Source: an uncultured Haloferula sp. (GTDB lineage: Bacteria; Verrucomicrobiota; Verrucomicrobiia; Verrucomicrobiales; Akkermansiaceae). From it: DNA of 64,000 nucleotides. The notes below the pieces were generated by a model. That model was not told the origin of the DNA and made no database searches. It saw only the letters and a program-made list of their open reading frames with translations. The DNA is taken from positions 96,001 to 160,000 of the forward strand of contig CBFGTS010000007.1 in NCBI GenBank assembly GCA_965652295.1, in the 5' to 3' direction. This document shows positions 1-64,000 of the stretch, one piece after another. A program made the translations under genes and the position numbers. Within the stretch, counting starts at the first letter, position 1. The number at the start of each line of letters is the position of its first letter.

Positions 1-1837
1 GCTCCAAGCCACGCAGGCGCTTCCCGCTGGCATTGCGGTAGAGGAGGATCTTGCTCGCGATTTCCGCCTTGCTGCGGGTGCCACCGGCGAGGAGCTGGCG
101 AATCTTGCCAGTGTTGAAGTCGAAGCTCGTGAGGGCATCGAGTTCGTGCGGCTCGAACTCGATACCGACCCGTGCGGCCTCGTCTTCGACCCGCTTCCGG
201 TGCTGGGAGAGTTCGACGTCGAGACGCCGCGCGGCTTCGGCCTTGTCGATGACCTCGCCGGGTTGCGCCTTGGTCCCGTAACCAATGCTCCACTGGCCGT
301 GGTCCCAATAGGCTTTGCGGTGAAAGCCCTCGGCCTCTCCACCGGCCTCGAACTGCTTCACCATGTCCTTGAGGCTTCCGCCGACTGGCTGATCGGGGGT
401 GGCGTCTCGCGCGCCGGGCGGCCCGCCGGCTTCTCCCAGCATCTCCGAGAGCGAGCGCCGACGTTCCTCGACAGGCACGGAGCCTCCAGAGAGGACCGAT
501 CCGGCGATCTCATCCATCGCCACCTTCCGGAACTGCTGATCGAAATCCTTGGCCTCGGGGTTGTCGCGCAACCATTCGGTCATCCGTTCCTCGACCCTCT
601 CACGACGGCGGAGGATCTCGGTTTCCCGCTCGGCATACTCGAAGGGCGATAGCTCCTCGTCTTCGTCAATCGATCCGAACGCGCCGGCCTTCTGATAGAC
701 CGCTGAGAGCTTCGAAATCTCCCGCTCGCGGCTCTGATCGCGCGCCTCCTGAAGGTTCTTGCCGTTCCAGGCAGCCGGGTCGAGAGCATGAACACGTTGC
801 CGGAGCGCACCGGACCCGTCTCGGGCACCCATGGCATACACGACCTGGGCCACTTCGTCGTGAGCCGCCCGGTAGTCATCCAGGTTCATTTCTCCCGACT
901 TGTAGGCGTCATGGAGTTCGTTGAGCTGGTCGGTGATCGCGAAACGGGATTCGGCATCGACCGGCTGTGCCTGTTGGAAGTTGAACAGCAGCTCATCATG
1001 CAAGGCCTCCTCGATGTAGGGACTCCTCTCCAATTGTCGGCGCAATTCTTCCTCGGTCGAGACTTCCCCGGTCTCAATCGCCGTGGAGATCGCCTTGAGC
1101 TGCTCTTTCTGAAAGGCCTGAACATCCGCCTCAAGCCCACGAACGAGGCGCTCCCGGTCCACCTCGGAAATTCCTGGGGTGTTGGTTACAAAATCTGGTG
1201 TCCTCACTTCTTCCAGAAGAGCCCTCGGGTCTTCCTCCCGACGTTGCGAAAGCTCTCTGAGAGTCGCCATCCGCAGCCCCTCCCGCTGGAGCCGATCCCG
1301 ATCGGCCTCCCCAACAAGTCCAGTCGCGATGCCTCGGCTCACGGCTTGTTCGTACTGATTCAGGTCTCCACGCGACGCATGGTAGTTCAGCTCTCCCGCG
1401 AACTTCGCCTGCGAGTTCTGATATATTTTGCGGGCCGCCAAGCCTTCAAATTGAAGCGTCTTCCGGACTGCCCATCCTTCGAACTCACCAAGGGCCTTTC
1501 CCTGAGCTTCGGGGGAGAGTTCAAGCGTTGCGAGCTGGTTTCGCATCTGGGAGATCATCTGAGCCGAATCCCCCTTCCAATTCTCCGGATCTTGCCGACT
1601 GATCAAGCCGTCCTCAAAACGTGAAGCCTCCATTGAGGCTTGCCGCATGAAGGCAGAGATTTTGCCTCCCTCCTCGGCGACGCGGATTTCCTCGGCAAGC
1701 TGAAAGCCCTTGTCCCCAACGGCAGCAATGGTCTGCCCGAATTGGGCCATGGCCTTGCCTCTGGCCATGGCGACAGAGGGATCGGCTCGCGGCATAGCTG
1801 GGCCCGCGGACAGGTATTGAGTTGGCGGAAGTGGCAT
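1..1837 (-). CDS. Large internal-virion/ejection-like protein with C-terminal GH24 phage lysozyme domain (3' end outside window)
   Basis: Manually translated, open from ATG 1837 (MPLPPTQYLSAGPAMPRADP...) to the window edge; distal part MVKQFE...EGFHRKAYWDHGQWSIGYGT...DALTSFDFNTG...RGLE matches GH24 lysozyme motifs. Confidence 0.8.
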   Translation of the reverse strand, partial: MPLPPTQYLSAGPAMPRADPSVAMARGKAMAQFGQTIAAVGDKGFQLAEEIRVAEEGGKISAFMRQASMEASRFEDGLISRQDPENWKGDSAQMISQMRNQLATLELSPEAQGKALGEFEGWAVRKTLQFEGLAARKIYQNSQAKFAGELNYHASRGDLNQYEQAVSRGIATGLVGEADRDRLQREGLRMATLRELSQRREEDPRALLEEVRTPDFVTNTPGISEVDRERLVRGLEADVQAFQKEQLKAISTAIETGEVSTEEELRRQLERSPYIEEALHDELLFNFQQAQPVDAESRFAITDQLNELHDAYKSGEMNLDDYRAAHDEVAQVVYAMGARDGSGALRQRVHALDPAAWNGKNLQEARDQSREREISKLSAVYQKAGAFGSIDEDEELSPFEYAERETEILRRRERVEERMTEWLRDNPEAKDFDQQFRKVAMDEIAGSVLSGGSVPVEERRRSLSEMLGEAGGPPGARDATPDQPVGGSLKDMVKQFEAGGEAEGFHRKAYWDHGQWSIGYGTKAQPGEVIDKAEAARRLDVELSQHRKRVEDEAARVGIEFEPHELDALTSFDFNTGKIRQLLAGGTRSKAEIASKILLYRNASGKRLRGLE

Positions 1838-1839
1838 GG

Positions 1840-2352
1840 TTAGTTGATGGCAGTGGTGGATTTTGGGGAGCGTTTGAGCTTCCCAGAAGAGGTGAGGTAG
1901 CCGGAGGTGGCGGAAGAAACTCCCTGCAGGGCGGTGGCATAACTCTGCGTTCTCAGGGCTGCTGCTTCGTTTTCACCCTGCCAGATGTCCATCTGTGCGC
2001 CTTGAATCAGAGCCCGGTAGCGATTCGAGGCCTCAAAGGACATGTCCTGAATGTCGCGATCCAGCATGGCGGCCGTTTCTCCCAATACCGCCAATGGAGT
2101 ACCCTCCATCGTCAGTCCGCTCGCCGCATTGGCGGCCCGGATTCGCGCAAGTTCGCGGTTGTTCTCTCGGGCTTTGCGGCGGGCATTCTCGGCGACCACT
2201 TTGTTCTCCTGGTCGGCCTGCTGGCGCTGGAGTTCCGAGTTGTAGCGGGCTGAGTTTTCGGCGGCCTTGGCGGCGTTCTGCTGGCCTTGGACGGAGACAG
2301 CCGTACCGGCGAGGGAAACGACAGTGGAGATGCCGATGATCCAGTAGCTCAT
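1840..2352 (-). CDS. Small internal virion/ejection protein (T7 gp14 / P22 gp7-like)
   Basis: Hydrophobic Gly/Ala N-terminus, Gln/Ala helical middle, AANAASGLTMEGTPL segment typical of podovirus small ejection proteins. Confidence 0.65.
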   Translation of the reverse strand: MSYWIIGISTVVSLAGTAVSVQGQQNAAKAAENSARYNSELQRQQADQENKVVAENARRKARENNRELARIRAANAASGLTMEGTPLAVLGETAAMLDRDIQDMSFEASNRYRALIQGAQMDIWQGENEAAALRTQSYATALQGVSSATSGYLTSSGKLKRSPKSTTAIN

Positions 2353-2837
2353 GATTGGGGAAGGTTATGTGGCTGGGACGCCCATCCGTGGGAGAGCGCC
2401 GGGTGATTTTCCGGAAGAAGGGAGTTCTGGTGAGGTTCCAGAATTTGCTCCCCGATTTTGAGAATATCGGTCTCCTCGGTGACGTGAAAGGTGGTCCAGA
2501 TGGTGTCGTCGAGAGCGTAAAGCATGCGGCGCGTTCCTGGTTCAGTGACACCGGTGAAAGGCGCGGCGTATTCGACGTGCTCCGTCTCGGAGATGACGCG
2601 GATCCGCCCGGCGGAAATCACGAACGGATGCCGGGTCTTGTGGGTGGCCGAGGTGAGGAGGGCTCCTTTGGGAATGTGGCACTCCCGAATATAGAGACCT
2701 GGAGTGAAACGATGGACGACGTGGATTGCAGCGTGTTCAGCCCCATTGGCGATGCTGTTTGCCATCGCTGCCTCAAGCTCGTCGATCGAGTCTCCCGCCA
2801 CCTTCGATGGCTTCTGGCGTGGATTTAGGGAGTTCAT
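2349..2837 (-). CDS. Phage cupin-like protein
   Basis: HRFTPGLYIRECHIPKG...HKTRH...PGTRR pattern; ATGA overlaps at both ends. Confidence 0.7.
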   Translation of the reverse strand: MNSLNPRQKPSKVAGDSIDELEAAMANSIANGAEHAAIHVVHRFTPGLYIRECHIPKGALLTSATHKTRHPFVISAGRIRVISETEHVEYAAPFTGVTEPGTRRMLYALDDTIWTTFHVTEETDILKIGEQILEPHQNSLLPENHPALSHGWASQPHNLPQS

Positions 2838-3100
2838 GATTTCAGGAATTTCGAGAGTTCTTCCGTCCCCTTGGAAGTCAGGGAATAGATGGTCTTGCCG
2901 CCGGACTTCACGGCCTCCGCCAACCCCTCCGCCAGAAGGTGGTTCTGGAGGCAATTCCAGATGCCTGAGGTGCTGCCGCCGGTGCGTTCGACGAGCTGGG
3001 CGTATGAGACGTCACCTGTGCCGATCTCAAGCAGCACGAGCAGCTCCAGGTCGCTCCAGCGGCGGCGGAACTTCCGTTGGATAATCGATTTCAGTTTCAT
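2834..3100 (-). CDS. Winged-helix DNA-binding protein
   Basis: MKLKSII...LLVLLEIG...SYAQLVERTG...YSLTSKG; ATGA-coupled. Confidence 0.7.
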   Translation of the reverse strand: MKLKSIIQRKFRRRWSDLELLVLLEIGTGDVSYAQLVERTGGSTSGIWNCLQNHLLAEGLAEAVKSGGKTIYSLTSKGTEELSKFLKS

Positions 3101-3363
3101 CCGCAGGCGGCGTGAAATTGACGGTGAAACGCGAACATCCTTTCCCGGCTTTCGCGGACGGTTTGAACGAGGTCTTCGGCCTGGGCGTCCGTGTGCTCGA
3201 AAATCGCCGCCTCGAAGCATCTCGGGCACTCGTTCGTCTCGATGCTCCCTAGCTTCAGGATGTCCGGGCGAAGTAGATCCGTTCGGCAAACTGCGAAGGC
3301 CTTCCCGCAGGTCTCGCACTCGTAATATCGGATGGCACCGTGGTAGGAAGGTGGCGTGGTCAT
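3097..3363 (-). CDS. Small CxxC-CxxC zinc-finger protein
   Basis: CETC and CPRC motifs; ATG overlaps rep stop. Confidence 0.6.
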   Translation of the reverse strand: MTTPPSYHGAIRYYECETCGKAFAVCRTDLLRPDILKLGSIETNECPRCFEAAIFEHTDAQAEDLVQTVRESRERMFAFHRQFHAACG

Positions 3364-4235
3364 GGTTCGCGGCAGAGGGCTAGAGCTTCCTCGGTGGTGA
3401 GGGTTTCGCAGTCGTCGGGCTCGATCTTTGATGAAATCGGAACTGATTGGGCGCGGGAGTCCCACCAGCTCTTGCCGGTGCTGCGCCACCACGGGCGGAT
3501 TTTCTGAATGGCCTCGAAATATTGGCGGAGAAACTCGCCTCGATCGCGGGGCCAGAGCTTTCGGCCGCGAACGCGGTCGGTTGCCTCATTCCACGCGAGG
3601 ATGGCCGACCAATCGTCCGGGGCATGGTCCTGGAGGTGGGGGAGGATGAGACGGAAGTCGGCTCGCTCAGCCGGAGAGAGAGCCGGGGGAGCATCGGAGA
3701 AGCACCGGCAGAGATGGTCGAGGATCTCGCAGGGCACTCCGAGAGCATCGGCCGACGAAGTCGGGGGGGTGGGGGCACACGTTCCCTCCCCCGTTCCCTT
3801 TGGGTTCCTTTTGGGATCGTAGGCAGAATCCTTCCGGGGTGGGGGGTAGGATTCTTCCGGGGTGGGGGGCTGTTTTCTGCCGGGGGTGGTGACAGAATCC
3901 TTCCGGGGTGCTGTTTTCTTCACCCCGGCAGAATCCTTCCGGGGTGATTTCATGGATTCCGCGCGGTTTTTCAAAAAATCCATTTCCACGCGGTAAACGG
4001 TTGTTCTGCCTGGGCGCTCTCTCAGCACGGAAAGCTCTCCGCTCTCCAACAGAGCGCGGAGGTGGACACGCACGCCACGCTCGCTTTCCAGCCCGCATTT
4101 CAGCGCCATCGTGGTGAGGCTTGGCCAAGCGTTCCCCTCATCATTGGCGCAGTCCGCCAGCGCCAGCAACACGAGCTTCCGTGCCCCTTTCGCGCGACTG
4201 CCGAACCATACTGCCGTGGTGGCGGCCACGCTCAT
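3360..4235 (-). CDS. Phage-type replication initiator (N-terminal HTH, replisome-organizer-like)
   Basis: KLVLLALADCANDEGNAWPSLTTMALKCGL..R.V N-terminus; central repeat region carries iterons. Confidence 0.8.
   Translation of the reverse strand: MSVAATTAVWFGSRAKGARKLVLLALADCANDEGNAWPSLTTMALKCGLESERGVRVHLRALLESGELSVLRERPGRTTVYRVEMDFLKNRAESMKSPRKDSAGVKKTAPRKDSVTTPGRKQPPTPEESYPPPRKDSAYDPKRNPKGTGEGTCAPTPPTSSADALGVPCEILDHLCRCFSDAPPALSPAERADFRLILPHLQDHAPDDWSAILAWNEATDRVRGRKLWPRDRGEFLRQYFEAIQKIRPWWRSTGKSWWDSRAQSVPISSKIEPDDCETLTTEEALALCREP
3824..3946. repeat. Iteron array (putative origin) inside rep gene
   Basis: CAGAATCCTTCCGGGGTG exact at 3824, 3893 and 3929, degenerate at 3847 and ~3870; A/T tract at 3967-3979. 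Confidence 0.8.
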
Positions 4236-4501
4236 GATTCGTGTGAATCGGGGGTTGAAAGGAGTCGGTAGCTGGAACGGATCCGGCGGCCTTTCATTCG
4301 CTGCTGGAGGTTCTCTATCCGCCACCCATAGGGTTTCCTCAATTTTGCGACGGAGGAATGAACGGCGCCGTTGCAGGATTTGCGCATGAGCACATCGAGG
4401 CCGACGGGATCGGGATAGGCTTCCTCGAGGAGTTCGAGAACGGTGGCGCATTGGGTTCCTTTATTCGGGCGGCGAGGTTGGTAATCTGATTGTTCGGACA
4501 T
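4232..4501 (-). CDS. Small helix-turn-helix protein
   Basis: TQCATVLELL...AVHSSVAKLRKPYGWRIEN...YRL; stop overlaps rep ATG. Confidence 0.6.
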   Translation of the reverse strand: MSEQSDYQPRRPNKGTQCATVLELLEEAYPDPVGLDVLMRKSCNGAVHSSVAKLRKPYGWRIENLQQRMKGRRIRSSYRLLSTPDSHES

Positions 4502-4589
4502 GGTCGTTTGTAGTTGCGACCAGCTCCTGAGAATGGTTCCCTGCGGTTGCGACGGCGGGGGCCGGTTCTCTTCGGAGGCCGGTCTTTTG

Positions 4590-4835
4590 CTATCCGTGCG
4601 TGGCGATTTTGATTTCGGAGGATTTCCCGATTCCGGCTTCAATGAAGCGATCAAGGGACTGGCGACAGATCAGCCGGCGACCTCGGCTTGCTCCCGGAGC
4701 GCGGACTGTCGAGGAGACGATCAAGCGATCGTTGATGTAGTTCCGGAGCGTCCGGATGTTGAGACCGGAATAGATCGCAGCGTCCTGCATCGTGAGCCAG
4801 CGACGCTCCGTCTGGCAGTGTTGGGGGTTAGGCAT
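4590..4835 (-). CDS. Excisionase/AlpA-like HTH protein
   Basis: WLTMQDAAIYSGLNIRTLRNYI...RRLICRQSLDRFI. Confidence 0.8.
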   Translation of the reverse strand: MPNPQHCQTERRWLTMQDAAIYSGLNIRTLRNYINDRLIVSSTVRAPGASRGRRLICRQSLDRFIEAGIGKSSEIKIATHG

Positions 4836-4904
4836 GCGCTAACCATGCCCGTCGATTCCTTCGAAATACCTGAGACGTTCAGAGATGAACTCTCATGTGT
4901 TGAA

Positions 4905-5750
4905 TCACTGGGAAAGCGACTTCACCTCGTTGCCCAGCGTCACAATAAATCCCCGATCCATCTTCCTGTTGTGATTGGGGGGGCCTTCGTATCCAATGAG
5001 CTTGAAAGCCTTGGTGTAGGGCGCTTGATCGTCGGTTGCCGGCATTTTGTCCGGATATGCGGTCTCAAGAAACACCTTGAATTCGGCCTTCGTTGGAAGC
5101 CGGCGGAGGCGGTCCTCAAGCCACGGGACCCAGCGTAGGACCTCAGCGGCGATGCGCATGTGATGGGGCGGAGCGATCTCATCCGCGGCGCGAATGATCC
5201 GAAGGGTGGAACTCAGGGCCTCCATGCGAGGAACGTCCAAGCAAAAGACTGCTCGGAGCATCATGGCTTCCATTATTCCTCGGGCGAGGATCCTCACGCC
5301 TTGATCCCGCTTCGTATTTTTGGGGCCTCTCGGCGAAAGGATCTCTGGATAGAGGAAGGCATCCAGTACCGGGAGCCACTCCGGCATGTGGGGTGAGAAG
5401 GTTCCCTTTTTTCCGGTGGCTGAGAGTGTCACGTATGCGAGACGCCGCCGCACTCGCTCGATGTCTTTGCAGCGCTGAGCCGAATCCTCTTTTCTGAACG
5501 CCTCAACAATCTTGTTTGCCAGCTCGTTGCGACTGAGGGCGGCGGCTTCATTGACCACTCCGCCCGTGAGGAGCCGGAACGCGAAGTAGGAAATCAGCTC
5601 GGGGCTCGGTATCGGGAGCGATCCATCGTGAAGCCAATCGTTGAGAAGAATCTCCGCGGCACGGGGGTGATTGACGAAGCTCTCCACCTCCTGAAGGAGC
5701 TTTTGCCCCTGGTCGGTGAGGGTGGAATCGAAAGAGAGCTGGGCCTTCAT
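4905..5750 (-). CDS. Hypothetical protein (element-borne)
   Basis: 281-aa ORF filling the gap between hicB and xis; no motif recognised. Confidence 0.6.
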   Translation of the reverse strand: MKAQLSFDSTLTDQGQKLLQEVESFVNHPRAAEILLNDWLHDGSLPIPSPELISYFAFRLLTGGVVNEAAALSRNELANKIVEAFRKEDSAQRCKDIERVRRRLAYVTLSATGKKGTFSPHMPEWLPVLDAFLYPEILSPRGPKNTKRDQGVRILARGIMEAMMLRAVFCLDVPRMEALSSTLRIIRAADEIAPPHHMRIAAEVLRWVPWLEDRLRRLPTKAEFKVFLETAYPDKMPATDDQAPYTKAFKLIGYEGPPNHNRKMDRGFIVTLGNEVKSLSQ

Positions 5751-5757
5751 CGAAAGC

Positions 5758-6180
5758 TCAAGCGAGCGCTTTGCGGACGCTCCTAGGATCGGAGGCGGCG
5801 AGACGGAGGAGAGTGCGGGCAGCCCCGCTGGGCCGGGACACGTGTTGTTCCCACTTGTGGAGGGTGCGCACGCTCACGTTGAGCAGCCGGGCGAATTCTG
5901 CTTGGGAAAGCCCCATGGCTTTGCGGGTGAGGACCGGGTCCGGGTCGGTCGGTGCGTTGGCCGGAGGTTCAGGGAGCTTGAGCCCTGCTTCGTCCCATTG
6001 CGCCACCGTCTCCTCTGCGAGCCGGTTGAGGGCTCTGAAGACTTCGACCGGATCGTCTCCATGGTCGCAATCGCCGCAGAGACCTTCGATGCTGCCAATG
6101 AAAGCTCCATCCTCGTCGCTCCAACGGACGGACTTCGGGTAGGCGGCGGCGCGTTGCCGGATTTCAGGGGTGATCTTCAT
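5758..6180 (-). CDS. hicB: HicB-family antitoxin with C-terminal Xre HTH
   Basis: WSDEDGAFIGSIEGL...HGDDPVE HicB domain; RKAMGLSQAEFARLLNVSVRTLHKWEQ HTH. Confidence 0.8.
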   Translation of the reverse strand: MKITPEIRQRAAAYPKSVRWSDEDGAFIGSIEGLCGDCDHGDDPVEVFRALNRLAEETVAQWDEAGLKLPEPPANAPTDPDPVLTRKAMGLSQAEFARLLNVSVRTLHKWEQHVSRPSGAARTLLRLAASDPRSVRKALA

Positions 6181-6377
6181 GGCTTGGTTTCTTCGATCTT
6201 CTGTTTCACCTGCCGCTCCAGGTAGGTCTTCGCGTCATCGCCATCCCGGCCTGGGATGATCATGACGGTCCGCCCTTGGTTGGCTTCGAACTTGCGGTGG
6301 CTTCCTTTTCCCCCGGGGACGTGCTGGAAGCCCGCCTTGCGGAGGTCTTTGATGAGATCGCGGATCTTGCGTGGCAT
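6177..6377 (-). CDS. hicA: HicA-family mRNA interferase toxin
   Basis: 66 aa, LRKAGF...GKGSHRKF motif, ATGA overlap with hicB. Confidence 0.9.
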   Translation of the reverse strand: MPRKIRDLIKDLRKAGFQHVPGGKGSHRKFEANQGRTVMIIPGRDGDDAKTYLERQVKQKIEETKP

Positions 6378-6381
6378 GGGT

Positions 6382-6409
6382 ACTATGCCCTAAATGGGCA
6401 GGGTTTCAA
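6382..6409 (-). promoter_or_regulatory. hicAB promoter with palindromic operator
   Basis: TTGAAA-16nt-CATAGT on minus strand; palindrome TGCCC-N5-GGGCA at 6386-6400. Confidence 0.55.
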
Positions 6410-6416
6410 GAGGGAA

Positions 6417-7604
6417 TCAGAAGGAAGGGAGGGCGGCGATGGCGCGATCGAGGGCCTCGTCGTGGTGGGTGTAGCGGCCATGCACGCCGGCGCTGCTGTG
6501 TCCGGTGAGGCGCTGGCGCACGTCGGCGTGAATGTCGGCCTCGGCGAGCCAGGAGGCGAAGCTATGGCGGAGGCTGTGAAAGCTCCGGCGTTTTACCACG
6601 TCGCCGGCCTCGGTGATTTCCCGCGCTACCCCGGCCCGCTCCATGAGTCGGGTGAATTGGGTGGAAAGGGTGCCGGTTTTTGTCCCCTTCAGGGAGGGGA
6701 AGAAAGCTCCCTCGCGTTCTCCGATCCATGCGAGGCAAGGGGGTGTGAGGGGGACCGTGAGGGTCTTCCGGCTCCGCTTCGTCTTCTCAGGGCGGATCAC
6801 CAGCCGGGAGCCCTCGAGGTGCTCTCGTCCGAGTCGGATCACGTCGCCAAGCCGCAGACCAGTGTGGGCAGCGATGAGGATCACACCGCGCCATTCGTCG
6901 GACGTGCCGGGATGATCGAGCATGGCGCGGACCTCCTGAGTGGTGAAAGGGGCGCGTTCGGTGCTGTCGTCGGTGGGAAGGGGGCGGATACCTTCCGCAG
7001 CGTTGGCCTTGGCGAGTCCCGCATCGACCGCGTCGCGGAGGGCCCGGCGGAGGCACCGGAGGTCAAGGTTGGCGGTGGCGGCTGTGACGGTGCGGCCGCT
7101 GCCCTTCACCTTGGTCTTCACGATCTTGCCGATGGCCTTCTCAATGTCCGCCTGTTTGAGGTCTCCGACGGCGCTGGCGGCGAGCTTCGGACCGAGAGCG
7201 GCCACGATGCGGCGTTCCATGTCCTTATAGACCCGGAGGGTGCTCTCGGAGACGTGCGGGGCCTGGCGTTTCACCCAGCCGGCGAGGTGTTCCGCGAGGG
7301 TGACGTCCACAAAATCCGGGTTCGCCACCTTGTGGAGCTTTCGGATGAGTTCCTCAGCCCGGGCAAGGGTGAGTTCGCCGGCCGCGGCTTCCCGGGTGGC
7401 GGCATCCACTACCGCGGCAAAGGCCTTGGGGAGGTGGGAGTTGCTCTTCCGCTTCTCGCGCTCCTTCGCCTCGAAGTCGGCAGCGATCTCGCGGGCCTCA
7501 CGCTTCTTGGGTGTCCTGGTCGACCTCGAAATCCGCTTCCCGTCGGCATCGATGAAGCGGGCGAACCAGTTCGGGTTGTCGGGATCTCGGTAGAGGGTAG
7601 CCAT
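6417..7604 (-). CDS. int: Tyrosine recombinase/integrase
   Basis: HTGLRLGD, K, FHSLRHSF, LTGHSS, RYTH catalytic set; start MATLYRDP at 7604. Confidence 0.95.
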   Translation of the reverse strand: MATLYRDPDNPNWFARFIDADGKRISRSTRTPKKREAREIAADFEAKEREKRKSNSHLPKAFAAVVDAATREAAAGELTLARAEELIRKLHKVANPDFVDVTLAEHLAGWVKRQAPHVSESTLRVYKDMERRIVAALGPKLAASAVGDLKQADIEKAIGKIVKTKVKGSGRTVTAATANLDLRCLRRALRDAVDAGLAKANAAEGIRPLPTDDSTERAPFTTQEVRAMLDHPGTSDEWRGVILIAAHTGLRLGDVIRLGREHLEGSRLVIRPEKTKRSRKTLTVPLTPPCLAWIGEREGAFFPSLKGTKTGTLSTQFTRLMERAGVAREITEAGDVVKRRSFHSLRHSFASWLAEADIHADVRQRLTGHSSAGVHGRYTHHDEALDRAIAALPSF

Positions 7605-7617
7605 CGGAGCGGGGCTG

Positions 7618-7671
7618 ACTGAACACGATACTGAACAGACTGAACAGGAAAGCACGGGAAAAGTGTTCAGT
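7618..7671. repeat. Putative integrase arm-type binding sites
   Basis: ACTGAACA direct at 7618, 7630 and 7639; inverted TGTTCAGT at 7664. Confidence 0.6.
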
Positions 7672-7708
7672 TGGCCTAGAATCCATTGCGGCTCTAAGGC
7701 TGTGGTGT

Positions 7709-7744
7709 AATAGGTCGTAGGTTCGAACCCTACCGCCGGAGCCA
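7709..7744 (+). other. att site: duplicated 3' part of a tRNA (probably tRNA-Asn)
   Basis: GGTCGTAGGTTCGAACCCTACCGCCGGAGCCA = T-arm, acceptor 3' strand and CCA; 5' half absent; GGAGCCA end is typical of tRNA-Asn. Confidence 0.85.
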
Positions 7745-7746
7745 AT

Positions 7747-7781
7747 GAAGGGCGCTGATTCTCAACGAGTCAGCGCCCTTC
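7747..7781 (+). terminator. Stem-loop after tRNA fragment (likely the original tRNA terminator)
   Basis: GAAGGGCGCTGATTC-TCAAC-GAGTCAGCGCCCTTC, 15-bp stem. Confidence 0.7.
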
Positions 7782-7815
7782 GCCTTTCCTGAGGGCGAAA
7801 TCGAGGTGAACATTC

Positions 7816-8127
7816 GTGAAAGAAATGCGCGGCGATTTGCCTCGTGATCCGGATAGTGGACGGGAAGATTTCGTTTTGATGAAAAACCTGGAAGATGCCT
7901 TTATCGAGCTTGATGACGCCTTGGAGCGCGCAGTCGCAGCCGGTCTTGCCCTGAGGCAGTTGAGGACCAGTCGGATCCACGAAGTGTGGACTCCCGACAT
8001 CGGCTCCGAACTCGAGCCTCTCCTCAAGGAGATGTCGGATGCCTGCCATCTGCTGTACCAGGCAAATGAGACGGTCGAACTCATGAACCGGGAACGACTC
8101 AACTCCGCCGTATCGAGAGACGCTTGA
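7816..8127 (+). CDS. Hypothetical helical protein
   Basis: Protein-like ORF filling the gap; start uncertain. Confidence 0.45.
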   Translation: MKEMRGDLPRDPDSGREDFVLMKNLEDAFIELDDALERAVAAGLALRQLRTSRIHEVWTPDIGSELEPLLKEMSDACHLLYQANETVELMNRERLNSAVSRDA

Positions 8128-8184
8128 GTTTCACCCCGCGCCGCTTTCGGCGCTCGGGCATGCTGTTGGGAGGTGCCCTTTTTT

Positions 8185-9387
8185 TCAACGTGGAGCGGCC
8201 AATCTTTCCAGAGCGGTGCGGAGAACGGGATCGGTCCAGTCGTCAAGGCGGCGCTCTTCTTCGGCGGTGAGCGAGGTTCGGCGGAAAGAGAGAGCGATCT
8301 TCTCGCGGGTGGCGTCATCGGTTTCCACGGTCACGTCGGGCTCGATCCCGGTGAGATGGGGTGTCCTGCCACTGGGGGTGTGGTAGGTGGCGATGGTGAG
8401 GCGCAGGGCAGTGCCGCCGCCCATCGGGATGATGTTCTGAACCGAGCCTTTCCCGTAGGAGAGTTCACCGATGACTTCGGCCCGCTTGAGATCCTGCAAT
8501 GCTCCCGCCGTAAGTTCGGAGGCGGACGCGGAGCCGCGATCGATGAGGACGACGAGCGGGTAGTCACGCTTCTGGCGCTGTCGGTCCGGAGTCCGGAGGG
8601 TTTCATCGGTCCCGCCACGGGCGCGGGTGGTGACGACTTCAGTGTCGGGCGGCAGAAAAAGACCGAGGATTTTCACCGTGGCGGCGAGCGATCCGCCGGG
8701 GTTGCCGCGGAGGTCGAGGATGAGGCGCTGCATGCCGCCTTCTTCCATTTCGTCGAGAGAGGCCTCGATTTCACGCGGAGCGGCGTCGGTGAATTCCGCG
8801 AGCCGAAGGTAACCGGTGTCGGTCTCGGGGATCAGGTGGAAATCAGTCACCGCGCGGGTGGGGACAGCGTGGTGGGTGAGTTCGACCTCGATCGGCTTCG
8901 GCGCGGCAGGGGACTTGAGTGTCAAGGTGGAGGTCTCGCCGGGTTCCTGGCGGAGGGCGTTGAGGGTGGCGGCGAGATCGGTCACCGGAAGCCCGTCGAT
9001 TTCCAAAAGAGCCGAGCCCGGGATCAGCTCGGCGGCGGTGGCAGGGGAGCCGGGGAGGACTTGGGCGAGGTAGGCACCGTCGTCGCGCCACCCGAGGACG
9101 AGGCCGAGGGATGGAAGCGAAGGGTCGAGGTCGGGATCGGCCTTCATCATGGCCGCCATTTCCGGGTGGATGAAGGATGAGTGGGGATCGAGCGAGGCGA
9201 GCATGCCTTCCAGCGCGTGATTCACGAGGCGGTCGTAGGCCAGCTTGTCGACATCAGGGTGGCGCTGGCGGACCTGTTCGAGCACCTCGACGAAACGCTC
9301 GATCGCCGGATAGGCGGCTTCCTCCGGATCCGGCGGGGATTGGGCGAGAAGCGGGGTGCAGAGGGAGAGGAGAAGCAGATGTCGCAC
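8185..9387 (-). CDS. Carboxyl-terminal processing protease, S41A
   Basis: Signal peptide, LDPHS, PDZ, LDLRGNPGG, SASASE, SYGKGSVQ. Confidence 0.95.
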   Translation of the reverse strand: MRHLLLLSLCTPLLAQSPPDPEEAAYPAIERFVEVLEQVRQRHPDVDKLAYDRLVNHALEGMLASLDPHSSFIHPEMAAMMKADPDLDPSLPSLGLVLGWRDDGAYLAQVLPGSPATAAELIPGSALLEIDGLPVTDLAATLNALRQEPGETSTLTLKSPAAPKPIEVELTHHAVPTRAVTDFHLIPETDTGYLRLAEFTDAAPREIEASLDEMEEGGMQRLILDLRGNPGGSLAATVKILGLFLPPDTEVVTTRARGGTDETLRTPDRQRQKRDYPLVVLIDRGSASASELTAGALQDLKRAEVIGELSYGKGSVQNIIPMGGGTALRLTIATYHTPSGRTPHLTGIEPDVTVETDDATREKIALSFRRTSLTAEEERRLDDWTDPVLRTALERLAAPR

Positions 9388-9440
9388 GCGAGGATGTTGC
9401 CGATTCCACGCGCTGGTGCGAAGGGAGAAGTGGGGTGGTG

Positions 9441-9695
9441 TTAATCGGTGTGCCGGCGGAGCCAGGCTGCCGCGTACCCGCAGATGGGGCGGATTTTGAG
9501 GCCGCGGGCGCGGGCGATTTCCACAAGTCCCTGCATCAGGCGCCCGGCGGTGCCCTGACCCCGTAGGGCGGGGTCGGCCTCGACGTGGGGAATCACCAGG
9601 GTGTCGCCCTCAAGGCGGTAATCGGCGAAGGCGAGCTTGTCCTGCTCGACCAGCTCGAAGCGCTGGAGCCTGGGGTTGTCCGTGACGCCATACAT
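9441..9695 (-). CDS. Small GNAT acetyltransferase (YjdJ-like)
   Basis: PALRGQGTAGRL, IRPICGY. Confidence 0.85.
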   Translation of the reverse strand: MYGVTDNPRLQRFELVEQDKLAFADYRLEGDTLVIPHVEADPALRGQGTAGRLMQGLVEIARARGLKIRPICGYAAAWLRRHTD

Positions 9696-9698
9696 GAC

Positions 9699-10070
9699 TC
9701 AGATGCGGGTCAGCCAGGTCTCGGCATCGGTCTCGGCGCTGAGGGGGAAGGCTTTGACTTCGAGATTGGGGAAAAGATGCCCTTCCCACTCGCTGACATT
9801 TCGCAGCCAGTTTTTGTCGGCCAGGATGGCGGCGCGCCGGAATCGCTTCATGAGGTGCAACATCTTCGGCATGCGGGAGATCTCCAAGGCCATCGCTCCC
9901 GGCGTGGGGATGTGGAAGTCGTCGATGCGATAGAGCATCGTGCCGGTCCCGTCCTCGATCGTTTCGGCCTGGGCGGCAAATTCATCGAGAACCTCGCGCA
10001 TGGTATCGCGGTCGAGTTTGCCGCCGAAGGTGATGTCGAGGTGGTTGCCGGTGCGGTGGATCTTGAACAT
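9699..10070 (-). CDS. SpoIIAA-like (STAS/SEC14) protein
   Basis: FRRAAILADKNWL...EVKAF...AETWL. Confidence 0.8.
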   Translation of the reverse strand: MFKIHRTGNHLDITFGGKLDRDTMREVLDEFAAQAETIEDGTGTMLYRIDDFHIPTPGAMALEISRMPKMLHLMKRFRRAAILADKNWLRNVSEWEGHLFPNLEVKAFPLSAETDAETWLTRI

Positions 10071-10134
10071 GACGGAAGTGGTTCGGTTCATGATACCGAT
10101 CGCACGCTTCGACGCCCTGCGCAAAGAAAGCATT

Positions 10135-11007
10135 TCATGACCGCCGGCGGCGGAGCATGAGCGAGCCCAAGGGTAGGAGCAGGAGAATCCCCGAGGGCTC
10201 CGGGACGGCGACGATCCCGGTATTTTCCGTGATCCACGGGAAGAAGGAGTCGAGGTAGGTCGCACCACTGATCGCGCCGTAGCGGCTGTTGGTGCCCTGC
10301 GGACGGCTGTCGAGGGTGCTGCGGAAGCTGGCGATGCCGACCAGTCGCGGGACGCCGTTGATGGTCACGAATACCCCGCCGCCGCTGTCGCCTGGCGCCA
10401 CCGCACCTTCCAAGGCACTGGCCAGAGAGGAGGAGCCGGGTGCGTTGTCGAGGTCGTTGCCGCTGTCGAAATCGGAGAGAATCGAGGAGCCGGGAAGGCC
10501 TTCGTAGTCGGGATGATCGCCGAACACGTCGATGACATTGGTGAAGGCGCGCGTCTCGATCACCGGATTGGCACCCGAAGTGCCGGTGCCGGTGAAACCG
10601 GTGCCGACCCAGGTGGCGTCGAGGCCGATCACATCGGTCGGCGTGCCGAACTGATTCATACTGGCGGCAGGGACGTTGCCCACCGCGGTCTGAAGGAAGA
10701 GCAGCCCGAGATCGGAGCTTGGAAACGAGAAATCTGGATGGGGAATGGCGGTGGTGACCGAGTAGATCGTCCCGCCGAGGGTGAAGGTGCCGCTGCCGGA
10801 TTTACCTTGGGCGATATGTCCGGCCGTGAGCACCCAGCGATCCCCGATCAGGACGCCGGAGCCTTGAAGCCCGGGGCCGCCGACCGTGCCGACAGAAGGA
10901 AACTGGGTGGCGAGGTCGCGGGAAAGCTGCGGATCGACCGAATCGAGGAGAGTTGAACCGAAAGCCATGGGCATTCCGAGCAGGCCGACGAGGAGGCGGA
11001 AAAGCAT
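10135..11007 (-). CDS. Trypsin-like serine protease with PEP-CTERM sorting signal
   Basis: LTAGH, SDLGLL, GDSGG triad; VPEPS-TM-RRRR tail. Confidence 0.92.
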   Translation of the reverse strand: MLFRLLVGLLGMPMAFGSTLLDSVDPQLSRDLATQFPSVGTVGGPGLQGSGVLIGDRWVLTAGHIAQGKSGSGTFTLGGTIYSVTTAIPHPDFSFPSSDLGLLFLQTAVGNVPAASMNQFGTPTDVIGLDATWVGTGFTGTGTSGANPVIETRAFTNVIDVFGDHPDYEGLPGSSILSDFDSGNDLDNAPGSSSLASALEGAVAPGDSGGGVFVTINGVPRLVGIASFRSTLDSRPQGTNSRYGAISGATYLDSFFPWITENTGIVAVPEPSGILLLLPLGSLMLRRRRS

Positions 11008-11117
11008 GACTTATGGAATAGGTGGAACCGGTTCGATAAGACACTTCTTTCTGAGCTGACGATGAGATTTCAGAAGTGCTGAGTCGTGGCGGTGACAATG
11101 AGCAGCTTGTTGTCCGT

Positions 11118-12911
11118 CTAGCCCAGAAGCGATCTGGCGAGCGAATAGCCGGATTTGTCCGGAGCTTTGCCGTTGGCGGAAAGGAGTTGCTCGCAGCGGT
11201 GCGCGCCGCGGTCGCAGATGTACTGGGCGATCTGAATCGAGTGTCTGTCCCCGAGGTGATGGGCGCGGGCGGCGGAGACGCTCATGGTGAGCAGCTCGGC
11301 GGCGGTATCGACGAGGCGTCCCAGGAGGAGCTGCTGGCGGTCGAGTTTCGGACCGTATCTTGCCATGGAGTGGAAGATGGCGCGGGCAAGCCGACGACTC
11401 AGCGACGCGGTGCGGCGCATGGAGGACTTGAGGCCGCCGTCGAGGTCGTGGGGGAGTTTGCCGGAAACCGGCAGCCAGCGCTGCGGATACCAGCGGGCGT
11501 AGTGAAGGCCGGCGGAAACGGCGGTTTTCGCGCGCTCGGACATGGGTTTGCGGGTGTCAAGAGCGGCGGCCCCGCGGCGCAGATGGGGATCGAGCGCCTC
11601 ACGGGCGATGAAGAGATGCATGATTTCGGTGGATCCCTCGAAGATCGTGTTGATACGGGAATCGCGGAGAAGGCGTTCGATGGGGTCGGGCTTTTCGCCG
11701 CGGCTGCGGAGTGAGTCCGCGGTTTCATAGCCACGTCCACCTTTGATCTGCATGGTGGAATCGACGCCGTGCCAGCCGGCTTCGGTGCCCCAGAGCTTGG
11801 CGATGGCGGCTTCCATGCGGATGTCCGAGGAGTGGTCGCGGTCGACCAGGGCGGAGGTGAAAAGTACGAGGCTCTCCGTAGCGAAGGCGTCGGCGGCGAG
11901 ATCGGCCAGCTTGGCGGCGATGGCGGCGTGTTTGCCGATTTCCTGGCCCCACTGGACGCGGGTGCGTGACCAATCGAGCGCCATATCGAGACAGCGGTCG
12001 AGCAAACCGACGCAGGCGGCGGGGAGGGTGAGACGTCCGGTGTTGAGGGTGGTGAGTGCAACCTTGAGGCCCTTGCCGACGCCACCGACGACGTTCTCGT
12101 TTGGGATCCGGACATCGGTGAAACGAATCACGCCATTGTAGAGCGCCTTGAGGCCCATGAAGTGACAGCGGTTGACGATCTCGACGCCGGGCCAGTTGGT
12201 CTCGACGATGAAGGCGGTAGTCGCGTGCGGCTTCTCCTCGGTCCGGGTGCGTGCCATGACGATGACCGCGTCGGATTTGAGGACGTTCGTGCACCAGAGT
12301 TTCTCGCCGTTGAGCACCCAGCCATCGCCGGTGTATCGCGCCTCGGTTTTCATCCGGGCGGGATCGGATCCGACTTCCTTTTCGGTGAGGGCGAAGGCGG
12401 AAATGGAGCCGGCGGCGCAGCGGGTGAGGTATTTCTTTTTCTGCGCCTCGGTGCCGAAAACGAGCAGGGGCTGCGGCAGGCCGATCGACTGGTGGGCGGA
12501 AAGCAGTGCGGTGAGGTTGCCGCAATGGCTGCCGAGCACCATGGCGGCGCGGGAGTAGTTGGTTTGGGAAAGCCCGAGGCCTCCGTATTCAGCCGGGATC
12601 TTGATGCCGAAGGCTCCGAGGCGGGCGAGCCCTTCGATCACATGGTCGGGGATCTCGCCGTCGCGATCGATGGCGTCGGGATCGGTTTCGTTTTCAAGAA
12701 AGTTGCGGAGTTTCGAAATGAACTCGTCGCCAGCGGCGCGGTCGTCGTCCGGCTGGGCGGGAAAGGGGAAGATGAGGGAGAAGTCGGGCGAGCCGTTGAA
12801 GACGGAGGCGGCGAAACCGGAGAGTTCGCGGGTATCACGCGAGGACTCCGCGAGCTCGAGCGCGGCGCGCTGGCCCTCGGTCATTTTGGAGGTGTCGATC
12901 AGGCTGCTCAT
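11118..12911 (-). CDS. Acyl-CoA dehydrogenase (long form)
   Basis: AFALTE..VGSD, LNGEKLWCTN, QIKGGRGY, IFEGSTEI. Confidence 0.95.
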   Translation of the reverse strand: MSSLIDTSKMTEGQRAALELAESSRDTRELSGFAASVFNGSPDFSLIFPFPAQPDDDRAAGDEFISKLRNFLENETDPDAIDRDGEIPDHVIEGLARLGAFGIKIPAEYGGLGLSQTNYSRAAMVLGSHCGNLTALLSAHQSIGLPQPLLVFGTEAQKKKYLTRCAAGSISAFALTEKEVGSDPARMKTEARYTGDGWVLNGEKLWCTNVLKSDAVIVMARTRTEEKPHATTAFIVETNWPGVEIVNRCHFMGLKALYNGVIRFTDVRIPNENVVGGVGKGLKVALTTLNTGRLTLPAACVGLLDRCLDMALDWSRTRVQWGQEIGKHAAIAAKLADLAADAFATESLVLFTSALVDRDHSSDIRMEAAIAKLWGTEAGWHGVDSTMQIKGGRGYETADSLRSRGEKPDPIERLLRDSRINTIFEGSTEIMHLFIAREALDPHLRRGAAALDTRKPMSERAKTAVSAGLHYARWYPQRWLPVSGKLPHDLDGGLKSSMRRTASLSRRLARAIFHSMARYGPKLDRQQLLLGRLVDTAAELLTMSVSAARAHHLGDRHSIQIAQYICDRGAHRCEQLLSANGKAPDKSGYSLARSLLG

Positions 12912-12917
12912 GGCGGT

Positions 12918-14873
12918 TCACTTACTGGATTTATCGTAGATGGGTCCGCCGCGGAAAGGGGCGAAGCCGGTGCCGAGGACCATGGCGAGGTCGATGTCGT
13001 CGGCGGACTCGGCGACGCCCTCGTCGAGGCAGCGGCTGGCTTCGTCAGCCATGAGTTGCGCGAGGCGGCTTTGGAGATCCCGCGGGGCGGCTTCGGAGCC
13101 GGAGCGCAGGCTGAGGGCCTGCGGCGAGGGTTCGTGGCCCTTTTTTCCGTAGTGATAGAATCCCCTGCTGGTTTTGCGGCCGAGGTGCCCGGCCTCGACG
13201 AGCTTTCCGGCGATGGCGGGGACGCGCATCCGGTCGGGGAAGGCGGCGGCGAGGGTGCGGGCGACGTGGACGGCGACGTCGAGGCCGACCTCGTCGAGCA
13301 ATCGCAGCGGGCCCATGGGCATGCCGTAGTCGAGCATGGCGTCATCGATGACCTTCGGGTTGCCGCCCTTTTCGAAGATGTCGGCGGCCTCGACGAGGTA
13401 GGGGAGGAGGATGCGGTTGACGAGGAAGCCGGGCGAATCTTTGACCAGCACGGGCGTTTTGCCGATGCGGCGGACGAAAGCGATGGCGGTGGCGATGGCT
13501 TCGTCGGAAGTGGCAGGTGTGCGCACGACTTCGACGAGCTGCATGCGGTGGACGGGATTGAAGAAGTGAAGGCCGAGCAGGCGCGAGGGGTTGTCGATGG
13601 CATCCGCGAGTTCGTGGATCGGGAGGGCGGAGGTGTTGGTGGCGAGGATGGCGCCGGAGCTGGTGCGCTGCGAAAGATCGGCGAAGATCTTCTTTTTAAT
13701 GGCGAGTTCTTCGGATGCGGCCTCGATGACAAGCTGGCAGCGGTGGAGCGGAACCGGCTTCGCGGTGGCACGGACGCGGTCGTATCCACGGGCGGCTTCG
13801 GTCGCGGTGAGGATGTGCTTCTTACGGGATGTCTCGTAGTTCTGTGAAATGCGGTCCATACCGGCGGCGACGGCTTTTTCTGAGATATCGCGCAGGACGA
13901 CATCAACCCCCCGCGTGCTCAGCCAGTAGGCGATGCCGGCCCCCATGACGCCGGCTCCGATTACTGCGGTGCGGTCGATCGGACGCGGGTCGGCATCGGT
14001 GTAGCGGTATTTTTTGGCGCGCTCCGTGAGATGGAAGAGGCGCATCAGGCTGGCGGTTTCCGGACGACCGGCGAGGTGCAGGATGGCGTCCTTTTCGCGG
14101 GCGAAGGAGGCGTTTTGTGATCCGGAGACGGCGTGACACATGACCTCGAGCGCGGCGGGCTGGGCGGGGTAGAGGCCGCGGGTTTTATCTTCCAACGAAC
14201 CGGTGGCGTTCTTGCGGATGATCGCGACCGAGACGGGGTTGTGGAGGAGGGGGTGGCGGGGCGCGGAACGGATGCCGTTTTTGAGAAAACCGAGGGAGTG
14301 GGACTGGAGGTGCTCGTGCGGGACGACGGCGTCGACCAGACCCTTGCGGCGGGCGGCTTCCGGTTTGAGGAGCTTGCCGCCGAGGACGAGGGGGAGGGCG
14401 GTGGGCAGGCCGACGAGGCGGGGGAGGCGTGTGGATCCGCCCCAGGCGGGGAGGATGCCGAGCTTGGTTTCGGGCAGGCCGATGCGGGTTTTCGAGGAAT
14501 CCGAAGCGACGCGCCAGTCGCAGGCGAGGGCGAGTTCGTAGCCGCCGCCGACGCAGGCACCATGGATCGCGGCGACGGTGGGAATGGAGAGGTTTTCGAG
14601 ACGGTTGAAGACGCGGTGGCCGAGATCGATGAGCGAGGCGAGTTCGTCGCCGGTGGCCTTGGAAAGGGTGTCGAGATCGGCTCCGGCAATGAAGATGGAG
14701 GGCTTTGCGGAGCGGATGAGGAGACCCTTGAGACCTTTGTCGGCGGCAATCTGGTCGAGGAAATCGGAGAGTTCGTGAAGGGTGCCACGGTCGAAGATGT
14801 TGGCGGATGAGCCCTCACGGTCGAAGGTGAGGGTGGCGATGCCGTGGTCGGTGGTGAGGGAGAGGTTGGACAT
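12918..14873 (-). CDS. Enoyl-CoA hydratase/3-hydroxyacyl-CoA dehydrogenase (FadB/FadJ-like)
   Basis: FIAGAD, GGGYELALAC, GAGVMG, TNTS, GLHFFNP. Confidence 0.95.
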   Translation of the reverse strand: MSNLSLTTDHGIATLTFDREGSSANIFDRGTLHELSDFLDQIAADKGLKGLLIRSAKPSIFIAGADLDTLSKATGDELASLIDLGHRVFNRLENLSIPTVAAIHGACVGGGYELALACDWRVASDSSKTRIGLPETKLGILPAWGGSTRLPRLVGLPTALPLVLGGKLLKPEAARRKGLVDAVVPHEHLQSHSLGFLKNGIRSAPRHPLLHNPVSVAIIRKNATGSLEDKTRGLYPAQPAALEVMCHAVSGSQNASFAREKDAILHLAGRPETASLMRLFHLTERAKKYRYTDADPRPIDRTAVIGAGVMGAGIAYWLSTRGVDVVLRDISEKAVAAGMDRISQNYETSRKKHILTATEAARGYDRVRATAKPVPLHRCQLVIEAASEELAIKKKIFADLSQRTSSGAILATNTSALPIHELADAIDNPSRLLGLHFFNPVHRMQLVEVVRTPATSDEAIATAIAFVRRIGKTPVLVKDSPGFLVNRILLPYLVEAADIFEKGGNPKVIDDAMLDYGMPMGPLRLLDEVGLDVAVHVARTLAAAFPDRMRVPAIAGKLVEAGHLGRKTSRGFYHYGKKGHEPSPQALSLRSGSEAAPRDLQSRLAQLMADEASRCLDEGVAESADDIDLAMVLGTGFAPFRGGPIYDKSSK

Positions 14874-14885
14874 GAAAGTTTGTTG

Positions 14886-14906
14886 GTTTTCAGTGTTCCG
14901 TTTTCA
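14886..14906. repeat. Heptamer array (GTTTTCA type), solo
   Basis: GTTTTCA GTGTTCC GTTTTCA between thiolase and fadJ-like gene. Confidence 0.55.
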
Positions 14907-14920
14907 GGTCCGCTGGTGCG

Positions 14921-16150
14921 TCAACGTTCGAGGAAAAGGGCGGCACCCTGGCCTCCGCCGACGCAGAGGGTGCAGAGGGCGCGGTGGGCCTTGAGTTCGC
15001 GGAGTTGATCGAGCGCGGTAAGGACGAGGCGGGCTCCGGTGGCTCCGACGGGGTGACCGAGAGCGATGGCTCCGCCGCGGCGGTTGAGGATTTCCGAAGG
15101 GATGTCCCAACCGGTGCGGGAAAGCTCTTTCAAGACGGCGATGGCTTGGGCGGCGAAGGCTTCGTTGAGTTCGACGATTTCGGCGCTGGCGGGATCGACG
15201 CCGCGGTGACGGAGGCGGGCGATGGCATGGACGGGGCCGAGGCCCATGCGGGCGGGATCGCAGCCGCTGTAGGCGAAGGCGGTCAGACGACCGAGCGGCT
15301 CAAGGCCAAGCCGCTGGGCGGCGGCTTCGGTGCCGACGAGCAGGGCGACGGCTCCATCGGTGATCTGCGAGCTGTTGCCGGCGGTGACGGTGCCGGTGCG
15401 CTTGTCGAAAATGGGACGGAGCTTTGCGAGTCGTTCGGGCGTGGAATCGTCGCGGATGCCGTTGTCGGCGGTGACCGCCTTGCCGTGGAGATGGACGGGG
15501 GAAATCTCGGTCTTGAGGGCGTCCATGGCGTTGAGGGCCTTGCGGTGGGACTCGGCGGCGAACGCATCCTGTTCGCTACGAGAGATATCGTACTCGCGGG
15601 CGAGGACCTCGGCGGTGTCGCCCATGATCATGCCGGAGACGGGATCGGTGAGGCCGAGTTGGAGGCCGATGCGGGGTTTGAAATCGGCGGTGGTGAACGA
15701 GCTCAGGGCGGAGAGCTTCTGGCCCAGCGACCTGGCGCGCTGGAGACGGGCGAGTTTTTTTGCGGTGGCGTGGGGGTAGAGGAGCGGGATGCGGGACATG
15801 CTCTCGGTGCCACCGACGAGGAAGAGATCGCCGTGACCGCTGGCGGCGCGCTGGGCGGCGGTGGTGATGGCTTCCATGCCGGAGGCGCAGTTGCGGTGGA
15901 CGGTGGCGGCGGGCACGTGCTGTGGAACGCCGGCGCGGAGGGCGATGACGCGGGCGATGTTGGCGGCGTCGGCGGGTTGGGCGACGCAGCCGAAGATGAC
16001 CTCGGAGATTTCACCGGGGTCGATGCCGGTCTGCGTGAGTACGGCGGCGGCGGCGTGCCGACCGAGATCGGCGGCGTCGAGCGGGTCGAGGTCGCTGCCC
16101 ATGCGGCAGAAAGGAGTGCGGGTGCCGGCGAGGATGAAGAGGGGTGACAT
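14921..16150 (-). CDS. Acetyl-CoA C-acyltransferase (thiolase)
   Basis: NCASG, NEAFA, GHPVGATG, CVGGGQG. Confidence 0.95.
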   Translation of the reverse strand: MSPLFILAGTRTPFCRMGSDLDPLDAADLGRHAAAAVLTQTGIDPGEISEVIFGCVAQPADAANIARVIALRAGVPQHVPAATVHRNCASGMEAITTAAQRAASGHGDLFLVGGTESMSRIPLLYPHATAKKLARLQRARSLGQKLSALSSFTTADFKPRIGLQLGLTDPVSGMIMGDTAEVLAREYDISRSEQDAFAAESHRKALNAMDALKTEISPVHLHGKAVTADNGIRDDSTPERLAKLRPIFDKRTGTVTAGNSSQITDGAVALLVGTEAAAQRLGLEPLGRLTAFAYSGCDPARMGLGPVHAIARLRHRGVDPASAEIVELNEAFAAQAIAVLKELSRTGWDIPSEILNRRGGAIALGHPVGATGARLVLTALDQLRELKAHRALCTLCVGGGQGAALFLER

Positions 16151-16154
16151 GGGA

Positions 16155-16195
16155 GAAGATGGAAGATGGTGATTGCGAGCTGAAGCTCGCGGTCC
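16155..16195. repeat. GAAGATG heptamers plus a single REP-like palindrome
   Basis: GAAGATG x2, then GCGAGCTGAAGCTCGCGGTCC, one mismatch from the unit at 53701-53721. Confidence 0.65.
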
Positions 16196-16206
16196 GATGA
16201 GGGCGG

Positions 16207-17667
16207 TCAGGTTTCCTTGGGGCGGTGATCGACGACTTTCTGCTCTTTGAGTTCCTTGCCTACGCCTTGCATGCGACGCATCTCGTCCCAGGTGTGGAAA
16301 CCGATGTCGTTGGGCGAGAACTCGGTGACTTTGTGAAAGCGTTCCTCGATCCGTTCGCGGAGTTCGTCCTTGCCGATGCCTTCGAGGGGGACGGCGTGGA
16401 CGAGGACGAGATCGCTTTCGAGCGGGTCGTCATTCCGCTTCCGGAGTTCGATCTGCCAAGCACCGAGGCCGTCGGTGTCGTCGAGGAGATTCTCAAGGGC
16501 GTTGAAATCGACGAGGGTACCCTTGAGCTTACCGATGTTGAGGCGGCGGATGTCGGAAACCCGGGAGATTTTTCCGATCAGCCGCGGGCAGGTGCGGCCG
16601 CAGTAGGGGCAGGGCTCACGGGTGATGCCGCCATCGATGAGGTCGCCGGTTCGGTAGCGGAGGACGACGGTGCCGCGGGCGTCCAAGGGCGTGTAAACGA
16701 TTTCGCCGGGCTGGCCATCAGGGACCCGCTCGCCGCTCTCGGGGTCGATGATTTCCACGAATCCCATGTCAGGATAGGTGTGGAAGCCGGAGGGCTCGGA
16801 GCCGGCCTCGGGCGGCATGCATTCGGTCCAGGCAATCTTGGCTTCGGTGAAGCCGTAGGTGGACATGATGCGGACATCGTTCGCACCAAGGTCGTTGCAG
16901 AGGGCGGTGATCTTCCGCCGCATGCCGCTGGGGACCTTCTCTCCGCCAAGGACGATGCGCTTGAGGTTGGTCCACTCGGATCCGTTCTCCTCGCCTTCCT
17001 GAAGAAGGTGATAGAGGAAGGTGGGCATGGCGATGATCGAGTCCGGGTTGATCTTGTCGATCAGGCGGATGTTTCCCTCCGTGCCCATGGTTTTCCCGCC
17101 GCCGGTGGAGAGCACGAAGGTGGTGAAGCCGAGGCCGGCATAGTGGGCCTGCCAGAAGGCGAGGTGGGGGGCGAAGGGAAAGGCGTTGATGTGCCGCCAG
17201 GAGTTCTCTGCTCCGCAGAGCTGCATGAGACGCTTGCCGCCTTCTTCGAGCCGGGCGAGGTCGTGCTTGGTGTAAAGAAACGGGACCGGCGCGGCGGAGC
17301 GGCCGGTGGTGCTGGTGAGGAGGATCGGGCGGAGTTCCTCGGCGAGCACCTGCTTCACGCCGCGGGGACCGTGGCGGAAGACTCTCCGCAAGGTGGACCA
17401 TTGCTTTTTGAGCACATCCTCATCGGGAATGATGACGAAGTCGCGCGGGTTTTCGATGTGGCTTTTTCTCGTGAACGGAATCCGCGTGAGGTCCTCGACG
17501 GTGCGGATCTCGCGCGGGTCGATGCCTTTTTCCTCGAACTGCTTCCGATAGTAGGCGGCGAAGGGCACGACGCGGTCGCGCAAATACGGGGTGAGCAGTT
17601 GGTTCTGGCGGTGGGCGATCTCGTCAGGCGACGCGGTCTCCCACCAGGTCTTCCCGCTGGGTTTCAT
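16207..17667 (-). CDS. Phenylacetate-CoA ligase-like adenylating enzyme
   Basis: STTGRS loop, GGEKV, STYGFTE, RYRTGD; start MKPSGK. Confidence 0.85.
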   Translation of the reverse strand: MKPSGKTWWETASPDEIAHRQNQLLTPYLRDRVVPFAAYYRKQFEEKGIDPREIRTVEDLTRIPFTRKSHIENPRDFVIIPDEDVLKKQWSTLRRVFRHGPRGVKQVLAEELRPILLTSTTGRSAAPVPFLYTKHDLARLEEGGKRLMQLCGAENSWRHINAFPFAPHLAFWQAHYAGLGFTTFVLSTGGGKTMGTEGNIRLIDKINPDSIIAMPTFLYHLLQEGEENGSEWTNLKRIVLGGEKVPSGMRRKITALCNDLGANDVRIMSTYGFTEAKIAWTECMPPEAGSEPSGFHTYPDMGFVEIIDPESGERVPDGQPGEIVYTPLDARGTVVLRYRTGDLIDGGITREPCPYCGRTCPRLIGKISRVSDIRRLNIGKLKGTLVDFNALENLLDDTDGLGAWQIELRKRNDDPLESDLVLVHAVPLEGIGKDELRERIEERFHKVTEFSPNDIGFHTWDEMRRMQGVGKELKEQKVVDHRPKET

Positions 17668-18631
17668 GGGTTTGGTGGGTGGGGTTGAGCAGCGCGCGGA
17701 TGTCGTCGATATGACGGGTGGCCACCTCGCGGCCGGCTTCGATGAATTGCCGGAAATTCGAGTAGTCGTGCCACATGGCGGAAGAATGCCCGGGGCGGAG
17801 GCAAAGGTCGGCCCGGTTGATGGAATCGTGGGCGAGGCGGATCTGGGCGGCGCGGATGCTCTGGCGGAAGGTGTCGATGACGTTGCCGGGGGCGAGCAGG
17901 TTGAGGTTGCGGTTGAGGGCGCTGGTGGCGCGGTGCCAGAGCGGTGGGTCTGAGGGTTCTTCGCCGACGTTGGCGAGGCCGGCGTCGATTTCGGCAAAGG
18001 TGGGGATGACGGAGACGGCGAGAATGCGGTCGATGCCGCCGAATTTTTCCAGCGCTCCGACGGGGACGGGTTCGACGACGCCGCCATCGACGCAACGGTG
18101 GGAACCGAGGCGGACCGGGGCGATGATGCCGGGCATGGCGCAGGAGGCGTGGACGGCATCGACGAGCGATCCACTGCGAAGCACGAGCCGCTCTTTGGTG
18201 TCGATGTCCACCGTGACGATCAGCAGGCGGCGCTCGAGGTCCTCGAACGTCAGGTCTCCGAGGGATCGCGCGAGATGGGCTTTGGCTTTGAGGCCATGGA
18301 AAAGGCCCTTCATGGGCGGCACGATGGGGTCGGCGAGTTTCCAAAGCTGGCGGCGATCGTGCATTTCCGCGGCGAGCTCCTCAAGGTCGGTGCCGGAGAA
18401 GCCAGCTGCCCACAGCGCACCGACGTAAGCACCCATGCTGGAGCCGGCGATGGCGTGGATCTCGATGCCGTTTTCCTCGAGAACCTGGAGAACACCGACA
18501 TGGGCGAGCCCGCGGGCTCCGCCGGACGAGAGAGCGAGGCCGAGTTTCGGAGCCTCGGAGCCGCGCAGCGGCCGGTCCACGCGGGAGCGGGAGGGATCGC
18601 GACGGAAGAAGCTGAGGATGCGGCTGAACAT
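17624..18631 (-). CDS. Patatin-like phospholipase
   Basis: SSGGARGLAH, GSSMG, DGG. Confidence 0.92.
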   Translation of the reverse strand: MFSRILSFFRRDPSRSRVDRPLRGSEAPKLGLALSSGGARGLAHVGVLQVLEENGIEIHAIAGSSMGAYVGALWAAGFSGTDLEELAAEMHDRRQLWKLADPIVPPMKGLFHGLKAKAHLARSLGDLTFEDLERRLLIVTVDIDTKERLVLRSGSLVDAVHASCAMPGIIAPVRLGSHRCVDGGVVEPVPVGALEKFGGIDRILAVSVIPTFAEIDAGLANVGEEPSDPPLWHRATSALNRNLNLLAPGNVIDTFRQSIRAAQIRLAHDSINRADLCLRPGHSSAMWHDYSNFRQFIEAGREVATRHIDDIRALLNPTHQTHETQREDLVGDRVA

Positions 18632-18788
18632 GGGTAGGAAAGAACTCAACCTAACAGTAGGGCCGTTCCTGCGCGGGCGCAAATGAAGAGAAGCGATTCG
18701 CGGGGTGGGTACGCGAAAAACACGCTCCCGGGGCGGGAAGCGTGTTGAGCAAGAGGCAGAGGAGAGGCGCGCTGCCTCAATCACGGCT

Positions 18789-18808
18789 CGCCCCGATAAG
18801 TCGGGGCG
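18789..18808. other. GC-rich hairpin downstream of clpX
   Basis: CGCCCCGA-TAAG-TCGGGGCG; no clear U-tract on the coding strand. Confidence 0.45.
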
Positions 18809-18820
18809 GCCCCTCTTTGA

Positions 18821-20092
<1,272 letters not shown>

Positions 20093-20179
20093 GTCGGAAA
20101 TAGAGATGGGTCGGGGCTGAAAAGCAAGTGGGGTGCCACGGACCTGCCGCGGCACCCCGATAGACTAGCGTTAAAAAGA

Positions 20180-20872
20180 TCAGGCGTCGTCCTTTTTTCC
20201 GTCATCCGGACCATCAAGGGCGGATTGCACGGCGTCGGGGAGTTGCTTGCGGCTTTCGAGGACCTTGTCCACGAGGCCGTATGCCACGGCTTCTTCGCTG
20301 GTCATGTAATTGTCGCGGTCGCTGTCGTTTTCGACCTGCTCGACGGTCTTGCCGGTGTGTTTGGCGAGGATGCCGTTGAGGCGCTTCTTGAGGTTGAACA
20401 TGAACCCGATGGTCCGTTCGACGTCGGAAGCGGTGCCCTGGGCTCCGCCGGAGACCTGGTGGATCATCACGTGGGAGTTCGGCAGGCAGAAGCGCTTGCC
20501 CTTGGTGCCCGCGGTGAGCAGGACCGAGCCCATGGAGGCGGCGATGCCGATGCAGTAGGTGTTCACATCGCAGGTGACGAACTGCATCGTGTCGTACATC
20601 GCGAGCCCGGCGGTGACGGAGCCGCCGGGGGAGTTAATGTAGATGTGGATGTCCTTCTTCGGGTCCTGCATCTGCAGGAAAAGGAGCTGGGCGATCACCG
20701 AGTTGGCGACGAAATCATCGATCGGCGTGCCGATGAAGATGATGCGGTCCTTGAGGAGCCGCGAGTAGATGTCGAACGAGCGCTCGCCGCGGGCGTCCTG
20801 CTCGATGACGACGGGCACGTAATAATTGGCGCGCGGCCCGCCGGCCTGCGGAATGGAGGTGGGATGGTTCAT
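20180..20872 (-). CDS. clpP: Clp protease proteolytic subunit
   Basis: [28 protein letters not shown]. Confidence 0.98.
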
Positions 20873-22206
20873 GCTTCGGAGGTCTCCGGAGTTTCAGCCG
20901 GGATTTCCTCGACGGTTGCGTGTTCGAGCACGAAGTCAATGGCCTTGCCCACCAGCATCGAGTTGCGGATGCCGGGGATGCGGCCCTCGCGTTGGAGCTG
21001 CTTGATGAACTTCTTGGGGTTTTCCTTCCGGCTGCTCGCGATCTGGGCGAGGTGGGAAATGAGTTCCTGATCGCCGACGGTGAGGTTCTCGGCACGGGCG
21101 ATTTCCTGAAGGATGAAGTTCGTCTTGAGGTTCGTGCGCGCCTGCATGCCGGCGGTGGCGAAGATCTCCTCGCGCTGGGCGGAGAGTTCCTCTTCGGACA
21201 TGCCGGACTGGGCACCGCGCTGGACCAAGCTGTCGGCCTGGCTCTGGGTTTCCTGACGGAGGAGGTTGTCGGGCAGCTCGAAATCGACGGCGCTGTTGAA
21301 GTGCTCGACGATCTGGTTGACCTTCATGTCGTCGATCTGCCGCTGCTTTTCGTAGCCCATGCGCTGGCGGAGCATCTCCTTGAGCTGATCGAGACCTTGA
21401 CCGCCGGTGATTTTGGTGGCGAAGGCGTCGTCGAGTTCGGGCAGGGTGGCTTCCTTGATTTCCTGCACGGTGACTTCGAAGGTGAGTTCCTTGCCGTGAA
21501 GTTCGGAAACCGGGAAATCGTCGGGCACGGTGACTTTCGCGGTGCGTTGGTCGCCCTTGTTCGCTCCTTCGAGTTGGGCGGCGAAGCCGGGGAGGAACGA
21601 CTCCTCGTCGAGTTTCATCCAGAATCCCTCACGGCCGGCGATGTAGCCGACCGGGCGGCCGATGACTTCCTCGATGGGTTGGCCGTCGACGGTGCCCGTG
21701 TAGTCGATCACCGCGATGTCGCCGTTCTGCGCCGGGCGGTCCGCGACATCGTTGTATTCGGCGGAACGCTCGCGGAGCACCTGAAGCTGTTGGTCGAGCT
21801 CTTCCTCGGTGATCTCCGCCGAGGGGGCATTGATCGTAAGGCCCTTGTATTCCGGCAGCGCAATGTCGGGAGCGAGGGTGAGGACGGCCTCGAACGCGAT
21901 GGCTCCATCGCCCGAGGTCGAGAAACCGGACGGGCGGCCGAAATCGAGCACCTTGATGTCCTGTGTTTTCAGGGCTTCATCGAATGCCTTGCGGGTGAGG
22001 CGGTCTTCGAGTTCTTCGGAAATCTGCTCCGCGAAACGCTTTTCGACGACCTTTTTCGGAGCCTTGCCGGGGCGGAATCCCTGGATGCGGGCCTGGGTGG
22101 CGTAGCTGGAGACGATGTTGTTCCGCTCCGTCTGGACGGTTTCCGAGGGAATCTCGACGCGGAGGGTGGCGGTGCAGTTCTGCTGCTTTTCGACGCTGAT
22201 GTTCAT
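20869..22206 (-). CDS. tig: Trigger factor
   Basis: GFRPGKAP signature, FKBP domain, tig-clpP-clpX order. Confidence 0.97.
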
Positions 22207-22251
22207 GATCCGGGAGCGGCTTGGGCGGCGGGTTTCGGCCGCGGGGCGCGA

Positions 22252-22280
22252 GGCTTAGGAGACGCGGGGCGGGATGTCAA
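22252..22280 (-). promoter_or_regulatory. sigma70 promoter of tig-clpP-clpX
   Basis: TTGACA-17nt-TAAGCC. Confidence 0.6.
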
Positions 22281-22379
22281 AGCGAAGTAACCGAGCCTAA
22301 CCCCTTCCTGGACATGAGGGGACATGGTCCTTGACGCCGATAGGGTCGGCCGGGTTTCATCCGGCCATCGCTGAACCAC

Positions 22380-24743
22380 ATGGATTTTTCATCCTTTTAT
22401 CAAATCAGGGGCATGGTCCGAGTGGCCGGTCGGGTGCTGGGCTTGCTGGCCGCGGTGTGGGTGACATCCTTGGGTGTCGCTTCCGCTCAGGATTTCGAAG
22501 GCCAGAAGGTCACCGGAGTCGATTTCCGCTATGAGGGGCCCCGCACGGTCGATGAAGAGCGACTGCGGAACTTCATCCAGCTCGCGCCGGGAACGACCTA
22601 CCGCACCGACACGATCGATAATGACATCAAGGCGCTCTACGAGTCAGGCTTCGTCAACGACGTGCGGGTGCTGGCCGAGCCGGTGGACGACGGGGTGCGC
22701 GTGGTCTACGCGGTGACGCCTCGTGAGGGCGTGGTGGCGATCGGTTTCGTGGGCAACTCGGTGTTCAGCGACACCAAGCTGGCGAAGGCCTCGAAGATGT
22801 CGGCGGGTGGAGCGCTGAGCGATCAGGCGATTCTCGATGCCCGCACGAACCTTGAGCAGCACTACATGGACGCGGGGTATCCCGACGTTGAGATTTCCCA
22901 CCGCATCCAGCCTTCGCCTTCGGGCAACGGCGCGGAGCTGATCTTCGTCATCGACGAAGGTGTGAAGAACGAAATCCGCGACATTCGCTTCGAGGGCAAC
23001 ACGGTTTTCGATGACCGCACGCTCCGTCGTCAGATGGATGTGAAGGAGAAGGGCCTGTTTTCGTTTTTCACCAAGTCCGGCCGGTTCGAAGTCGGCCAGC
23101 TCGATGAGGACGTGGAGAAGGTGCTCGATTACTACCGCTCGAAGGGCTACCTGCGCGCCAGCAGCCCGGGGATCCGCCGCGAGCCGGTGGGCGATGGCCG
23201 CGTGGACCTGGTGATTCCGGTCAACGAGGGTGAGAAATACACCGTCAAGGGAGTCGGCTTTGGCAAGATGAGCGTCTTCAGCGAGGAGGAACTCTATCCC
23301 GCGCTCACGCTCAACGGTGGCGATGCTTACAACTCGAAGAAGATGCGGGCGGACATGACGACCATCCGCAGCTACTACGGTTCCCGCGGCTACGCCGATG
23401 CGACTGTCACTCCCGACATTCGTGACGCCGGTCCGAATCAGGTGAACGTGATCTACCGCATCACCGAAGGCCGCCGGTTCCGCGTCGGAAACGTGAACAT
23501 CCAGGGCAACACCAAGACTCAGGACCGCGTGATCCGGCGCGAAGTTCCGCTGAAGCCAGACGACTATTTCAATTCCGTCGAGCTCGACACCACCAAGTCG
23601 CGCCTCGAAGGCCTGCAATACTTCGGCACCGTCCAGGTGGACAGCTCGCCCAGCGCGCGTGGCAGTGGCTATCGTGACGTGGACATCCTCGTCGACGAAA
23701 AGAAGACCGGTTCCGTGAGTGCCGGTATCGGCTTCAGCTCGATCGACAACGTCGTCGGTTTCGTGAACCTGGAGCAGTCGAACTTCGACATCCGCAACCC
23801 GTGGCGTTTCACCGGGGGTGGACAACGCTTCGCGATGAACCTGCGGTTGGGCTCCGAACGGACCGACTTCTCGATCTCCCTGGTCGAGCCGTGGTTCCTG
23901 GGTCGGCCGCTGGCCGTGGGTGGCGAGCTGTTCTATCGTGACTCCCAGTATTTCTCCGATGCCTACGAGCAAACCAACGTCGGAGCGGCGATCAACGTCC
24001 GCAAGCCGTTGACGGAGCACACCTATTTCACCGCGGAATACCGGATCGAGAACGTGGAGATCGATCTGGAGCAGCAAACCCGCGTGCTCTCCGCCAACTC
24101 CGTTGCAGGTGGCGGTCCCGCCTCCCTTTTGATCCCCGAAGCGGGCGACTACATCCGCAGCGCAATCAGCGGTCACTGGATCTACGACACGCGTGATGCC
24201 CTGATCGAAACCCGCAGCGGCACCAAGATCGACGTGGGTCTGGACGTTGCCGGCACGTTCCTCGGGGGCGACGTCGACATCATCGGAGGCTCCCTCCGCG
24301 CTCAGAAATATTGGAATCTCAAGTGGGACTCGATTCTCTCCGTCAACGGCGAGTTGGCGGCGGTGGAAGCCACCAGTGGCAACGTGCCGATCTTCGACCG
24401 GATGTTCCTCGGCGGTGCCCGCACGCTTCGCGGCTACGACTTCCGGGATGTGGGGCCGCGCGATCCCGTGACCGGCGAGGTGATCGGTGGCACTTCTTTG
24501 GGCTACGGCCAGGTGGAGTACACGGTGCCGATCATCGACAACGTCCGGATCGCCGCCTTCTACGACCTCGGCTTCGTGGATTCCGCATCCGAGATCTACC
24601 ACGACATCGGCGTGGGCGTGCGTCTGCGTCTGCCGGTGAGCCCGGTGCCGATCGCCCTCGACTACGCGATCCCCATCGAAAGTCCGGATCCCCGCGCCGA
24701 CCAAGGCGGCCGCTTCAACTTCTCGCTGAGCTACGAATACTGA
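22380..24743 (+). CDS. bamA: Outer membrane protein assembly factor BamA
   Basis: POTRA repeats, GNTKTQDRVIRRE, LRGYD, aromatic C-terminus; start may be 22412. Confidence 0.95.
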   Translation: MDFSSFYQIRGMVRVAGRVLGLLAAVWVTSLGVASAQDFEGQKVTGVDFRYEGPRTVDEERLRNFIQLAPGTTYRTDTIDNDIKALYESGFVNDVRVLAEPVDDGVRVVYAVTPREGVVAIGFVGNSVFSDTKLAKASKMSAGGALSDQAILDARTNLEQHYMDAGYPDVEISHRIQPSPSGNGAELIFVIDEGVKNEIRDIRFEGNTVFDDRTLRRQMDVKEKGLFSFFTKSGRFEVGQLDEDVEKVLDYYRSKGYLRASSPGIRREPVGDGRVDLVIPVNEGEKYTVKGVGFGKMSVFSEEELYPALTLNGGDAYNSKKMRADMTTIRSYYGSRGYADATVTPDIRDAGPNQVNVIYRITEGRRFRVGNVNIQGNTKTQDRVIRREVPLKPDDYFNSVELDTTKSRLEGLQYFGTVQVDSSPSARGSGYRDVDILVDEKKTGSVSAGIGFSSIDNVVGFVNLEQSNFDIRNPWRFTGGGQRFAMNLRLGSERTDFSISLVEPWFLGRPLAVGGELFYRDSQYFSDAYEQTNVGAAINVRKPLTEHTYFTAEYRIENVEIDLEQQTRVLSANSVAGGGPASLLIPEAGDYIRSAISGHWIYDTRDALIETRSGTKIDVGLDVAGTFLGGDVDIIGGSLRAQKYWNLKWDSILSVNGELAAVEATSGNVPIFDRMFLGGARTLRGYDFRDVGPRDPVTGEVIGGTSLGYGQVEYTVPIIDNVRIAAFYDLGFVDSASEIYHDIGVGVRLRLPVSPVPIALDYAIPIESPDPRADQGGRFNFSLSYEY

Positions 24744-24788
24744 AGCTCTCCGCTCCGATCTTCCAAGGCGTGGCCCCTCCCGTGGGGG

Positions 24789-25604
24789 TCACGCCTTCTG
24801 CTTGGCGCGGAGAACGGTGCCGGGTGAGGAGGCGATTTCGAACTGGTCCCGGTCGAAGGCACTCTTGCGAAGATAGCCAAGGGCGTGTGTTCCCGAGGGA
24901 GCGACGCTGGTGACTTCCCCGCAGGTCTCGCCATCCGCTGCGAGGGCGTCACCGGCAGCGACCTGACCCTCGACGGCGAAGAGCGTGAGACGGCGGTTGA
25001 GCTTTCCGGCGCTCTTGATTCGGGAAAGGGTTTCTTGGCCGATGTAGCAGCCTTTGTTGAACGAAACGGCGGTGGTATCGAGCCCGGCTTCCGGAGGCAG
25101 CATGCCGGGAACGAGTTCCGCACCCCATTGCGGCACGCCAGCCAGTACGCGCATCTCTTCGATTTCGTCGTCGGACAGGAGGATGTCGGCGGAGGAAGGG
25201 CTCTCGCGTGTCCAGACGTCGAACCAGTCGCTCCCAGGCCATGATGCGTGGCGCACGATGGCAGCTCCAGAAGCCGGTGAGGTGGTGCGTTGACGGTGCC
25301 AGCTGCCGGTGAGATCGACGAGCGCGACATCGTCGGCGATTAGGTAGCGGTCCAGCCTTTCGAGCACCGCTGCCGATTCGTCAGGTCGACAGGTGACCCA
25401 GATGGAGCCTTCGGCGGGGCCGGCGAGCACCTCCACGAGGTGCTGGAGCTTCCCCTTGGCATCCGTGATGCAGGAAAGCCGCGTCAGCTGCCCGAGCGAC
25501 CGAACGTCCTGGGTGAGCTGCCCGTTGAGAAAGCGCACGGCATCGGAGCCGGTGGCTTCGATGAGACCTGGTGATTCGGGCGGAAAGTTCCGGGTGGGAA
25601 TCAT
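24789..25604 (-). CDS. ygfZ: Folate-binding Fe-S repair protein YgfZ
   Basis: FLNGQLTQD, KGCYIGQE. Confidence 0.92.
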   Translation of the reverse strand: MIPTRNFPPESPGLIEATGSDAVRFLNGQLTQDVRSLGQLTRLSCITDAKGKLQHLVEVLAGPAEGSIWVTCRPDESAAVLERLDRYLIADDVALVDLTGSWHRQRTTSPASGAAIVRHASWPGSDWFDVWTRESPSSADILLSDDEIEEMRVLAGVPQWGAELVPGMLPPEAGLDTTAVSFNKGCYIGQETLSRIKSAGKLNRRLTLFAVEGQVAAGDALAADGETCGEVTSVAPSGTHALGYLRKSAFDRDQFEIASSPGTVLRAKQKA

Positions 25605-26435
25605 TTATTCGGCCTCCTCGCGTTTCAGGGCGAGCTCGACGAGTTTGGTTGCCTGCGTGTGGATCTCCTTGATCTCCTCCTCGGTCGGTTGCTGGTCTTT
25701 CTCGATCACCATTTCCGTCCGCATCCCGGCGAGGAGGTCCCGCATTTCGATGTAGCTGGGCCTTTCGGCGATGCGGGGCTCAAGCGAACCGACGATCGAA
25801 GAGTAGTAGTCGGCGATATCCTCACGCATCACCTCGCGGGCCCGTTCCGGAGAGAATTGGCGGACGACGGCAGCCGAGGCGACGTCGAGGGCGCGGATCC
25901 AACCGCCGAGCGAAATCAGGTGGGCGAGGTCGGCGTCGCGGAGGGACACGAGCTCCATTTCGACGTCTTTCTGGGTGGCGGTGAGTTCCTTTTTGAGCTG
26001 GTCCACATGACCCTCCCGGGCGCTTTCCAAGAGGCTGGCGGCGTGGCGGTTCACCCGGTCTCCGGCACCCAGGGCCTTGCCGTAGCGGGTCAGGTGGCTG
26101 GCGAGATCCTCGACCTTGCCCAGCTCGCCCGCCTGCACGATGAGAAAGCCGTCGGCGATCAGGAATCCCAGCTCCACCGCCAGATCGGCCCGGTTGAGGG
26201 GGGTGCGCTCGGGAATCTCCCGCGTGTGTTCGTTGATGGGAAGCGGGGCCAGAGATTCCAGCGAATCGAAGATCCGGGAAATGGAAGGAGCGGTGAACTC
26301 ATTGATCGCGAGTTCCTCCCGGACATGAGGGTCTTCGAGCAGGTCGGGCGGGATGGCCGGCGCGATGAGGTCGTCTGGGTCCTGAGCCAACAAGGTCGGC
26401 ATGAGGGCGCTCACAAGAAGGAGATTCCGGATCAC
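25605..26435 (-). CDS. Hypothetical exported protein
   Basis: Signal-like N-terminus from GTG 26435; host codon pattern. Confidence 0.65.
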   Translation of the reverse strand: MIRNLLLVSALMPTLLAQDPDDLIAPAIPPDLLEDPHVREELAINEFTAPSISRIFDSLESLAPLPINEHTREIPERTPLNRADLAVELGFLIADGFLIVQAGELGKVEDLASHLTRYGKALGAGDRVNRHAASLLESAREGHVDQLKKELTATQKDVEMELVSLRDADLAHLISLGGWIRALDVASAAVVRQFSPERAREVMREDIADYYSSIVGSLEPRIAERPSYIEMRDLLAGMRTEMVIEKDQQPTEEEIKEIHTQATKLVELALKREEAE

Positions 26436-26708
26436 GGGAAAACCTTGGCAGGGGAGCGGGGAGTCCGCAACGGGAATGCAGGGCAGGATCGGAACTTGAC
26501 GGAACAAGTGATTCCTGCTGGCCTTCCGGCCTGCCGCGCCAGCGGTGAAGGGTGACGTGATGCACTGATCTCCAAGCTCTTCCGGCAGGCGTTCGGGCGG
26601 AACAACCGCGGAACGCGGGCTGCGGCGTCTTTCGCTTTCTTCCTTCATTCGACGCGCCTCTCCCAACCGAACGAGTTCTTCCCTTTTTTCAAACCCTTTC
26701 CCACCGCT

Positions 26709-28202
26709 ATGGATCTCTGGTCATCTCCCCTCTGGTATGCCTCCTACCTCGTCGTCCTTCTGGGCTTGGCAGGATACGGTGCCCACCGCCTCACGATCGT
26801 CTACCTCTACCTTAGGCACGCCCGCCGGCGGCCGGAGCCTGCCCGCCGCTTCGAGGATCTGCCGCTGGTGACCATCCAGCTGCCGGTTTTCAACGAGCTC
26901 CACGTGGTGGACCGGCTGCTCGATTCCGTGGCGGCTCTGGATTACCCGAAGGACAAGATGCAGATCCAGGTGCTGGACGATTCGACGGACGAAACCACCG
27001 AGATCTGCCGTGCCGGAGTGGCACGTCTGGTCGCGCGGGGCTTCGACGCCCAGCTCATTCATCGCGTCGACCGGACCGGCTTCAAAGCGGGAGCGCTTGA
27101 AAACGGCACTAAGGAAGCGAAAGGGGATCTGCTTTTCATCCTCGACGCGGACTTCGTTCCAAACCCCGACGTCCTCCAGCGGACGATCCATTATTTCAGC
27201 GACGAAAGGATCGGCATGATCCAGACGCGCTGGGGACACTTGAACCGCACGTTCAATGTCCTCACCCGCATCCAGGCGATGTTCCTCGACGGGCATCTGG
27301 AGCTGGAGCAGACCGCCCGCAACCGCAGCGGCCGGTTCTTCACCTTCAACGGCACCGCCGGGATCTGGCGGAAGTCGTGCATTGCCGATGCCGGCGGCTG
27401 GGAGCATGACACCCTCACGGAGGACATGGACCTCAGCTACCGGGCCCAGCTGAAGGGCTGGCGGTTCATTTTCCTCAATGACGTGGAAACCCCGGCGGAG
27501 CTGCCGGTGGACATGGACGGCTTCAAAAGCCAGCAACACCGCTGGACGAAGGGATCGATCCAGGTTTGCAAAAAAGTCCTGCCCGCGATTTGGAAGAGCG
27601 ATGTGCCCCTCTATGTGAAGCTCGAGGCCACCGCCCATCTCACCTCGAACTTCGCCTACCTGCTGCTGATCTGCCTTTGCTTCCTGATCTATCCGAACCA
27701 GCACGCGGCACCGGATTTCGGGCCCCTGACTTACTACATCGTCAATGTACCGATCTTCTTCTTCGCGTCGGTATCGGTGATCGTGTTCTACCTCACTTCG
27801 CAAAAGGCCCTGCGCCCGGGTTCCTGGTGGAAGGAAATCCCCTACCTGCCGTTGCTGCTCGCTCTGGGGATCGGGATGTCCGTCAACAATGCGAAAGCCG
27901 TGCTGGAAGCCATCTTCAACCACCAGTCCGGCTTCGTCCGGACGCCGAAGTACGGCATCGGGCTGTCTCGCAAGACCGACTGGAAAAAGAGCAGCTACAA
28001 GGCGATCAAGTCGCTTACTCCAATTGTCGAGCTGTTGTTCGGCTTCTTCTTCCTGTTCGTGGTGGTGGAGGCTGCCATCGATCAGCGCTGGTCATCCGCA
28101 ATTCTTCTGCTTCCCTTCCCAGTGGGATTTTTCTACACTTCCCTGTCATCGATCGCACGGATGCTCCCCGGCCCGAAGGACGAGCAGTCGCCGGTCGATT
28201 GA
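26709..28202 (+). CDS. Membrane GT2 glycosyltransferase (cellulose-synthase-like)
   Basis: DDS, KAG, DAD, TED, QQHRW; TM helices. Confidence 0.92.
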
Positions 28203-28225
28203 AGTACACCCACCCTTTGTAGAAT

Positions 28226-28855
28226 ATGACACACAAGCTGCGGATTTTTCTGCTTCAGGCGGGATTGATCCTTGGCTGTGCCTTGATTTCCAGTTGTGGC
28301 ACGAGTCGGGACACTCGCAACAAGATGCTGGTCAGCGTGCGCGATCAGCAGATGCTCCTCGTCCGGGATGGCAAGCCGGTCAAAGCGTATAAGATTTCGA
28401 CCTCCAAATTCGGACTTGGATCGCGCAGTGGCTCGAATTGCACTCCCTTGGGACAAATGGAGATCGCCCGCAAGATCGGTGGCGGCTCCCCCAGTGGGAT
28501 GGTCTTCAAGAGCCGTCGTCCGACCGGTGAAGTGATCCGGCCGAACGCACCCGGCCGGGACCCGATCGTCGGCCGGATCCTCTGGCTGCACGGCAGGGAA
28601 AGCCACAACCGCAACACCTTCGGCCGCTGCATCTACATCCATGGCACCCCGGAGGAGTGGCGTCTCGGCACGCCCGCCTCGTATGGCTGCATCCGCATGG
28701 CCCAGAGGGATGTCGTCGATCTCTACAACCGCGTCGGTGTCGGAGCGCAAGTGAAGGTGTTCCGGGGATCGCTGCTCACCACGCCGGAAGGCGTCGAGTA
28801 CGCCCAGAAGAGTGCTGACGGCCGGTTTCTGGGGTACACGGCTTCGCGGCGTTGA
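28226..28855 (+). CDS. L,D-transpeptidase lipoprotein
   Basis: Lipobox ISSC; IYIHGT...SYGCIRM. Confidence 0.9.
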   Translation: MTHKLRIFLLQAGLILGCALISSCGTSRDTRNKMLVSVRDQQMLLVRDGKPVKAYKISTSKFGLGSRSGSNCTPLGQMEIARKIGGGSPSGMVFKSRRPTGEVIRPNAPGRDPIVGRILWLHGRESHNRNTFGRCIYIHGTPEEWRLGTPASYGCIRMAQRDVVDLYNRVGVGAQVKVFRGSLLTTPEGVEYAQKSADGRFLGYTASRR

Positions 28856-28874
28856 TTTTTGCGGTCCGAGGAGC

Positions 28875-28902
28875 TTGACAAGCCCTCGCCAATCCCTATT
28901 TT
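28875..28902 (+). promoter_or_regulatory. rpsT promoter
   Basis: TTGACA-16nt-TATTTT followed by GC-rich discriminator. Confidence 0.6.
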
Positions 28903-28969
28903 CCCGCCCCCGAAGCACGGTCCGTCCGTCTGTTGCGGGGTCGATCGCTCCACTTTTTCTCAATCCACC

Positions 28970-29233
28970 ATGGCCAACCACAAGTCAGCCCTCAAGCGCG
29001 TCCGTCAGACCAAAGTCCGGACCGAGCGCAACCGCGCCCGCAAGACCACCATCAAAAAGCTCCGCAAGGAAACCCTCGCTGCCGTTGCCGAGGGCGACAG
29101 CAAGACGGCTGCTTCCGCTGCTTCCAAGCTTTCCTCCGCGTTGGACAAGGCGGCCAAGAAGGGCCTGATCCACGCCAACAAGGCTTCCAACATCAAGAGC
29201 AAGACGTCCAAAGCTCTCGCCTCCATCGGCTGA
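28970..29233 (+). CDS. rpsT: 30S ribosomal protein S20
   Basis: MANHKSALKRVRQ...LDKAAKKGLIHANKA. Confidence 0.98.
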   Translation: MANHKSALKRVRQTKVRTERNRARKTTIKKLRKETLAAVAEGDSKTAASAASKLSSALDKAAKKGLIHANKASNIKSKTSKALASIG

Positions 29234-29317
29234 ATCCGGGAGCGTCTGCCGAAAGGGCGTCCGAAAAATCACTCAAGCGGCGCCGAATCCCGGTGCCGCT
29301 TTTTTCGTAGTAACCTC

Positions 29318-29557
29318 ATGAGCGAATCATCCCCGCCCCCGCCATCGGCTCGCCAAATGAAAGCCGCGGAAATCGCGTCGAATCCCTCCGGCTACAAGGT
29401 CTGCGAAGGCTGTGAATCGATCGTCGGCCGTGGCGTGGTGCTTTGCCCGAATTGCCATAGCTTCCGGTTTGACGGGGCTTCGGTGCGGGTCATCGAGCAG
29501 GCGACCTTGCTCGGTTCCCGCGACCAGACTTCGGTCACCATGGGCGACTTGTCCTGA
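29318..29557 (+). CDS. Small zinc-ribbon protein
   Basis: CEGC and CPNC. Confidence 0.7.
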   Translation: MSESSPPPPSARQMKAAEIASNPSGYKVCEGCESIVGRGVVLCPNCHSFRFDGASVRVIEQATLLGSRDQTSVTMGDLS

Positions 29558-29587
29558 CACGGGTCGTTTGCTGGCAGGCAGGCTCGC

Positions 29588-29944
29588 TCAGTCCTCTCGC
29601 AGCAGCGCTTCCCGCGTCTGCCGGGCGCGTTCGGCGAGCAGGGAACGCACGACGCTCACCAAGACCACCGCTGAGGCGACGAAAGCGGCCGTTTCCCAAG
29701 TGGCAGAGGGATCTTCGCCGAGCCGGATCAGCGCCGGAGCGCAGCGCGCAGCACCGAGGAGGGCCAGCACCCCCGCGCCGATGACGCCGTGCCAGCGGGA
29801 GCGAAGGGAAAACAGACCGCAGATGATCCAGCCGCCGCCGAGCGTCAACGCACCTTGAAGAAGCCCGGGGTTGCCGATGCGGGCTTCCGCGACAAAGCCC
29901 ATGGCGACCAAAAAACCGCCCGCGAGGAAAAGGAGAGGACGCAT
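29588..29944 (-). CDS. Small membrane protein
   Basis: About 4 hydrophobic segments; follows glnD. Confidence 0.65.
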   Translation of the reverse strand: MRPLLFLAGGFLVAMGFVAEARIGNPGLLQGALTLGGGWIICGLFSLRSRWHGVIGAGVLALLGAARCAPALIRLGEDPSATWETAAFVASAVVLVSVVRSLLAERARQTREALLRED

Positions 29945-29947
29945 GGG

Positions 29948-32686
29948 TTATTGAAGTTGGATGACTTTCTCCAAACGTTCCTGAAGGGCTTCAAGCAGGC
30001 CTTCCTCGGTGGCTTGGCCACCGCCGGGCATGGTGACGTAGAGGGTGTCGAGTGCCGCGCCTTTCTCGGTGCAGATGCGGGCATGGACGGTATCGAGCCC
30101 GGACTCGTTGATCGCGTGGAAGAGGTCGTGGAGCAGACCGATCCGGTCGATCGCCTGGATTTCGACGATGGTGCTCTGAGGGTCGAGATCGTTGGAAACA
30201 TGGGCCCGCACCGGAAAGGCAATGCCACCCTCCTCGCGCGGACGCAGGAGGTTTCGCTTCGGCTTGAGATAGTCGCGTGAATTGAAATCCTCGCTTTTCA
30301 TCAGCTTGTAGAGGGTGCTGACGATCGATTCCCTGATCTTCGGGTCGGACACCGGTGCGAAGTCCACCGTGCAGACGCGGAAGATATCGACCACGATGCC
30401 ATCGGATCTCGTGTGGAAATCCGCGGACAGGATGTTCACTCCTTCCGAGGCGATCGCGCAGCAGACTTTTTCGAGGAACAGCGGTCGATCGCGCGAGACG
30501 ACGACCACCTCGGTGTAGCCGCGGTCGGCCCGGTCGAGGCCTTGGATGGCGCATTCGAAGGATCCATCGCTTTTCTCCTCCCGCTCCCTGAATTGGCGGA
30601 CGGCGCGAACATGGACAGGAATGGTCCGCGGACTGCGGAAACGGAAATAGCTCGTCGGCATCCGCTCGAAGTGTTCCTCGATCTCCTGCCTCCATTCGTC
30701 GCCCATGGTGTTGAGCGACTGCTCCTTGAGCGACTCGCGTTCGAGACGGATGATTTCGTTGAACCGGTCCTTGCCGTCGGTGAGGAAGCTGCGGGTCGAG
30801 GAATGGAGCTGACGGAGCAGCATTTCCTTCCAGCTCGTCCATGCGTCCGGGGAGGTGGCGTTCGAGTCGGCGTAGGTGAAAAGCAGGAGGGCATCGAGCC
30901 GTGCGGTGGTGCGCATCAGCCTGGCGAATTCGGCGACCACCGTCGGGTCTTCGATGTTGCGGCTGGTGCCGTAGCGCCAGAGCGTGAGGTGGTGGTCCAC
31001 CAGGAACATGATGAGCTGCCGCCGCGAACCGCGCACCTGGAGACGGTTGCATAGGCGCTGGGCGAGCATGGCGGAGCCGTCGATGTGCTCCCGGACGTTT
31101 TCCGAGCGGCCGGTGTCGTGGAGAAGGATGGCCAGGTAGAGGGCCACCGGGTCCTCGATGTCGATCAGCAGCTGGCGGTAGAGCTGGAGTTTCGGGTCGT
31201 CGCTATCGACCAGAGCGTCGATGGCTTCGATGAACCGGAGCGTGTGCTCATCGGCGGTGTAGCGGTGGAAGAACTCGTGCTGCACGAGGCAGTCGAGCGC
31301 GCCGAACTCCGGCAGGTAGCGGCCGAGGAAACCGACGCGGTGCATCTGGCGGAGCGTCCGGGCGACATCGCCCTTGCGGCTGAGGATGCCCTCGAAGACC
31401 TCACGGTTGAGCTTGTTGTAGCGGAACGGCCGGTCGATGTCCTCCCAGTGCTTTTTCACCAGCTTGCGCACCGGCGGGCTGAGCCGCAGGTTCCGCACCT
31501 GGCAGTGCTGGAAGAGCCGCATCAGCCGCTGGGGGTCTTCCTTGAAGATCTCACCGTTGGCCGGATAGATGCGGCCGTCGCGGGCGACGAATCCGTCGAA
31601 CTCCTCGCGCTTCTTTTTGCGAAAGGTGAGGAAACTCGCGAGACCGGTCTCGCGGTTGTCTTCCTCGATCTCGAAGATCTCCATCAACGAAGTCGTGTGC
31701 TGGTAGAGGTTGCGCGTGTGCCAGTAGTAGTCGCGCATGAAAGCCTCGGTGCGGCGGAGGATCGATCGCTGCGGATAGCCGAAATCGGTGGAGACGACAC
31801 CTTGAAGGCGTAGCGTGAGCTGGTCCGAGCCACGACCGGCCTGGTAGTGCAATTCGTTGCGGACGCGGTGGAGGAAATCGTAGGCCTCGTTGATTTCGCG
31901 CAGCGCGGAGCGGGTCAGAAGGCGGCCCTCGACCAGTTTGTCCAGGGAGTTCCAGCCGCGTTTGACTTTGATCACCCAGAGCATGTTCTGGTAGTCGCGC
32001 ATGCCGCCGCAGCCTTCCTTGACGTTCGGTTCCTGCAGGAAAACGGTGCGTGAGAATTTGCGATGGCGGCTGCGCAGGTCTTCGCGCCGGAGCTTGAAGA
32101 AGGCTTCCTGGCCGCGCTTGGTTTCAACGGCGAGGCGTTTCCGGAAGTCGGCGAAAAGGGAGCGGTCGCCGGCGACGCGGCGGGCGTCCATGAGGGCGGT
32201 CTTCACCTCCTGATCGAGCCGCGACTGCTGGATGCATTCGGCGGTGGAGCGGACGGCGTGGCCGACCTTGAAGCCGACGTCCCACAAGAGGTAGAGCACT
32301 TCGTGGACGACCTCTTCCAATTCCTTGGGCAGCTTGTGCGAGGCGCGGGGGACCAGGAAGAGAAGATCGACGTCCGAGCAGGGGTTGAGGGTGCTGCGAC
32401 CGTAGCCGCCAACGGCGACGAGCGAGAGGCTTGAGGCGAGATCGCGCTGCTTCAGAGCGCCGTGGAACACCGCGCGGAGCACGATATCGAGCAGCTCCGA
32501 ACGGGCGTTGGCGATTTCCAGACCGCCGGCACCGGCCTGGTGCCGGAGCTTGATCCGGTGTTCCTCGATTTTGAGGAATCGTTTGAAGACCTTGAGCCTC
32601 TCGCCCGCGGACAGGCGGCCTTCCTTGGCCGCCTTGAGGGCGGTTTTGGCGTGGTCGGCGAGGGTCTTGAGGTGTGGAGAAGCCAT
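29948..32686 (-). CDS. glnD: [PII] uridylyltransferase
   Basis: AVGGYGR..L.P.SDVD, EPNVKEGCGGMRD, HD domain, two ACT domains. Confidence 0.97.
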   Translation of the reverse strand: MASPHLKTLADHAKTALKAAKEGRLSAGERLKVFKRFLKIEEHRIKLRHQAGAGGLEIANARSELLDIVLRAVFHGALKQRDLASSLSLVAVGGYGRSTLNPCSDVDLLFLVPRASHKLPKELEEVVHEVLYLLWDVGFKVGHAVRSTAECIQQSRLDQEVKTALMDARRVAGDRSLFADFRKRLAVETKRGQEAFFKLRREDLRSRHRKFSRTVFLQEPNVKEGCGGMRDYQNMLWVIKVKRGWNSLDKLVEGRLLTRSALREINEAYDFLHRVRNELHYQAGRGSDQLTLRLQGVVSTDFGYPQRSILRRTEAFMRDYYWHTRNLYQHTTSLMEIFEIEEDNRETGLASFLTFRKKKREEFDGFVARDGRIYPANGEIFKEDPQRLMRLFQHCQVRNLRLSPPVRKLVKKHWEDIDRPFRYNKLNREVFEGILSRKGDVARTLRQMHRVGFLGRYLPEFGALDCLVQHEFFHRYTADEHTLRFIEAIDALVDSDDPKLQLYRQLLIDIEDPVALYLAILLHDTGRSENVREHIDGSAMLAQRLCNRLQVRGSRRQLIMFLVDHHLTLWRYGTSRNIEDPTVVAEFARLMRTTARLDALLLFTYADSNATSPDAWTSWKEMLLRQLHSSTRSFLTDGKDRFNEIIRLERESLKEQSLNTMGDEWRQEIEEHFERMPTSYFRFRSPRTIPVHVRAVRQFREREEKSDGSFECAIQGLDRADRGYTEVVVVSRDRPLFLEKVCCAIASEGVNILSADFHTRSDGIVVDIFRVCTVDFAPVSDPKIRESIVSTLYKLMKSEDFNSRDYLKPKRNLLRPREEGGIAFPVRAHVSNDLDPQSTIVEIQAIDRIGLLHDLFHAINESGLDTVHARICTEKGAALDTLYVTMPGGGQATEEGLLEALQERLEKVIQLQ

Positions 32687-32742
32687 GCGCGCCGGGAGGA
32701 TGGAGGGGGAACCTCCGGCGGTCTATCCCGGATTGCCGGGTC

Positions 32743-33600
32743 TCATGCACGGAGCTTCGAGTATCCCCGCAGGTAGCCGGCGCATTGGGCGATCTCGGGT
32801 AGGGAGGTCTTCCAATTGTGCTCGTACTCGATCGACACGTTGCCGGCGAAGCCGTGCTTGCGGACTTCGTCGAGAATGGCACCGAGTTCGACGATGCCGG
32901 TACCGAAAGGGCGGTCGTGGGTCCACTCGGTGATCGAGGCGCGGTCCTTCATGTGGAAAGCGTGGACGCGCGGGGCGATCGAGCGAATGACCTCGAGCGG
33001 GTCGAGGCCGGAAGTCGCCCAGTGGCCGAGGTCGGCGCAGAAGCCGAGCCGTTCGTCGCGCCCCTCAAGGGCTTTGGAGACGGTTTCCGGATTCCACAGG
33101 GCGGTGGGCTTCGGGTGGTTGTGGAAGCAGACCTTGAGGTCGAATTCCTTGGCTAGCTTCTCCAACAGATCGAGCGAACCGAGGGCTTCGGTGGTGATGC
33201 CGTAGAGTCCGAGCTGCTTGGCGAAGGTGAAGATCTGACGCGCTTTGGCTTCGTCGTTCGGCACGTCGGTCACGCCGAAATTCACCGGGGTGATGCCATG
33301 GTCGGAGCAGTGCTTGAGGACGGCGGGAACCTGCTCGGAAGCCTTCGAGGGATCGAGCCCGGCATCACCGAAGTCGCCGCCGATTTTCTGCCCGGGGAAG
33401 AGCTCGACGGCCGTGGCGCCCGCCGCCGCCGCCATTTCGATGGCTTCGAAAAGCGTGAATTCCTTGAAGGACCAGCACTGGACGGAGATCGCGAAGTCGG
33501 CGTCCGTGGCGGCTTTCTTCGGAATCGGGGCGGCTCCGGAGCGGGCGGCGAGGGCGAGGGACGTGGCGGGCAGGAGCTTCAAGGCGTTACGGCGTTTCAT
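32743..33600 (-). CDS. Tat-exported sugar phosphate isomerase/epimerase (TIM barrel)
   Basis: MKRRNAL Tat motif; HNH, DLGH, HMKD, SIEYE. Confidence 0.88.
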   Translation of the reverse strand: MKRRNALKLLPATSLALAARSGAAPIPKKAATDADFAISVQCWSFKEFTLFEAIEMAAAAGATAVELFPGQKIGGDFGDAGLDPSKASEQVPAVLKHCSDHGITPVNFGVTDVPNDEAKARQIFTFAKQLGLYGITTEALGSLDLLEKLAKEFDLKVCFHNHPKPTALWNPETVSKALEGRDERLGFCADLGHWATSGLDPLEVIRSIAPRVHAFHMKDRASITEWTHDRPFGTGIVELGAILDEVRKHGFAGNVSIEYEHNWKTSLPEIAQCAGYLRGYSKLRA

Positions 33601-33669
33601 GGGAATGGACAGGATTCGTGTGGATACGGTGACTTGATCGGAATCTCGCGGGGAAGTGGAAAATCCTCT

Positions 33670-34632
33670 TCATTGCGCCGCCCGCGGCACCCGCAACAGT
33701 CGGTCGGAGGAAGTGAGGTAGATGTGAGACGGGGAGAGGGCGACGTTGGCAGTGGGTCGGGTGCAGAGGATTCTGCCGAGCAGTTTTCCGGAAGGGGAGA
33801 TCACCAGGAGTCCGCCGGGGCCGGTGGCGAAAACGGTGCCGTCGGCTGCGGTTTTCAGCCCGTCCGGTGCGCCGGGCCCCTTCAGCCCACTGGCATCGAA
33901 GAAGACGCGACTCGGCCCGAGTCCGCCGTTCTTAAGCACAGGGAAGCTGAAGATGGTGGGTTGGCGGCCGCTGGATTGGGCGACATAGAGGGTCTTCTGG
34001 TCGGGAGAGAAGGCGATTCCATTGGGCCATTCGATCTCCCGGGTGAGCAGGGTGGTCTTTCCCTCGGGATCGATCCGATAGACCCCGCAGAAATCGAGTT
34101 CGCGGAAGGGATCATTCGCACCCTTCGGCAGGCCGTACGGGGGATCGGTGAAATAGATCGAGCCATCGGCATGCAGCGCGAGGTCGTTGGGGGAATTGAG
34201 CCGTTTTTCTTCGAAGCGGTCGGCGAGCGTGAGTTTGCCGCCGCCCGGCTTGAGAATGGAGACGCGGCGGTCGCCATGTTCGCAGCAGAGCAGATGACCG
34301 GAGGCATTGATAGCCAGGCCGTTCGAGCCCGGCTCGCGACCGCTGAAGTCGAGTCCGGTGAAGCCGGCTGGCTTCATGAAAACGGTGCAGCTCTGGTCGG
34401 TGGCGCTCCAAGCGTGGATGACATTGCCGGGAATGTCGGAAAAGAGGAGCCGTTGATTGTCCTCGTCCCAGACCGGGCCTTCCGTCCAGGTGAAACCGGT
34501 GGCGAGGGTCTCGATCTTCGCGGCCGGGGGAATGAGGTCATCGAACGCGGGATCGATCCGCTCGATCGATTCGGGCCCGCCGAGGAGCACGGAAGGAAGG
34601 AGGGCGAGAAGGAGGGTCGACCGGGATGTCAT
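33670..34632 (-). CDS. SMP-30/gluconolactonase family protein
   Basis: WTEGPVW, NSPND, PNGIAFSPD, PDGL. Confidence 0.92.
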   Translation of the reverse strand: MTSRSTLLLALLPSVLLGGPESIERIDPAFDDLIPPAAKIETLATGFTWTEGPVWDEDNQRLLFSDIPGNVIHAWSATDQSCTVFMKPAGFTGLDFSGREPGSNGLAINASGHLLCCEHGDRRVSILKPGGGKLTLADRFEEKRLNSPNDLALHADGSIYFTDPPYGLPKGANDPFRELDFCGVYRIDPEGKTTLLTREIEWPNGIAFSPDQKTLYVAQSSGRQPTIFSFPVLKNGGLGPSRVFFDASGLKGPGAPDGLKTAADGTVFATGPGGLLVISPSGKLLGRILCTRPTANVALSPSHIYLTSSDRLLRVPRAAQ

Positions 34633-34696
34633 GAGGTGAGGCTCGGCTGGACGGGACGCGATGTCCATTTGCAAACGGTCCCAGCCGGAGCCTCTT

Positions 34697-35938
34697 TCAG
34701 AAATAGCAGCGGGTACCCAGCCAGTAGGTGACACCGTCGTAAACGCGTTTGGAATCGGAGCGGATCAGATCCCACTCGACCCCGCCCATGAACTTGAGTT
34801 GGTGGCCGCAGGGGAGCCAATTGAGGCCGAGGTAGAGCCCATGTTGCTCGTCGCCGCGGATGGCGGGAGTCGGGGTGACCTCCTGAGAGACGGCGACGGG
34901 GATGTAGCGGCTGTAGGGCGTGATCGCCTGGGGTTGGCGGGAGCCTTGGTAGTGGTAGCGACCGACGATCTCGAGACGGTCCTCGATGAGCCATCGTTCG
35001 ACGGTGCCGACCGCGCCCCAGACGCGCCCGTCGCGGCGGGGGTTGGCGGCGTCGGCTTCGCCGAAGAGGACGTTTCCCCGGAAAGTCCACGGGCCTTCTT
35101 CGATGATTGTCCAGGCGGAGGCCATCCAGTTGAGGTTTCCGCTGAGGGCGTCGTCGCGGGCGTCGGTGTGGTTGGAGTAAAACGCCAGCGCGGCGAGGGC
35201 GGAGTCGCTGCCGGTGAGGGCGGAGATATCGCGCTGGATCTGGAGGATCCAGGCGGTGCCGTCGTCCCAATTTCCCCAGTAGGCAGCGGTATCGGTGGAG
35301 TAGAGGCCGGCGAAGGATTCCCAGCGGCCGGTTTGATGCCGCAGCCAAACACCGAGGGGGGCGGAGCCTTGCGAGGTGGTGATGAGGGCGCGGTTGCTGA
35401 CGGCGGAGCGCTCGACGACGGGCAGGAACTTGGAGGAATCCAGGACTTCCTCGGCGAGGGGCAGGCAGCGTTTTCCGTAGCCGACCCACCAGGAGCCGCC
35501 GCCGATGCCCGGGAAGGTTTTGTCGAGCTGCCACTCGGCATAGCAGGCCCAGTTCGCGAGATAGCTGAGATCGCGATCGCCGCCGCGAGGGCGTTGGTCG
35601 TCCTCAAGCATCATTTCGTGGTGAAGGGTGAGCGCGCCGTCCGCCAGCGTGGCGCGCAAGCCCGGCCAGAAGCGGCGGATCTCGCCGCGGCTGGCATACC
35701 AGAAATCACGGCCGGCAGCCTCGCCATCAATCCACGCATATTGGTAATGGAAGCGGGCGAAGATGGTGAGGCTCTGGAGAAACGGGTGGGCTGGGTCCTG
35801 GAAGAGCGTGCCGGAAGGAATCCAGTTGCAGTCATGATCGGGTGAAGCGGCCGTGGGCAGGGCGCACTCCTGGGCCGACGCGGCGGTGACGATCACCCAC
35901 AGGCACCCACCCAGCCAGCAGCCTTTGCTTCGTTTCAT
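34697..35938 (-). CDS. Outer-membrane porin (OprO/P-like)
   Basis: Signal peptide, EIRRF, ERS motif, amphipathic strands, C-terminal Phe. Confidence 0.7.
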   Translation of the reverse strand: MKRSKGCWLGGCLWVIVTAASAQECALPTAASPDHDCNWIPSGTLFQDPAHPFLQSLTIFARFHYQYAWIDGEAAGRDFWYASRGEIRRFWPGLRATLADGALTLHHEMMLEDDQRPRGGDRDLSYLANWACYAEWQLDKTFPGIGGGSWWVGYGKRCLPLAEEVLDSSKFLPVVERSAVSNRALITTSQGSAPLGVWLRHQTGRWESFAGLYSTDTAAYWGNWDDGTAWILQIQRDISALTGSDSALAALAFYSNHTDARDDALSGNLNWMASAWTIIEEGPWTFRGNVLFGEADAANPRRDGRVWGAVGTVERWLIEDRLEIVGRYHYQGSRQPQAITPYSRYIPVAVSQEVTPTPAIRGDEQHGLYLGLNWLPCGHQLKFMGGVEWDLIRSDSKRVYDGVTYWLGTRCYF

Positions 35939-36169
35939 TTCGTGCGCGGCATAGGCAGATCGGCCGGTTTTTCGCCATGGCGGAGCAAAGGAGGCCGACA
36001 AGTTCGCCTGATCTGCGAAGGGGCTGATGTACGGCATGCATCGTTTTTCGGTGCGTGAAACAACCCGCGCGTGGGAAATGCGAAGAGACGAAGAGCGGAG
36101 GGACGCAATGTGGGCAAGGCTCGACGGCAGTGCGGGCGGGGAATAGGTTCCGGCCGCTAGAAAGCTGTT

Positions 36170-37777
36170 ATGAATTCGATCGAGGTTCTATTCGGGAACC
36201 CGCTTTTCGCGCTGTTCATCGTTATTGGTGCAGGCCTCTTGCTGGGTTCGATCAAGATCAAGGGCTTGAGCCTCGGTAGCTCCGGTGTCTTGTTCACCGG
36301 CCTGCTGTGCGGGCATCTGGGGTTCACTCTGCCGGACATCGTCGGGACCATCGGGCTGGTGCTTTTCGTTTACTGCGTGGGCATTTCCGCCGGCAGTCGG
36401 TTTTTCGGAGCGTTGGCCCGGGAGGGTGCGACGCTAGCCAAGCTGGGCATCCTGATCGTCGGCATCGGTGCGGCCATCACCTGGGCATGCCACCAGTGGA
36501 TGGGAATTCCCCGGGACCTGGCGGTGGGGATTTTCGCCGGAGCGATGACCAGCACGCCGGCGCTGGCGGCGGGGACGGAAGGACTCGGCGAGGCGGGCTC
36601 GAACGTGATCATCGGCTATGGCATCGCATATCCTTTCGGCGTGATCGGTGTGGTGCTCTTCGTGCAACTGATGCCGCGCCTGCTGCGACAGGATCTGGAC
36701 AAGGAGGCGGAGGAATATGCGGCGGAGAGCTCGCAGTATGACGCCGTGTTGACCGCGTTGGTGGAGGTGAGAAATCCGAACCTCTATGGAAGATCGATCT
36801 CGGAGGTGGTGAGCGGGTCGCTGGGGGCGGTGCAGATTTCCCGCAAGCTGGAAGGGGAGAGGCTGACGCCGCTGAAGTATGATGACGTGTTTGCTGAGGG
36901 GCAGCACCTGTTCCTCGTGGGGCGTCAGAAGGACATGGAGCTGGCGATTGGATTCCTGGGAGTGAAGAGCGATCGCGCATTCATCAAGGACGTGGAGAAT
37001 CAACAGCGCAGGTTGGTGGTGACCGAGGCCTCGATCGTGGGTCTGGAAATGCAGCAGCTCGCACCGTTGCGGGAGTATGGGGTGATGATCAGTCGAGTGA
37101 CGCGGATGGACGTAACCTTCGTGCCGACGCCGGACACGCGGATCGAGCGACGGGATATTTTCACGACGGTGGGTAACCCCGAGGATCTGGACCGCTTTGC
37201 GAAGGCGATCGGGCATCGCTCCCAGGCTTTCGATGAAACCGACCTGCTTTCGCTTTCGATCGGGATCTCGCTGGGAGTCGTGGCGGGGATGATTCCGCTG
37301 GCGCTGCCGGGTAGCGAGGGCATCACGCTGGGGATGGCGGGCGGGCCGTTGTTCGTGGCTCTGGTGCTGGGCCACGTCGGTAAGATCGGTCGGGTGGTGG
37401 GGCACATCCCACGGCCGACGCGGCAGCTTTTGCAGGAGCTGGGCCTGGTGTTTTTCCTGGCGAATGCCGGGGTGAAAGGCGGAGCGGCGATGATCGAGAC
37501 CTTGAGGGAATATGGACCGGTGCTGTTCCTGGCGGGGGTGTTGATCACGCTCACGCCGATGGTGTTGACGTATCTATTCGCGGGCCGGCTTTTCAAGCTG
37601 AACAACCTCCAGATGCTGGGCGGAATCTGTGGGGGGATGACGTCCACTCCTGCGTTGGGGGCGATCACGGCGCGGACGGATTCGCAGCTGCCGGTGCTGA
37701 GCTACGCGACGGCGTATCCGGTGGCGCTGATCGTGATGACGATTTTCGCGAAGCTGCTGATCGCGGTGATGGGGTGA
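36170..37777 (+). CDS. AspT/YidE/YbjL antiporter family transporter
   Basis: Duplicated GAMTSTPAL / GGMTSTPAL domains around TrkA-C domains. Confidence 0.93.
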   Translation: MNSIEVLFGNPLFALFIVIGAGLLLGSIKIKGLSLGSSGVLFTGLLCGHLGFTLPDIVGTIGLVLFVYCVGISAGSRFFGALAREGATLAKLGILIVGIGAAITWACHQWMGIPRDLAVGIFAGAMTSTPALAAGTEGLGEAGSNVIIGYGIAYPFGVIGVVLFVQLMPRLLRQDLDKEAEEYAAESSQYDAVLTALVEVRNPNLYGRSISEVVSGSLGAVQISRKLEGERLTPLKYDDVFAEGQHLFLVGRQKDMELAIGFLGVKSDRAFIKDVENQQRRLVVTEASIVGLEMQQLAPLREYGVMISRVTRMDVTFVPTPDTRIERRDIFTTVGNPEDLDRFAKAIGHRSQAFDETDLLSLSIGISLGVVAGMIPLALPGSEGITLGMAGGPLFVALVLGHVGKIGRVVGHIPRPTRQLLQELGLVFFLANAGVKGGAAMIETLREYGPVLFLAGVLITLTPMVLTYLFAGRLFKLNNLQMLGGICGGMTSTPALGAITARTDSQLPVLSYATAYPVALIVMTIFAKLLIAVMG

Positions 37778-37789
37778 TCGAGGCGCTAT

Positions 37790-37913
37790 GGAGTGCTCCG
37801 GCATGACGGAGCTTTGAGGGGAGTTGTCTCGCAGCCGCCATGTCGGCTCCGGGATGACGGTCACGAGCGATGTGGACCTCGTCGGTGAAAGCTCCGACAT
37901 GTCGGAGCAGTCC
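37790..37913. repeat. Inverted REP-like doublet between convergent genes
   Basis: GGAGTGCTCCGGCATGACGGAGCTTT (37790-37815) and inverted copy at 37888-37913 with 3 mismatches. Confidence 0.75.
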
Positions 37914-37935
37914 GAAGGAAGAGACGCCGGATTCG

Positions 37936-39336
37936 TCAGTGCCGCTTGAGTTTGCCGGAGGCGGTCAGGGGAAGCTGATCCACGAAGATGTAACGAAGCG
38001 GCACCTTGTAGGCACTGAGGTGGAGACGGCAGTGCCTTTGGAGTTCGACGGCCTTGGGTGGGTCGGCGGGATCGGTGGGAATGATGTCGGCGACGGCGAT
38101 CTGGCCCATGTGGGGGTGGTCTTTTCCGGAAACAAGGCTGCGACGGACGCCGGGGTGGTCGTTGAGGCAGGCTTCGACTTCTTCGGGGAAAAGCTTCATG
38201 CCGGCGACGTTGATGACGGACTTGTTACGACCGACGAGGGTGAGGTGGCCATCGGGATCACGCACGACGAGATCGCCGCTGGCGAAGAAGCCGTCCTTGA
38301 GCGGGGAAGGATTCCACGGGACGAGGTAGGCGTCGAGGATGCCGGGACCGCGGACGTGGAATTCGCCGGGGGTGTCGTCGGGAACCTCGCGGCCGGAGTC
38401 GTCGAGGAGGCGGACATGGTAGTCGGGCAGCGGCTTCCCGAGCGAGGTCGGCTTCTCAGCAGGGGCATCGAGATTGAGAACCGAGAGGCCGACTTCAATG
38501 ATGCCGAGCCCTTGGACGATGGATTGGTCGAAACGCTGCCGAAAGGCGCGGGCGGTGGCCTCGGGCAGGGCGGCGGCGGTGGCGACGGGGAGTCGCAGGC
38601 TGGGCCAGCGGAAGCTGCCGGGATCGGCGGCGAGGAGCGCGAAGTGGAACGGGGAACCGTAGATGACGGTGGCGTGGTGCTTCTCCGCGGTGGCGAGGAT
38701 GGCCTCGCGGGTGGGGGAGGACTCGAGGATGGTGACGGCACCGACGTGGAGATAGAGGACGATGCTGACGGCGAAGTGATGGGCCATCGGCAGCATCCAG
38801 AGGATGCGGTCGTCTTGCGTGAGCTGGAGTCCGCGGTTGGCGGCGGTGATGCGGGCGAGGAGGGTTTCGTGGGAAAGGACGACCCCCTTCGACGTGCCGG
38901 TGGTGCCGGAGGAAAAGCGGATGAAGGCGGGGTTGAGGGCCTGGAAGTCCTTTTCAGGAAAAGAAGGTGTCGAGGAGGCGACGGGCTCCAGCGTGTGGCG
39001 GGTGCCGGTTTCATAGCCGGCGCTCCTGACGATGAAATCGAGGGCGGTGGTGCGGGTGATCTGATCGCGCTCGTCGGCGGTGAGCTCTTCGGCGAGGGGG
39101 ACGAGGCAGGCTCCGGCGAGGAGGATGCCCATGGAGAGGATGATGTAGTCGACGCCGTTCGGGCAGTGAAGGCCGACGCGGGGGCGGCGGCCGAGTTTTT
39201 CCGCGGCGGCGCCGATTTCAGCGGCGATGGGTGCCGCGGAGCTACGAAGCTCGCCGTAGGTGACGCGCCGCTCGCCGGAGATGATGGCGAGGGCGTCGGC
39301 GGGGTGGCGATCGAGGATGTCGGCGATGAGGTTCAT
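37936..39336 (-). CDS. Adenylate-forming acyl-CoA/acyl-ACP ligase
   Basis: FSSGTTGTSKG, SGD, GR, PEEVE, LPLTASGK. Confidence 0.92.
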   Translation of the reverse strand: MNLIADILDRHPADALAIISGERRVTYGELRSSAAPIAAEIGAAAEKLGRRPRVGLHCPNGVDYIILSMGILLAGACLVPLAEELTADERDQITRTTALDFIVRSAGYETGTRHTLEPVASSTPSFPEKDFQALNPAFIRFSSGTTGTSKGVVLSHETLLARITAANRGLQLTQDDRILWMLPMAHHFAVSIVLYLHVGAVTILESSPTREAILATAEKHHATVIYGSPFHFALLAADPGSFRWPSLRLPVATAAALPEATARAFRQRFDQSIVQGLGIIEVGLSVLNLDAPAEKPTSLGKPLPDYHVRLLDDSGREVPDDTPGEFHVRGPGILDAYLVPWNPSPLKDGFFASGDLVVRDPDGHLTLVGRNKSVINVAGMKLFPEEVEACLNDHPGVRRSLVSGKDHPHMGQIAVADIIPTDPADPPKAVELQRHCRLHLSAYKVPLRYIFVDQLPLTASGKLKRH

Positions 39337-39350
39337 GCGAGACAGGCGGG

Positions 39351-40643
39351 CTAAGGCTCGCGGTCCGATTGGAGGTCTGCGAGGAGCGTGGACTCTAGCA
39401 TGAGGAGGTCGTGCTCGCTGAGGCTGCCCTCGCGCCACGAGAGGGTGGCGGTGAGTTGGTCGTCGAACTCGGAAAAGAAGATGCCGACCCCGGGCGGAGC
39501 CGAAACGGTGGGGATATGGCAGGCGTGGGTGATCGTGCGGCCGAGCAGGGTGCGGGTGCGGGCGGGGAACGTGCCGGTATGGGAATGGAAGAGGGAGCAG
39601 ATCTCACCCTTGAGATAGAAGGAAGCAGGCTTGAGGTAGAGGCGCGAGGGGCAGCGGTGCATGAGCACCATCAGGGCCTCCATGGCGGGGGGCAGCTTGC
39701 GGCGCATGAAGGAGGCGTACTTTCTGTAGAGCGCTTTGGTGGCTCCGGGGAGGTCGGCGAGCTCCTCGTGGGTGAGCAGCAGCGACCAGGCGGTCATGTG
39801 GTTTTGGAAGAGGGGGCGCTTGTGCGCGTGGGTGACGCGTTGGACGGGGAGGGAAAGAAGAATCGCGGTGGGCTCCTCAGGGTGGCGGGAGGCGATGAGA
39901 GCCTTGACGGCGCGGGCGGCGGCGGCGGCGAAGTACGGCAGAAGGAGTAGTTCGCCGGCGGTGGTGGCCATCTTCTGGCGGATGGCGGTGGTTTCCCCAC
40001 GGGTGAAACGGATGATCTTGAAAGCGGGATCGCCCGCATGACGGGCTTCGTGAGCGGAGCGGATGCGCCAGGCGGGGAAGGTGCGCATTTCCTCGACGAT
40101 GGGTTTGGCGGTTTTCCAAGCATCGGCGGGCGGTGGCGTCTTCGCCGTTTCGCCCCAGGCTTCGGTGGGGTTCGTGGCGGTGGAATCGAGTTGGTCGAGG
40201 AGCAGGTCGATGCCGACGGCGTCGAACAGGACGTGCGGCCAGATGAGAACGAGGGCGGCGGAGCCATCCGCCCGGGCGACGAGGTGAAGTTCGAGATTGG
40301 GGCCGGGCTGGAAGACGTCGATGACGCTCTGGCTGAGGAGTCGTGCGACAAGAAGGGTGAGATCGGCGCTGTCCGACGAGTGATGGGAGACGGGGACGGC
40401 GGAGGTTTCCCCCGGATGCCACGCGGCGAGAAAGGTGGGGAAGTGGCGGCGGACGTGGGCGTGGAGCAGCGGGTGACGGTGGCCGAGGGCCGCGGCGGCG
40501 TGTTCGAGCGTGCCGGGCGCGGGTGGTCCGTCGAGCTCGATGACCGAGGCGGCGAGGTGGCGTCCCTGGCCGGTGCGCCGCATGAGGGATTCGAGGGCGA
40601 GTAGAAAGCCGTCGCTGGTGGTGGTGGGGACCAAGTCGATCAA
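39351..40643 (-). CDS. Stand-alone condensation-domain/CoA-dependent acyltransferase
   Basis: RHPLL and PHVLFDAVG (HxxxD) motifs; lies between ACP and ligase. Confidence 0.7.
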   Translation of the reverse strand: MIDLVPTTTSDGFLLALESLMRRTGQGRHLAASVIELDGPPAPGTLEHAAAALGHRHPLLHAHVRRHFPTFLAAWHPGETSAVPVSHHSSDSADLTLLVARLLSQSVIDVFQPGPNLELHLVARADGSAALVLIWPHVLFDAVGIDLLLDQLDSTATNPTEAWGETAKTPPPADAWKTAKPIVEEMRTFPAWRIRSAHEARHAGDPAFKIIRFTRGETTAIRQKMATTAGELLLLPYFAAAAARAVKALIASRHPEEPTAILLSLPVQRVTHAHKRPLFQNHMTAWSLLLTHEELADLPGATKALYRKYASFMRRKLPPAMEALMVLMHRCPSRLYLKPASFYLKGEICSLFHSHTGTFPARTRTLLGRTITHACHIPTVSAPPGVGIFFSEFDDQLTATLSWREGSLSEHDLLMLESTLLADLQSDREP

Positions 40644-40867
40644 GCTTTGGATTTCAGAAGCGCGGCGATGGTTTCCACGGTCTGGAAGTGATCGCGGGAA
40701 AGATCGGTGGGTTCGAGAACGATGCCGAAGGCTTCCTCGATGGCGAGGACGAGCTGCATGATGCCCATGGAGTCGAGGCCGGCCTCGAAGAGATCAGTGC
40801 GGGCGTCGGCGACGGCGTCGGGTTCGAGGATCTGGTCGCGGAGGATTTCGAGAAGTCGGGCTTCCAT
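40640..40867 (-). CDS. Acyl/peptidyl carrier protein
   Basis: DLFEAGLDSMG phosphopantetheine site; 75 aa, acidic. Confidence 0.92.
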   Translation of the reverse strand: MEARLLEILRDQILEPDAVADARTDLFEAGLDSMGIMQLVLAIEEAFGIVLEPTDLSRDHFQTVETIAALLKSKA

Positions 40868-40869
40868 GG

Positions 40870-41703
40870 TCAGGCGGGTGCGAGGGATTCGAGGGCGGTT
40901 TGTCGGCCGGCTTCGTAGCAGACGGGCGCGAGGCGGTTGGTGAGGATGGAGGGAAAAGGGGTGGTGGAAACGACTTCGATGACGGTTTTTCCTCGCTCGG
41001 CAGCGAGGCGCAGTCGGTGCTGGTGGAGAGCCTTGCAGCCGGTGTGGTGGGTGCAGCCGACGGACTTGGCAACGGTCTCCCAGTTGACGACAGGGCTGGA
41101 ATTTTCCACGTACTGGATGCGATGGATGAGGATGGTGTCGATGTCATCGCGGTGGATGAGGTGCTCGAAGGGATACTCGGCGGCGATCCCTCCGTCGAGG
41201 TAGCGGTGGCCTTCGACGTCCTGGATGGTGAAGAGGCCGGGAACCGCGCAGGAGGCCATGACGAGTTCGGGCAGAGGGCCGGTGTCGCGGATGACGATCT
41301 CGTTGGCTTCGACGTCGGTGACGGCGATATCGAGTTGGCGCTCATCGAGGCGGACGTCGCCGAGGAGTTTGCGGAGGTGGCGGACCTTGCCTTTGCCGTG
41401 GAAAATGCCGGTGGCCCAGAGAACGGTGCCCACCCCGGGCATCCGCCAGAGGAAGCCGGGATCGAAGTAGGACCAGCGCATCTTGGGGTCGATGGCGGCC
41501 TTTTTCAGGTCATCGCCCCGGAGCCCGCAGGCGTAGAGGGCACCGGCGAGGGCACCGGCGGATGCGCCAGCGATGCGGGCGGGCTCGAAGCCGCGGGTGT
41601 GGAGGCCGTTGAGGAATCCGGCATGGGCATAGACGCCGAGAAGCGAGGAGCCGAGCACGACGGCGGTGCGGCGGGGGTCGGGGCGGAAGGGCGTGTCGGG
41701 CAT
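40870..41703 (-). CDS. Patatin-like phospholipase
   Basis: GASAG, ASCAVPG, LDGG; atypical oxyanion loop GSSLLG. Confidence 0.88.
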   Translation of the reverse strand: MPDTPFRPDPRRTAVVLGSSLLGVYAHAGFLNGLHTRGFEPARIAGASAGALAGALYACGLRGDDLKKAAIDPKMRWSYFDPGFLWRMPGVGTVLWATGIFHGKGKVRHLRKLLGDVRLDERQLDIAVTDVEANEIVIRDTGPLPELVMASCAVPGLFTIQDVEGHRYLDGGIAAEYPFEHLIHRDDIDTILIHRIQYVENSSPVVNWETVAKSVGCTHHTGCKALHQHRLRLAAERGKTVIEVVSTTPFPSILTNRLAPVCYEAGRQTALESLAPA

Positions 41704-41722
41704 CGGCGGGCGTAGTTTGTGA

Positions 41723-41743
41723 GTTTTCGGTTTTCAGTTTCAA
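41723..41743. repeat. Heptamer array (GTTTTCA type), solo
   Basis: GTTTTCG GTTTTCA GTTTCAA in divergent intergenic gap. Confidence 0.5.
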
Positions 41744-41767
41744 GGATGCGGGTGATTTTCCGGCCGG

Positions 41768-42133
41768 ATGACAGACGCGGTGGTGAATTTCAGAACGGGC
41801 AACGAGAAGCTGATCAAGGTGCTCGACGGTGCCTCGGCGCACTTGCGCGGCCTGCTGGAGAAGCAAGGCCGGCCGGAGGGGGCGCTGCGGATCGCGGTGA
41901 TCGGGGGCGGATGCAGCGGGCTGCAATACAAGATGGACCTGGTCGATGGTCCGAGGGACCGGGACATTCTCGTGCCCAGCAACGGCGTGCAGGTGGTGAT
42001 CGACCCGAAGAGCGCGCTCTTCGTGAGCGGCAGCGAGCTGGATTACTCGGACGACCTCCAACAGGGCGGCTTCAAGGTCACCAACCCGAACGCCGTGGTT
42101 ACCTGCTCGTGCGGGGAGAGTTTTGCGGCGTGA
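41768..42133 (+). CDS. A-type Fe-S carrier (IscA/HesB family)
   Basis: GGGCSG, NPNAVVTCSCGESF. Confidence 0.95.
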   Translation: MTDAVVNFRTGNEKLIKVLDGASAHLRGLLEKQGRPEGALRIAVIGGGCSGLQYKMDLVDGPRDRDILVPSNGVQVVIDPKSALFVSGSELDYSDDLQQGGFKVTNPNAVVTCSCGESFAA

Positions 42134-42666
42134 TGGATGCGTTCGCAGAGCTGGGCCTGGAGCGGCGGCTGGGGGTCTCCGAGGAGGAGATCCGGGCGGC
42201 GTTTCGCGAGGCGGGAAAGGTAAGGCACCCGGATGCGGGTGGGGACGCGGCGGATTTTGCAAAACTCCAGGAGGCGTTGGCGGTGGTGTCGAATCCGTCC
42301 GCGCGGCTGAAGCACTGGTTGGAACTGGAGGGGATCGAAGGCGGAATGCGGGGAGCGGTGCGGGGCGAGCTCATGGAGCTTTTTTCGCGGATTGGCCCGG
42401 TTTTGCAGGAAGCTGATGCGGTGATCCGGGAAAAGGAAGTGGCGCGCTCGGTTCTGGCGAAAGCTTTGCTGGAAGGGAAGGTCCAGGCTTGTCGTGAGCG
42501 GCTGGAGGAATGCCAGGAGTGGGTGGAAACGAACGCTTCGGGGCTGTGCGGGGATTTTGCGCAGGTCGAGCAGGGCTTGACGGACGGCTGGGAGTTGGCC
42601 CGCGAGTTGGCCTTTTTGGGGAAGTGGGCGGCGGAGCTGCGGGCGCGTTACGCGGCGTTGTGGTGA
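42133..42666 (+). CDS. HscB-like J-domain co-chaperone
   Basis: MDAFAELGL...RHPD; TGATG overlap with the iscA-like gene. Confidence 0.75.
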   Translation: MDAFAELGLERRLGVSEEEIRAAFREAGKVRHPDAGGDAADFAKLQEALAVVSNPSARLKHWLELEGIEGGMRGAVRGELMELFSRIGPVLQEADAVIREKEVARSVLAKALLEGKVQACRERLEECQEWVETNASGLCGDFAQVEQGLTDGWELARELAFLGKWAAELRARYAALW

Positions 42667-42710
42667 GCCGGGCGCGTTGACAGGAGGCACGGGGGCTTTA
42701 AAACCCGGTC

Positions 42711-44168
42711 ATGACGAGGCAGTTGTTCGGATGGGTTGTCGCGCTGGCGCTGGCGGTCCCGCTGGGTGCGCGTGAAATGCGAACTTTCGCCGATACGCAG
42801 GGCCGGAAGTTGGTCGCCCAGGTGGTCGGCTTTTCCGAAGGTAAGGTGAAATTGCGGCGCAACGACGGAAAGGTGTTCGAGCTGGAGGAGTCGCGCCTTT
42901 CGAAGGAGGACCAGGAGTATCTCAATGGTCTGCGCGAAGCCTCCGCGGCGGAGGTGGACAAGCTCAACTCGGCTGCCGGGCATCCGCTTTTCACGAAGAA
43001 GCCCTTGCTCCAACGACCGGCCGAGGAGGTGGCGCGGACACTGGGGTTGAGACCGGAATCGAAAACTTCGGGGCTTTATTCCTGGCGCTTGTATGCCGCC
43101 TTCTATGGTGGACCGGACGGCGGAAAGCCGGGTAGCTACCGGCTTTTCGGTGCGATGCCGTTTTCCCTGGCACTCTATGCGGATCCCTATGGTTCGGTGA
43201 GTCATTTGTCCGCCGTGTTCGCAAACAAGGGCGATTTCGGTTCGTCCGCCGGCTTCGGCGAGGATCACTTCGAGGAAGGGGAATCGCAGGAATCCGGCAG
43301 CCTTGAGGATGCGATGGAGCTGGATTTCAACACCATCACCGCGCGCCTCACCGAAGCCCTCGGAGTACCCGAGACGCAACGTTTCGGCGAGGGGAAGGAG
43401 CGCCGCACGGTTTCCCGCTGGGATGCACAGGGCGTTTCGATTCTGTTGGCGATGGAGGACGAGGAATTCGTCAACCTCTCGATCGTGCCCGTGGAATTCG
43501 CCGAGAGAGGCGGCAAGACCGAGCGGGTCGATGACAGCGCGATCAAGCAGCGGGTGGCGGCGGCGGTGAAGCGCGGGGACAATGGTGACGTGATCATCAC
43601 CGGCATCCCGATGGTCGACCAGGGTCCGAAGGGCTATTGCGTGCCGGCGACCTTCGAGCGGGCGATGCGTTTCATGGGCATGGAGGCGGACATGTATCTT
43701 CTGGCGATGGTCGGGCAAACCTCCGCCGGCGGCGGGACCTCGCCGAAATTGCTGATCGATGAGGTGGAGTCACAGGTTTACCGCAAGGGCCGCCGCACCC
43801 GCGATGATGAGACGAAGAAGCTGGCGATCTCGAAGATGAAGCGTTTCCTCGACGACGGAATCCCGGTGATGTGGCGGATGTATTCGTTGGATGCCTACAA
43901 CGAGATCGCCAACAAGAACACCGAGGCACGGGCGAAGGTGGAGGACTGGGCGGACTGGGCGGCGAAAGTCGCGGCCCAGTCGGACGACTATTCCAAGCGC
44001 GAGCCGACACCGGACGCGCATCACATCTGCATGATCATCGGCTACAATGAAGCGACCGGCGAGTTGGCGGTGAGCGATTCGTGGGGTGCGCGCTATGAGC
44101 TGCGCTGGGTGCCGGAGGGTGTCGCGCAGTGGGTGAACGGCGGCGGGCTGTTCATGATCCTGCCATGA
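42711..44168 (+). CDS. Exported SHD1-domain protein with C-terminal papain/C39-like peptidase domain
   Basis: RTFADTQGRK...LSKEDQEYL; PMVDQGPKGYC, H.CMIIGYN, DSWG. Confidence 0.75.
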   Translation: MTRQLFGWVVALALAVPLGAREMRTFADTQGRKLVAQVVGFSEGKVKLRRNDGKVFELEESRLSKEDQEYLNGLREASAAEVDKLNSAAGHPLFTKKPLLQRPAEEVARTLGLRPESKTSGLYSWRLYAAFYGGPDGGKPGSYRLFGAMPFSLALYADPYGSVSHLSAVFANKGDFGSSAGFGEDHFEEGESQESGSLEDAMELDFNTITARLTEALGVPETQRFGEGKERRTVSRWDAQGVSILLAMEDEEFVNLSIVPVEFAERGGKTERVDDSAIKQRVAAAVKRGDNGDVIITGIPMVDQGPKGYCVPATFERAMRFMGMEADMYLLAMVGQTSAGGGTSPKLLIDEVESQVYRKGRRTRDDETKKLAISKMKRFLDDGIPVMWRMYSLDAYNEIANKNTEARAKVEDWADWAAKVAAQSDDYSKREPTPDAHHICMIIGYNEATGELAVSDSWGARYELRWVPEGVAQWVNGGGLFMILP

Positions 44169-44800
44169 GCGCGCTGCCCGAGCTGATCGCCTTTGCCGGC
44201 GTGATGGCGGTCGGGCAGTTCAGCCCCGGGCCGGACCTCTTGTTGGTGACGCGGACGGCGCTTTCCGACGGCACGGCGGCCGGAGTGAGGACGGCGGCGG
44301 GCATTGCTACGGGGTTGATCGTACACGCCTCGCTGGCGGTGGCGGGTGTTTCGGCGCTCTTCCGCGCGCAGGGTGGGTTGGGGAAAACGGTGGCCTGGGT
44401 GGGTGCGGCTTATCTGTTCTGGCTCGCCATCGGACTGGTGCGGAAAGCGGGGCAGGTTCCTGAGGCGGGTGGGGCCCGACCGGGACATGCCGTCTACGTC
44501 CGGGGACTTCTATGCAATCTTCTCAACCCGAAGGCGCTGTTGTTTCTCGCTGCGGTGAGCAGTCCGTTTCTTGCCGGAAGGAGCGAAACTTGGTGGCCAT
44601 GGGCGATCGCCGGCGTGGCCGTGATCCAGGGATTCGCACTGTGGTGCGGCTGGGCGGCCGTGCTTCAGTGGCCGCCGGTTCAGCGCGGATACCGGCGCGC
44701 GGCGAAATGGATCGACCGGGTCTTCGCCGTGATGCTCGCGGCCCTCGCGGTAGGGCTGCTGGTGGAGGTGGGGAGCTTGAGCGGGATGGCCATTCGGTAA
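44165..44800 (+). CDS. LysE/RhtB family exporter
   Basis: SPGPD, GAAYL, NLLNPKA. Confidence 0.92.
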   Translation: MSALPELIAFAGVMAVGQFSPGPDLLLVTRTALSDGTAAGVRTAAGIATGLIVHASLAVAGVSALFRAQGGLGKTVAWVGAAYLFWLAIGLVRKAGQVPEAGGARPGHAVYVRGLLCNLLNPKALLFLAAVSSPFLAGRSETWWPWAIAGVAVIQGFALWCGWAAVLQWPPVQRGYRRAAKWIDRVFAVMLAALAVGLLVEVGSLSGMAIR

Positions 44801-44859
44801 GCCTGCGGGCAGTTTACAAGAAACGGATACACCAGGGTCAACTCGCTTGAATGGGCCTT

Positions 44860-47800
44860 CTAGGTCCTGAGTTCCGCCACGAGGAAGGGCGCGGTGGCGG
44901 AGCGTTTGGAGCGTGCGATCTTCTCGGGCGGGCCTTGGGCGACGATCTTGCCGCCGGCGTCGCCGCCTTCGGGGCCGAGGTCGAGGATCCAGTCGGCCTC
45001 GGCGGCGACGGCCATGTGGTGCTCGATGACGACGACGGTGTGACCTTCATCCACGAGGCGGTGAAGGACGTCGATGAGGCGTTTCACATCCTCGAGATGG
45101 AGGCCCACGGTGGGCTCCTCGATGAGGTAGAGGTTGCTGGTTTTTAGCTCGCGGGTGGTGAGCTGGGCCTTGGCCGAGCGGCCGCGGATGAGCTGGGAAA
45201 CGAGCTTGATGCGCTGGGCCTCGCCGCCGCTGAGGGTGGGTGAAGGTTGGCCGAGCTGGAGGTAGCCGAGGCCGGTGTCGGCAAGGAGTTGGAGGGGGGT
45301 GGCGATGCGCGGTTGGCTTTCGAAGAACCCGGCCGCCTGCTCGATGGTCATCTTGAGGATCTCGCCGATGTTCTTTTCCCGGAAGCGGACGTCGAGGGTG
45401 GCGGAGTTGTAGCGGAGCTCGTCGCAGGCTTCGCAGGGGACCCAGGTGGTGGGGAGGAAATCCATCTCGAGCTTCACTCGGCCGTTGCCCTCGCAGACGG
45501 AGCAGCGTCCATCGCCGGTGTTGAAGGAGAAACGGGAGGCATCGTAGCCGCGCATCCGTGAGTCGGGCAGCTGGGCGAAGAGCTTGCGGATGTCGTCGAA
45601 GACCTTGACGTAGGTGGCGGGGCAGGAGCGGGAGGTCTTGCCGATGGGAGACTGATCGACTTCGTAAACGGACTTGATGCCCTTATGCCCGGAGACACGG
45701 GAATAGGTTTTGGCCGAGGAGGCCTGGCGGTTGAAAACCGCCGCCACGCATTGGTGCATGAGCGTGGATTTCCCGGATCCGGAGATACCGGTGAGAACGG
45801 TGAGCCGGCCGAGCGGAATCGCGGCGTCGAGGTTCTTGAGGTTGTTGGCGGTGCAGCCGGTGAGTTTGAGGAAGGGGTGGGATTTGCCGATAGGGCGGCG
45901 CCCGCCGCGCATCGGGTGGGCGATGGGATGGGTGAGGGCTTGGTAGGTCGGTGAGTTTGCGAGTTGGAAGTTTTCAGTTTTCAGGGAAGACGCTTCGCGT
46001 TTGGCAGTCTTCTTCTGTTTTTTACTGAAAACTGAAAACTGAACACTAGCAACTTCCGGAGGCGGACCTTGATACACGACCTCGCCGCCGAGCCGACCCG
46101 CACCCGGACCGAGATCGATGAGGTGGTCGGCGCGGGCGATGGTGTCTTCGTCGTGCTCGACGATGATGAGGGAATTTCCGCGGTCGCGGAGGTGGATGAG
46201 GGTGTCGAGGAGCTTGGCGTTGTCCCGGGGGTGGAGACCGATGGTGGGTTCGTCGAGGACGTAGAGGACGCCCTGGAGGTTCGAGCCGAGCTGGGCGGCG
46301 AGGCGGATGCGCTGGCTTTCGCCGCCGCTCAGGGTTTTCGCGGAGCGATCGAGCTGGAGGTAGCCGAGACCGACGTGGTCGAGGAAGGCGAGGCGCTGGG
46401 TGATCTCGGGGAGGATGTCGCGGGCGATGAGATGTTCGCGCGGACCGGTGAATTTGACTTTGGAGAAATGGCTGGCTGCGTCGGCGACGGGGAGGCGGGA
46501 GAGGTCGGCGATGCTGACGGAATCGCGGCGGGCCGCCGCTCCCACGGCCTGCCCCGGGCCGGGGTAGCCACTGAGCCGGACGGCGCGGGACTCGGGATTG
46601 AGGCGGGAGCCGTGGCAATCGGGGCACTCGACGAGTTCGACCTCATCCATGCGCTCGATTTTCCGGTCGGCGTCGAGTTCGGCGGCGAGGACGGAATCGT
46701 GCCGCGAGACGTCGAGGTGGAGCCGGCGCTTCGGCGTGCGGCCGTGGCCGCGGCAGGTGGGGCACCAGCCGTGGGGGGAGTTGAAGGAGAAAAGACGCGG
46801 ATCGAGTTCGTCGAAGGAGCGCTGGCAGGAGGGGCAGGCGGCCTCGGTGGAGAGGATGAGGATCTTCTTGTCCGGCGTGATGAGCTTGAGGGTGCCTTTG
46901 CCGATTTCGAGGGCGCGGGAGATGGCGGATGGGAGGTCAGTGGGAGAAGAGGGTTTTGGCGGGACGCCAAAACCTGCCGGCGAGACGCCGGCGCTCCCCT
47001 CCCAGACGACGACGTCGAGGTCGTGTTCCTTGAAGCGTTCGAGGCGGGTGAAGCCTTCGGCGTTGCGGAGCTTTCCGTCGACGAGGAGTTTGGTGAATCC
47101 GTGCTTGAGCGCCCAGTCGGCGACTTCGGTGTGATAGCCTTTCCGCCCGCGGATGATGGGGGAGAGGATGGAGACCGGGCCTTTCTTGAGGTGGCCGCGG
47201 ATGGTGGTTTCGATGGCGGCGATCGATTGCTTCTCCACCGGAACGTCGCAGTCCGGGCAGTAGCGGGTGCCGAGCTTGGCGTAGAGGAGACGGATGAAGT
47301 TCCAGAGTTCGGTGACGGTGGCGACGGTGGATTTCATGCCGCCTTGGGAGACCCGCTGCTCGATGGCCACGGTGGGAGGGAGGCCGCTGAGCAGGTCGAG
47401 GTCGGGCTTTTCGAGCTGCTCGGCGAACTGCCGGGCGTAGGCGGACATGGAGTCGAGGAAACGGCGCTGGCCCTCGGCGAAGAGGATGTCGAAGGCGAGG
47501 GTGGATTTTCCGGAGCCGGAAAGGCCGGAGACGACGACGAGCTGGTCGCGCGGGATATCGACGGAGATGTTCTTGAGGTTGTGCTCGCGGGCACCGCGGA
47601 GGCTGATGGCGGTTTGGGAGATGGAGGGTGGGAGGTGCTTGCCTGAGGACACAGGCGGGACGCCTGTGCTCCTTTTTTTGAGGAAGCGGGCGGTTTCGGT
47701 GTTGAGTTTGGCGACCTTTTTGGGCGGGCCCTGGGCGACGAGTTGGCCGCCGTCCTTGCCGGCACCGGGGCCGAGTTCGATGAGCCAGTCGGCGGATTTG

Positions 47801-50712
47801 ATGACGTCGAGGTTGTGCTCGATGACGAGCAGGCTGTGGCCGTGATCGACGAGCCGCTGGAAGACCCCGAGGAGGCGTTCGATGTCGGTGAAATGGAGCC
47901 CGGTGGTGGGCTCGTCGAGGATGAGAAGCTTGGAACGCCCGTGCCGGGCGTCGGTCTTCTTGCCGGTGTCGGCGATGATCTGGCAGAGCTTGAGACGCTG
48001 GGATTCGCCGCCGGAAAGGGTGTTGAGGGGTTGGCCGAGCTTGATGTAGCCGAGGCCGACTTCGCTGAGCGGGAGCAGCGCACCGCGGATGGAACTGTGA
48101 CGTTTGCGGGTCGAGGTGGTGGACGAAGGGTCGTCGGCGTAGAAACGGAGGGCTTGGTCGATGGTGAGTTCGAGGACGTCGGCGATCGATTTCCCACGAT
48201 AGAGGAAATCGAGCGTGGACGGCTTGTAGCGTCGGCCGGAGCAGTCGGGGCAGGTGACCTGGATGTCGGAAAGGAACTGCATCTCGACCTTCTCGAAACC
48301 GGCACCGGAGCAGCGGTCGCAACGGCCGTCGCCGGAGTTGAAGGAGAAGAAGCCGGTGTTGCAGCCGTGGGCCGTGGCGTCCGGCGTCTGGGCGAAGAGC
48401 TGGCGGATTTCGTTGAAGGCACCGAGCAGGATGGCCGGAGTGGAGCGCGGCGTGCGGGCCAGCGGGGATTGATCGACGATGAGGACGTCCTTCAAATACT
48501 GCGTGCCCCGTAGTTCCTTGAGGGGTGCGGGATCGAGTTCGGGAACTTCCTTTTTAAGGCGTTTCGCCAGGTTGGCGAAGAGGACGTCGTGGGCGAGCGT
48601 GGACTTGCCGGAACCGGAGACGCCGGTGAGGCAGACGAAGAGGCCGAGCGGGAGATCGAGGTCGAGCTTCCGGAGGTTGTGGCGGGTGGCTCCGCGGACC
48701 GTCAGAAGCGCGTCACCCGGCTCTCGGACGGTCTCCGGCGGATGAATCTGCTTTTCACCCGAGAGCCAGGGCAGCGTGCCGGTGGAGTCTGCTAGTTGGC
48801 AGTTTTCAGTTTTCAGGGAAGACGCTCCGCGTTTGGCGGTCTCTTTGCCTTTGCTGAAAACTGAACTCTGAACACTCGCACACTCCCGGAGGGCTCCCTG
48901 ATAGATGAGGGTGCCGCCGTTTTCGCCGGAGGCGGGGCCGAGGTCGATGAGGTGGTCGGCGGCGCGCATGACGGACTCCTCGTGTTCGACGACGACGATG
49001 GTGTTCCCCTTGTCGCGCAGGTCGTGCATGACGCCGACGAGGCGTTCGACGTCGCGCGGGTGGAGACCGACGGTGGGTTCGTCGAGGACGAAAAGGGTGT
49101 TTGAGAGGGATGCGCCGAGGCAGGTAGTGAGGTTGACCCGCTCGATTTCGCCACCTGACAAGGTGCGTGCGGGCCGGTCGAGGGTGAGGTAGGCGAGGCC
49201 GACCTGATCGAGGTAGCTGAGGCGGGAGGTGATCTCGGTGAGGACCAACTCCAGCGCGGAGTGCGGAGCGGGGAGCGCGGAGTGGAAATCCCTGAAGAAG
49301 GGGAGCAGCTCGGAGACGGGGAGCTGCCAGAGATCGGGCAGGGTTTTGTCGGCGACCTTGAAGCAGAGGGCTTCGGGCTGGAGGCGCTTGCCGCGGCATT
49401 TGGGGCAGGCGGTGTAGGAGCGGAAACGGCTGAGGAAGACGCGGACATGCATCTTGTAAGCCTTGGTTTCGAGCCAGTCGAAGAAGCCCTTGATGCCGTA
49501 CCAGCCGCCGTCGCGCCAGAGGTCCTCCATTTCTTCCATGGTGGCCTCGGGGCGGTCGCCGTATTTCACCCACTCCTGGGTGTCCTGGTCGAGGTTCTCG
49601 AAGGGGGTGGTGACGGAGATGTCGCGCTCACGGCAATTGCGCAGGAGGTCGCGCTGGCATTCCTCGCCGCGCTCGCCTTGGAAGGGCCGGATGGCTCCTT
49701 TTTTCAGACTGAGGGAGGGGTCGGGAATGGCTTTGTCGAGATCGATGCCGATGACGCGTCCGAAGCCGCGGCAATGAGGGCAGGCTCCGAGGGGGTTGTT
49801 GAAGGAGAAGAGGGCGGGGGAAGGGGGGCGGAGGGTGAAGCCGGTGGCGGGGTTCTGCCAGGCGCTCGAGAACGAGCGCTGGATGGAAGATGGTGGATGG
49901 TGGATGGTGGATTTCCCCTTGCCCAGGGTGAAGGCGTGTTCGAGGGCTTCGAGGAGGCGGGCGCGGGTCTTGTTGGAAACGGTGAGGCGATCCTGGATGA
50001 CGGTGGCGATGCCGGTCTGCCGCCGACGAGTCGGGGGAACAAGACCGGCGCTCCCTGTGGGTTCGTCGGTGCGGAGGATTTCGCCCTCGGGGGTGAGGAT
50101 GCGGAGGTAGCCTTGTTGGTTGAGGAAGGGGAAAAGGTCGTCGGTTTTCGTGTCCGCGGGGATGGGGACGGGGAAGGTGACGAGCACTTGCTGGCCATCG
50201 AGGTTTTCCATGGCCCAGTCGGCGGCGGACTCGGGCGAATCGGGGCGGATCTCCTCGCCGGTCTGCGGGTCGAAACCGGTGGCCGCGCGGGCGAAGAGGA
50301 GCTTCAGGTAATCGTTGAGCTCGGTGAGGGTGCCGACGGTCGAGCGGGTGGTGCGGATGTTGTTCTTTTGCTCGATCGCGATGGCCGGCGGGATGCCATC
50401 GATGCGATCGACGTCCGGCTTGTCCATGCGATCGAAGAACTGCCGGACGTAGGGCGAGAAGGTCTCGACGTAGCGGCGCTGGCCCTCGGCGTAGAGGGTG
50501 TGGAAGGCGAGCGAGGATTTTCCGGAGCCGGAGGGACCGGTGACGACGGTGAGCTGGCCCAGAGGGATGTCGAGATCGAGGCTCTTCAGGTTGTGCTGGC
50601 GTGCGCCGCGGATCTGGATGGAGGAAGCAGGCTTGGGTCCGGGGACGGCGGACGAGCGGGCGCGCTTTTTGGCGGCCTGTTTTTTCGCAGCGGTCTTCTT
50701 TTTCGCGGGCAC
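44860..50712 (-). CDS. uvrA: Excinuclease ABC subunit A, tandem-fused double UvrA
   Basis: Four Walker A (GxSGSGKS) and four LSGGE motifs; two GARxHNLK starts and two EGQRR motifs; zinc fingers. Confidence 0.95.
45962..46047. repeat. In-frame mini-element with inverted heptamer arms, copy 1
   Basis: AGTTGGAAGTTTTCAGTTTTCAG...CTGAAAACTGAAAACTGAACACT; encodes SVQFSVFS...LKTENFQL. Confidence 0.85.
46523..46545 (-). repeat. REP-like palindrome in uvrA
   Basis: GTGGGAGCGGCGGCCCGCCGCGA; encodes VGAAARRD. Confidence 0.65.
46952..46998 (-). repeat. REP-like double hairpin in uvrA
   Basis: GGGAGCGCCGGCGTCTCGCCGGC plus GGTTTTGGCGTCCCGCCAAAACC; encodes [16 protein letters not shown]. Confidence 0.75.
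47650..47672 (-). repeat. REP-like palindrome in the linker between UvrA halves
   Basis: GGAGCACAGGCGTCCCGCCTGTG; encodes STGVPPV. Confidence 0.7.
48794..48876. repeat. In-frame mini-element with inverted heptamer arms, copy 2
   Basis: AGTTGGCAGTTTTCAGTTTTCAG...CTGAAAACTGAACTCTGAACACT; encodes SVQSSVFS...LKTENCQL. Confidence 0.85.
49254..49288. repeat. Heptamer array (GYGCGGA type) in uvrA
   Basis: GCGCGGA GTGCGGA GCGGGGA GCGCGGA GTGGAAA; encodes [11 protein letters not shown]. Confidence 0.7.
49882..49912. repeat. Heptamer array (GATGGTG type) in uvrA
   Basis: GATGGAA (GATGGTG)x3 GAT; encodes [18 protein letters not shown] segment. Confidence 0.8.
50011..50055 (-). repeat. REP-like palindrome with nested hairpin in uvrA
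   Basis: GGGAGCGCCGGTCT...CCGACTCGTCGG...AGACCGGC; encodes [15 protein letters not shown]. Confidence 0.65.
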
Positions 50713-50718
50713 GGCGGG

Positions 50719-50769
50719 AGATTAGGCGGGAGGGGGAGGGTTGCCAGTGGAGTTTGCAGGCACTATGCC
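50719..50769. promoter_or_regulatory. Divergent back-to-back promoters (uvrA / globin)
   Basis: Plus: TTGCCA(50741)-17nt-TATGCC-5nt-ATG; minus: TAATCT 6 nt before uvrA GTG. Confidence 0.5.
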
Positions 50770-50774
50770 GGGTC

Positions 50775-51152
50775 ATGGAAACACTGGAGCAAGTGGTCGC
50801 GCGGGAGCTGGGACCGGAAGGGATCGCGGCGCTGGTGGCGGCGTTCTACCGCCGGGTGCCGGGCGATGATCTGATGGGGCCGATGTACCCGGAGGAGGAT
50901 CTGGCCGGGGCGGAGGAGCGTCTCAGGGATTTCCTGAAATTCCGTCTGCTGGGGGATCCCGTGTATCAGTTCAAGCGCGGGCATCCCCGGCTGCGGATGC
51001 GGCACGCGCCCTTTGCCATCGGCGAGGCGGAGCGTGATCGCTGGCTGGAGCTGATGGAGGCGGCGATGGAGGAAACGGCGGTGAGCGCGGAGGCCCGGCG
51101 GGTGCTGAGGCCGTTTTTCGCCCAAGTGGCGGATTTCATGCGGAACCGGTGA
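50775..51152 (+). CDS. Group II truncated hemoglobin
   Basis: LVAAFYRRV..D, RGHPRLRMRHAPF.IG..ERDRWL. Confidence 0.92.
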   Translation: METLEQVVARELGPEGIAALVAAFYRRVPGDDLMGPMYPEEDLAGAEERLRDFLKFRLLGDPVYQFKRGHPRLRMRHAPFAIGEAERDRWLELMEAAMEETAVSAEARRVLRPFFAQVADFMRNR

Positions 51153-51170
51153 AGCGCCCGGGCTCCGGGG

Positions 51171-51190
51171 CCCCCTGAAGGGGGAACTAC
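51171..51190 (-). repeat. GTAG-type REP-like palindrome between convergent genes
   Basis: GTAGTTCCCCCTTCAGGGGG on minus strand. Confidence 0.6.
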
Positions 51191-51209
51191 GTGCAGCCGG
51201 AGGCGACTT

Positions 51210-51605
51210 TTATTTCCGGGGCTCGGGCATCGGCATGACCTCGGCGAGCTCGAAGTCGATGAGGCAGAAGTGGCCGGTTTTGTTGTCGTAGGTGACGTTG
51301 CGGCGTTCGGCGTCGAGGTGACGGACGCCATAGGTGTGCTCGAGGTCGGCGAAGAGGGCGAGCGCTCTTTCCTTGCTGATCGTCGGGGCGGGTTGGCCAC
51401 AGGAGGTGGTGACGAGGTAGAGTTCGTCCGGATGCTCTTCGAGGACCTTCGGGACATAGGGACAGCCGCGTTCTTCGAGGACCTTGAGGACCATGACTTC
51501 GGTGGCGTAGCGCTGCTCGGCATCGGTGCCGCGGAAGCGTTTGTGCACGCGGCCGGTCCAGTCGAGCCGCACTTCGGAGCGGATGCCGTCTTTGAGTTCT
51601 CGCAT
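51210..51605 (-). CDS. Minimal protein-kinase-like protein (131 aa)
   Basis: VHK, alphaC Glu, VPKV, HLDAERRN catalytic loop, LIDFE; start MRELKDG. Confidence 0.75.
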   Translation of the reverse strand: MRELKDGIRSEVRLDWTGRVHKRFRGTDAEQRYATEVMVLKVLEERGCPYVPKVLEEHPDELYLVTTSCGQPAPTISKERALALFADLEHTYGVRHLDAERRNVTYDNKTGHFCLIDFELAEVMPMPEPRK

Positions 51606-51609
51606 GATA

Positions 51610-53010
51610 TCAGAGCCCGAGGAGTGCGCGGGCGACGGTAAAGTAGATGACCATCCCGGAGACGTCCACAATGGCCGCAATGGCGGGGGCGGAAACCACG
51701 GCGGGGTCGAGCCGCATGGCGCGTGCGCCGAAGGGCAACAGTGAACCGAGGAAGGTGGCGGAGGTGACCTGCGCGGTGAGGGCGACGGCGACGGAAAAGG
51801 CGAGGTGGGGGTAGCCGAGGCCGCCGGGGAGGCCGGGCTTGAAGGCGGGCAGGACGAAGGCCGTGAAAAGGGCCATGCAGATGCCGAGCAGCAGCCCGAG
51901 CATGAAACCGGTGCGGAGTTCCTTCCACGCGACGCGGGCACCGGTGCCGGGGACCAGCTCGTTGAGCGACATCGCGCGGATGACCATGGTTGTGGCTTGG
52001 CCGCCTGAATTTCCGCCGGCGGCGACGACCATCGGCAGGAAAAGCGAGAGGATGAAGACCTCGCTGAGCATGGTGCCGAAGCGCATCATGACGTAGCCGG
52101 AAAGGATCGACACGAAAGCCAGCCCGACCAGCCAGCCGGCGCGGCGGCGGAAATGATTGAAGGGATTGGCGGAAAGGTAGGTGGATTCGTCCTGATCGCC
52201 GGCGATACCGCCGAAGCGCTCGAAGTCCTCGGTGCTCTCTTCCTGGAGGATCTCCATCGCGTCATCGTGCGTGATGATCCCGAGCAGGTGGTCGAACTCA
52301 TCGACGACCGGCAGCACGATGAGGTCGTATTTCAAAAGCAGATGGGCGGCCTCCTCCTGGTCGGCGGTGGCGAGCACGCGCTGCTCCTGCCCGACCTCGG
52401 CCATGATGTCGCGGATGGGCGTGTCCCAGGTGTTGAAAGCGAGGTCGCGGAGGCGGACGCGGCCGATCAGGTGGCCTTTGGCATCGACCACGAAAATCCG
52501 GGAAAGCGTCTCGGTGTTGTCCTGGTCGCGACGCAGGTATTCGATCGCCTGCTTGACCGTCATGCTGGCGAAAAGCCGACCGAAGCGGGTGGTCATGCGC
52601 CCGCCGGCGGTGTCGTACTCGTAGCGCAGCAGGCTGCGGGTCAGCTCCTCGTCCTCCGGCCCGAGTAAGCCGAGGTAGCGCAGACGTGCCTCGTCGCCGA
52701 CGGCTTGGAGCAGGTCCACTCGGTCATCGTCTGACAGCTCGCGGAAGAGGACTTTCAGTTCGCCGGGGCGGAAATGGTCGAGGGCCTCCTCGATGAGCGA
52801 CTCGGGCAGTTCCACGACCATGTCCGCGGCCAGCTCGGGGCCGATGGACTTGAGGAAAACGGGATGCTTTTCCTCCTCAAGCTCCAGGTAAGCCTGGGCG
52901 AGGTCGGCGTAGTGGGTTTCCGACGCGAGCGAGTGGATGGCGCTCTGGTCATCGGCCTCGACCGCGCGCAGAAGCGCTTCGGTGGGGCTGGCGACGGCGT
53001 CCTCGGGCAT
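51610..53010 (-). CDS. mgtE: Magnesium transporter MgtE
   Basis: N-domain, CBS pair, GGNSGGQ, DPAVVSAP..A..VD. Confidence 0.95.
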   Translation of the reverse strand: MPEDAVASPTEALLRAVEADDQSAIHSLASETHYADLAQAYLELEEEKHPVFLKSIGPELAADMVVELPESLIEEALDHFRPGELKVLFRELSDDDRVDLLQAVGDEARLRYLGLLGPEDEELTRSLLRYEYDTAGGRMTTRFGRLFASMTVKQAIEYLRRDQDNTETLSRIFVVDAKGHLIGRVRLRDLAFNTWDTPIRDIMAEVGQEQRVLATADQEEAAHLLLKYDLIVLPVVDEFDHLLGIITHDDAMEILQEESTEDFERFGGIAGDQDESTYLSANPFNHFRRRAGWLVGLAFVSILSGYVMMRFGTMLSEVFILSLFLPMVVAAGGNSGGQATTMVIRAMSLNELVPGTGARVAWKELRTGFMLGLLLGICMALFTAFVLPAFKPGLPGGLGYPHLAFSVAVALTAQVTSATFLGSLLPFGARAMRLDPAVVSAPAIAAIVDVSGMVIYFTVARALLGL

Positions 53011-53058
53011 GCGGGCAGTCTTGTCCCCGCTTCCGTAACCCGCAAGCCCGGGCGGCGG

Positions 53059-53583
53059 TTAATCCCGTGGCGGATTCGTCGCCCGAAGGCGTGGGACGGC
53101 TTTCGGGATGCCGGCGGCGAACCGTTTCACCGCGCGGGCGACCGGTTTCACCGCCCAGACCGTCAGCTCGATGCGGTCGGCGTCATCTCGGACCCACTCC
53201 AGCACGAGATCGCTGCTGATGCCCTCGCACTCGATCGGGAACATGGCCTTCTGTCGCGTGTGCGGTTTGTGGAGATCGATGCGCTCCAGCAGCGATTTCA
53301 CCTGTTCGTCGCCGAGGCCGCGGTCGATCGACTCGCGGATGCGTTCGATGAGAAACGGCAGGTATTCCGTCTGCGTGCGGACCACGATCTGGCGGCGGTG
53401 GATGAAGCCGTAGCGCAGTTCGTTGAGCATTTCCTCGCTGGTGAGGTCGTCCGGGTGTTCGAGCCGGTGCATGCGCTTTTCCGCCAGGTGACGGAGCAGC
53501 AGGTAGAGCCCGATCCCCAGCGGCCACGCGCTGGCGACGGCGATGAAAAGGAACCAGGAGAGGTATTTCGGGGCATCGGTCAC
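53059..53583 (-). CDS. Hypothetical membrane-anchored protein
   Basis: N-terminal TM helix; ORF fills the gap. Confidence 0.6.
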   Translation of the reverse strand: MTDAPKYLSWFLFIAVASAWPLGIGLYLLLRHLAEKRMHRLEHPDDLTSEEMLNELRYGFIHRRQIVVRTQTEYLPFLIERIRESIDRGLGDEQVKSLLERIDLHKPHTRQKAMFPIECEGISSDLVLEWVRDDADRIELTVWAVKPVARAVKRFAAGIPKAVPRLRATNPPRD

Positions 53584-53665
53584 GGATGATCGAAGCTAGC
53601 CCGGTTTCCTGAATTGGAAAGGTTGCGGTGGCGGCGGAATCTTTTGGGAGAGGGGACGCCGGGAT

Positions 53666-53722
53666 TGGAACGCGAGCTTCAGCTCGCCCGGGCTTCGGTG
53701 GCGAGCTGAAGCTCGCGTTCCA
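53666..53722. repeat. Inverted REP-like doublet downstream of pheT
   Basis: Perfect 23-bp inverted repeat TGGAACGCGAGCTTCAGCTCGCC, each unit itself palindromic. Confidence 0.85.
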
Positions 53723-53727
53723 GTGTC

Positions 53728-56103
53728 TTAGCGGAACCGCACGGGAAGGGATTTATCAAGGTGATCGAGCACAGCTTTGTGCGCTTGGTCGATTTCCTGC
53801 GCGTTCAACGTCTTGTTAGAGGCGCGGTAGTGCATGCGGTAGGTGATGGCCTTGCGGTCGGTGGCGAGTTTCTCACCGCTGGGATCGGTGAAGAGATCGA
53901 CGCACTCGAAGGAAACGAGGAGCGGCTGCTGGAGTTTGGCGAAGGCCTTCTCGATCTCGGCGTTGGTGAGGGAGGCGGCGGCATCGAGCGAGACGTCGCG
54001 CGAGGAACCGGGGAACTGCGGGAGGTCGGCGATGTCGAGGGAGACGGCGGCGAGCTTGCGCAGTTTGGCGAGGTCCAGCTCGGCGACGAAGATTGGAGCG
54101 GGCGAGTCGAGTTCGCGCTGACGGGCGGGACTGACCATTCCGAAGGAGCCGACATTTTGGCCACCGGCCTGGATGTCGGCACCGAGTACGTAGCCGGGGC
54201 GCTCGCGGGGCGAGAACTGGATGGCGACGCCGGGAATGAGAACCTGGATGATGGCCTTGAGGTCGTAGAGGTCGGCCTTGGCGGGCTTTTGCGTCCAGCT
54301 GGTGGCGTTGCGGTTGCCGGAGATGAGCAGGGCGAGGCTTTCAGCTTCGAGGTCCTTGGCCCTGCCGCCGCCGGCGTTGCGGAAGAAACGGCCCATTTCG
54401 AAAAGATGGAGGCTCTCGGCTTGTTGGCGGAGGTTGCGTTCGGCCGAAGCGATGAGACCGGGGACGAGGCTGGGGCGGAGCACGGCGTGGTCCTCGCTGA
54501 GAGGGAGGGCGACGCGGATGGTGTCGCCGGGTTGCAGCGGCTTGAGCGGGAGGGCGTCGGCGAGCTGGGTATCCGCGATCAGCTTGATGGTCTGGCACTC
54601 GTGGAAACCAAGGCCGGCGAGTCGTTGGCGCAGGCGCATGTCGGCATCGTAGTCGTGATCGACCGGGCTGGAGGGGACGAAGGTGCCTTGGAGGCGCGAA
54701 GGGACGGCGTCGAGGCCTTTGACGCGGACGATCTCCTCGACGAGGTCGATGTGGCGCTGGAGGTCGGCACGGAAAGCGGGGACCTGCCAGAGGCCGTCGA
54801 TGGCTTTCGAGAGGCCGAGGCGTTCGAGGATGATCGCGGCTTCGTCATGGGAAATGGACGAACCGGTGAGTTGGTCGAGCTTGGCGAGGTCGAGCGCAAC
54901 GGGGCGGGTGAGTTGCGGGGCATCACCGGCGGCGATGGTCTTTCCTTCGACGCTGCCGCCGGCGATTTCGGTGATCAACCGGATGGCGAGAGCGGCCGCG
55001 GGCAGGACGCCTTCCGGGTTCGCGCCGCGCTCGAAGCGGTAGGACGAGTCGGAGGAAAGCGCGAGCCGGCGCGAGCTGCGGCGGATGCGGGACGGGGTGA
55101 AGTACGCCGATTCCAGTAGGATGTCGGTGGTGGCTTCGGTCACGCCGCTGTCCTCGCCGCCCATGATGCCGCCGAGGGCGAGGGCGGTGCCGGAGGTGTC
55201 GGAAATCAGGCAGTCGTCGGCGGTGAGGGTGTAGGTTTCCTCGTCGAGCGCTTGGAAGCTTTCGCCCTCGGCGGCGTGGCGGACGACGATGCCGCCGGAG
55301 ACCTTGGCGGCATCGAAGGCGTGGAGCGGGTGGCCGAGTTCGTGAAGAACGAAGTTGGTGATATCGACGACGTTGTTGATCGGGCGCAGGCCGATGGCTT
55401 CGAGCCGCTGCTTGAGCCAGGCCGGGCTTTCGGTGACCTTGACGCCGCTGATCCGGGTGAGGGTGTAGAAGGGGCAGGTCTCGGGTGCGTCGATGCGGAC
55501 GGCATTGCCCGTGGCGGCTTCGAGCGCCGGGAGATCGAGCGGTTTCAGCGGGACTTCGAGCAGCGTGGCCATCTCGCGGGCCATGCCGTAGTGGCTGAGG
55601 AGGTCGGGGCGGTTTGGGGTGACCTCGACTTCGAGCAGCACATCACTTTCGAAAAGCTCCTTCACCGGTTTGCCGATTTCGGCGTCGGGCGGCAGGATCA
55701 TGAGGCCGTCCTCGCTATCGGTCAGGCCGATTTCGGAGGCGGCGGCGAGCATGCCTTTGGATTCGACGCCGCGCATCTTGGTCTCGCCGATGACGAAGCC
55801 GCCGAGGTCGGCACCGGGGAGGCAGCAGGGAACCTTGTCGCCGACCTTGTAGTTCTTCGCGCCGCAGACGATCTGGCGGAGTTGGCCCTCGCCGGCGTCG
55901 ACCTGGGTGACCTTGAGCTTGTCGGCGTTGGGGTGGGGAACGGCTTCCTTGATCTGGGCGACGACGATTTTGTCGGAGGGCACGCCCTTGACCTCGATGC
56001 CTTCGACTTCGACGCCGGCGAAGGTGAGGAGCTTGTCGAGTTCGTCGGGGGTTTTGCCCTTGAGATCGACGTGGGTGGCGAGCCAGTTGAGAGAGACGTT
56101 CAT
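53728..56103 (-). CDS. pheT: Phenylalanine-tRNA ligase beta subunit
   Basis: HPNADKL, IVCGA, TPNRPD, RPINNVVDITN, FDX-ACB C-terminus. Confidence 0.98.
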   Translation of the reverse strand: MNVSLNWLATHVDLKGKTPDELDKLLTFAGVEVEGIEVKGVPSDKIVVAQIKEAVPHPNADKLKVTQVDAGEGQLRQIVCGAKNYKVGDKVPCCLPGADLGGFVIGETKMRGVESKGMLAAASEIGLTDSEDGLMILPPDAEIGKPVKELFESDVLLEVEVTPNRPDLLSHYGMAREMATLLEVPLKPLDLPALEAATGNAVRIDAPETCPFYTLTRISGVKVTESPAWLKQRLEAIGLRPINNVVDITNFVLHELGHPLHAFDAAKVSGGIVVRHAAEGESFQALDEETYTLTADDCLISDTSGTALALGGIMGGEDSGVTEATTDILLESAYFTPSRIRRSSRRLALSSDSSYRFERGANPEGVLPAAALAIRLITEIAGGSVEGKTIAAGDAPQLTRPVALDLAKLDQLTGSSISHDEAAIILERLGLSKAIDGLWQVPAFRADLQRHIDLVEEIVRVKGLDAVPSRLQGTFVPSSPVDHDYDADMRLRQRLAGLGFHECQTIKLIADTQLADALPLKPLQPGDTIRVALPLSEDHAVLRPSLVPGLIASAERNLRQQAESLHLFEMGRFFRNAGGGRAKDLEAESLALLISGNRNATSWTQKPAKADLYDLKAIIQVLIPGVAIQFSPRERPGYVLGADIQAGGQNVGSFGMVSPARQRELDSPAPIFVAELDLAKLRKLAAVSLDIADLPQFPGSSRDVSLDAAASLTNAEIEKAFAKLQQPLLVSFECVDLFTDPSGEKLATDRKAITYRMHYRASNKTLNAQEIDQAHKAVLDHLDKSLPVRFR

Positions 56104-56106
56104 GGC

Positions 56107-56137
56107 GATGGTGGATGGTAGATGGAGGATGGTGGAT
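56107..56137. repeat. Heptamer arm downstream of four-helix-bundle gene
   Basis: GATGGTG GATGGTA GATGGAG GATGGTG GAT. Confidence 0.85.
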
Positions 56138-56199
56138 CCCGGGGGGCGGACAGGATGAGGACGCGGGCTGTCTTGGTGGGGAAAACCGATAATGGAATT

Positions 56200-56595
56200 C
56201 TAGGTGCGATCCGGATCGTGCTGGCGTTCGACTCCTTTGATGAAGAGGTAGATGGATTTGGAGAGGTCGGAGAGACGACCTTCGAGATGATTGAAAAGAT
56301 CCGTGTCGGTGAGGGAACCCGTGTCGTGGAGAGTTTCCAGGTGATCGATCGTCTCCATGCAGGAAGCGTAGGAGAAGTCGAGAAAACGGATGTAATCCGC
56401 CTTGTAGCGCCTCCGACCATGACCCTCGACGATGTTGGATTTGACCGATTTCATGCTACGGCGGATCTGGCTGCCCTCCTCGTAGAGCTCGAATTTCGGG
56501 AGTTTTGTCAGGCTCATCTGATGGATTTCAACTGTCAGGTCACGGGCGATCTGCCAGATCTTGAGCTTCTTGTGTCCGAAAGGCACCGAGTCCAT
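56200..56595 (-). CDS. Four helix bundle protein (23S rRNA IVP / Avd-like family)
   Basis: KLKIWQ, LPKFELY...SQIRRS..SV.SNIVEG, RFL..S.AS..E; alternative start 56607. Confidence 0.93.
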
Positions 56596-56597
56596 GG

Positions 56598-56632
56598 CAT
56601 CCATCATCTTTCATCCACCATCTACGATCTCA
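56598..56632. repeat. Heptamer arm upstream of four-helix-bundle gene (inverted relative to 56107-56137)
   Basis: CATCCAT CATCTTT CATCCAC CATCTAC GATCTCA. Confidence 0.8.
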
Positions 56633-56639
56633 GCCCGCC

Positions 56640-57656
56640 TCACGCGAATTGCTTGAGGAACCGGACATCGTTCTCGATCAGCAGCCGGATGTCCTTGATG
56701 CCCCAGCGGATCATGGCGAGGCGGTCGAGGCCCATGCCGAAGGCGAAGCCGGTGACGTTTTCGGGATCGAAAGCGTCGTCCTTGCGGCTCTTGTCGATCG
56801 ATTCGAAGACGGCGGGATCGACCATGCCGCAGCCAGCGACTTCGATCCACTTGGGGGCCTGGCCCTTGGCGTGGAGTTTGACGTCGATCTCGAAGCTGGG
56901 CTCGGTGAAGGGGAAGAAGTGGGGACGGAAACGGACCGCGGTGTCGGAGCCGAACATTTCGCGGAGGAAGTATTCGAGGGTGCCCTTGAGGTCGCCCAGG
57001 GAGACGTCGCGATCGACGTAGAGACCTTCGAGCTGGTTGAACACGGAGAGGTGGGTGGCGTCGATCTCGTCGCGGCGGTAGGCGGAGCCGGGGGCGATGA
57101 TGCGGACCGGAGGGGCCTGGGTTTCCATGGTGCGGATCTGCACGCTGGAGGTGTGGGTGCGGAGCAGCTTGCCGGAGTCGAAATAGAAGGTGTCCTTCTC
57201 GTTGCGCGCGGGGTGGTCGGCGGGGGTGTTCAGCGCGTCGAAGCAGTGGAACTCGTCCTCGATCTCGGGGCCATCGGCGAGGGCGAAGCCCATGCGGCGG
57301 AGAACCTCGATGGCCTGATGGCGGATGAGGGTGAGGGGATGGAGCGAGCCGTGGTGGAGGGCGCGGCCGGGCAGGGTGAGGTCGATGCCTTCAAGCGCCC
57401 TGGCGTCGGCGATGGCCTGGAGGGCCTGTTGCTTGGTCTCGAGCGCCTCGGTGATGGCGGTCCGGGAGGTGTTGAGGAGCTGGCCGATCTCGGCCTTCTG
57501 CTCCTTGGGCACATCGCGCATGCCGGCGGACACTTCGGTGAGCGAGCCCTTTTTCCCGAGGATGGCGACGCGGGCGTCTTCGAGGGCGCGGGCGTCGGCT
57601 GCGGCTTCGATGCGGGCAAGGGCTTCGGCCTGGATGGCGGCGATCTTTTCCTTCAT
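56640..57656 (-). CDS. pheS: Phenylalanine-tRNA ligase alpha subunit
   Basis: HPAR, LRTHTS, FRPHFFPFTEPS, GFAFGMGLDR. Confidence 0.98.
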   Translation of the reverse strand: MKEKIAAIQAEALARIEAAADARALEDARVAILGKKGSLTEVSAGMRDVPKEQKAEIGQLLNTSRTAITEALETKQQALQAIADARALEGIDLTLPGRALHHGSLHPLTLIRHQAIEVLRRMGFALADGPEIEDEFHCFDALNTPADHPARNEKDTFYFDSGKLLRTHTSSVQIRTMETQAPPVRIIAPGSAYRRDEIDATHLSVFNQLEGLYVDRDVSLGDLKGTLEYFLREMFGSDTAVRFRPHFFPFTEPSFEIDVKLHAKGQAPKWIEVAGCGMVDPAVFESIDKSRKDDAFDPENVTGFAFGMGLDRLAMIRWGIKDIRLLIENDVRFLKQFA

Positions 57657-57674
57657 GGCAATGCGGGGGCGCAG

Positions 57675-57703
57675 GGGATAGCGGGAAGCGGGCGGGAGGT
57701 CAA
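57675..57703 (-). promoter_or_regulatory. pheS promoter
   Basis: TTGACC-17nt-TATCCC. Confidence 0.55.
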
Positions 57704-57779
57704 AGCCCGGATGGTGGTGTTTGGGATGGGGAGGGCTTTTGAGGTGAGGCGGTGCCGGTCTCATGACCGGCGCTCCACG

Positions 57780-57815
57780 AAAAAACGCCGTCCGGCGAAC
57801 CGGACGGCGTTTTTT
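57780..57815 (-). terminator. Rho-independent terminator after rplT
   Basis: A6-CGCCGTCCGG-loop-CCGGACGGCG-T6; UUCG loop on minus strand. Confidence 0.92.
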
Positions 57816-57836
57816 GAATCGGAGACCGGTAACCGA

Positions 57837-58211
57837 TCAGGCGGCGGCACCCTTCTTTTCGAGGGCGGCCTTGGCCTGGGCGATGATCGCCGAGAACGCG
57901 GCTGCGTCCTGGACGGCGAGGTCGGCGAGGATCTTGCGGTCGGCTTGGATGCCGGCGGCATTGAGACCCTCGATGAAGCGGGAATAGGTCAGGCCTTCGT
58001 TGCGGACGGCAGCGCTGATGCGCTGGATCCACAGACGGCGGAACTGGCCTTTCCGCTTCTTCCGGTCGCGGTACTCATAGATGTGGGCCTTGCGGACGGC
58101 GTCCTTGGCGTAGCGGTAGAGCTTCGAGCGGAAACCGCGGAAGCCTTTGGCACGCAGGAGCACCCGCTTGCGGCGGGCGCGTGAGGCCGGGCTGTTGGTG
58201 GCGCGTGGCAT
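57837..58211 (-). CDS. rplT: 50S ribosomal protein L20
   Basis: [23 protein letters not shown]. Confidence 0.98.
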
Positions 58212-58355
58212 TGGTGCTTATCAGTTCGGACAGGCCGTTGGTTGTTCTTACCTCCCGCAGTCTCGCTTGTCCGTTGGTACCCTTGCGGGTCAGGCTGCGA
58301 TGGAGGCCGTCCGAGGCGCGGACGGGGGCGTGGTGATGTCGCTACAGTGTCAGGT

Positions 58356-58565
58356 TCAGGCGAAAGGAAGGTTCTCCTTTACGTTTTTGATGTCAGCGTC
58401 GGAAACGAGCGTCACCTTACCCAGGTGGCGCTTGCGCTTGCGGCTCTTGCATTGGAGCAAGTGTCGCTTGCCTTGTTTGCGACGCAGGACCTTCCCTGTG
58501 CCTGTCACCTTGAAACGTTTGGCGACAGCCTTCCGGGTCTTTGCTTTTCCTGCGATCCGTGGCAT
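58356..58565 (-). CDS. rpmI: 50S ribosomal protein L35
   Basis: KTRKAVAKRFKVTGTGK, GKRHLL. Confidence 0.97.
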   Translation of the reverse strand: MPRIAGKAKTRKAVAKRFKVTGTGKVLRRKQGKRHLLQCKSRKRKRHLGKVTLVSDADIKNVKENLPFA

Positions 58566-58764
58566 GGGGCGGCGAAACTAGGGGGCGGCCGGGGGTTGGC
58601 AAGACAAAAGTAGCTGTTTTCCCGCTCAAACCGCGTGGTGTCCGGCAGGGGACTCGGGAGAGGCCCGGGGACGATGGCTCCAGCTTCCCGCCTCATTTTC
58701 GATCACCCAACATGAGGGTTTGGGGTTGAGGGTGATGGCTTCGGCGTTACGATCCGCCCACTTC

Positions 58765-59715
58765 ATGAATCGCATTCTGGTCTGGATTTCCGCCGTTCTT
58801 TCCGCGTTGACGCCTCTCGTTGCCGAGGAGGCCGTGATGGTCGTGGAGGCTCACTCAGGGAAGGTGCTCATCGGGCGCAACACCACGGTGAAACGGCCGG
58901 TGGCCAGCCTGACCAAGGTGGCGACGGGCGTGCTGGTGGTCGATTGGGCGGAAGCCGCCGGAACCGATCTGGCGACGACCCAGGTGGTGGTGCCGAACTC
59001 GGTGATCGGAGCCGGCGGGGCGAATCCGATGCAGCTGGTACCGGGCGAGCGGCTGACGGCGCTCGATGCGTTGTTTTCCGCGATGCTGGGCAGCGACAAC
59101 GCCGCCGCGCTGACACTGGCGGATCATGTGGGACGGGAGTTTCTCCGCCGCCACGGCCGGTCGGGGGATCCGGTGGCCGCTTTCGTGCAGGAAATGAACC
59201 ACCTCGCCGAGGCTCTCAACATGCGGAAGACCAAGTTCGTCAATCCCCATGGCTTGGAAGCCCCGGACAAAATCGGTCTCTCCACCGCGGCGGACATCGC
59301 CAAGCTCTCGATCTACGCGATGCGCCGGCCGGGCATGACTTTCGTGACCCGGCAGCCGTCCCGCAAAGTCACGGTGCAGGGTGTCGGCGGTGCCCGTTCC
59401 TACCAGATCAAGAACACCAATGAGCTGGTTTCCGAACACATCATCGGGGTCAAAACCGGCACCACGGCGGCGGCGGGCGAATGCCTCTCCGTATCGGTCG
59501 AGCGCGAGCCGATGATCCGCACCAAAGCCGACGGCACCAAGGGCGTGACGCCGCGGCGGTTGATCATCGTGTTGCTCGACTCCCAGGATCGCTTCACCAA
59601 GGCGCGCGGATTGATCAAACAGGGGTGGGGGATCTACGATTCCTGGGTGGCATCCGGAGCGGTGGTGACCAACCCGGAGCGGGAGATTCTCACCGTTCCC
59701 GACCCGCGCGGGTGA
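58765..59715 (+). CDS. D-alanyl-D-alanine carboxypeptidase (S11)
   Basis: ASLTK, SDN, NPHGL, KTG. Confidence 0.92.
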   Translation: MNRILVWISAVLSALTPLVAEEAVMVVEAHSGKVLIGRNTTVKRPVASLTKVATGVLVVDWAEAAGTDLATTQVVVPNSVIGAGGANPMQLVPGERLTALDALFSAMLGSDNAAALTLADHVGREFLRRHGRSGDPVAAFVQEMNHLAEALNMRKTKFVNPHGLEAPDKIGLSTAADIAKLSIYAMRRPGMTFVTRQPSRKVTVQGVGGARSYQIKNTNELVSEHIIGVKTGTTAAAGECLSVSVEREPMIRTKADGTKGVTPRRLIIVLLDSQDRFTKARGLIKQGWGIYDSWVASGAVVTNPEREILTVPDPRG

Positions 59716-59770
59716 TGAGGACATTTTTTTTCCTTATCAAACCCAGAGAAATTAGAGAGAGCCGGTGCCG

Positions 59771-60844
59771 ATGCGTATCGGAATTCTGAATAGCGGAGGC
59801 GACTGCCCGGGCCTCAATGCGGTGATTCATGGGGTCGTGGGTGCAGCCACCCAGTTGGGCTGGGAGGTGATTGGCTTCAAGGATGGCTTCGAGGGGCTGC
59901 TGCCGCCCGGAGATTTCACCATCCTGAAGTCCGAAGACACCACCGGCATTCTCAAGCTCGGAGGCACCATCCTCGGCACCACCAACAAGGGCCACTTCGC
60001 CGCCAAGGTCGGCAAGGGCGACATCGCCGAGGTGCCGGCGGACATCGTGGCCAAGGCAAAGAAGACTCTCGACCAGCTCGAGATCGGAGCGCTGGTGATC
60101 GTCGGCGGCGACGGTTCGCTGACCACCGCCTTGCAGCTCTATCGTGAAGGCTGGCCGGTGATCGGCGTGCCGAAGACGATCGACAACGACCTTCAGGCGA
60201 CGGCGATGACCTTCGGTTTCGACAGTGCGGTGAGCACCGTGGTCGATGGCCTCGATCGTCTGCACACCACGGCGGACAGCCACAAGCGCGTGATGGTGCT
60301 GGAGGTCATGGGCCGTCACGCCGGGTGGATCGCCCTGTGGGGCGGGATCGCCGGTGGAGCGGATGCGATTCTCCTGCCGGAGATCGGGTTCAGCCTTGAG
60401 AAGGTGGCCGACCACATCAAGCAACGCGACGCCTTGGGGCGCCACAGCTCACTGATCGTGGTGGCGGAGGGAGCCAAGCTTCCCGATGGCGACATCGTCA
60501 CGATCGCCGAGAACGCCGGCGGGGAAGTTCGTCTCGGCGGTGTGGGCGATGTGGTGGCGAAACGCCTCGAGCAACTCACCGGCAAGGAAACCCGCTCGTG
60601 CACGCTGGGGCACCTCCAGCGCGGCGGGGCTCCTACGGCGCTCGACCGGATTCTCGGAACCCGCTTCGGGGTGATGGCCGTCAAGCTCGCCGCCGAAGGC
60701 AACTTCGGCCGCATGGTCAGCTATCAGGCCTACCACGTCGACTCGGTGCCGATCGAGGAGGCTGTGCACCAGCTCCGCTTGGTGACGCCGGATGGCGAAA
60801 TGGTGAAAGCCGCCAAGGCGGTCGGCATCTGCCTGGGAGACTGA
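59771..60844 (+). CDS. pfkA: 6-phosphofructokinase
   Basis: SGGDCPGLN, GGDGS, PKTIDND, MGR, GHLQRGG. Confidence 0.96.
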   Translation: MRIGILNSGGDCPGLNAVIHGVVGAATQLGWEVIGFKDGFEGLLPPGDFTILKSEDTTGILKLGGTILGTTNKGHFAAKVGKGDIAEVPADIVAKAKKTLDQLEIGALVIVGGDGSLTTALQLYREGWPVIGVPKTIDNDLQATAMTFGFDSAVSTVVDGLDRLHTTADSHKRVMVLEVMGRHAGWIALWGGIAGGADAILLPEIGFSLEKVADHIKQRDALGRHSSLIVVAEGAKLPDGDIVTIAENAGGEVRLGGVGDVVAKRLEQLTGKETRSCTLGHLQRGGAPTALDRILGTRFGVMAVKLAAEGNFGRMVSYQAYHVDSVPIEEAVHQLRLVTPDGEMVKAAKAVGICLGD

Positions 60845-60910
60845 TCCCTTTTTTCCGAAGCCGCGGGGAGCACTTGCTTCTCGCGGCTTTTCTTTTTAGT
60901 TCCGGGCACC

Positions 60911-61396
60911 ATGTCGATCGACCCCTTGCTGGATCTCCTGCGCCGGAAGGCGCGCCACACGCACCGCCAACTCGCAGAGCTGCTCTCGCTGAGCGAGGAG
61001 GAGGTGAAGGCGCGGATCGCCGAGTGGGAGAAGGACGGCACCATCGCCGGCTACCAGGCGGTGATCGATCCCGAGCTTGCCGGTGATCAGGACGTCTCGG
61101 CTTTCATCGAGGTGAAGCTCACTCCCGAACGGGGCGGTGGCTTCGACCGGCTGGCATTCCGCATCGCCCGCTTCGACCAGGTGGTGAGCTGCTACCTGGC
61201 CAGTGGAGGCTATGACCTGATGGTGGTGGTCGAAGGCAGCGACCTTCGGGAGGTCGCCCGATTCGTCTCCGAAAAGCTCAGCACGATGGATGGTGTGCTT
61301 TCCTCGGCCACCCATTTCCGCCTGAAAACCTACAAGGAGAACGGTTTCCTTCTCGAGCACCAGGATGCGCCCGAGAGGCTCGCGGTGGCTCCGTGA
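60911..61396 (+). CDS. Lrp/AsnC transcriptional regulator
   Basis: N-terminal HTH, G.IAGY, SGGYDL. Confidence 0.92.
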   Translation: MSIDPLLDLLRRKARHTHRQLAELLSLSEEEVKARIAEWEKDGTIAGYQAVIDPELAGDQDVSAFIEVKLTPERGGGFDRLAFRIARFDQVVSCYLASGGYDLMVVVEGSDLREVARFVSEKLSTMDGVLSSATHFRLKTYKENGFLLEHQDAPERLAVAP

Positions 61397-62293
61397 TCAG
61401 TGCGCCATCGGCGTGCCGATGCGGGCGTAGAGTTCGACCTGCTTGGCGCTGTTCTCGAGCAGATCCTCGGCGAGCGTCACCGCACCCGGCTCGAAGAGGG
61501 TGATGGTGGAGGAGCCGCCGAAGGCGAAATAGCCCTTCTCCGCACCCTTCTCCACCGGCTGGCCCTCGGTGTAGGTCTGGTGGATGGAGCCGACACAGGT
61601 GGCACCGATCTCGACGACGAGAACGAGGCCGAGGTGGGGCGTCTCCACACGGGTGAGGGTGCGCTTGTTTTCCCACAGGTAGTGGAGGTGCCGGCGCAGG
61701 GCGATGGGAGAGACGGAGTAGAGCGGACCATCGATCATTTCCGCCGGTCCGGGCGTGCCGGCGCAGGGGAAATGGAAGCGGTGGTAGTCGACCGGGCAGA
61801 GCCGCGACAGCACGAGCGAGCCGTGGGCGAAGCGCTCGGCGAGGTCGTCCGAGCCCAGCAGCCCGCGCAGGTCGAAGCGCTGGCCTTTTGCGAAAAACGC
61901 CTCGATTTCCGAGATTCTCGGAAAGCCGAGGTGGCGGCCATCGGCGGGGAAAACCACGGGAGCCGCGGGATCGATCGGGCGCGCCTCGGGCTTGAGTTTC
62001 CGGTAGAAGAATTCGTTGAAGTTGCGGAACGAATCGACCGGAGCGGCGAAGTCCGCGGGATCGAGATCGTAGTCGCGGATGAACGGAGCGATCTTCGTCC
62101 GGCTGGCCGGCGCATCCATTTTCCGACCGTACCATCGGGAAAACGCGGCGCGCTTGATAAGGCCCTGGAGCGGCAGGACGCCGAGCGGGTGCTCGTAGAC
62201 GAAGCGCAGGAAGCCCTCCCCGTAAACCTTCTCGGTTTCGGTGCGCAGGGTGTGGCGGTTGAAGAACTGGATGTCGTCCACGACCCCCGGCAT
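61397..62293 (-). CDS. psd: Phosphatidylserine decarboxylase proenzyme
   Basis: FNEFFYRKLK, PADG, RLCPVDYHRFH, FGGSS; start approximate. Confidence 0.93.
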   Translation of the reverse strand: MPGVVDDIQFFNRHTLRTETEKVYGEGFLRFVYEHPLGVLPLQGLIKRAAFSRWYGRKMDAPASRTKIAPFIRDYDLDPADFAAPVDSFRNFNEFFYRKLKPEARPIDPAAPVVFPADGRHLGFPRISEIEAFFAKGQRFDLRGLLGSDDLAERFAHGSLVLSRLCPVDYHRFHFPCAGTPGPAEMIDGPLYSVSPIALRRHLHYLWENKRTLTRVETPHLGLVLVVEIGATCVGSIHQTYTEGQPVEKGAEKGYFAFGGSSTITLFEPGAVTLAEDLLENSAKQVELYARIGTPMAH

Positions 62294-62389
62294 ACGGCAG
62301 GGTTTTCTCCGCGCAAAGCGAAAGCTGGGTTGGAAGCCGTCGTCCGGTAGGGCTTGCTTGCGGTGGCAAGGGGGGGTATCGGGCTGGGC

Positions 62390-63004
62390 ATGAGCCGCTT
62401 GGTAACGCTGCTGGCCGCTTCGCTCCTGGTTTCCGGGTGCGGAAAGCGCGACGAGGTGACGGTCGACGGCACCCGTCCGCGGACGATGCGCGACGAAAAC
62501 CTGAAGCCAACCGCGGACGACGGCGAGCGCTTCAGCAGTGCGGCGCATGCCGCACCGGGTGGCATGATGGGCGGCACCCCCGCCGCAGCCCCGGTGGTGG
62601 CCGGAACAGTGCCGGAGGGCTGGCAGGAAGCTCCGCCGAACATATTCCGCCTGCTCAACTACACTTTCGGCGAAGGTGGCGAGGTCTATCTCTCGCTCAG
62701 CCGCGGTGGCGTGCTGGAAAACGTCAATCGCTGGCTGGCGCAGTTCGGTGCCGCCGCGCTGGCCGATCTTGAGGGCCAGGAGCGCATCGAGGCGGCGGGA
62801 TACTCCGGCGTGTGGGTCGAGGCGGATGGGGCCTTCGGCGGGGCGATGGGTGCCGCGGCGAAGGACGACTGGGCGTTGCGGGGCGTGGTTCTGGAAAAGG
62901 ATGGCGAGATTTTGACCGTAAAGATGATGGGTCCGGCGGCCGCGATGGCCGAAGAGGAGACGAAACTGCGCGCGTTTCTCGCTGATCTGAAGCCGGCCCC
63001 CTGA
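62390..63004 (+). CDS. Lipoprotein of unknown function upstream of resB
   Basis: Lipobox VSGC; VPEGW, NVNRW..Q, VKMMGP. Confidence 0.75.
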   Translation: MSRLVTLLAASLLVSGCGKRDEVTVDGTRPRTMRDENLKPTADDGERFSSAAHAAPGGMMGGTPAAAPVVAGTVPEGWQEAPPNIFRLLNYTFGEGGEVYLSLSRGGVLENVNRWLAQFGAAALADLEGQERIEAAGYSGVWVEADGAFGGAMGAAAKDDWALRGVVLEKDGEILTVKMMGPAAAMAEEETKLRAFLADLKPAP

Positions 63005-63015
63005 CGACTCTCCTG

Positions 63016-64000
63016 ATGAACCGCCCGACCTTCCTCACTGCCTTCTGGAAATGGATTTCCGGCTTCGGTTTGGCCACCGTGCTGCTGGTGCTGCTGGGCG
63101 TCGAGACGTGGCTGGCGACCTTGGAAATGGTCGATGCGGGCCTGCTGGCGACACTGCGGAAATACTTCCACTGGACCTCCGTGATCCTCGTTCCGGAGAT
63201 CAACGGCAAATCGCTGCTCCTGCCGCTGCCTGGTGGCTACTGGGTCTGCGCGCTGCTGCTGGTGAACATGGTCTGCGGCGGCCTGATCCGCGCCCGCAAG
63301 GGCTGGAAAACCTGCGGTGTGATCCTGGCCCACTTTTCCATCGTCTTCATGGTGGCGGCGGGAGGAGTCGCCCAGCTTTACGAAAAGCGCGGCGTGATGT
63401 TCCTGATCGAGGGCCAGCAGGCCGATTACGCGGTCTCGCTGACGGATCCCACCGTCGAGGTGATCGAGTTCAAGGATGGCGAGCCGGTGGGCGAAGTCGT
63501 GGTCGCGGGCGAACCGGTGATGCGCGGCTTGAAGCCGGACCACGAGCGGGTGCTGGATTTCAAGGCGTTGCCCTTCGATCTGGAAATCACCGGTTGGCAG
63601 ACGAACGCGATGGTCCGCAAGGAGGGCGATGCGTGGTCGCTGCGGCCGCTACCGGTGCAGCCCGAGGGCGAGATGAACTCGCCCGGCTGTGTGGCGCGCG
63701 TGATCCGCGGGGATGGCACCGCGGGCGAGTCGTTCATTCTGGCCGTGCCGCCTGTCAGCACCGGCGAGGAAAGCTACCCACCGCGCTTGGTCGAGGTCGG
63801 CGGGCGCACCTTCGGCGTGCGGCTGGTGAAGGAAACCATCCCGGTGCCGTACACGGTGAAGCTGGATGACGCCGTGGCGGAATACTACCCGAACTCGATG
63901 CGTCCGAAGTCCTTCAGCAGCTCGATCCAACGCATCGGCGAGCGGGCCGTGCCGGTCGAGATCTCGATGAACGAGCCGATGCGATACGGCGGGTTCACGT
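63016..64000 (+). CDS. resB: Cytochrome c biogenesis ResB/CcsB-like protein (3' end outside window)
   Basis: Manually translated MNRPTFLTAFWKW...; N-terminal TMs with ILAH, and PKSFSS...ISMNEPMRYGGFT at the window edge. Confidence 0.75.
   Translation, partial: MNRPTFLTAFWKWISGFGLATVLLVLLGVETWLATLEMVDAGLLATLRKYFHWTSVILVPEINGKSLLLPLPGGYWVCALLLVNMVCGGLIRARKGWKTCGVILAHFSIVFMVAAGGVAQLYEKRGVMFLIEGQQADYAVSLTDPTVEVIEFKDGEPVGEVVVAGEPVMRGLKPDHERVLDFKALPFDLEITGWQTNAMVRKEGDAWSLRPLPVQPEGEMNSPGCVARVIRGDGTAGESFILAVPPVSTGEESYPPRLVEVGGRTFGVRLVKETIPVPYTVKLDDAVAEYYPNSMRPKSFSSSIQRIGERAVPVEISMNEPMRYGGFT

Follow-up and report, generated by a model that had tools for sequence, protein, structure and literature searches.

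Why should an integrated element with neither head nor tail carry predicted genes for podophage-type DNA delivery? The question arises at the left end of the window (the whole stretch of DNA analysed here, 64,000 nucleotides, G000:C7:96001-160000), where an earlier note had seen a replication module running into ejection genes and had suggested a satellite that supplies these proteins to a helper podophage.

Boundaries and Gene Order

On the genome contigs the complete integrated element (G000:C7:85080-103787) measures 18,631 bp, has 77-bp repeats on either side and lies at tRNA-Asn; its right-hand 7.8 kb corresponds to window positions 1..7787 (minus strand). The attR site (7711..7787, plus strand) is a 77-bp direct repeat composed of the tRNA-Asn 3' half plus a terminator hairpin. 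Its attL copy (C7:85080-85156) is identical at 76 of 77 positions and overlaps the intact tRNA-Asn (C7:85039-85113), which supplies both the tRNA and the element size that the earlier note had placed beyond its view.

Between attR and the lysozyme-bearing protein every gene is intact, on the minus strand and in the order first described. The 10.9 kb to the left of the window consists of one 2,278-aa ORF and seven small ORFs. The large, gp16-like gene is followed by a 106-aa ORF resembling a phage integrase N-terminus, an RHH repressor (plus strand) divergent from a 169-aa ORF, ORFs of 87 and 183 aa (both minus strand) and, next to attL, two plus-strand cargo ORFs, one for a membrane protein of 253 aa and one for a lipoprotein-like product. 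PADLOC detected no defence system in the element, and Rfam no RNA besides the tRNA.

Ejection-type Genes

From the small winged-HTH-like ORF to gp14 each start overlaps the preceding stop, as in a coupled operon, the ejection genes lying downstream of rep. Promoter signal was not above chance (3 sites versus 2.1 in shuffles).

The 162-aa cupin-like protein (2349..2837, minus strand) has no Pfam match and falls in phrog_12032, labeled "short tail fiber protein" in PHROGs; despite this label, its phage homologs are flanked by the nozzle gene and gp14, and it is 44-51% identical to the intervening gene of phage G586 and prophages G057 and G159. The name cupin follows the earlier note and a sequence motif. 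In other phages a GNAT-like gene occupies this slot. The adjoining 170-aa protein (1840..2352, minus strand), with a hydrophobic N-terminus, belongs to the T7 gp14 family [PF24072, 29.4 bits against a cut-off of 27; phrog_418 internal virion protein, 5e-15] and is 50-54% identical to gp14 of G585, G586, G057, G159 and sister element L052.

Next come a gp15-like protein of 626 aa (1..1837, minus strand, its gene running 43 bases past the left edge of the window) and, farther left, a gp16-like protein of 2,278 aa (C7:89054-95890, minus strand). The former ends in a phage lysozyme domain [PF00959, 3e-16] in which Glu and Asp align with those of solved lysozymes and Ser stands where Thr is expected. 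Hydrophobic segments are found in gp14 and gp16, and none in gp15. Both labels are predictions based upon gene position rather than structure: in the complete phages G585–G587 the ejection homologs follow adaptor and nozzle and precede the tail fiber.

Searches of Pfam, PHROGs and the PDB matched neither gp15 nor gp16 to an ejection protein; PDB sequence searches recovered the lysozyme domain alone, and the solved gp15 and gp16 structures showed no sequence match to the G000 proteins. PHROGs placed 4 of 34 gp16 members in unnamed families and 0 of 22 gp15 members. Among GenBank phages gp15 had no match and gp16 six weak ones, of which the one inspected falls, in a Vibrio phage, within the third member of the trio. 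The ESM Atlas gave T7 gp15 [PF26212, at 0.89] for gp15, as a lead only; the nearest clusters were unnamed viral proteins with low recognition scores, LPD39 in 28% of one cluster being again only a lead.

Homologs of gp16 possess a middle slot of 128 to 551 residues which may carry ART-PolyVal, RadC/JAB, kinase, PBECR5 nuclease (G585) or LPD3 (G007) domains. Single polyvalent-type enzyme domains were present in 8 of the 20 homologs scanned, several below the curated cut-off. The G000 slot has 203 residues, 42% charged, and no domain; nor was a Pfam domain found in gp16 of G246, G583 or G267 (last 2,007 aa).

Absence of Morphogenesis and Packaging Genes

None of the 20 element ORFs matched a terminase, portal, capsid, capsid morphogenesis or tail family in Pfam, PHROGs or NCBIfam; several ORFs belong to no family. 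Hallmark head and tail profiles, built from prophages of the relatives with seed labels checked in PHROGs, gave zero matches in the element or in the whole G000 genome (98% complete), and as a positive control labeled every module of phage G585. Neither the complete podophage set (terminase, portal, capsid, adaptor, nozzle, fiber, lysis) nor the cf-PICI set (own capsid, portal, large terminase, head-tail adaptors) lies within the att pair, and no helper phage was found in the G000 genome. The lack of head and tail genes in the part visible to the earlier note therefore extends through the 10.9 kb beyond it, where the terminase, portal and capsid genes of an ordinary prophage might have lain.

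The small terminase is likewise absent from G000 (two profiles and tblastn), and this element may be packaging-impaired. A packaging-site sequence common to elements and phages was not found.

Integration, Regulation and Replication

The genes of this module all lie on the minus strand. The 395-aa tyrosine integrase [6417..7604, PF00589], in whose translation the catalytic R, HxxR, H and Y motifs can be seen, is 27-34% identical to the integrases of six sister elements and 57% identical to one in G300 adjoining a prophage that occupies the same tRNA. Adjacent are a 66-aa HicA toxin [6177..6377, PF07927, 5e-12] and a 140-aa HicB-like antitoxin with a C-terminal HTH [5758..6180, PF01381], which from adjacency presumably pairs with HicA. 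A 281-aa ORF (4905..5750) has no family; sister elements hold 205-290-aa ORFs in the slot following the integrase, none matching it.

The excisionase-like HTH_17 regulator [4590..4835, PF12728, phrog_66] belongs to a family (F11) common to G000 and six sister elements. In the Pfam scan HTH_17 was barely over the cut-off, MerR fell under it and AlpA was unmatched; the regulator is better described as HTH_17/excisionase-like than as AlpA. An 89-aa winged-HTH-like ORF (4232..4501) shows weak similarity, below cut-off, to PF22979. It precedes a 291-aa O-like replication initiator, HTH_36 [3360..4235, PF13730, 4e-9; phrog_391, 3e-21], within which four 20-nt direct repeats (3822..3946) are predicted to be origin iterons. 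The G000 replicon thus has an O-like initiator, primase being unmatched in Pfam and PHROGs; relatives add DnaB or DnaC-like genes. An 88-aa protein with a CxxC...CxxC sequence motif (3097..3363) has a homolog at the same place in G246 [26%, 3e-7]. The 88-aa wHTH protein (2834..3100), also of a family common to G000 and six sister elements, is 58% identical to the gene that directly precedes the small terminase in the complete phage G585 and is predicted to be a late regulator.

Related Elements in Other Genomes

Seven further att-bounded, capsid-less elements of 15-28 kb were found in related genomes at four other tRNAs, the sites of the eight being tRNA-Asn, -Tyr, -Val, -Ala (4) and -Ser. Gene neighborhoods were inspected around 14 of 14 family matches, 17 of 41 further order matches and 10 new phylum matches of 42 matching genomes. 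The gp15+gp16 pair is present in all eight (gp16 is broken in G582), gp14 was detected in two, and the small terminase in seven, that is, in every relative and not in G000, located before, after or on both sides of the pair. Integrase, excisionase, wHTH and 169-aa ORF families are common to the elements, an ancestry of the backbone that rests on BLAST families, and the replicons differ. The 169-aa ORF and Cro-like HTH families were unmatched in the podophage early regions compared. Six of the eight elements are about half the size of the 38-41-kb phage genomes.

The layout of integrase, rep and ejection genes accordingly recurs, a check that the earlier note had called for, and since integrases, tRNAs and replicons differ among the seven it does not derive from one recent deletion. 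These findings, and the discovery of a third and largest ejection-type gene left of the window, support the satellite reading. Truncated prophage-like remnants also occur in the group (partial elements G240, G365, G083 and G074).

Four IMG/VR matches were all phage-sized, and the three read nearly or fully are complete phages. Contigs of 17-19 kb bearing some database homologs were considered as free circles and rejected, because one such cluster is nearly identical to the protein of phage G587. The attP joint was not found in 4 of 4 contig sets, which, being assembled contigs, cannot show absence. In contig set X4 the gp14/cupin region is almost without coverage, an observation given no weight here.

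Selection, Capture and Recombination

The gp15+gp16 pair is under purifying selection (dN/dS 0.11-0.35). For gp16 the ratio is 0.20 between G000 and G007 (dS 0.88), 0.11-0.17 among G583, G584 and L052, and 0.18 against G186; it is 0.14-0.24 in six of seven gp16 segments, and 0.20-0.31 for gp15.

A first tree gave a single satellite gp16 clade, which was broken by adding IMG/VR phages and database homologs. With these included, two capsid-less clades have 100/100 support, the satellite gp16s interleave with those of phages, and the one-clade test is rejected (AU p 1e-40); a single origin is therefore rejected. The pair appears to have been captured repeatedly from temperate podophages, a pattern which repeated prophage reduction would also produce.

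The G000 gp15 is chimeric, with a lineage switch near residues 200-240: over most of residues 1-140 it is 38-53% like the G583/L052/G186 type and after residue 240 it is 55-88% like G007. In the tree its gp14 falls together with those of the matching phages (SH-aLRT 100). Judged from these sequences, the gp14–gp15 front end is swapped between phage types.

Relationship to Known Systems

No class of satellites supplying its own ejection proteins was found in the literature searched, in agreement with the earlier note, which had not recognized the architecture; EcCIMP1 is nearest. This PICI of E. coli MP1 (helper vB_EcoP_Kapi1) is (PMC11773190) likewise integrated, capsid-less and helper-mobilized. 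Its "DNA transfer"-like genes downstream of the replicon resemble helper genes, as in the G000 element, no terminase was identified there, and a second regulator lies at the far end. It differs in phylum and in its primase replicon, and the paper proposes a packaging role for the genes, the words ejection and injection being absent from its main text; the likeness is one of description.

SatelliteFinder PICIs (PMC10085698) share with the family an integrase, regulator and replicon in one direction and terminal cargo, and the small terminase found in seven of eight members; the G000 element itself has the integrase and att of the PICI core (PF00589, 77-bp repeats). For the rest of that core, an AlpA, MerR or Stl homolog as regulator and a primase-replicase module, G000 offers the HTH_17 regulator and the O-like initiator described above. 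PICIs typically lack other structural genes and have a median of 9.5 kb, whereas half of the G000 element consists of virion-internal genes (a gp14 homolog and gp15/gp16-like genes), with capsid-morphogenesis gene and small terminase not found. In the same account (PMC10085698) cf-PICIs resemble it in having a PICI-like backbone that repeatedly acquired part of the virion genes from phages; they supply the head and borrow tails, while the Verrucomicrobiota family brings the internal conduit alone and has to borrow both.

Compared with the T7 ejectosome, as reviewed in PMC8954989, there is the same small-medium-large trio after the nozzle, with gp14 homology and with hydrophobic segments in gp14 and gp16, not gp15. 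Lysozyme on the gp15 equivalent recalls K1E and K1-5, and T7-type gp16 proteins range in the review from 609 to 1,337 aa, against 2,278 aa here. Polyvalent phage proteins (PMC5512222) also have swappable enzyme domains, lie among late genes and occur in Verrucomicrobia; the word "satellite" is absent from the paper's main text, and G000 gp16 has no recognized enzyme domain, let alone the several unlike ones of a large polyvalent protein. VEIMEs are satellites that integrate, some of them in Verrucomicrobia, and that are packaged as concatemers with no remodeling of the capsid; internal virion genes are unmentioned in the passages considered of PMC9618062, whose supplements may list them.

A Model and its Alternatives

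We consider it probable, with some reserve, that these elements are a PICI-like satellite family which puts ejection proteins of its own into the particles of a helper podophage, so that its DNA enters through a self-encoded channel. Helper induction would relieve repression, integrase and excisionase would excise the element and the initiator would replicate it, after which the coupled operon would express cupin, gp14, gp15 and gp16 late. The satellite ejection proteins would be packed in helper heads beside or instead of the helper's copies, the cupin–gp14–gp15 N-terminal block matching helper head and nozzle (in G000, those of the G585/G586/G057 type). Helper terminase would package the satellite DNA, and in the relatives a small terminase of their own would redirect it; the DNA may be packaged as dimers, most elements being about half a phage genome. 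During infection the conduit through periplasm and inner membrane would be formed by the lysozyme-bearing gp15 together with gp16.

Might each element instead be an independent podophage deletion derivative whose ejection genes have no current role? The rep-wHTH-(gap)-cupin-gp14-gp15-gp16 order is that of G585/G586 minus the head-tail block, satellite and phage gp16s interleave, and both the broken gp16 of G582 and the missing small terminase of G000 look like decay. We nevertheless regard this as quite unlikely, for purifying selection operates inside clades that are capsid-less throughout, sizes are similar, att pairs intact and backbone genes held in common that are unmatched in the podophage early regions compared, and the small terminase varies in position about the pair. 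Furthermore, in a gp16 variant from another study 27 of 34 listed differences (40 of 587 rows, hand count) are at third codon positions.

Other roles for the proteins are also unlikely. That they mainly disable helper-DNA particles, as dominant negatives or as a conduit passing only satellite DNA, would be in keeping with the cut in helper yield common among satellites (PMC12772148) and with the DNA-clamping role given to T7 gp16 in the review (PMC8954989), and would solve the sharing of an entry benefit in trans; full-length genes, a kept lysozyme active site and constraint across the whole of gp16 fit working parts better than decoys, and T7 gp16 is described there as binding DNA independently of sequence, which leaves this unlikely. 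Injected polyvalent proteins have been described (PMC5512222), and the varied enzymes in a variable gp16 middle might suggest that the pair is kept to carry its own cargo into the host, but the empty slot of G000 and the domain-free gp16s of G246, G583 and G267 (last 2,007 aa) speak against this, retention of gp15 is left unexplained, and we judge it distinctly improbable. Very improbable indeed is host defense, in which proteins made in the resting cell block DNA entry by related podophages: the genes belong to the coupled operon and follow rep, promoter signals do not exceed chance, and gp15 lacks a hydrophobic segment by which its lysozyme could be exported.

Returning to satellites that furnish their own conduit, the weakest step is the benefit. 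Virion proteins act in trans, and helper genomes from the same cell would therefore share any advantage in entry. No receptor-binding gene supports the changed host range raised in the earlier note, and the pattern of gene retention agrees better with escape from entry blocks. In P22, SieA blocks the gp20/gp16 conduit, gp7 not being implicated, and foreign ejection genes can take the place of the native ones in virions, with partial escape from SieA (PMC10461980). By analogy the satellites could pass superinfection exclusion or entry blocks aimed at helper gp15/gp16 and so enter helper-holding cells, a suggestion we advance tentatively, as somewhat short of an even chance; among the candidate helpers no exclusion protein was recognized. 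More speculative still is an unrecognized, convergent class of satellites in Verrucomicrobiota and Enterobacteria that uses podophage heads and tails, brings its own conduit, retunes its front end by recombination and slips into helper lysogens.

Described satellites, to our knowledge, target capsid size, packaging or tail attachment. Investment of half a genome in an entry conduit would make genome delivery a battleground of its own for satellite, helper and host, and the natural chimeras would show which regions of gp14, gp15 and gp16 have to be compatible with the virion. The findings also provide candidates, within Verrucomicrobiota, for satellite and for helper podophage, and would explain a type of island that core-gene screens would throw out as defective.

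Extent and gene content of the element

In the genome under study (G000; 4.37 Mb, 98% complete), in which the window spans C7:96001-160000, the att sequence at window positions 7711–7787 has a second copy 18,631 bp leftward, in tRNA-Asn, with 76 of 77 bases identical. The whole element is therefore visible, including the left part that the earlier note had placed outside the window; each gene listed in that note was found and none is broken. Left of the window a 2,278-aa ORF lies immediately after the lysozyme-bearing gene, accompanied by seven small ORFs. The absence of head and tail genes noted earlier extends to this part also: the 20 element proteins gave no match to terminase, portal, capsid or tail-tube proteins in Pfam, PHROGs or NCBIfam, the sole "tail" labels being PHROGs names for the cupin-like ORF and, weakly (E 0.03), for the HicB HTH. 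Profiles for large terminase, portal, scaffold, capsid, cement, adaptor, nozzle and fibre proteins were seeded from prophages of relatives, with seed labels verified in PHROGs (except cement, whose seed matched nothing there). Neither the element nor the genome as a whole gave a match, and as a positive control the profiles labelled all modules of podophage G585.

Directly outside attR lies a 103-aa ORF (window 7816–8127, + strand). From their translations we take the genes at window 8185–16150 to be those of the host; they presumably include a C-terminal-processing-type protease, a protease-like protein with a PEP-CTERM-type tail (10135–11007), and a fatty-acid oxidation cluster composed of acyl-CoA dehydrogenase, a multifunctional enzyme and thiolase.

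Predicted ejection proteins

The 170-aa protein is a homolog of T7 gp14 (PF24072 above cut-off; phrog_418). The 626-aa and 2,278-aa proteins gave no ejection-protein matches in Pfam, PHROGs or the PDB, and the labels gp15 and gp16 rest on gene position; gp15 equivalents are described in PMC8954989 as mostly recognized through size and synteny. In G585, G586 and G587, which are records of complete phages, the homologs are preceded by adaptor, nozzle and gp14 and followed by the fibre gene; those in prophages come after nozzle and gp14. Both gp14 and gp16 contain hydrophobic segments and gp15 has none, which is the pattern reported for the T7 ejectosome, and in phages K1E and K1-5 the lysozyme has relocated to gp15 (PMC8954989). 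The lysozyme of G000 gp15 retains Glu and Asp at the aligned catalytic positions. The gp16 family has 1,119 representatives (E up to 0.001), some with an ADP-ribosyltransferase, JAB, kinase, PBECR5 or LPD3 domain in the middle, resembling the polyvalent proteins of PMC5512222; in G000 this slot comprises 203 residues, 42% charged, without a domain.

The left end (locus L003) holds several smaller features. After gp16 stands a separate 106-aa ORF (L003:4706-5026; C7:88706-89026). It shares 35–39% identity with the N-termini of the G585 and G586 phage integrases and 41% with an equally placed 132-aa ORF of G232. By analogy with the second AlpA of EcCIMP1 it could have a role in helper excision. 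A 15-bp sequence absent from the rest of the genome occurs twice at L003:4441-4504, between the RHH gene and the 169-aa ORF diverging from it, and is likely the operator of a switch at the integrase-distal end. In the non-coding left part a 10-bp unit is repeated perfectly 3.8 times (L003:2680-2717); repeats of this period, which phage G318 has too and which in G007 and G270 lie close to the small terminase, are possible packaging or binding sites. Downstream of the leftward small genes a hairpin-bearing non-coding stretch of 76 nt is 79% identical between G000 and G007 (L003:2967-3033; L025:7328-7401).

Recurrence of capsid-less elements

Of 300 other genomes of the family, 14 encode a match to the gp15-like protein. 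The surroundings of every match were read: eight include capsid and tail genes, one (G270) is a 13.6-kb contig without capsid genes, and five are att-bounded and capsid-less, at tRNA-Tyr (G007, 27.7 kb), tRNA-Val (G267, 18.15 kb), tRNA-Ala (G186, 18.1 kb; G246, 19.9 kb) and tRNA-Ser (G232, 17.8 kb). A scan of species genomes gave seven loci, three not seen before: G583 (tRNA-Ala, 19.2 kb), G582 (tRNA-Ala, 15.0 kb) and G584, spread over two contigs; a metagenome scan added L052. The layout described in the earlier note thus recurs in other PVC genomes, with eight att-bounded capsid-less elements when G000 is counted. All eight carry gp15 and gp16, seven a small terminase, and gp14 was detected in two. 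They have integrase, excisionase, wHTH and 169-aa ORF families in common; their replicons differ. In G582 (L120:10805-15293) an inversion-like rearrangement interrupts gp16 and one piece is fused to a small terminase, reflecting either decay or misassembly.

Outside the family, the DNA read from G303, G331 and G390 had no capsid genes, and a search for an att pair found none. These make up three of 17 further order-level contexts; eight of the 17 have portal or capsid genes, two are broken or cut off, and four show adaptor and ejection genes with no capsid gene in view, two of these adjoining phage early genes and being perhaps split prophages. Head or tail genes were present in eight of ten phylum-level contexts, the other two being ambiguous. 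A 16.5-kb element of G240 (L092:15248-L093:11807), with 97-bp repeats at tRNA-Val, encodes integrase, a cement fragment, adaptor, nozzle, GNAT, gp14, an 820-aa ORF and gp16, without capsid, portal or terminase. G365 is similar. Elements of this type may be satellites with tail-hub and ejection genes, or else remnants.

Selection and evolutionary history

Pairwise dN/dS (Nei-Gojobori script) for gp16 was 0.20 between G000 and G007 (dS 0.88), 0.11–0.17 among G583, G584 and L052, 0.18 against G186, and 0.28–0.35 for the satellite pairs furthest apart, whose dS approaches saturation. Values for gp15 were 0.20–0.31. Since G000+G007+G267 and G186+G583+L052 each have 100/100 support in the gp16 tree, these comparisons most parsimoniously fall within capsid-less lineages. 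The two clades are not sisters, and the second joins phage G585. A single satellite clade, suggested by an earlier tree lacking those phages, was ruled out when all seven were forced together (AU p 1e-40). Two non-sister clades, one of them joining a phage, and rejection of their joint grouping indicate that the ejection module was taken or refreshed from podophages several times; cf-PICI head genes were likewise captured more than once (PMC10085698).

G000 gp15 is chimeric. The N-terminal part of the protein falls with G583, G186, G585, G586, G057 and G159 (SH-aLRT 99) and is only 15–20% like G007, whereas residues 241–626 are 55–88% like G007. The G000 gp14 and cupin follow the N-terminal grouping; G007 instead has a GNAT-like gene and a gp14 like those of G300, G158 and G055. 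A variant in another study's run differs at one of 910 bases in the host flank, and its gp16 pieces are 94–97% identical, with 27 of the 34 gp16 differences listed falling on third codon positions (hand count from 40 rows of 587). Two runs with identical sequence are not independent and may be the source of the G000 genome.

Behind the prophages of G159 (L039-L041), G057 (L037-L038) and G264 (L115) come arrays in which cupin-gp14-gp15 and partial gp16 cassettes are repeated, with gp14-gp15 in three copies in G159. These arrays resemble the Verrucomicrobium cassettes of PMC5512222 and are a possible reservoir for swapping. A full prophage in G300 (L141:14139-14238, L032:9224-11793) has the same tRNA attachment sequence as G000. 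At its end stand two integrase genes in tandem, and the product of one is 57% identical to the G000 integrase.

Relation to known satellites and proposed function

Unlike PICIs as delimited in PMC10085698, which as a rule have no further structural genes, the G000 element has some; it also departs from them in that neither a small terminase nor a capsid morphogenesis gene was found in it. Functionally it probably resembles a PICI that hijacks by a different module. No description of satellites with their own ejection proteins was found in the full texts searched, which were mostly those of openly accessible papers. The nearest case is EcCIMP1, which is helper-mobilized and carries "DNA transfer"-like genes, for which its authors propose a packaging role (PMC11773190). 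The G000 copy may be poorly mobile, since no excised form was seen in four of four contig sets, none of four IMG/VR matches was satellite-sized, the genome contains no helper, and G000 alone among the eight att-bounded elements has no small terminase.

The observed layout is real and recurrent, and its gp15 and gp16 genes are under purifying selection. The most likely reading is that the family members are satellites of temperate Verrucomicrobiota podophages resembling G585 and G586, and bring their own conduit; interference, payload delivery, prophage decay and host defence are the rival readings. For a conduit-bearing satellite, a front block varying with phage type would fit it to the head and nozzle of the helper; in P22 the gp14 equivalent varies least and has a proposed tail contact (PMC10461980). 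Six of the eight elements measure 17.8–19.9 kb, about half of the 38.4–40.9-kb phages, which would fit packing of dimers into unmodified helper heads; VEIMEs are packaged as concatemers (PMC9618062).

The gp15 and gp16 pair, which is always kept, would be the counterpart of the P22 gp20 and gp16 conduit, which is blocked by SieA and for which foreign genes can substitute, with partial escape (PMC10461980). Because of this match we prefer, by analogy, escape from exclusion as the purpose of the module. No exclusion gene was identified in the material examined. The benefit of such escape would extend to helper genomes too.
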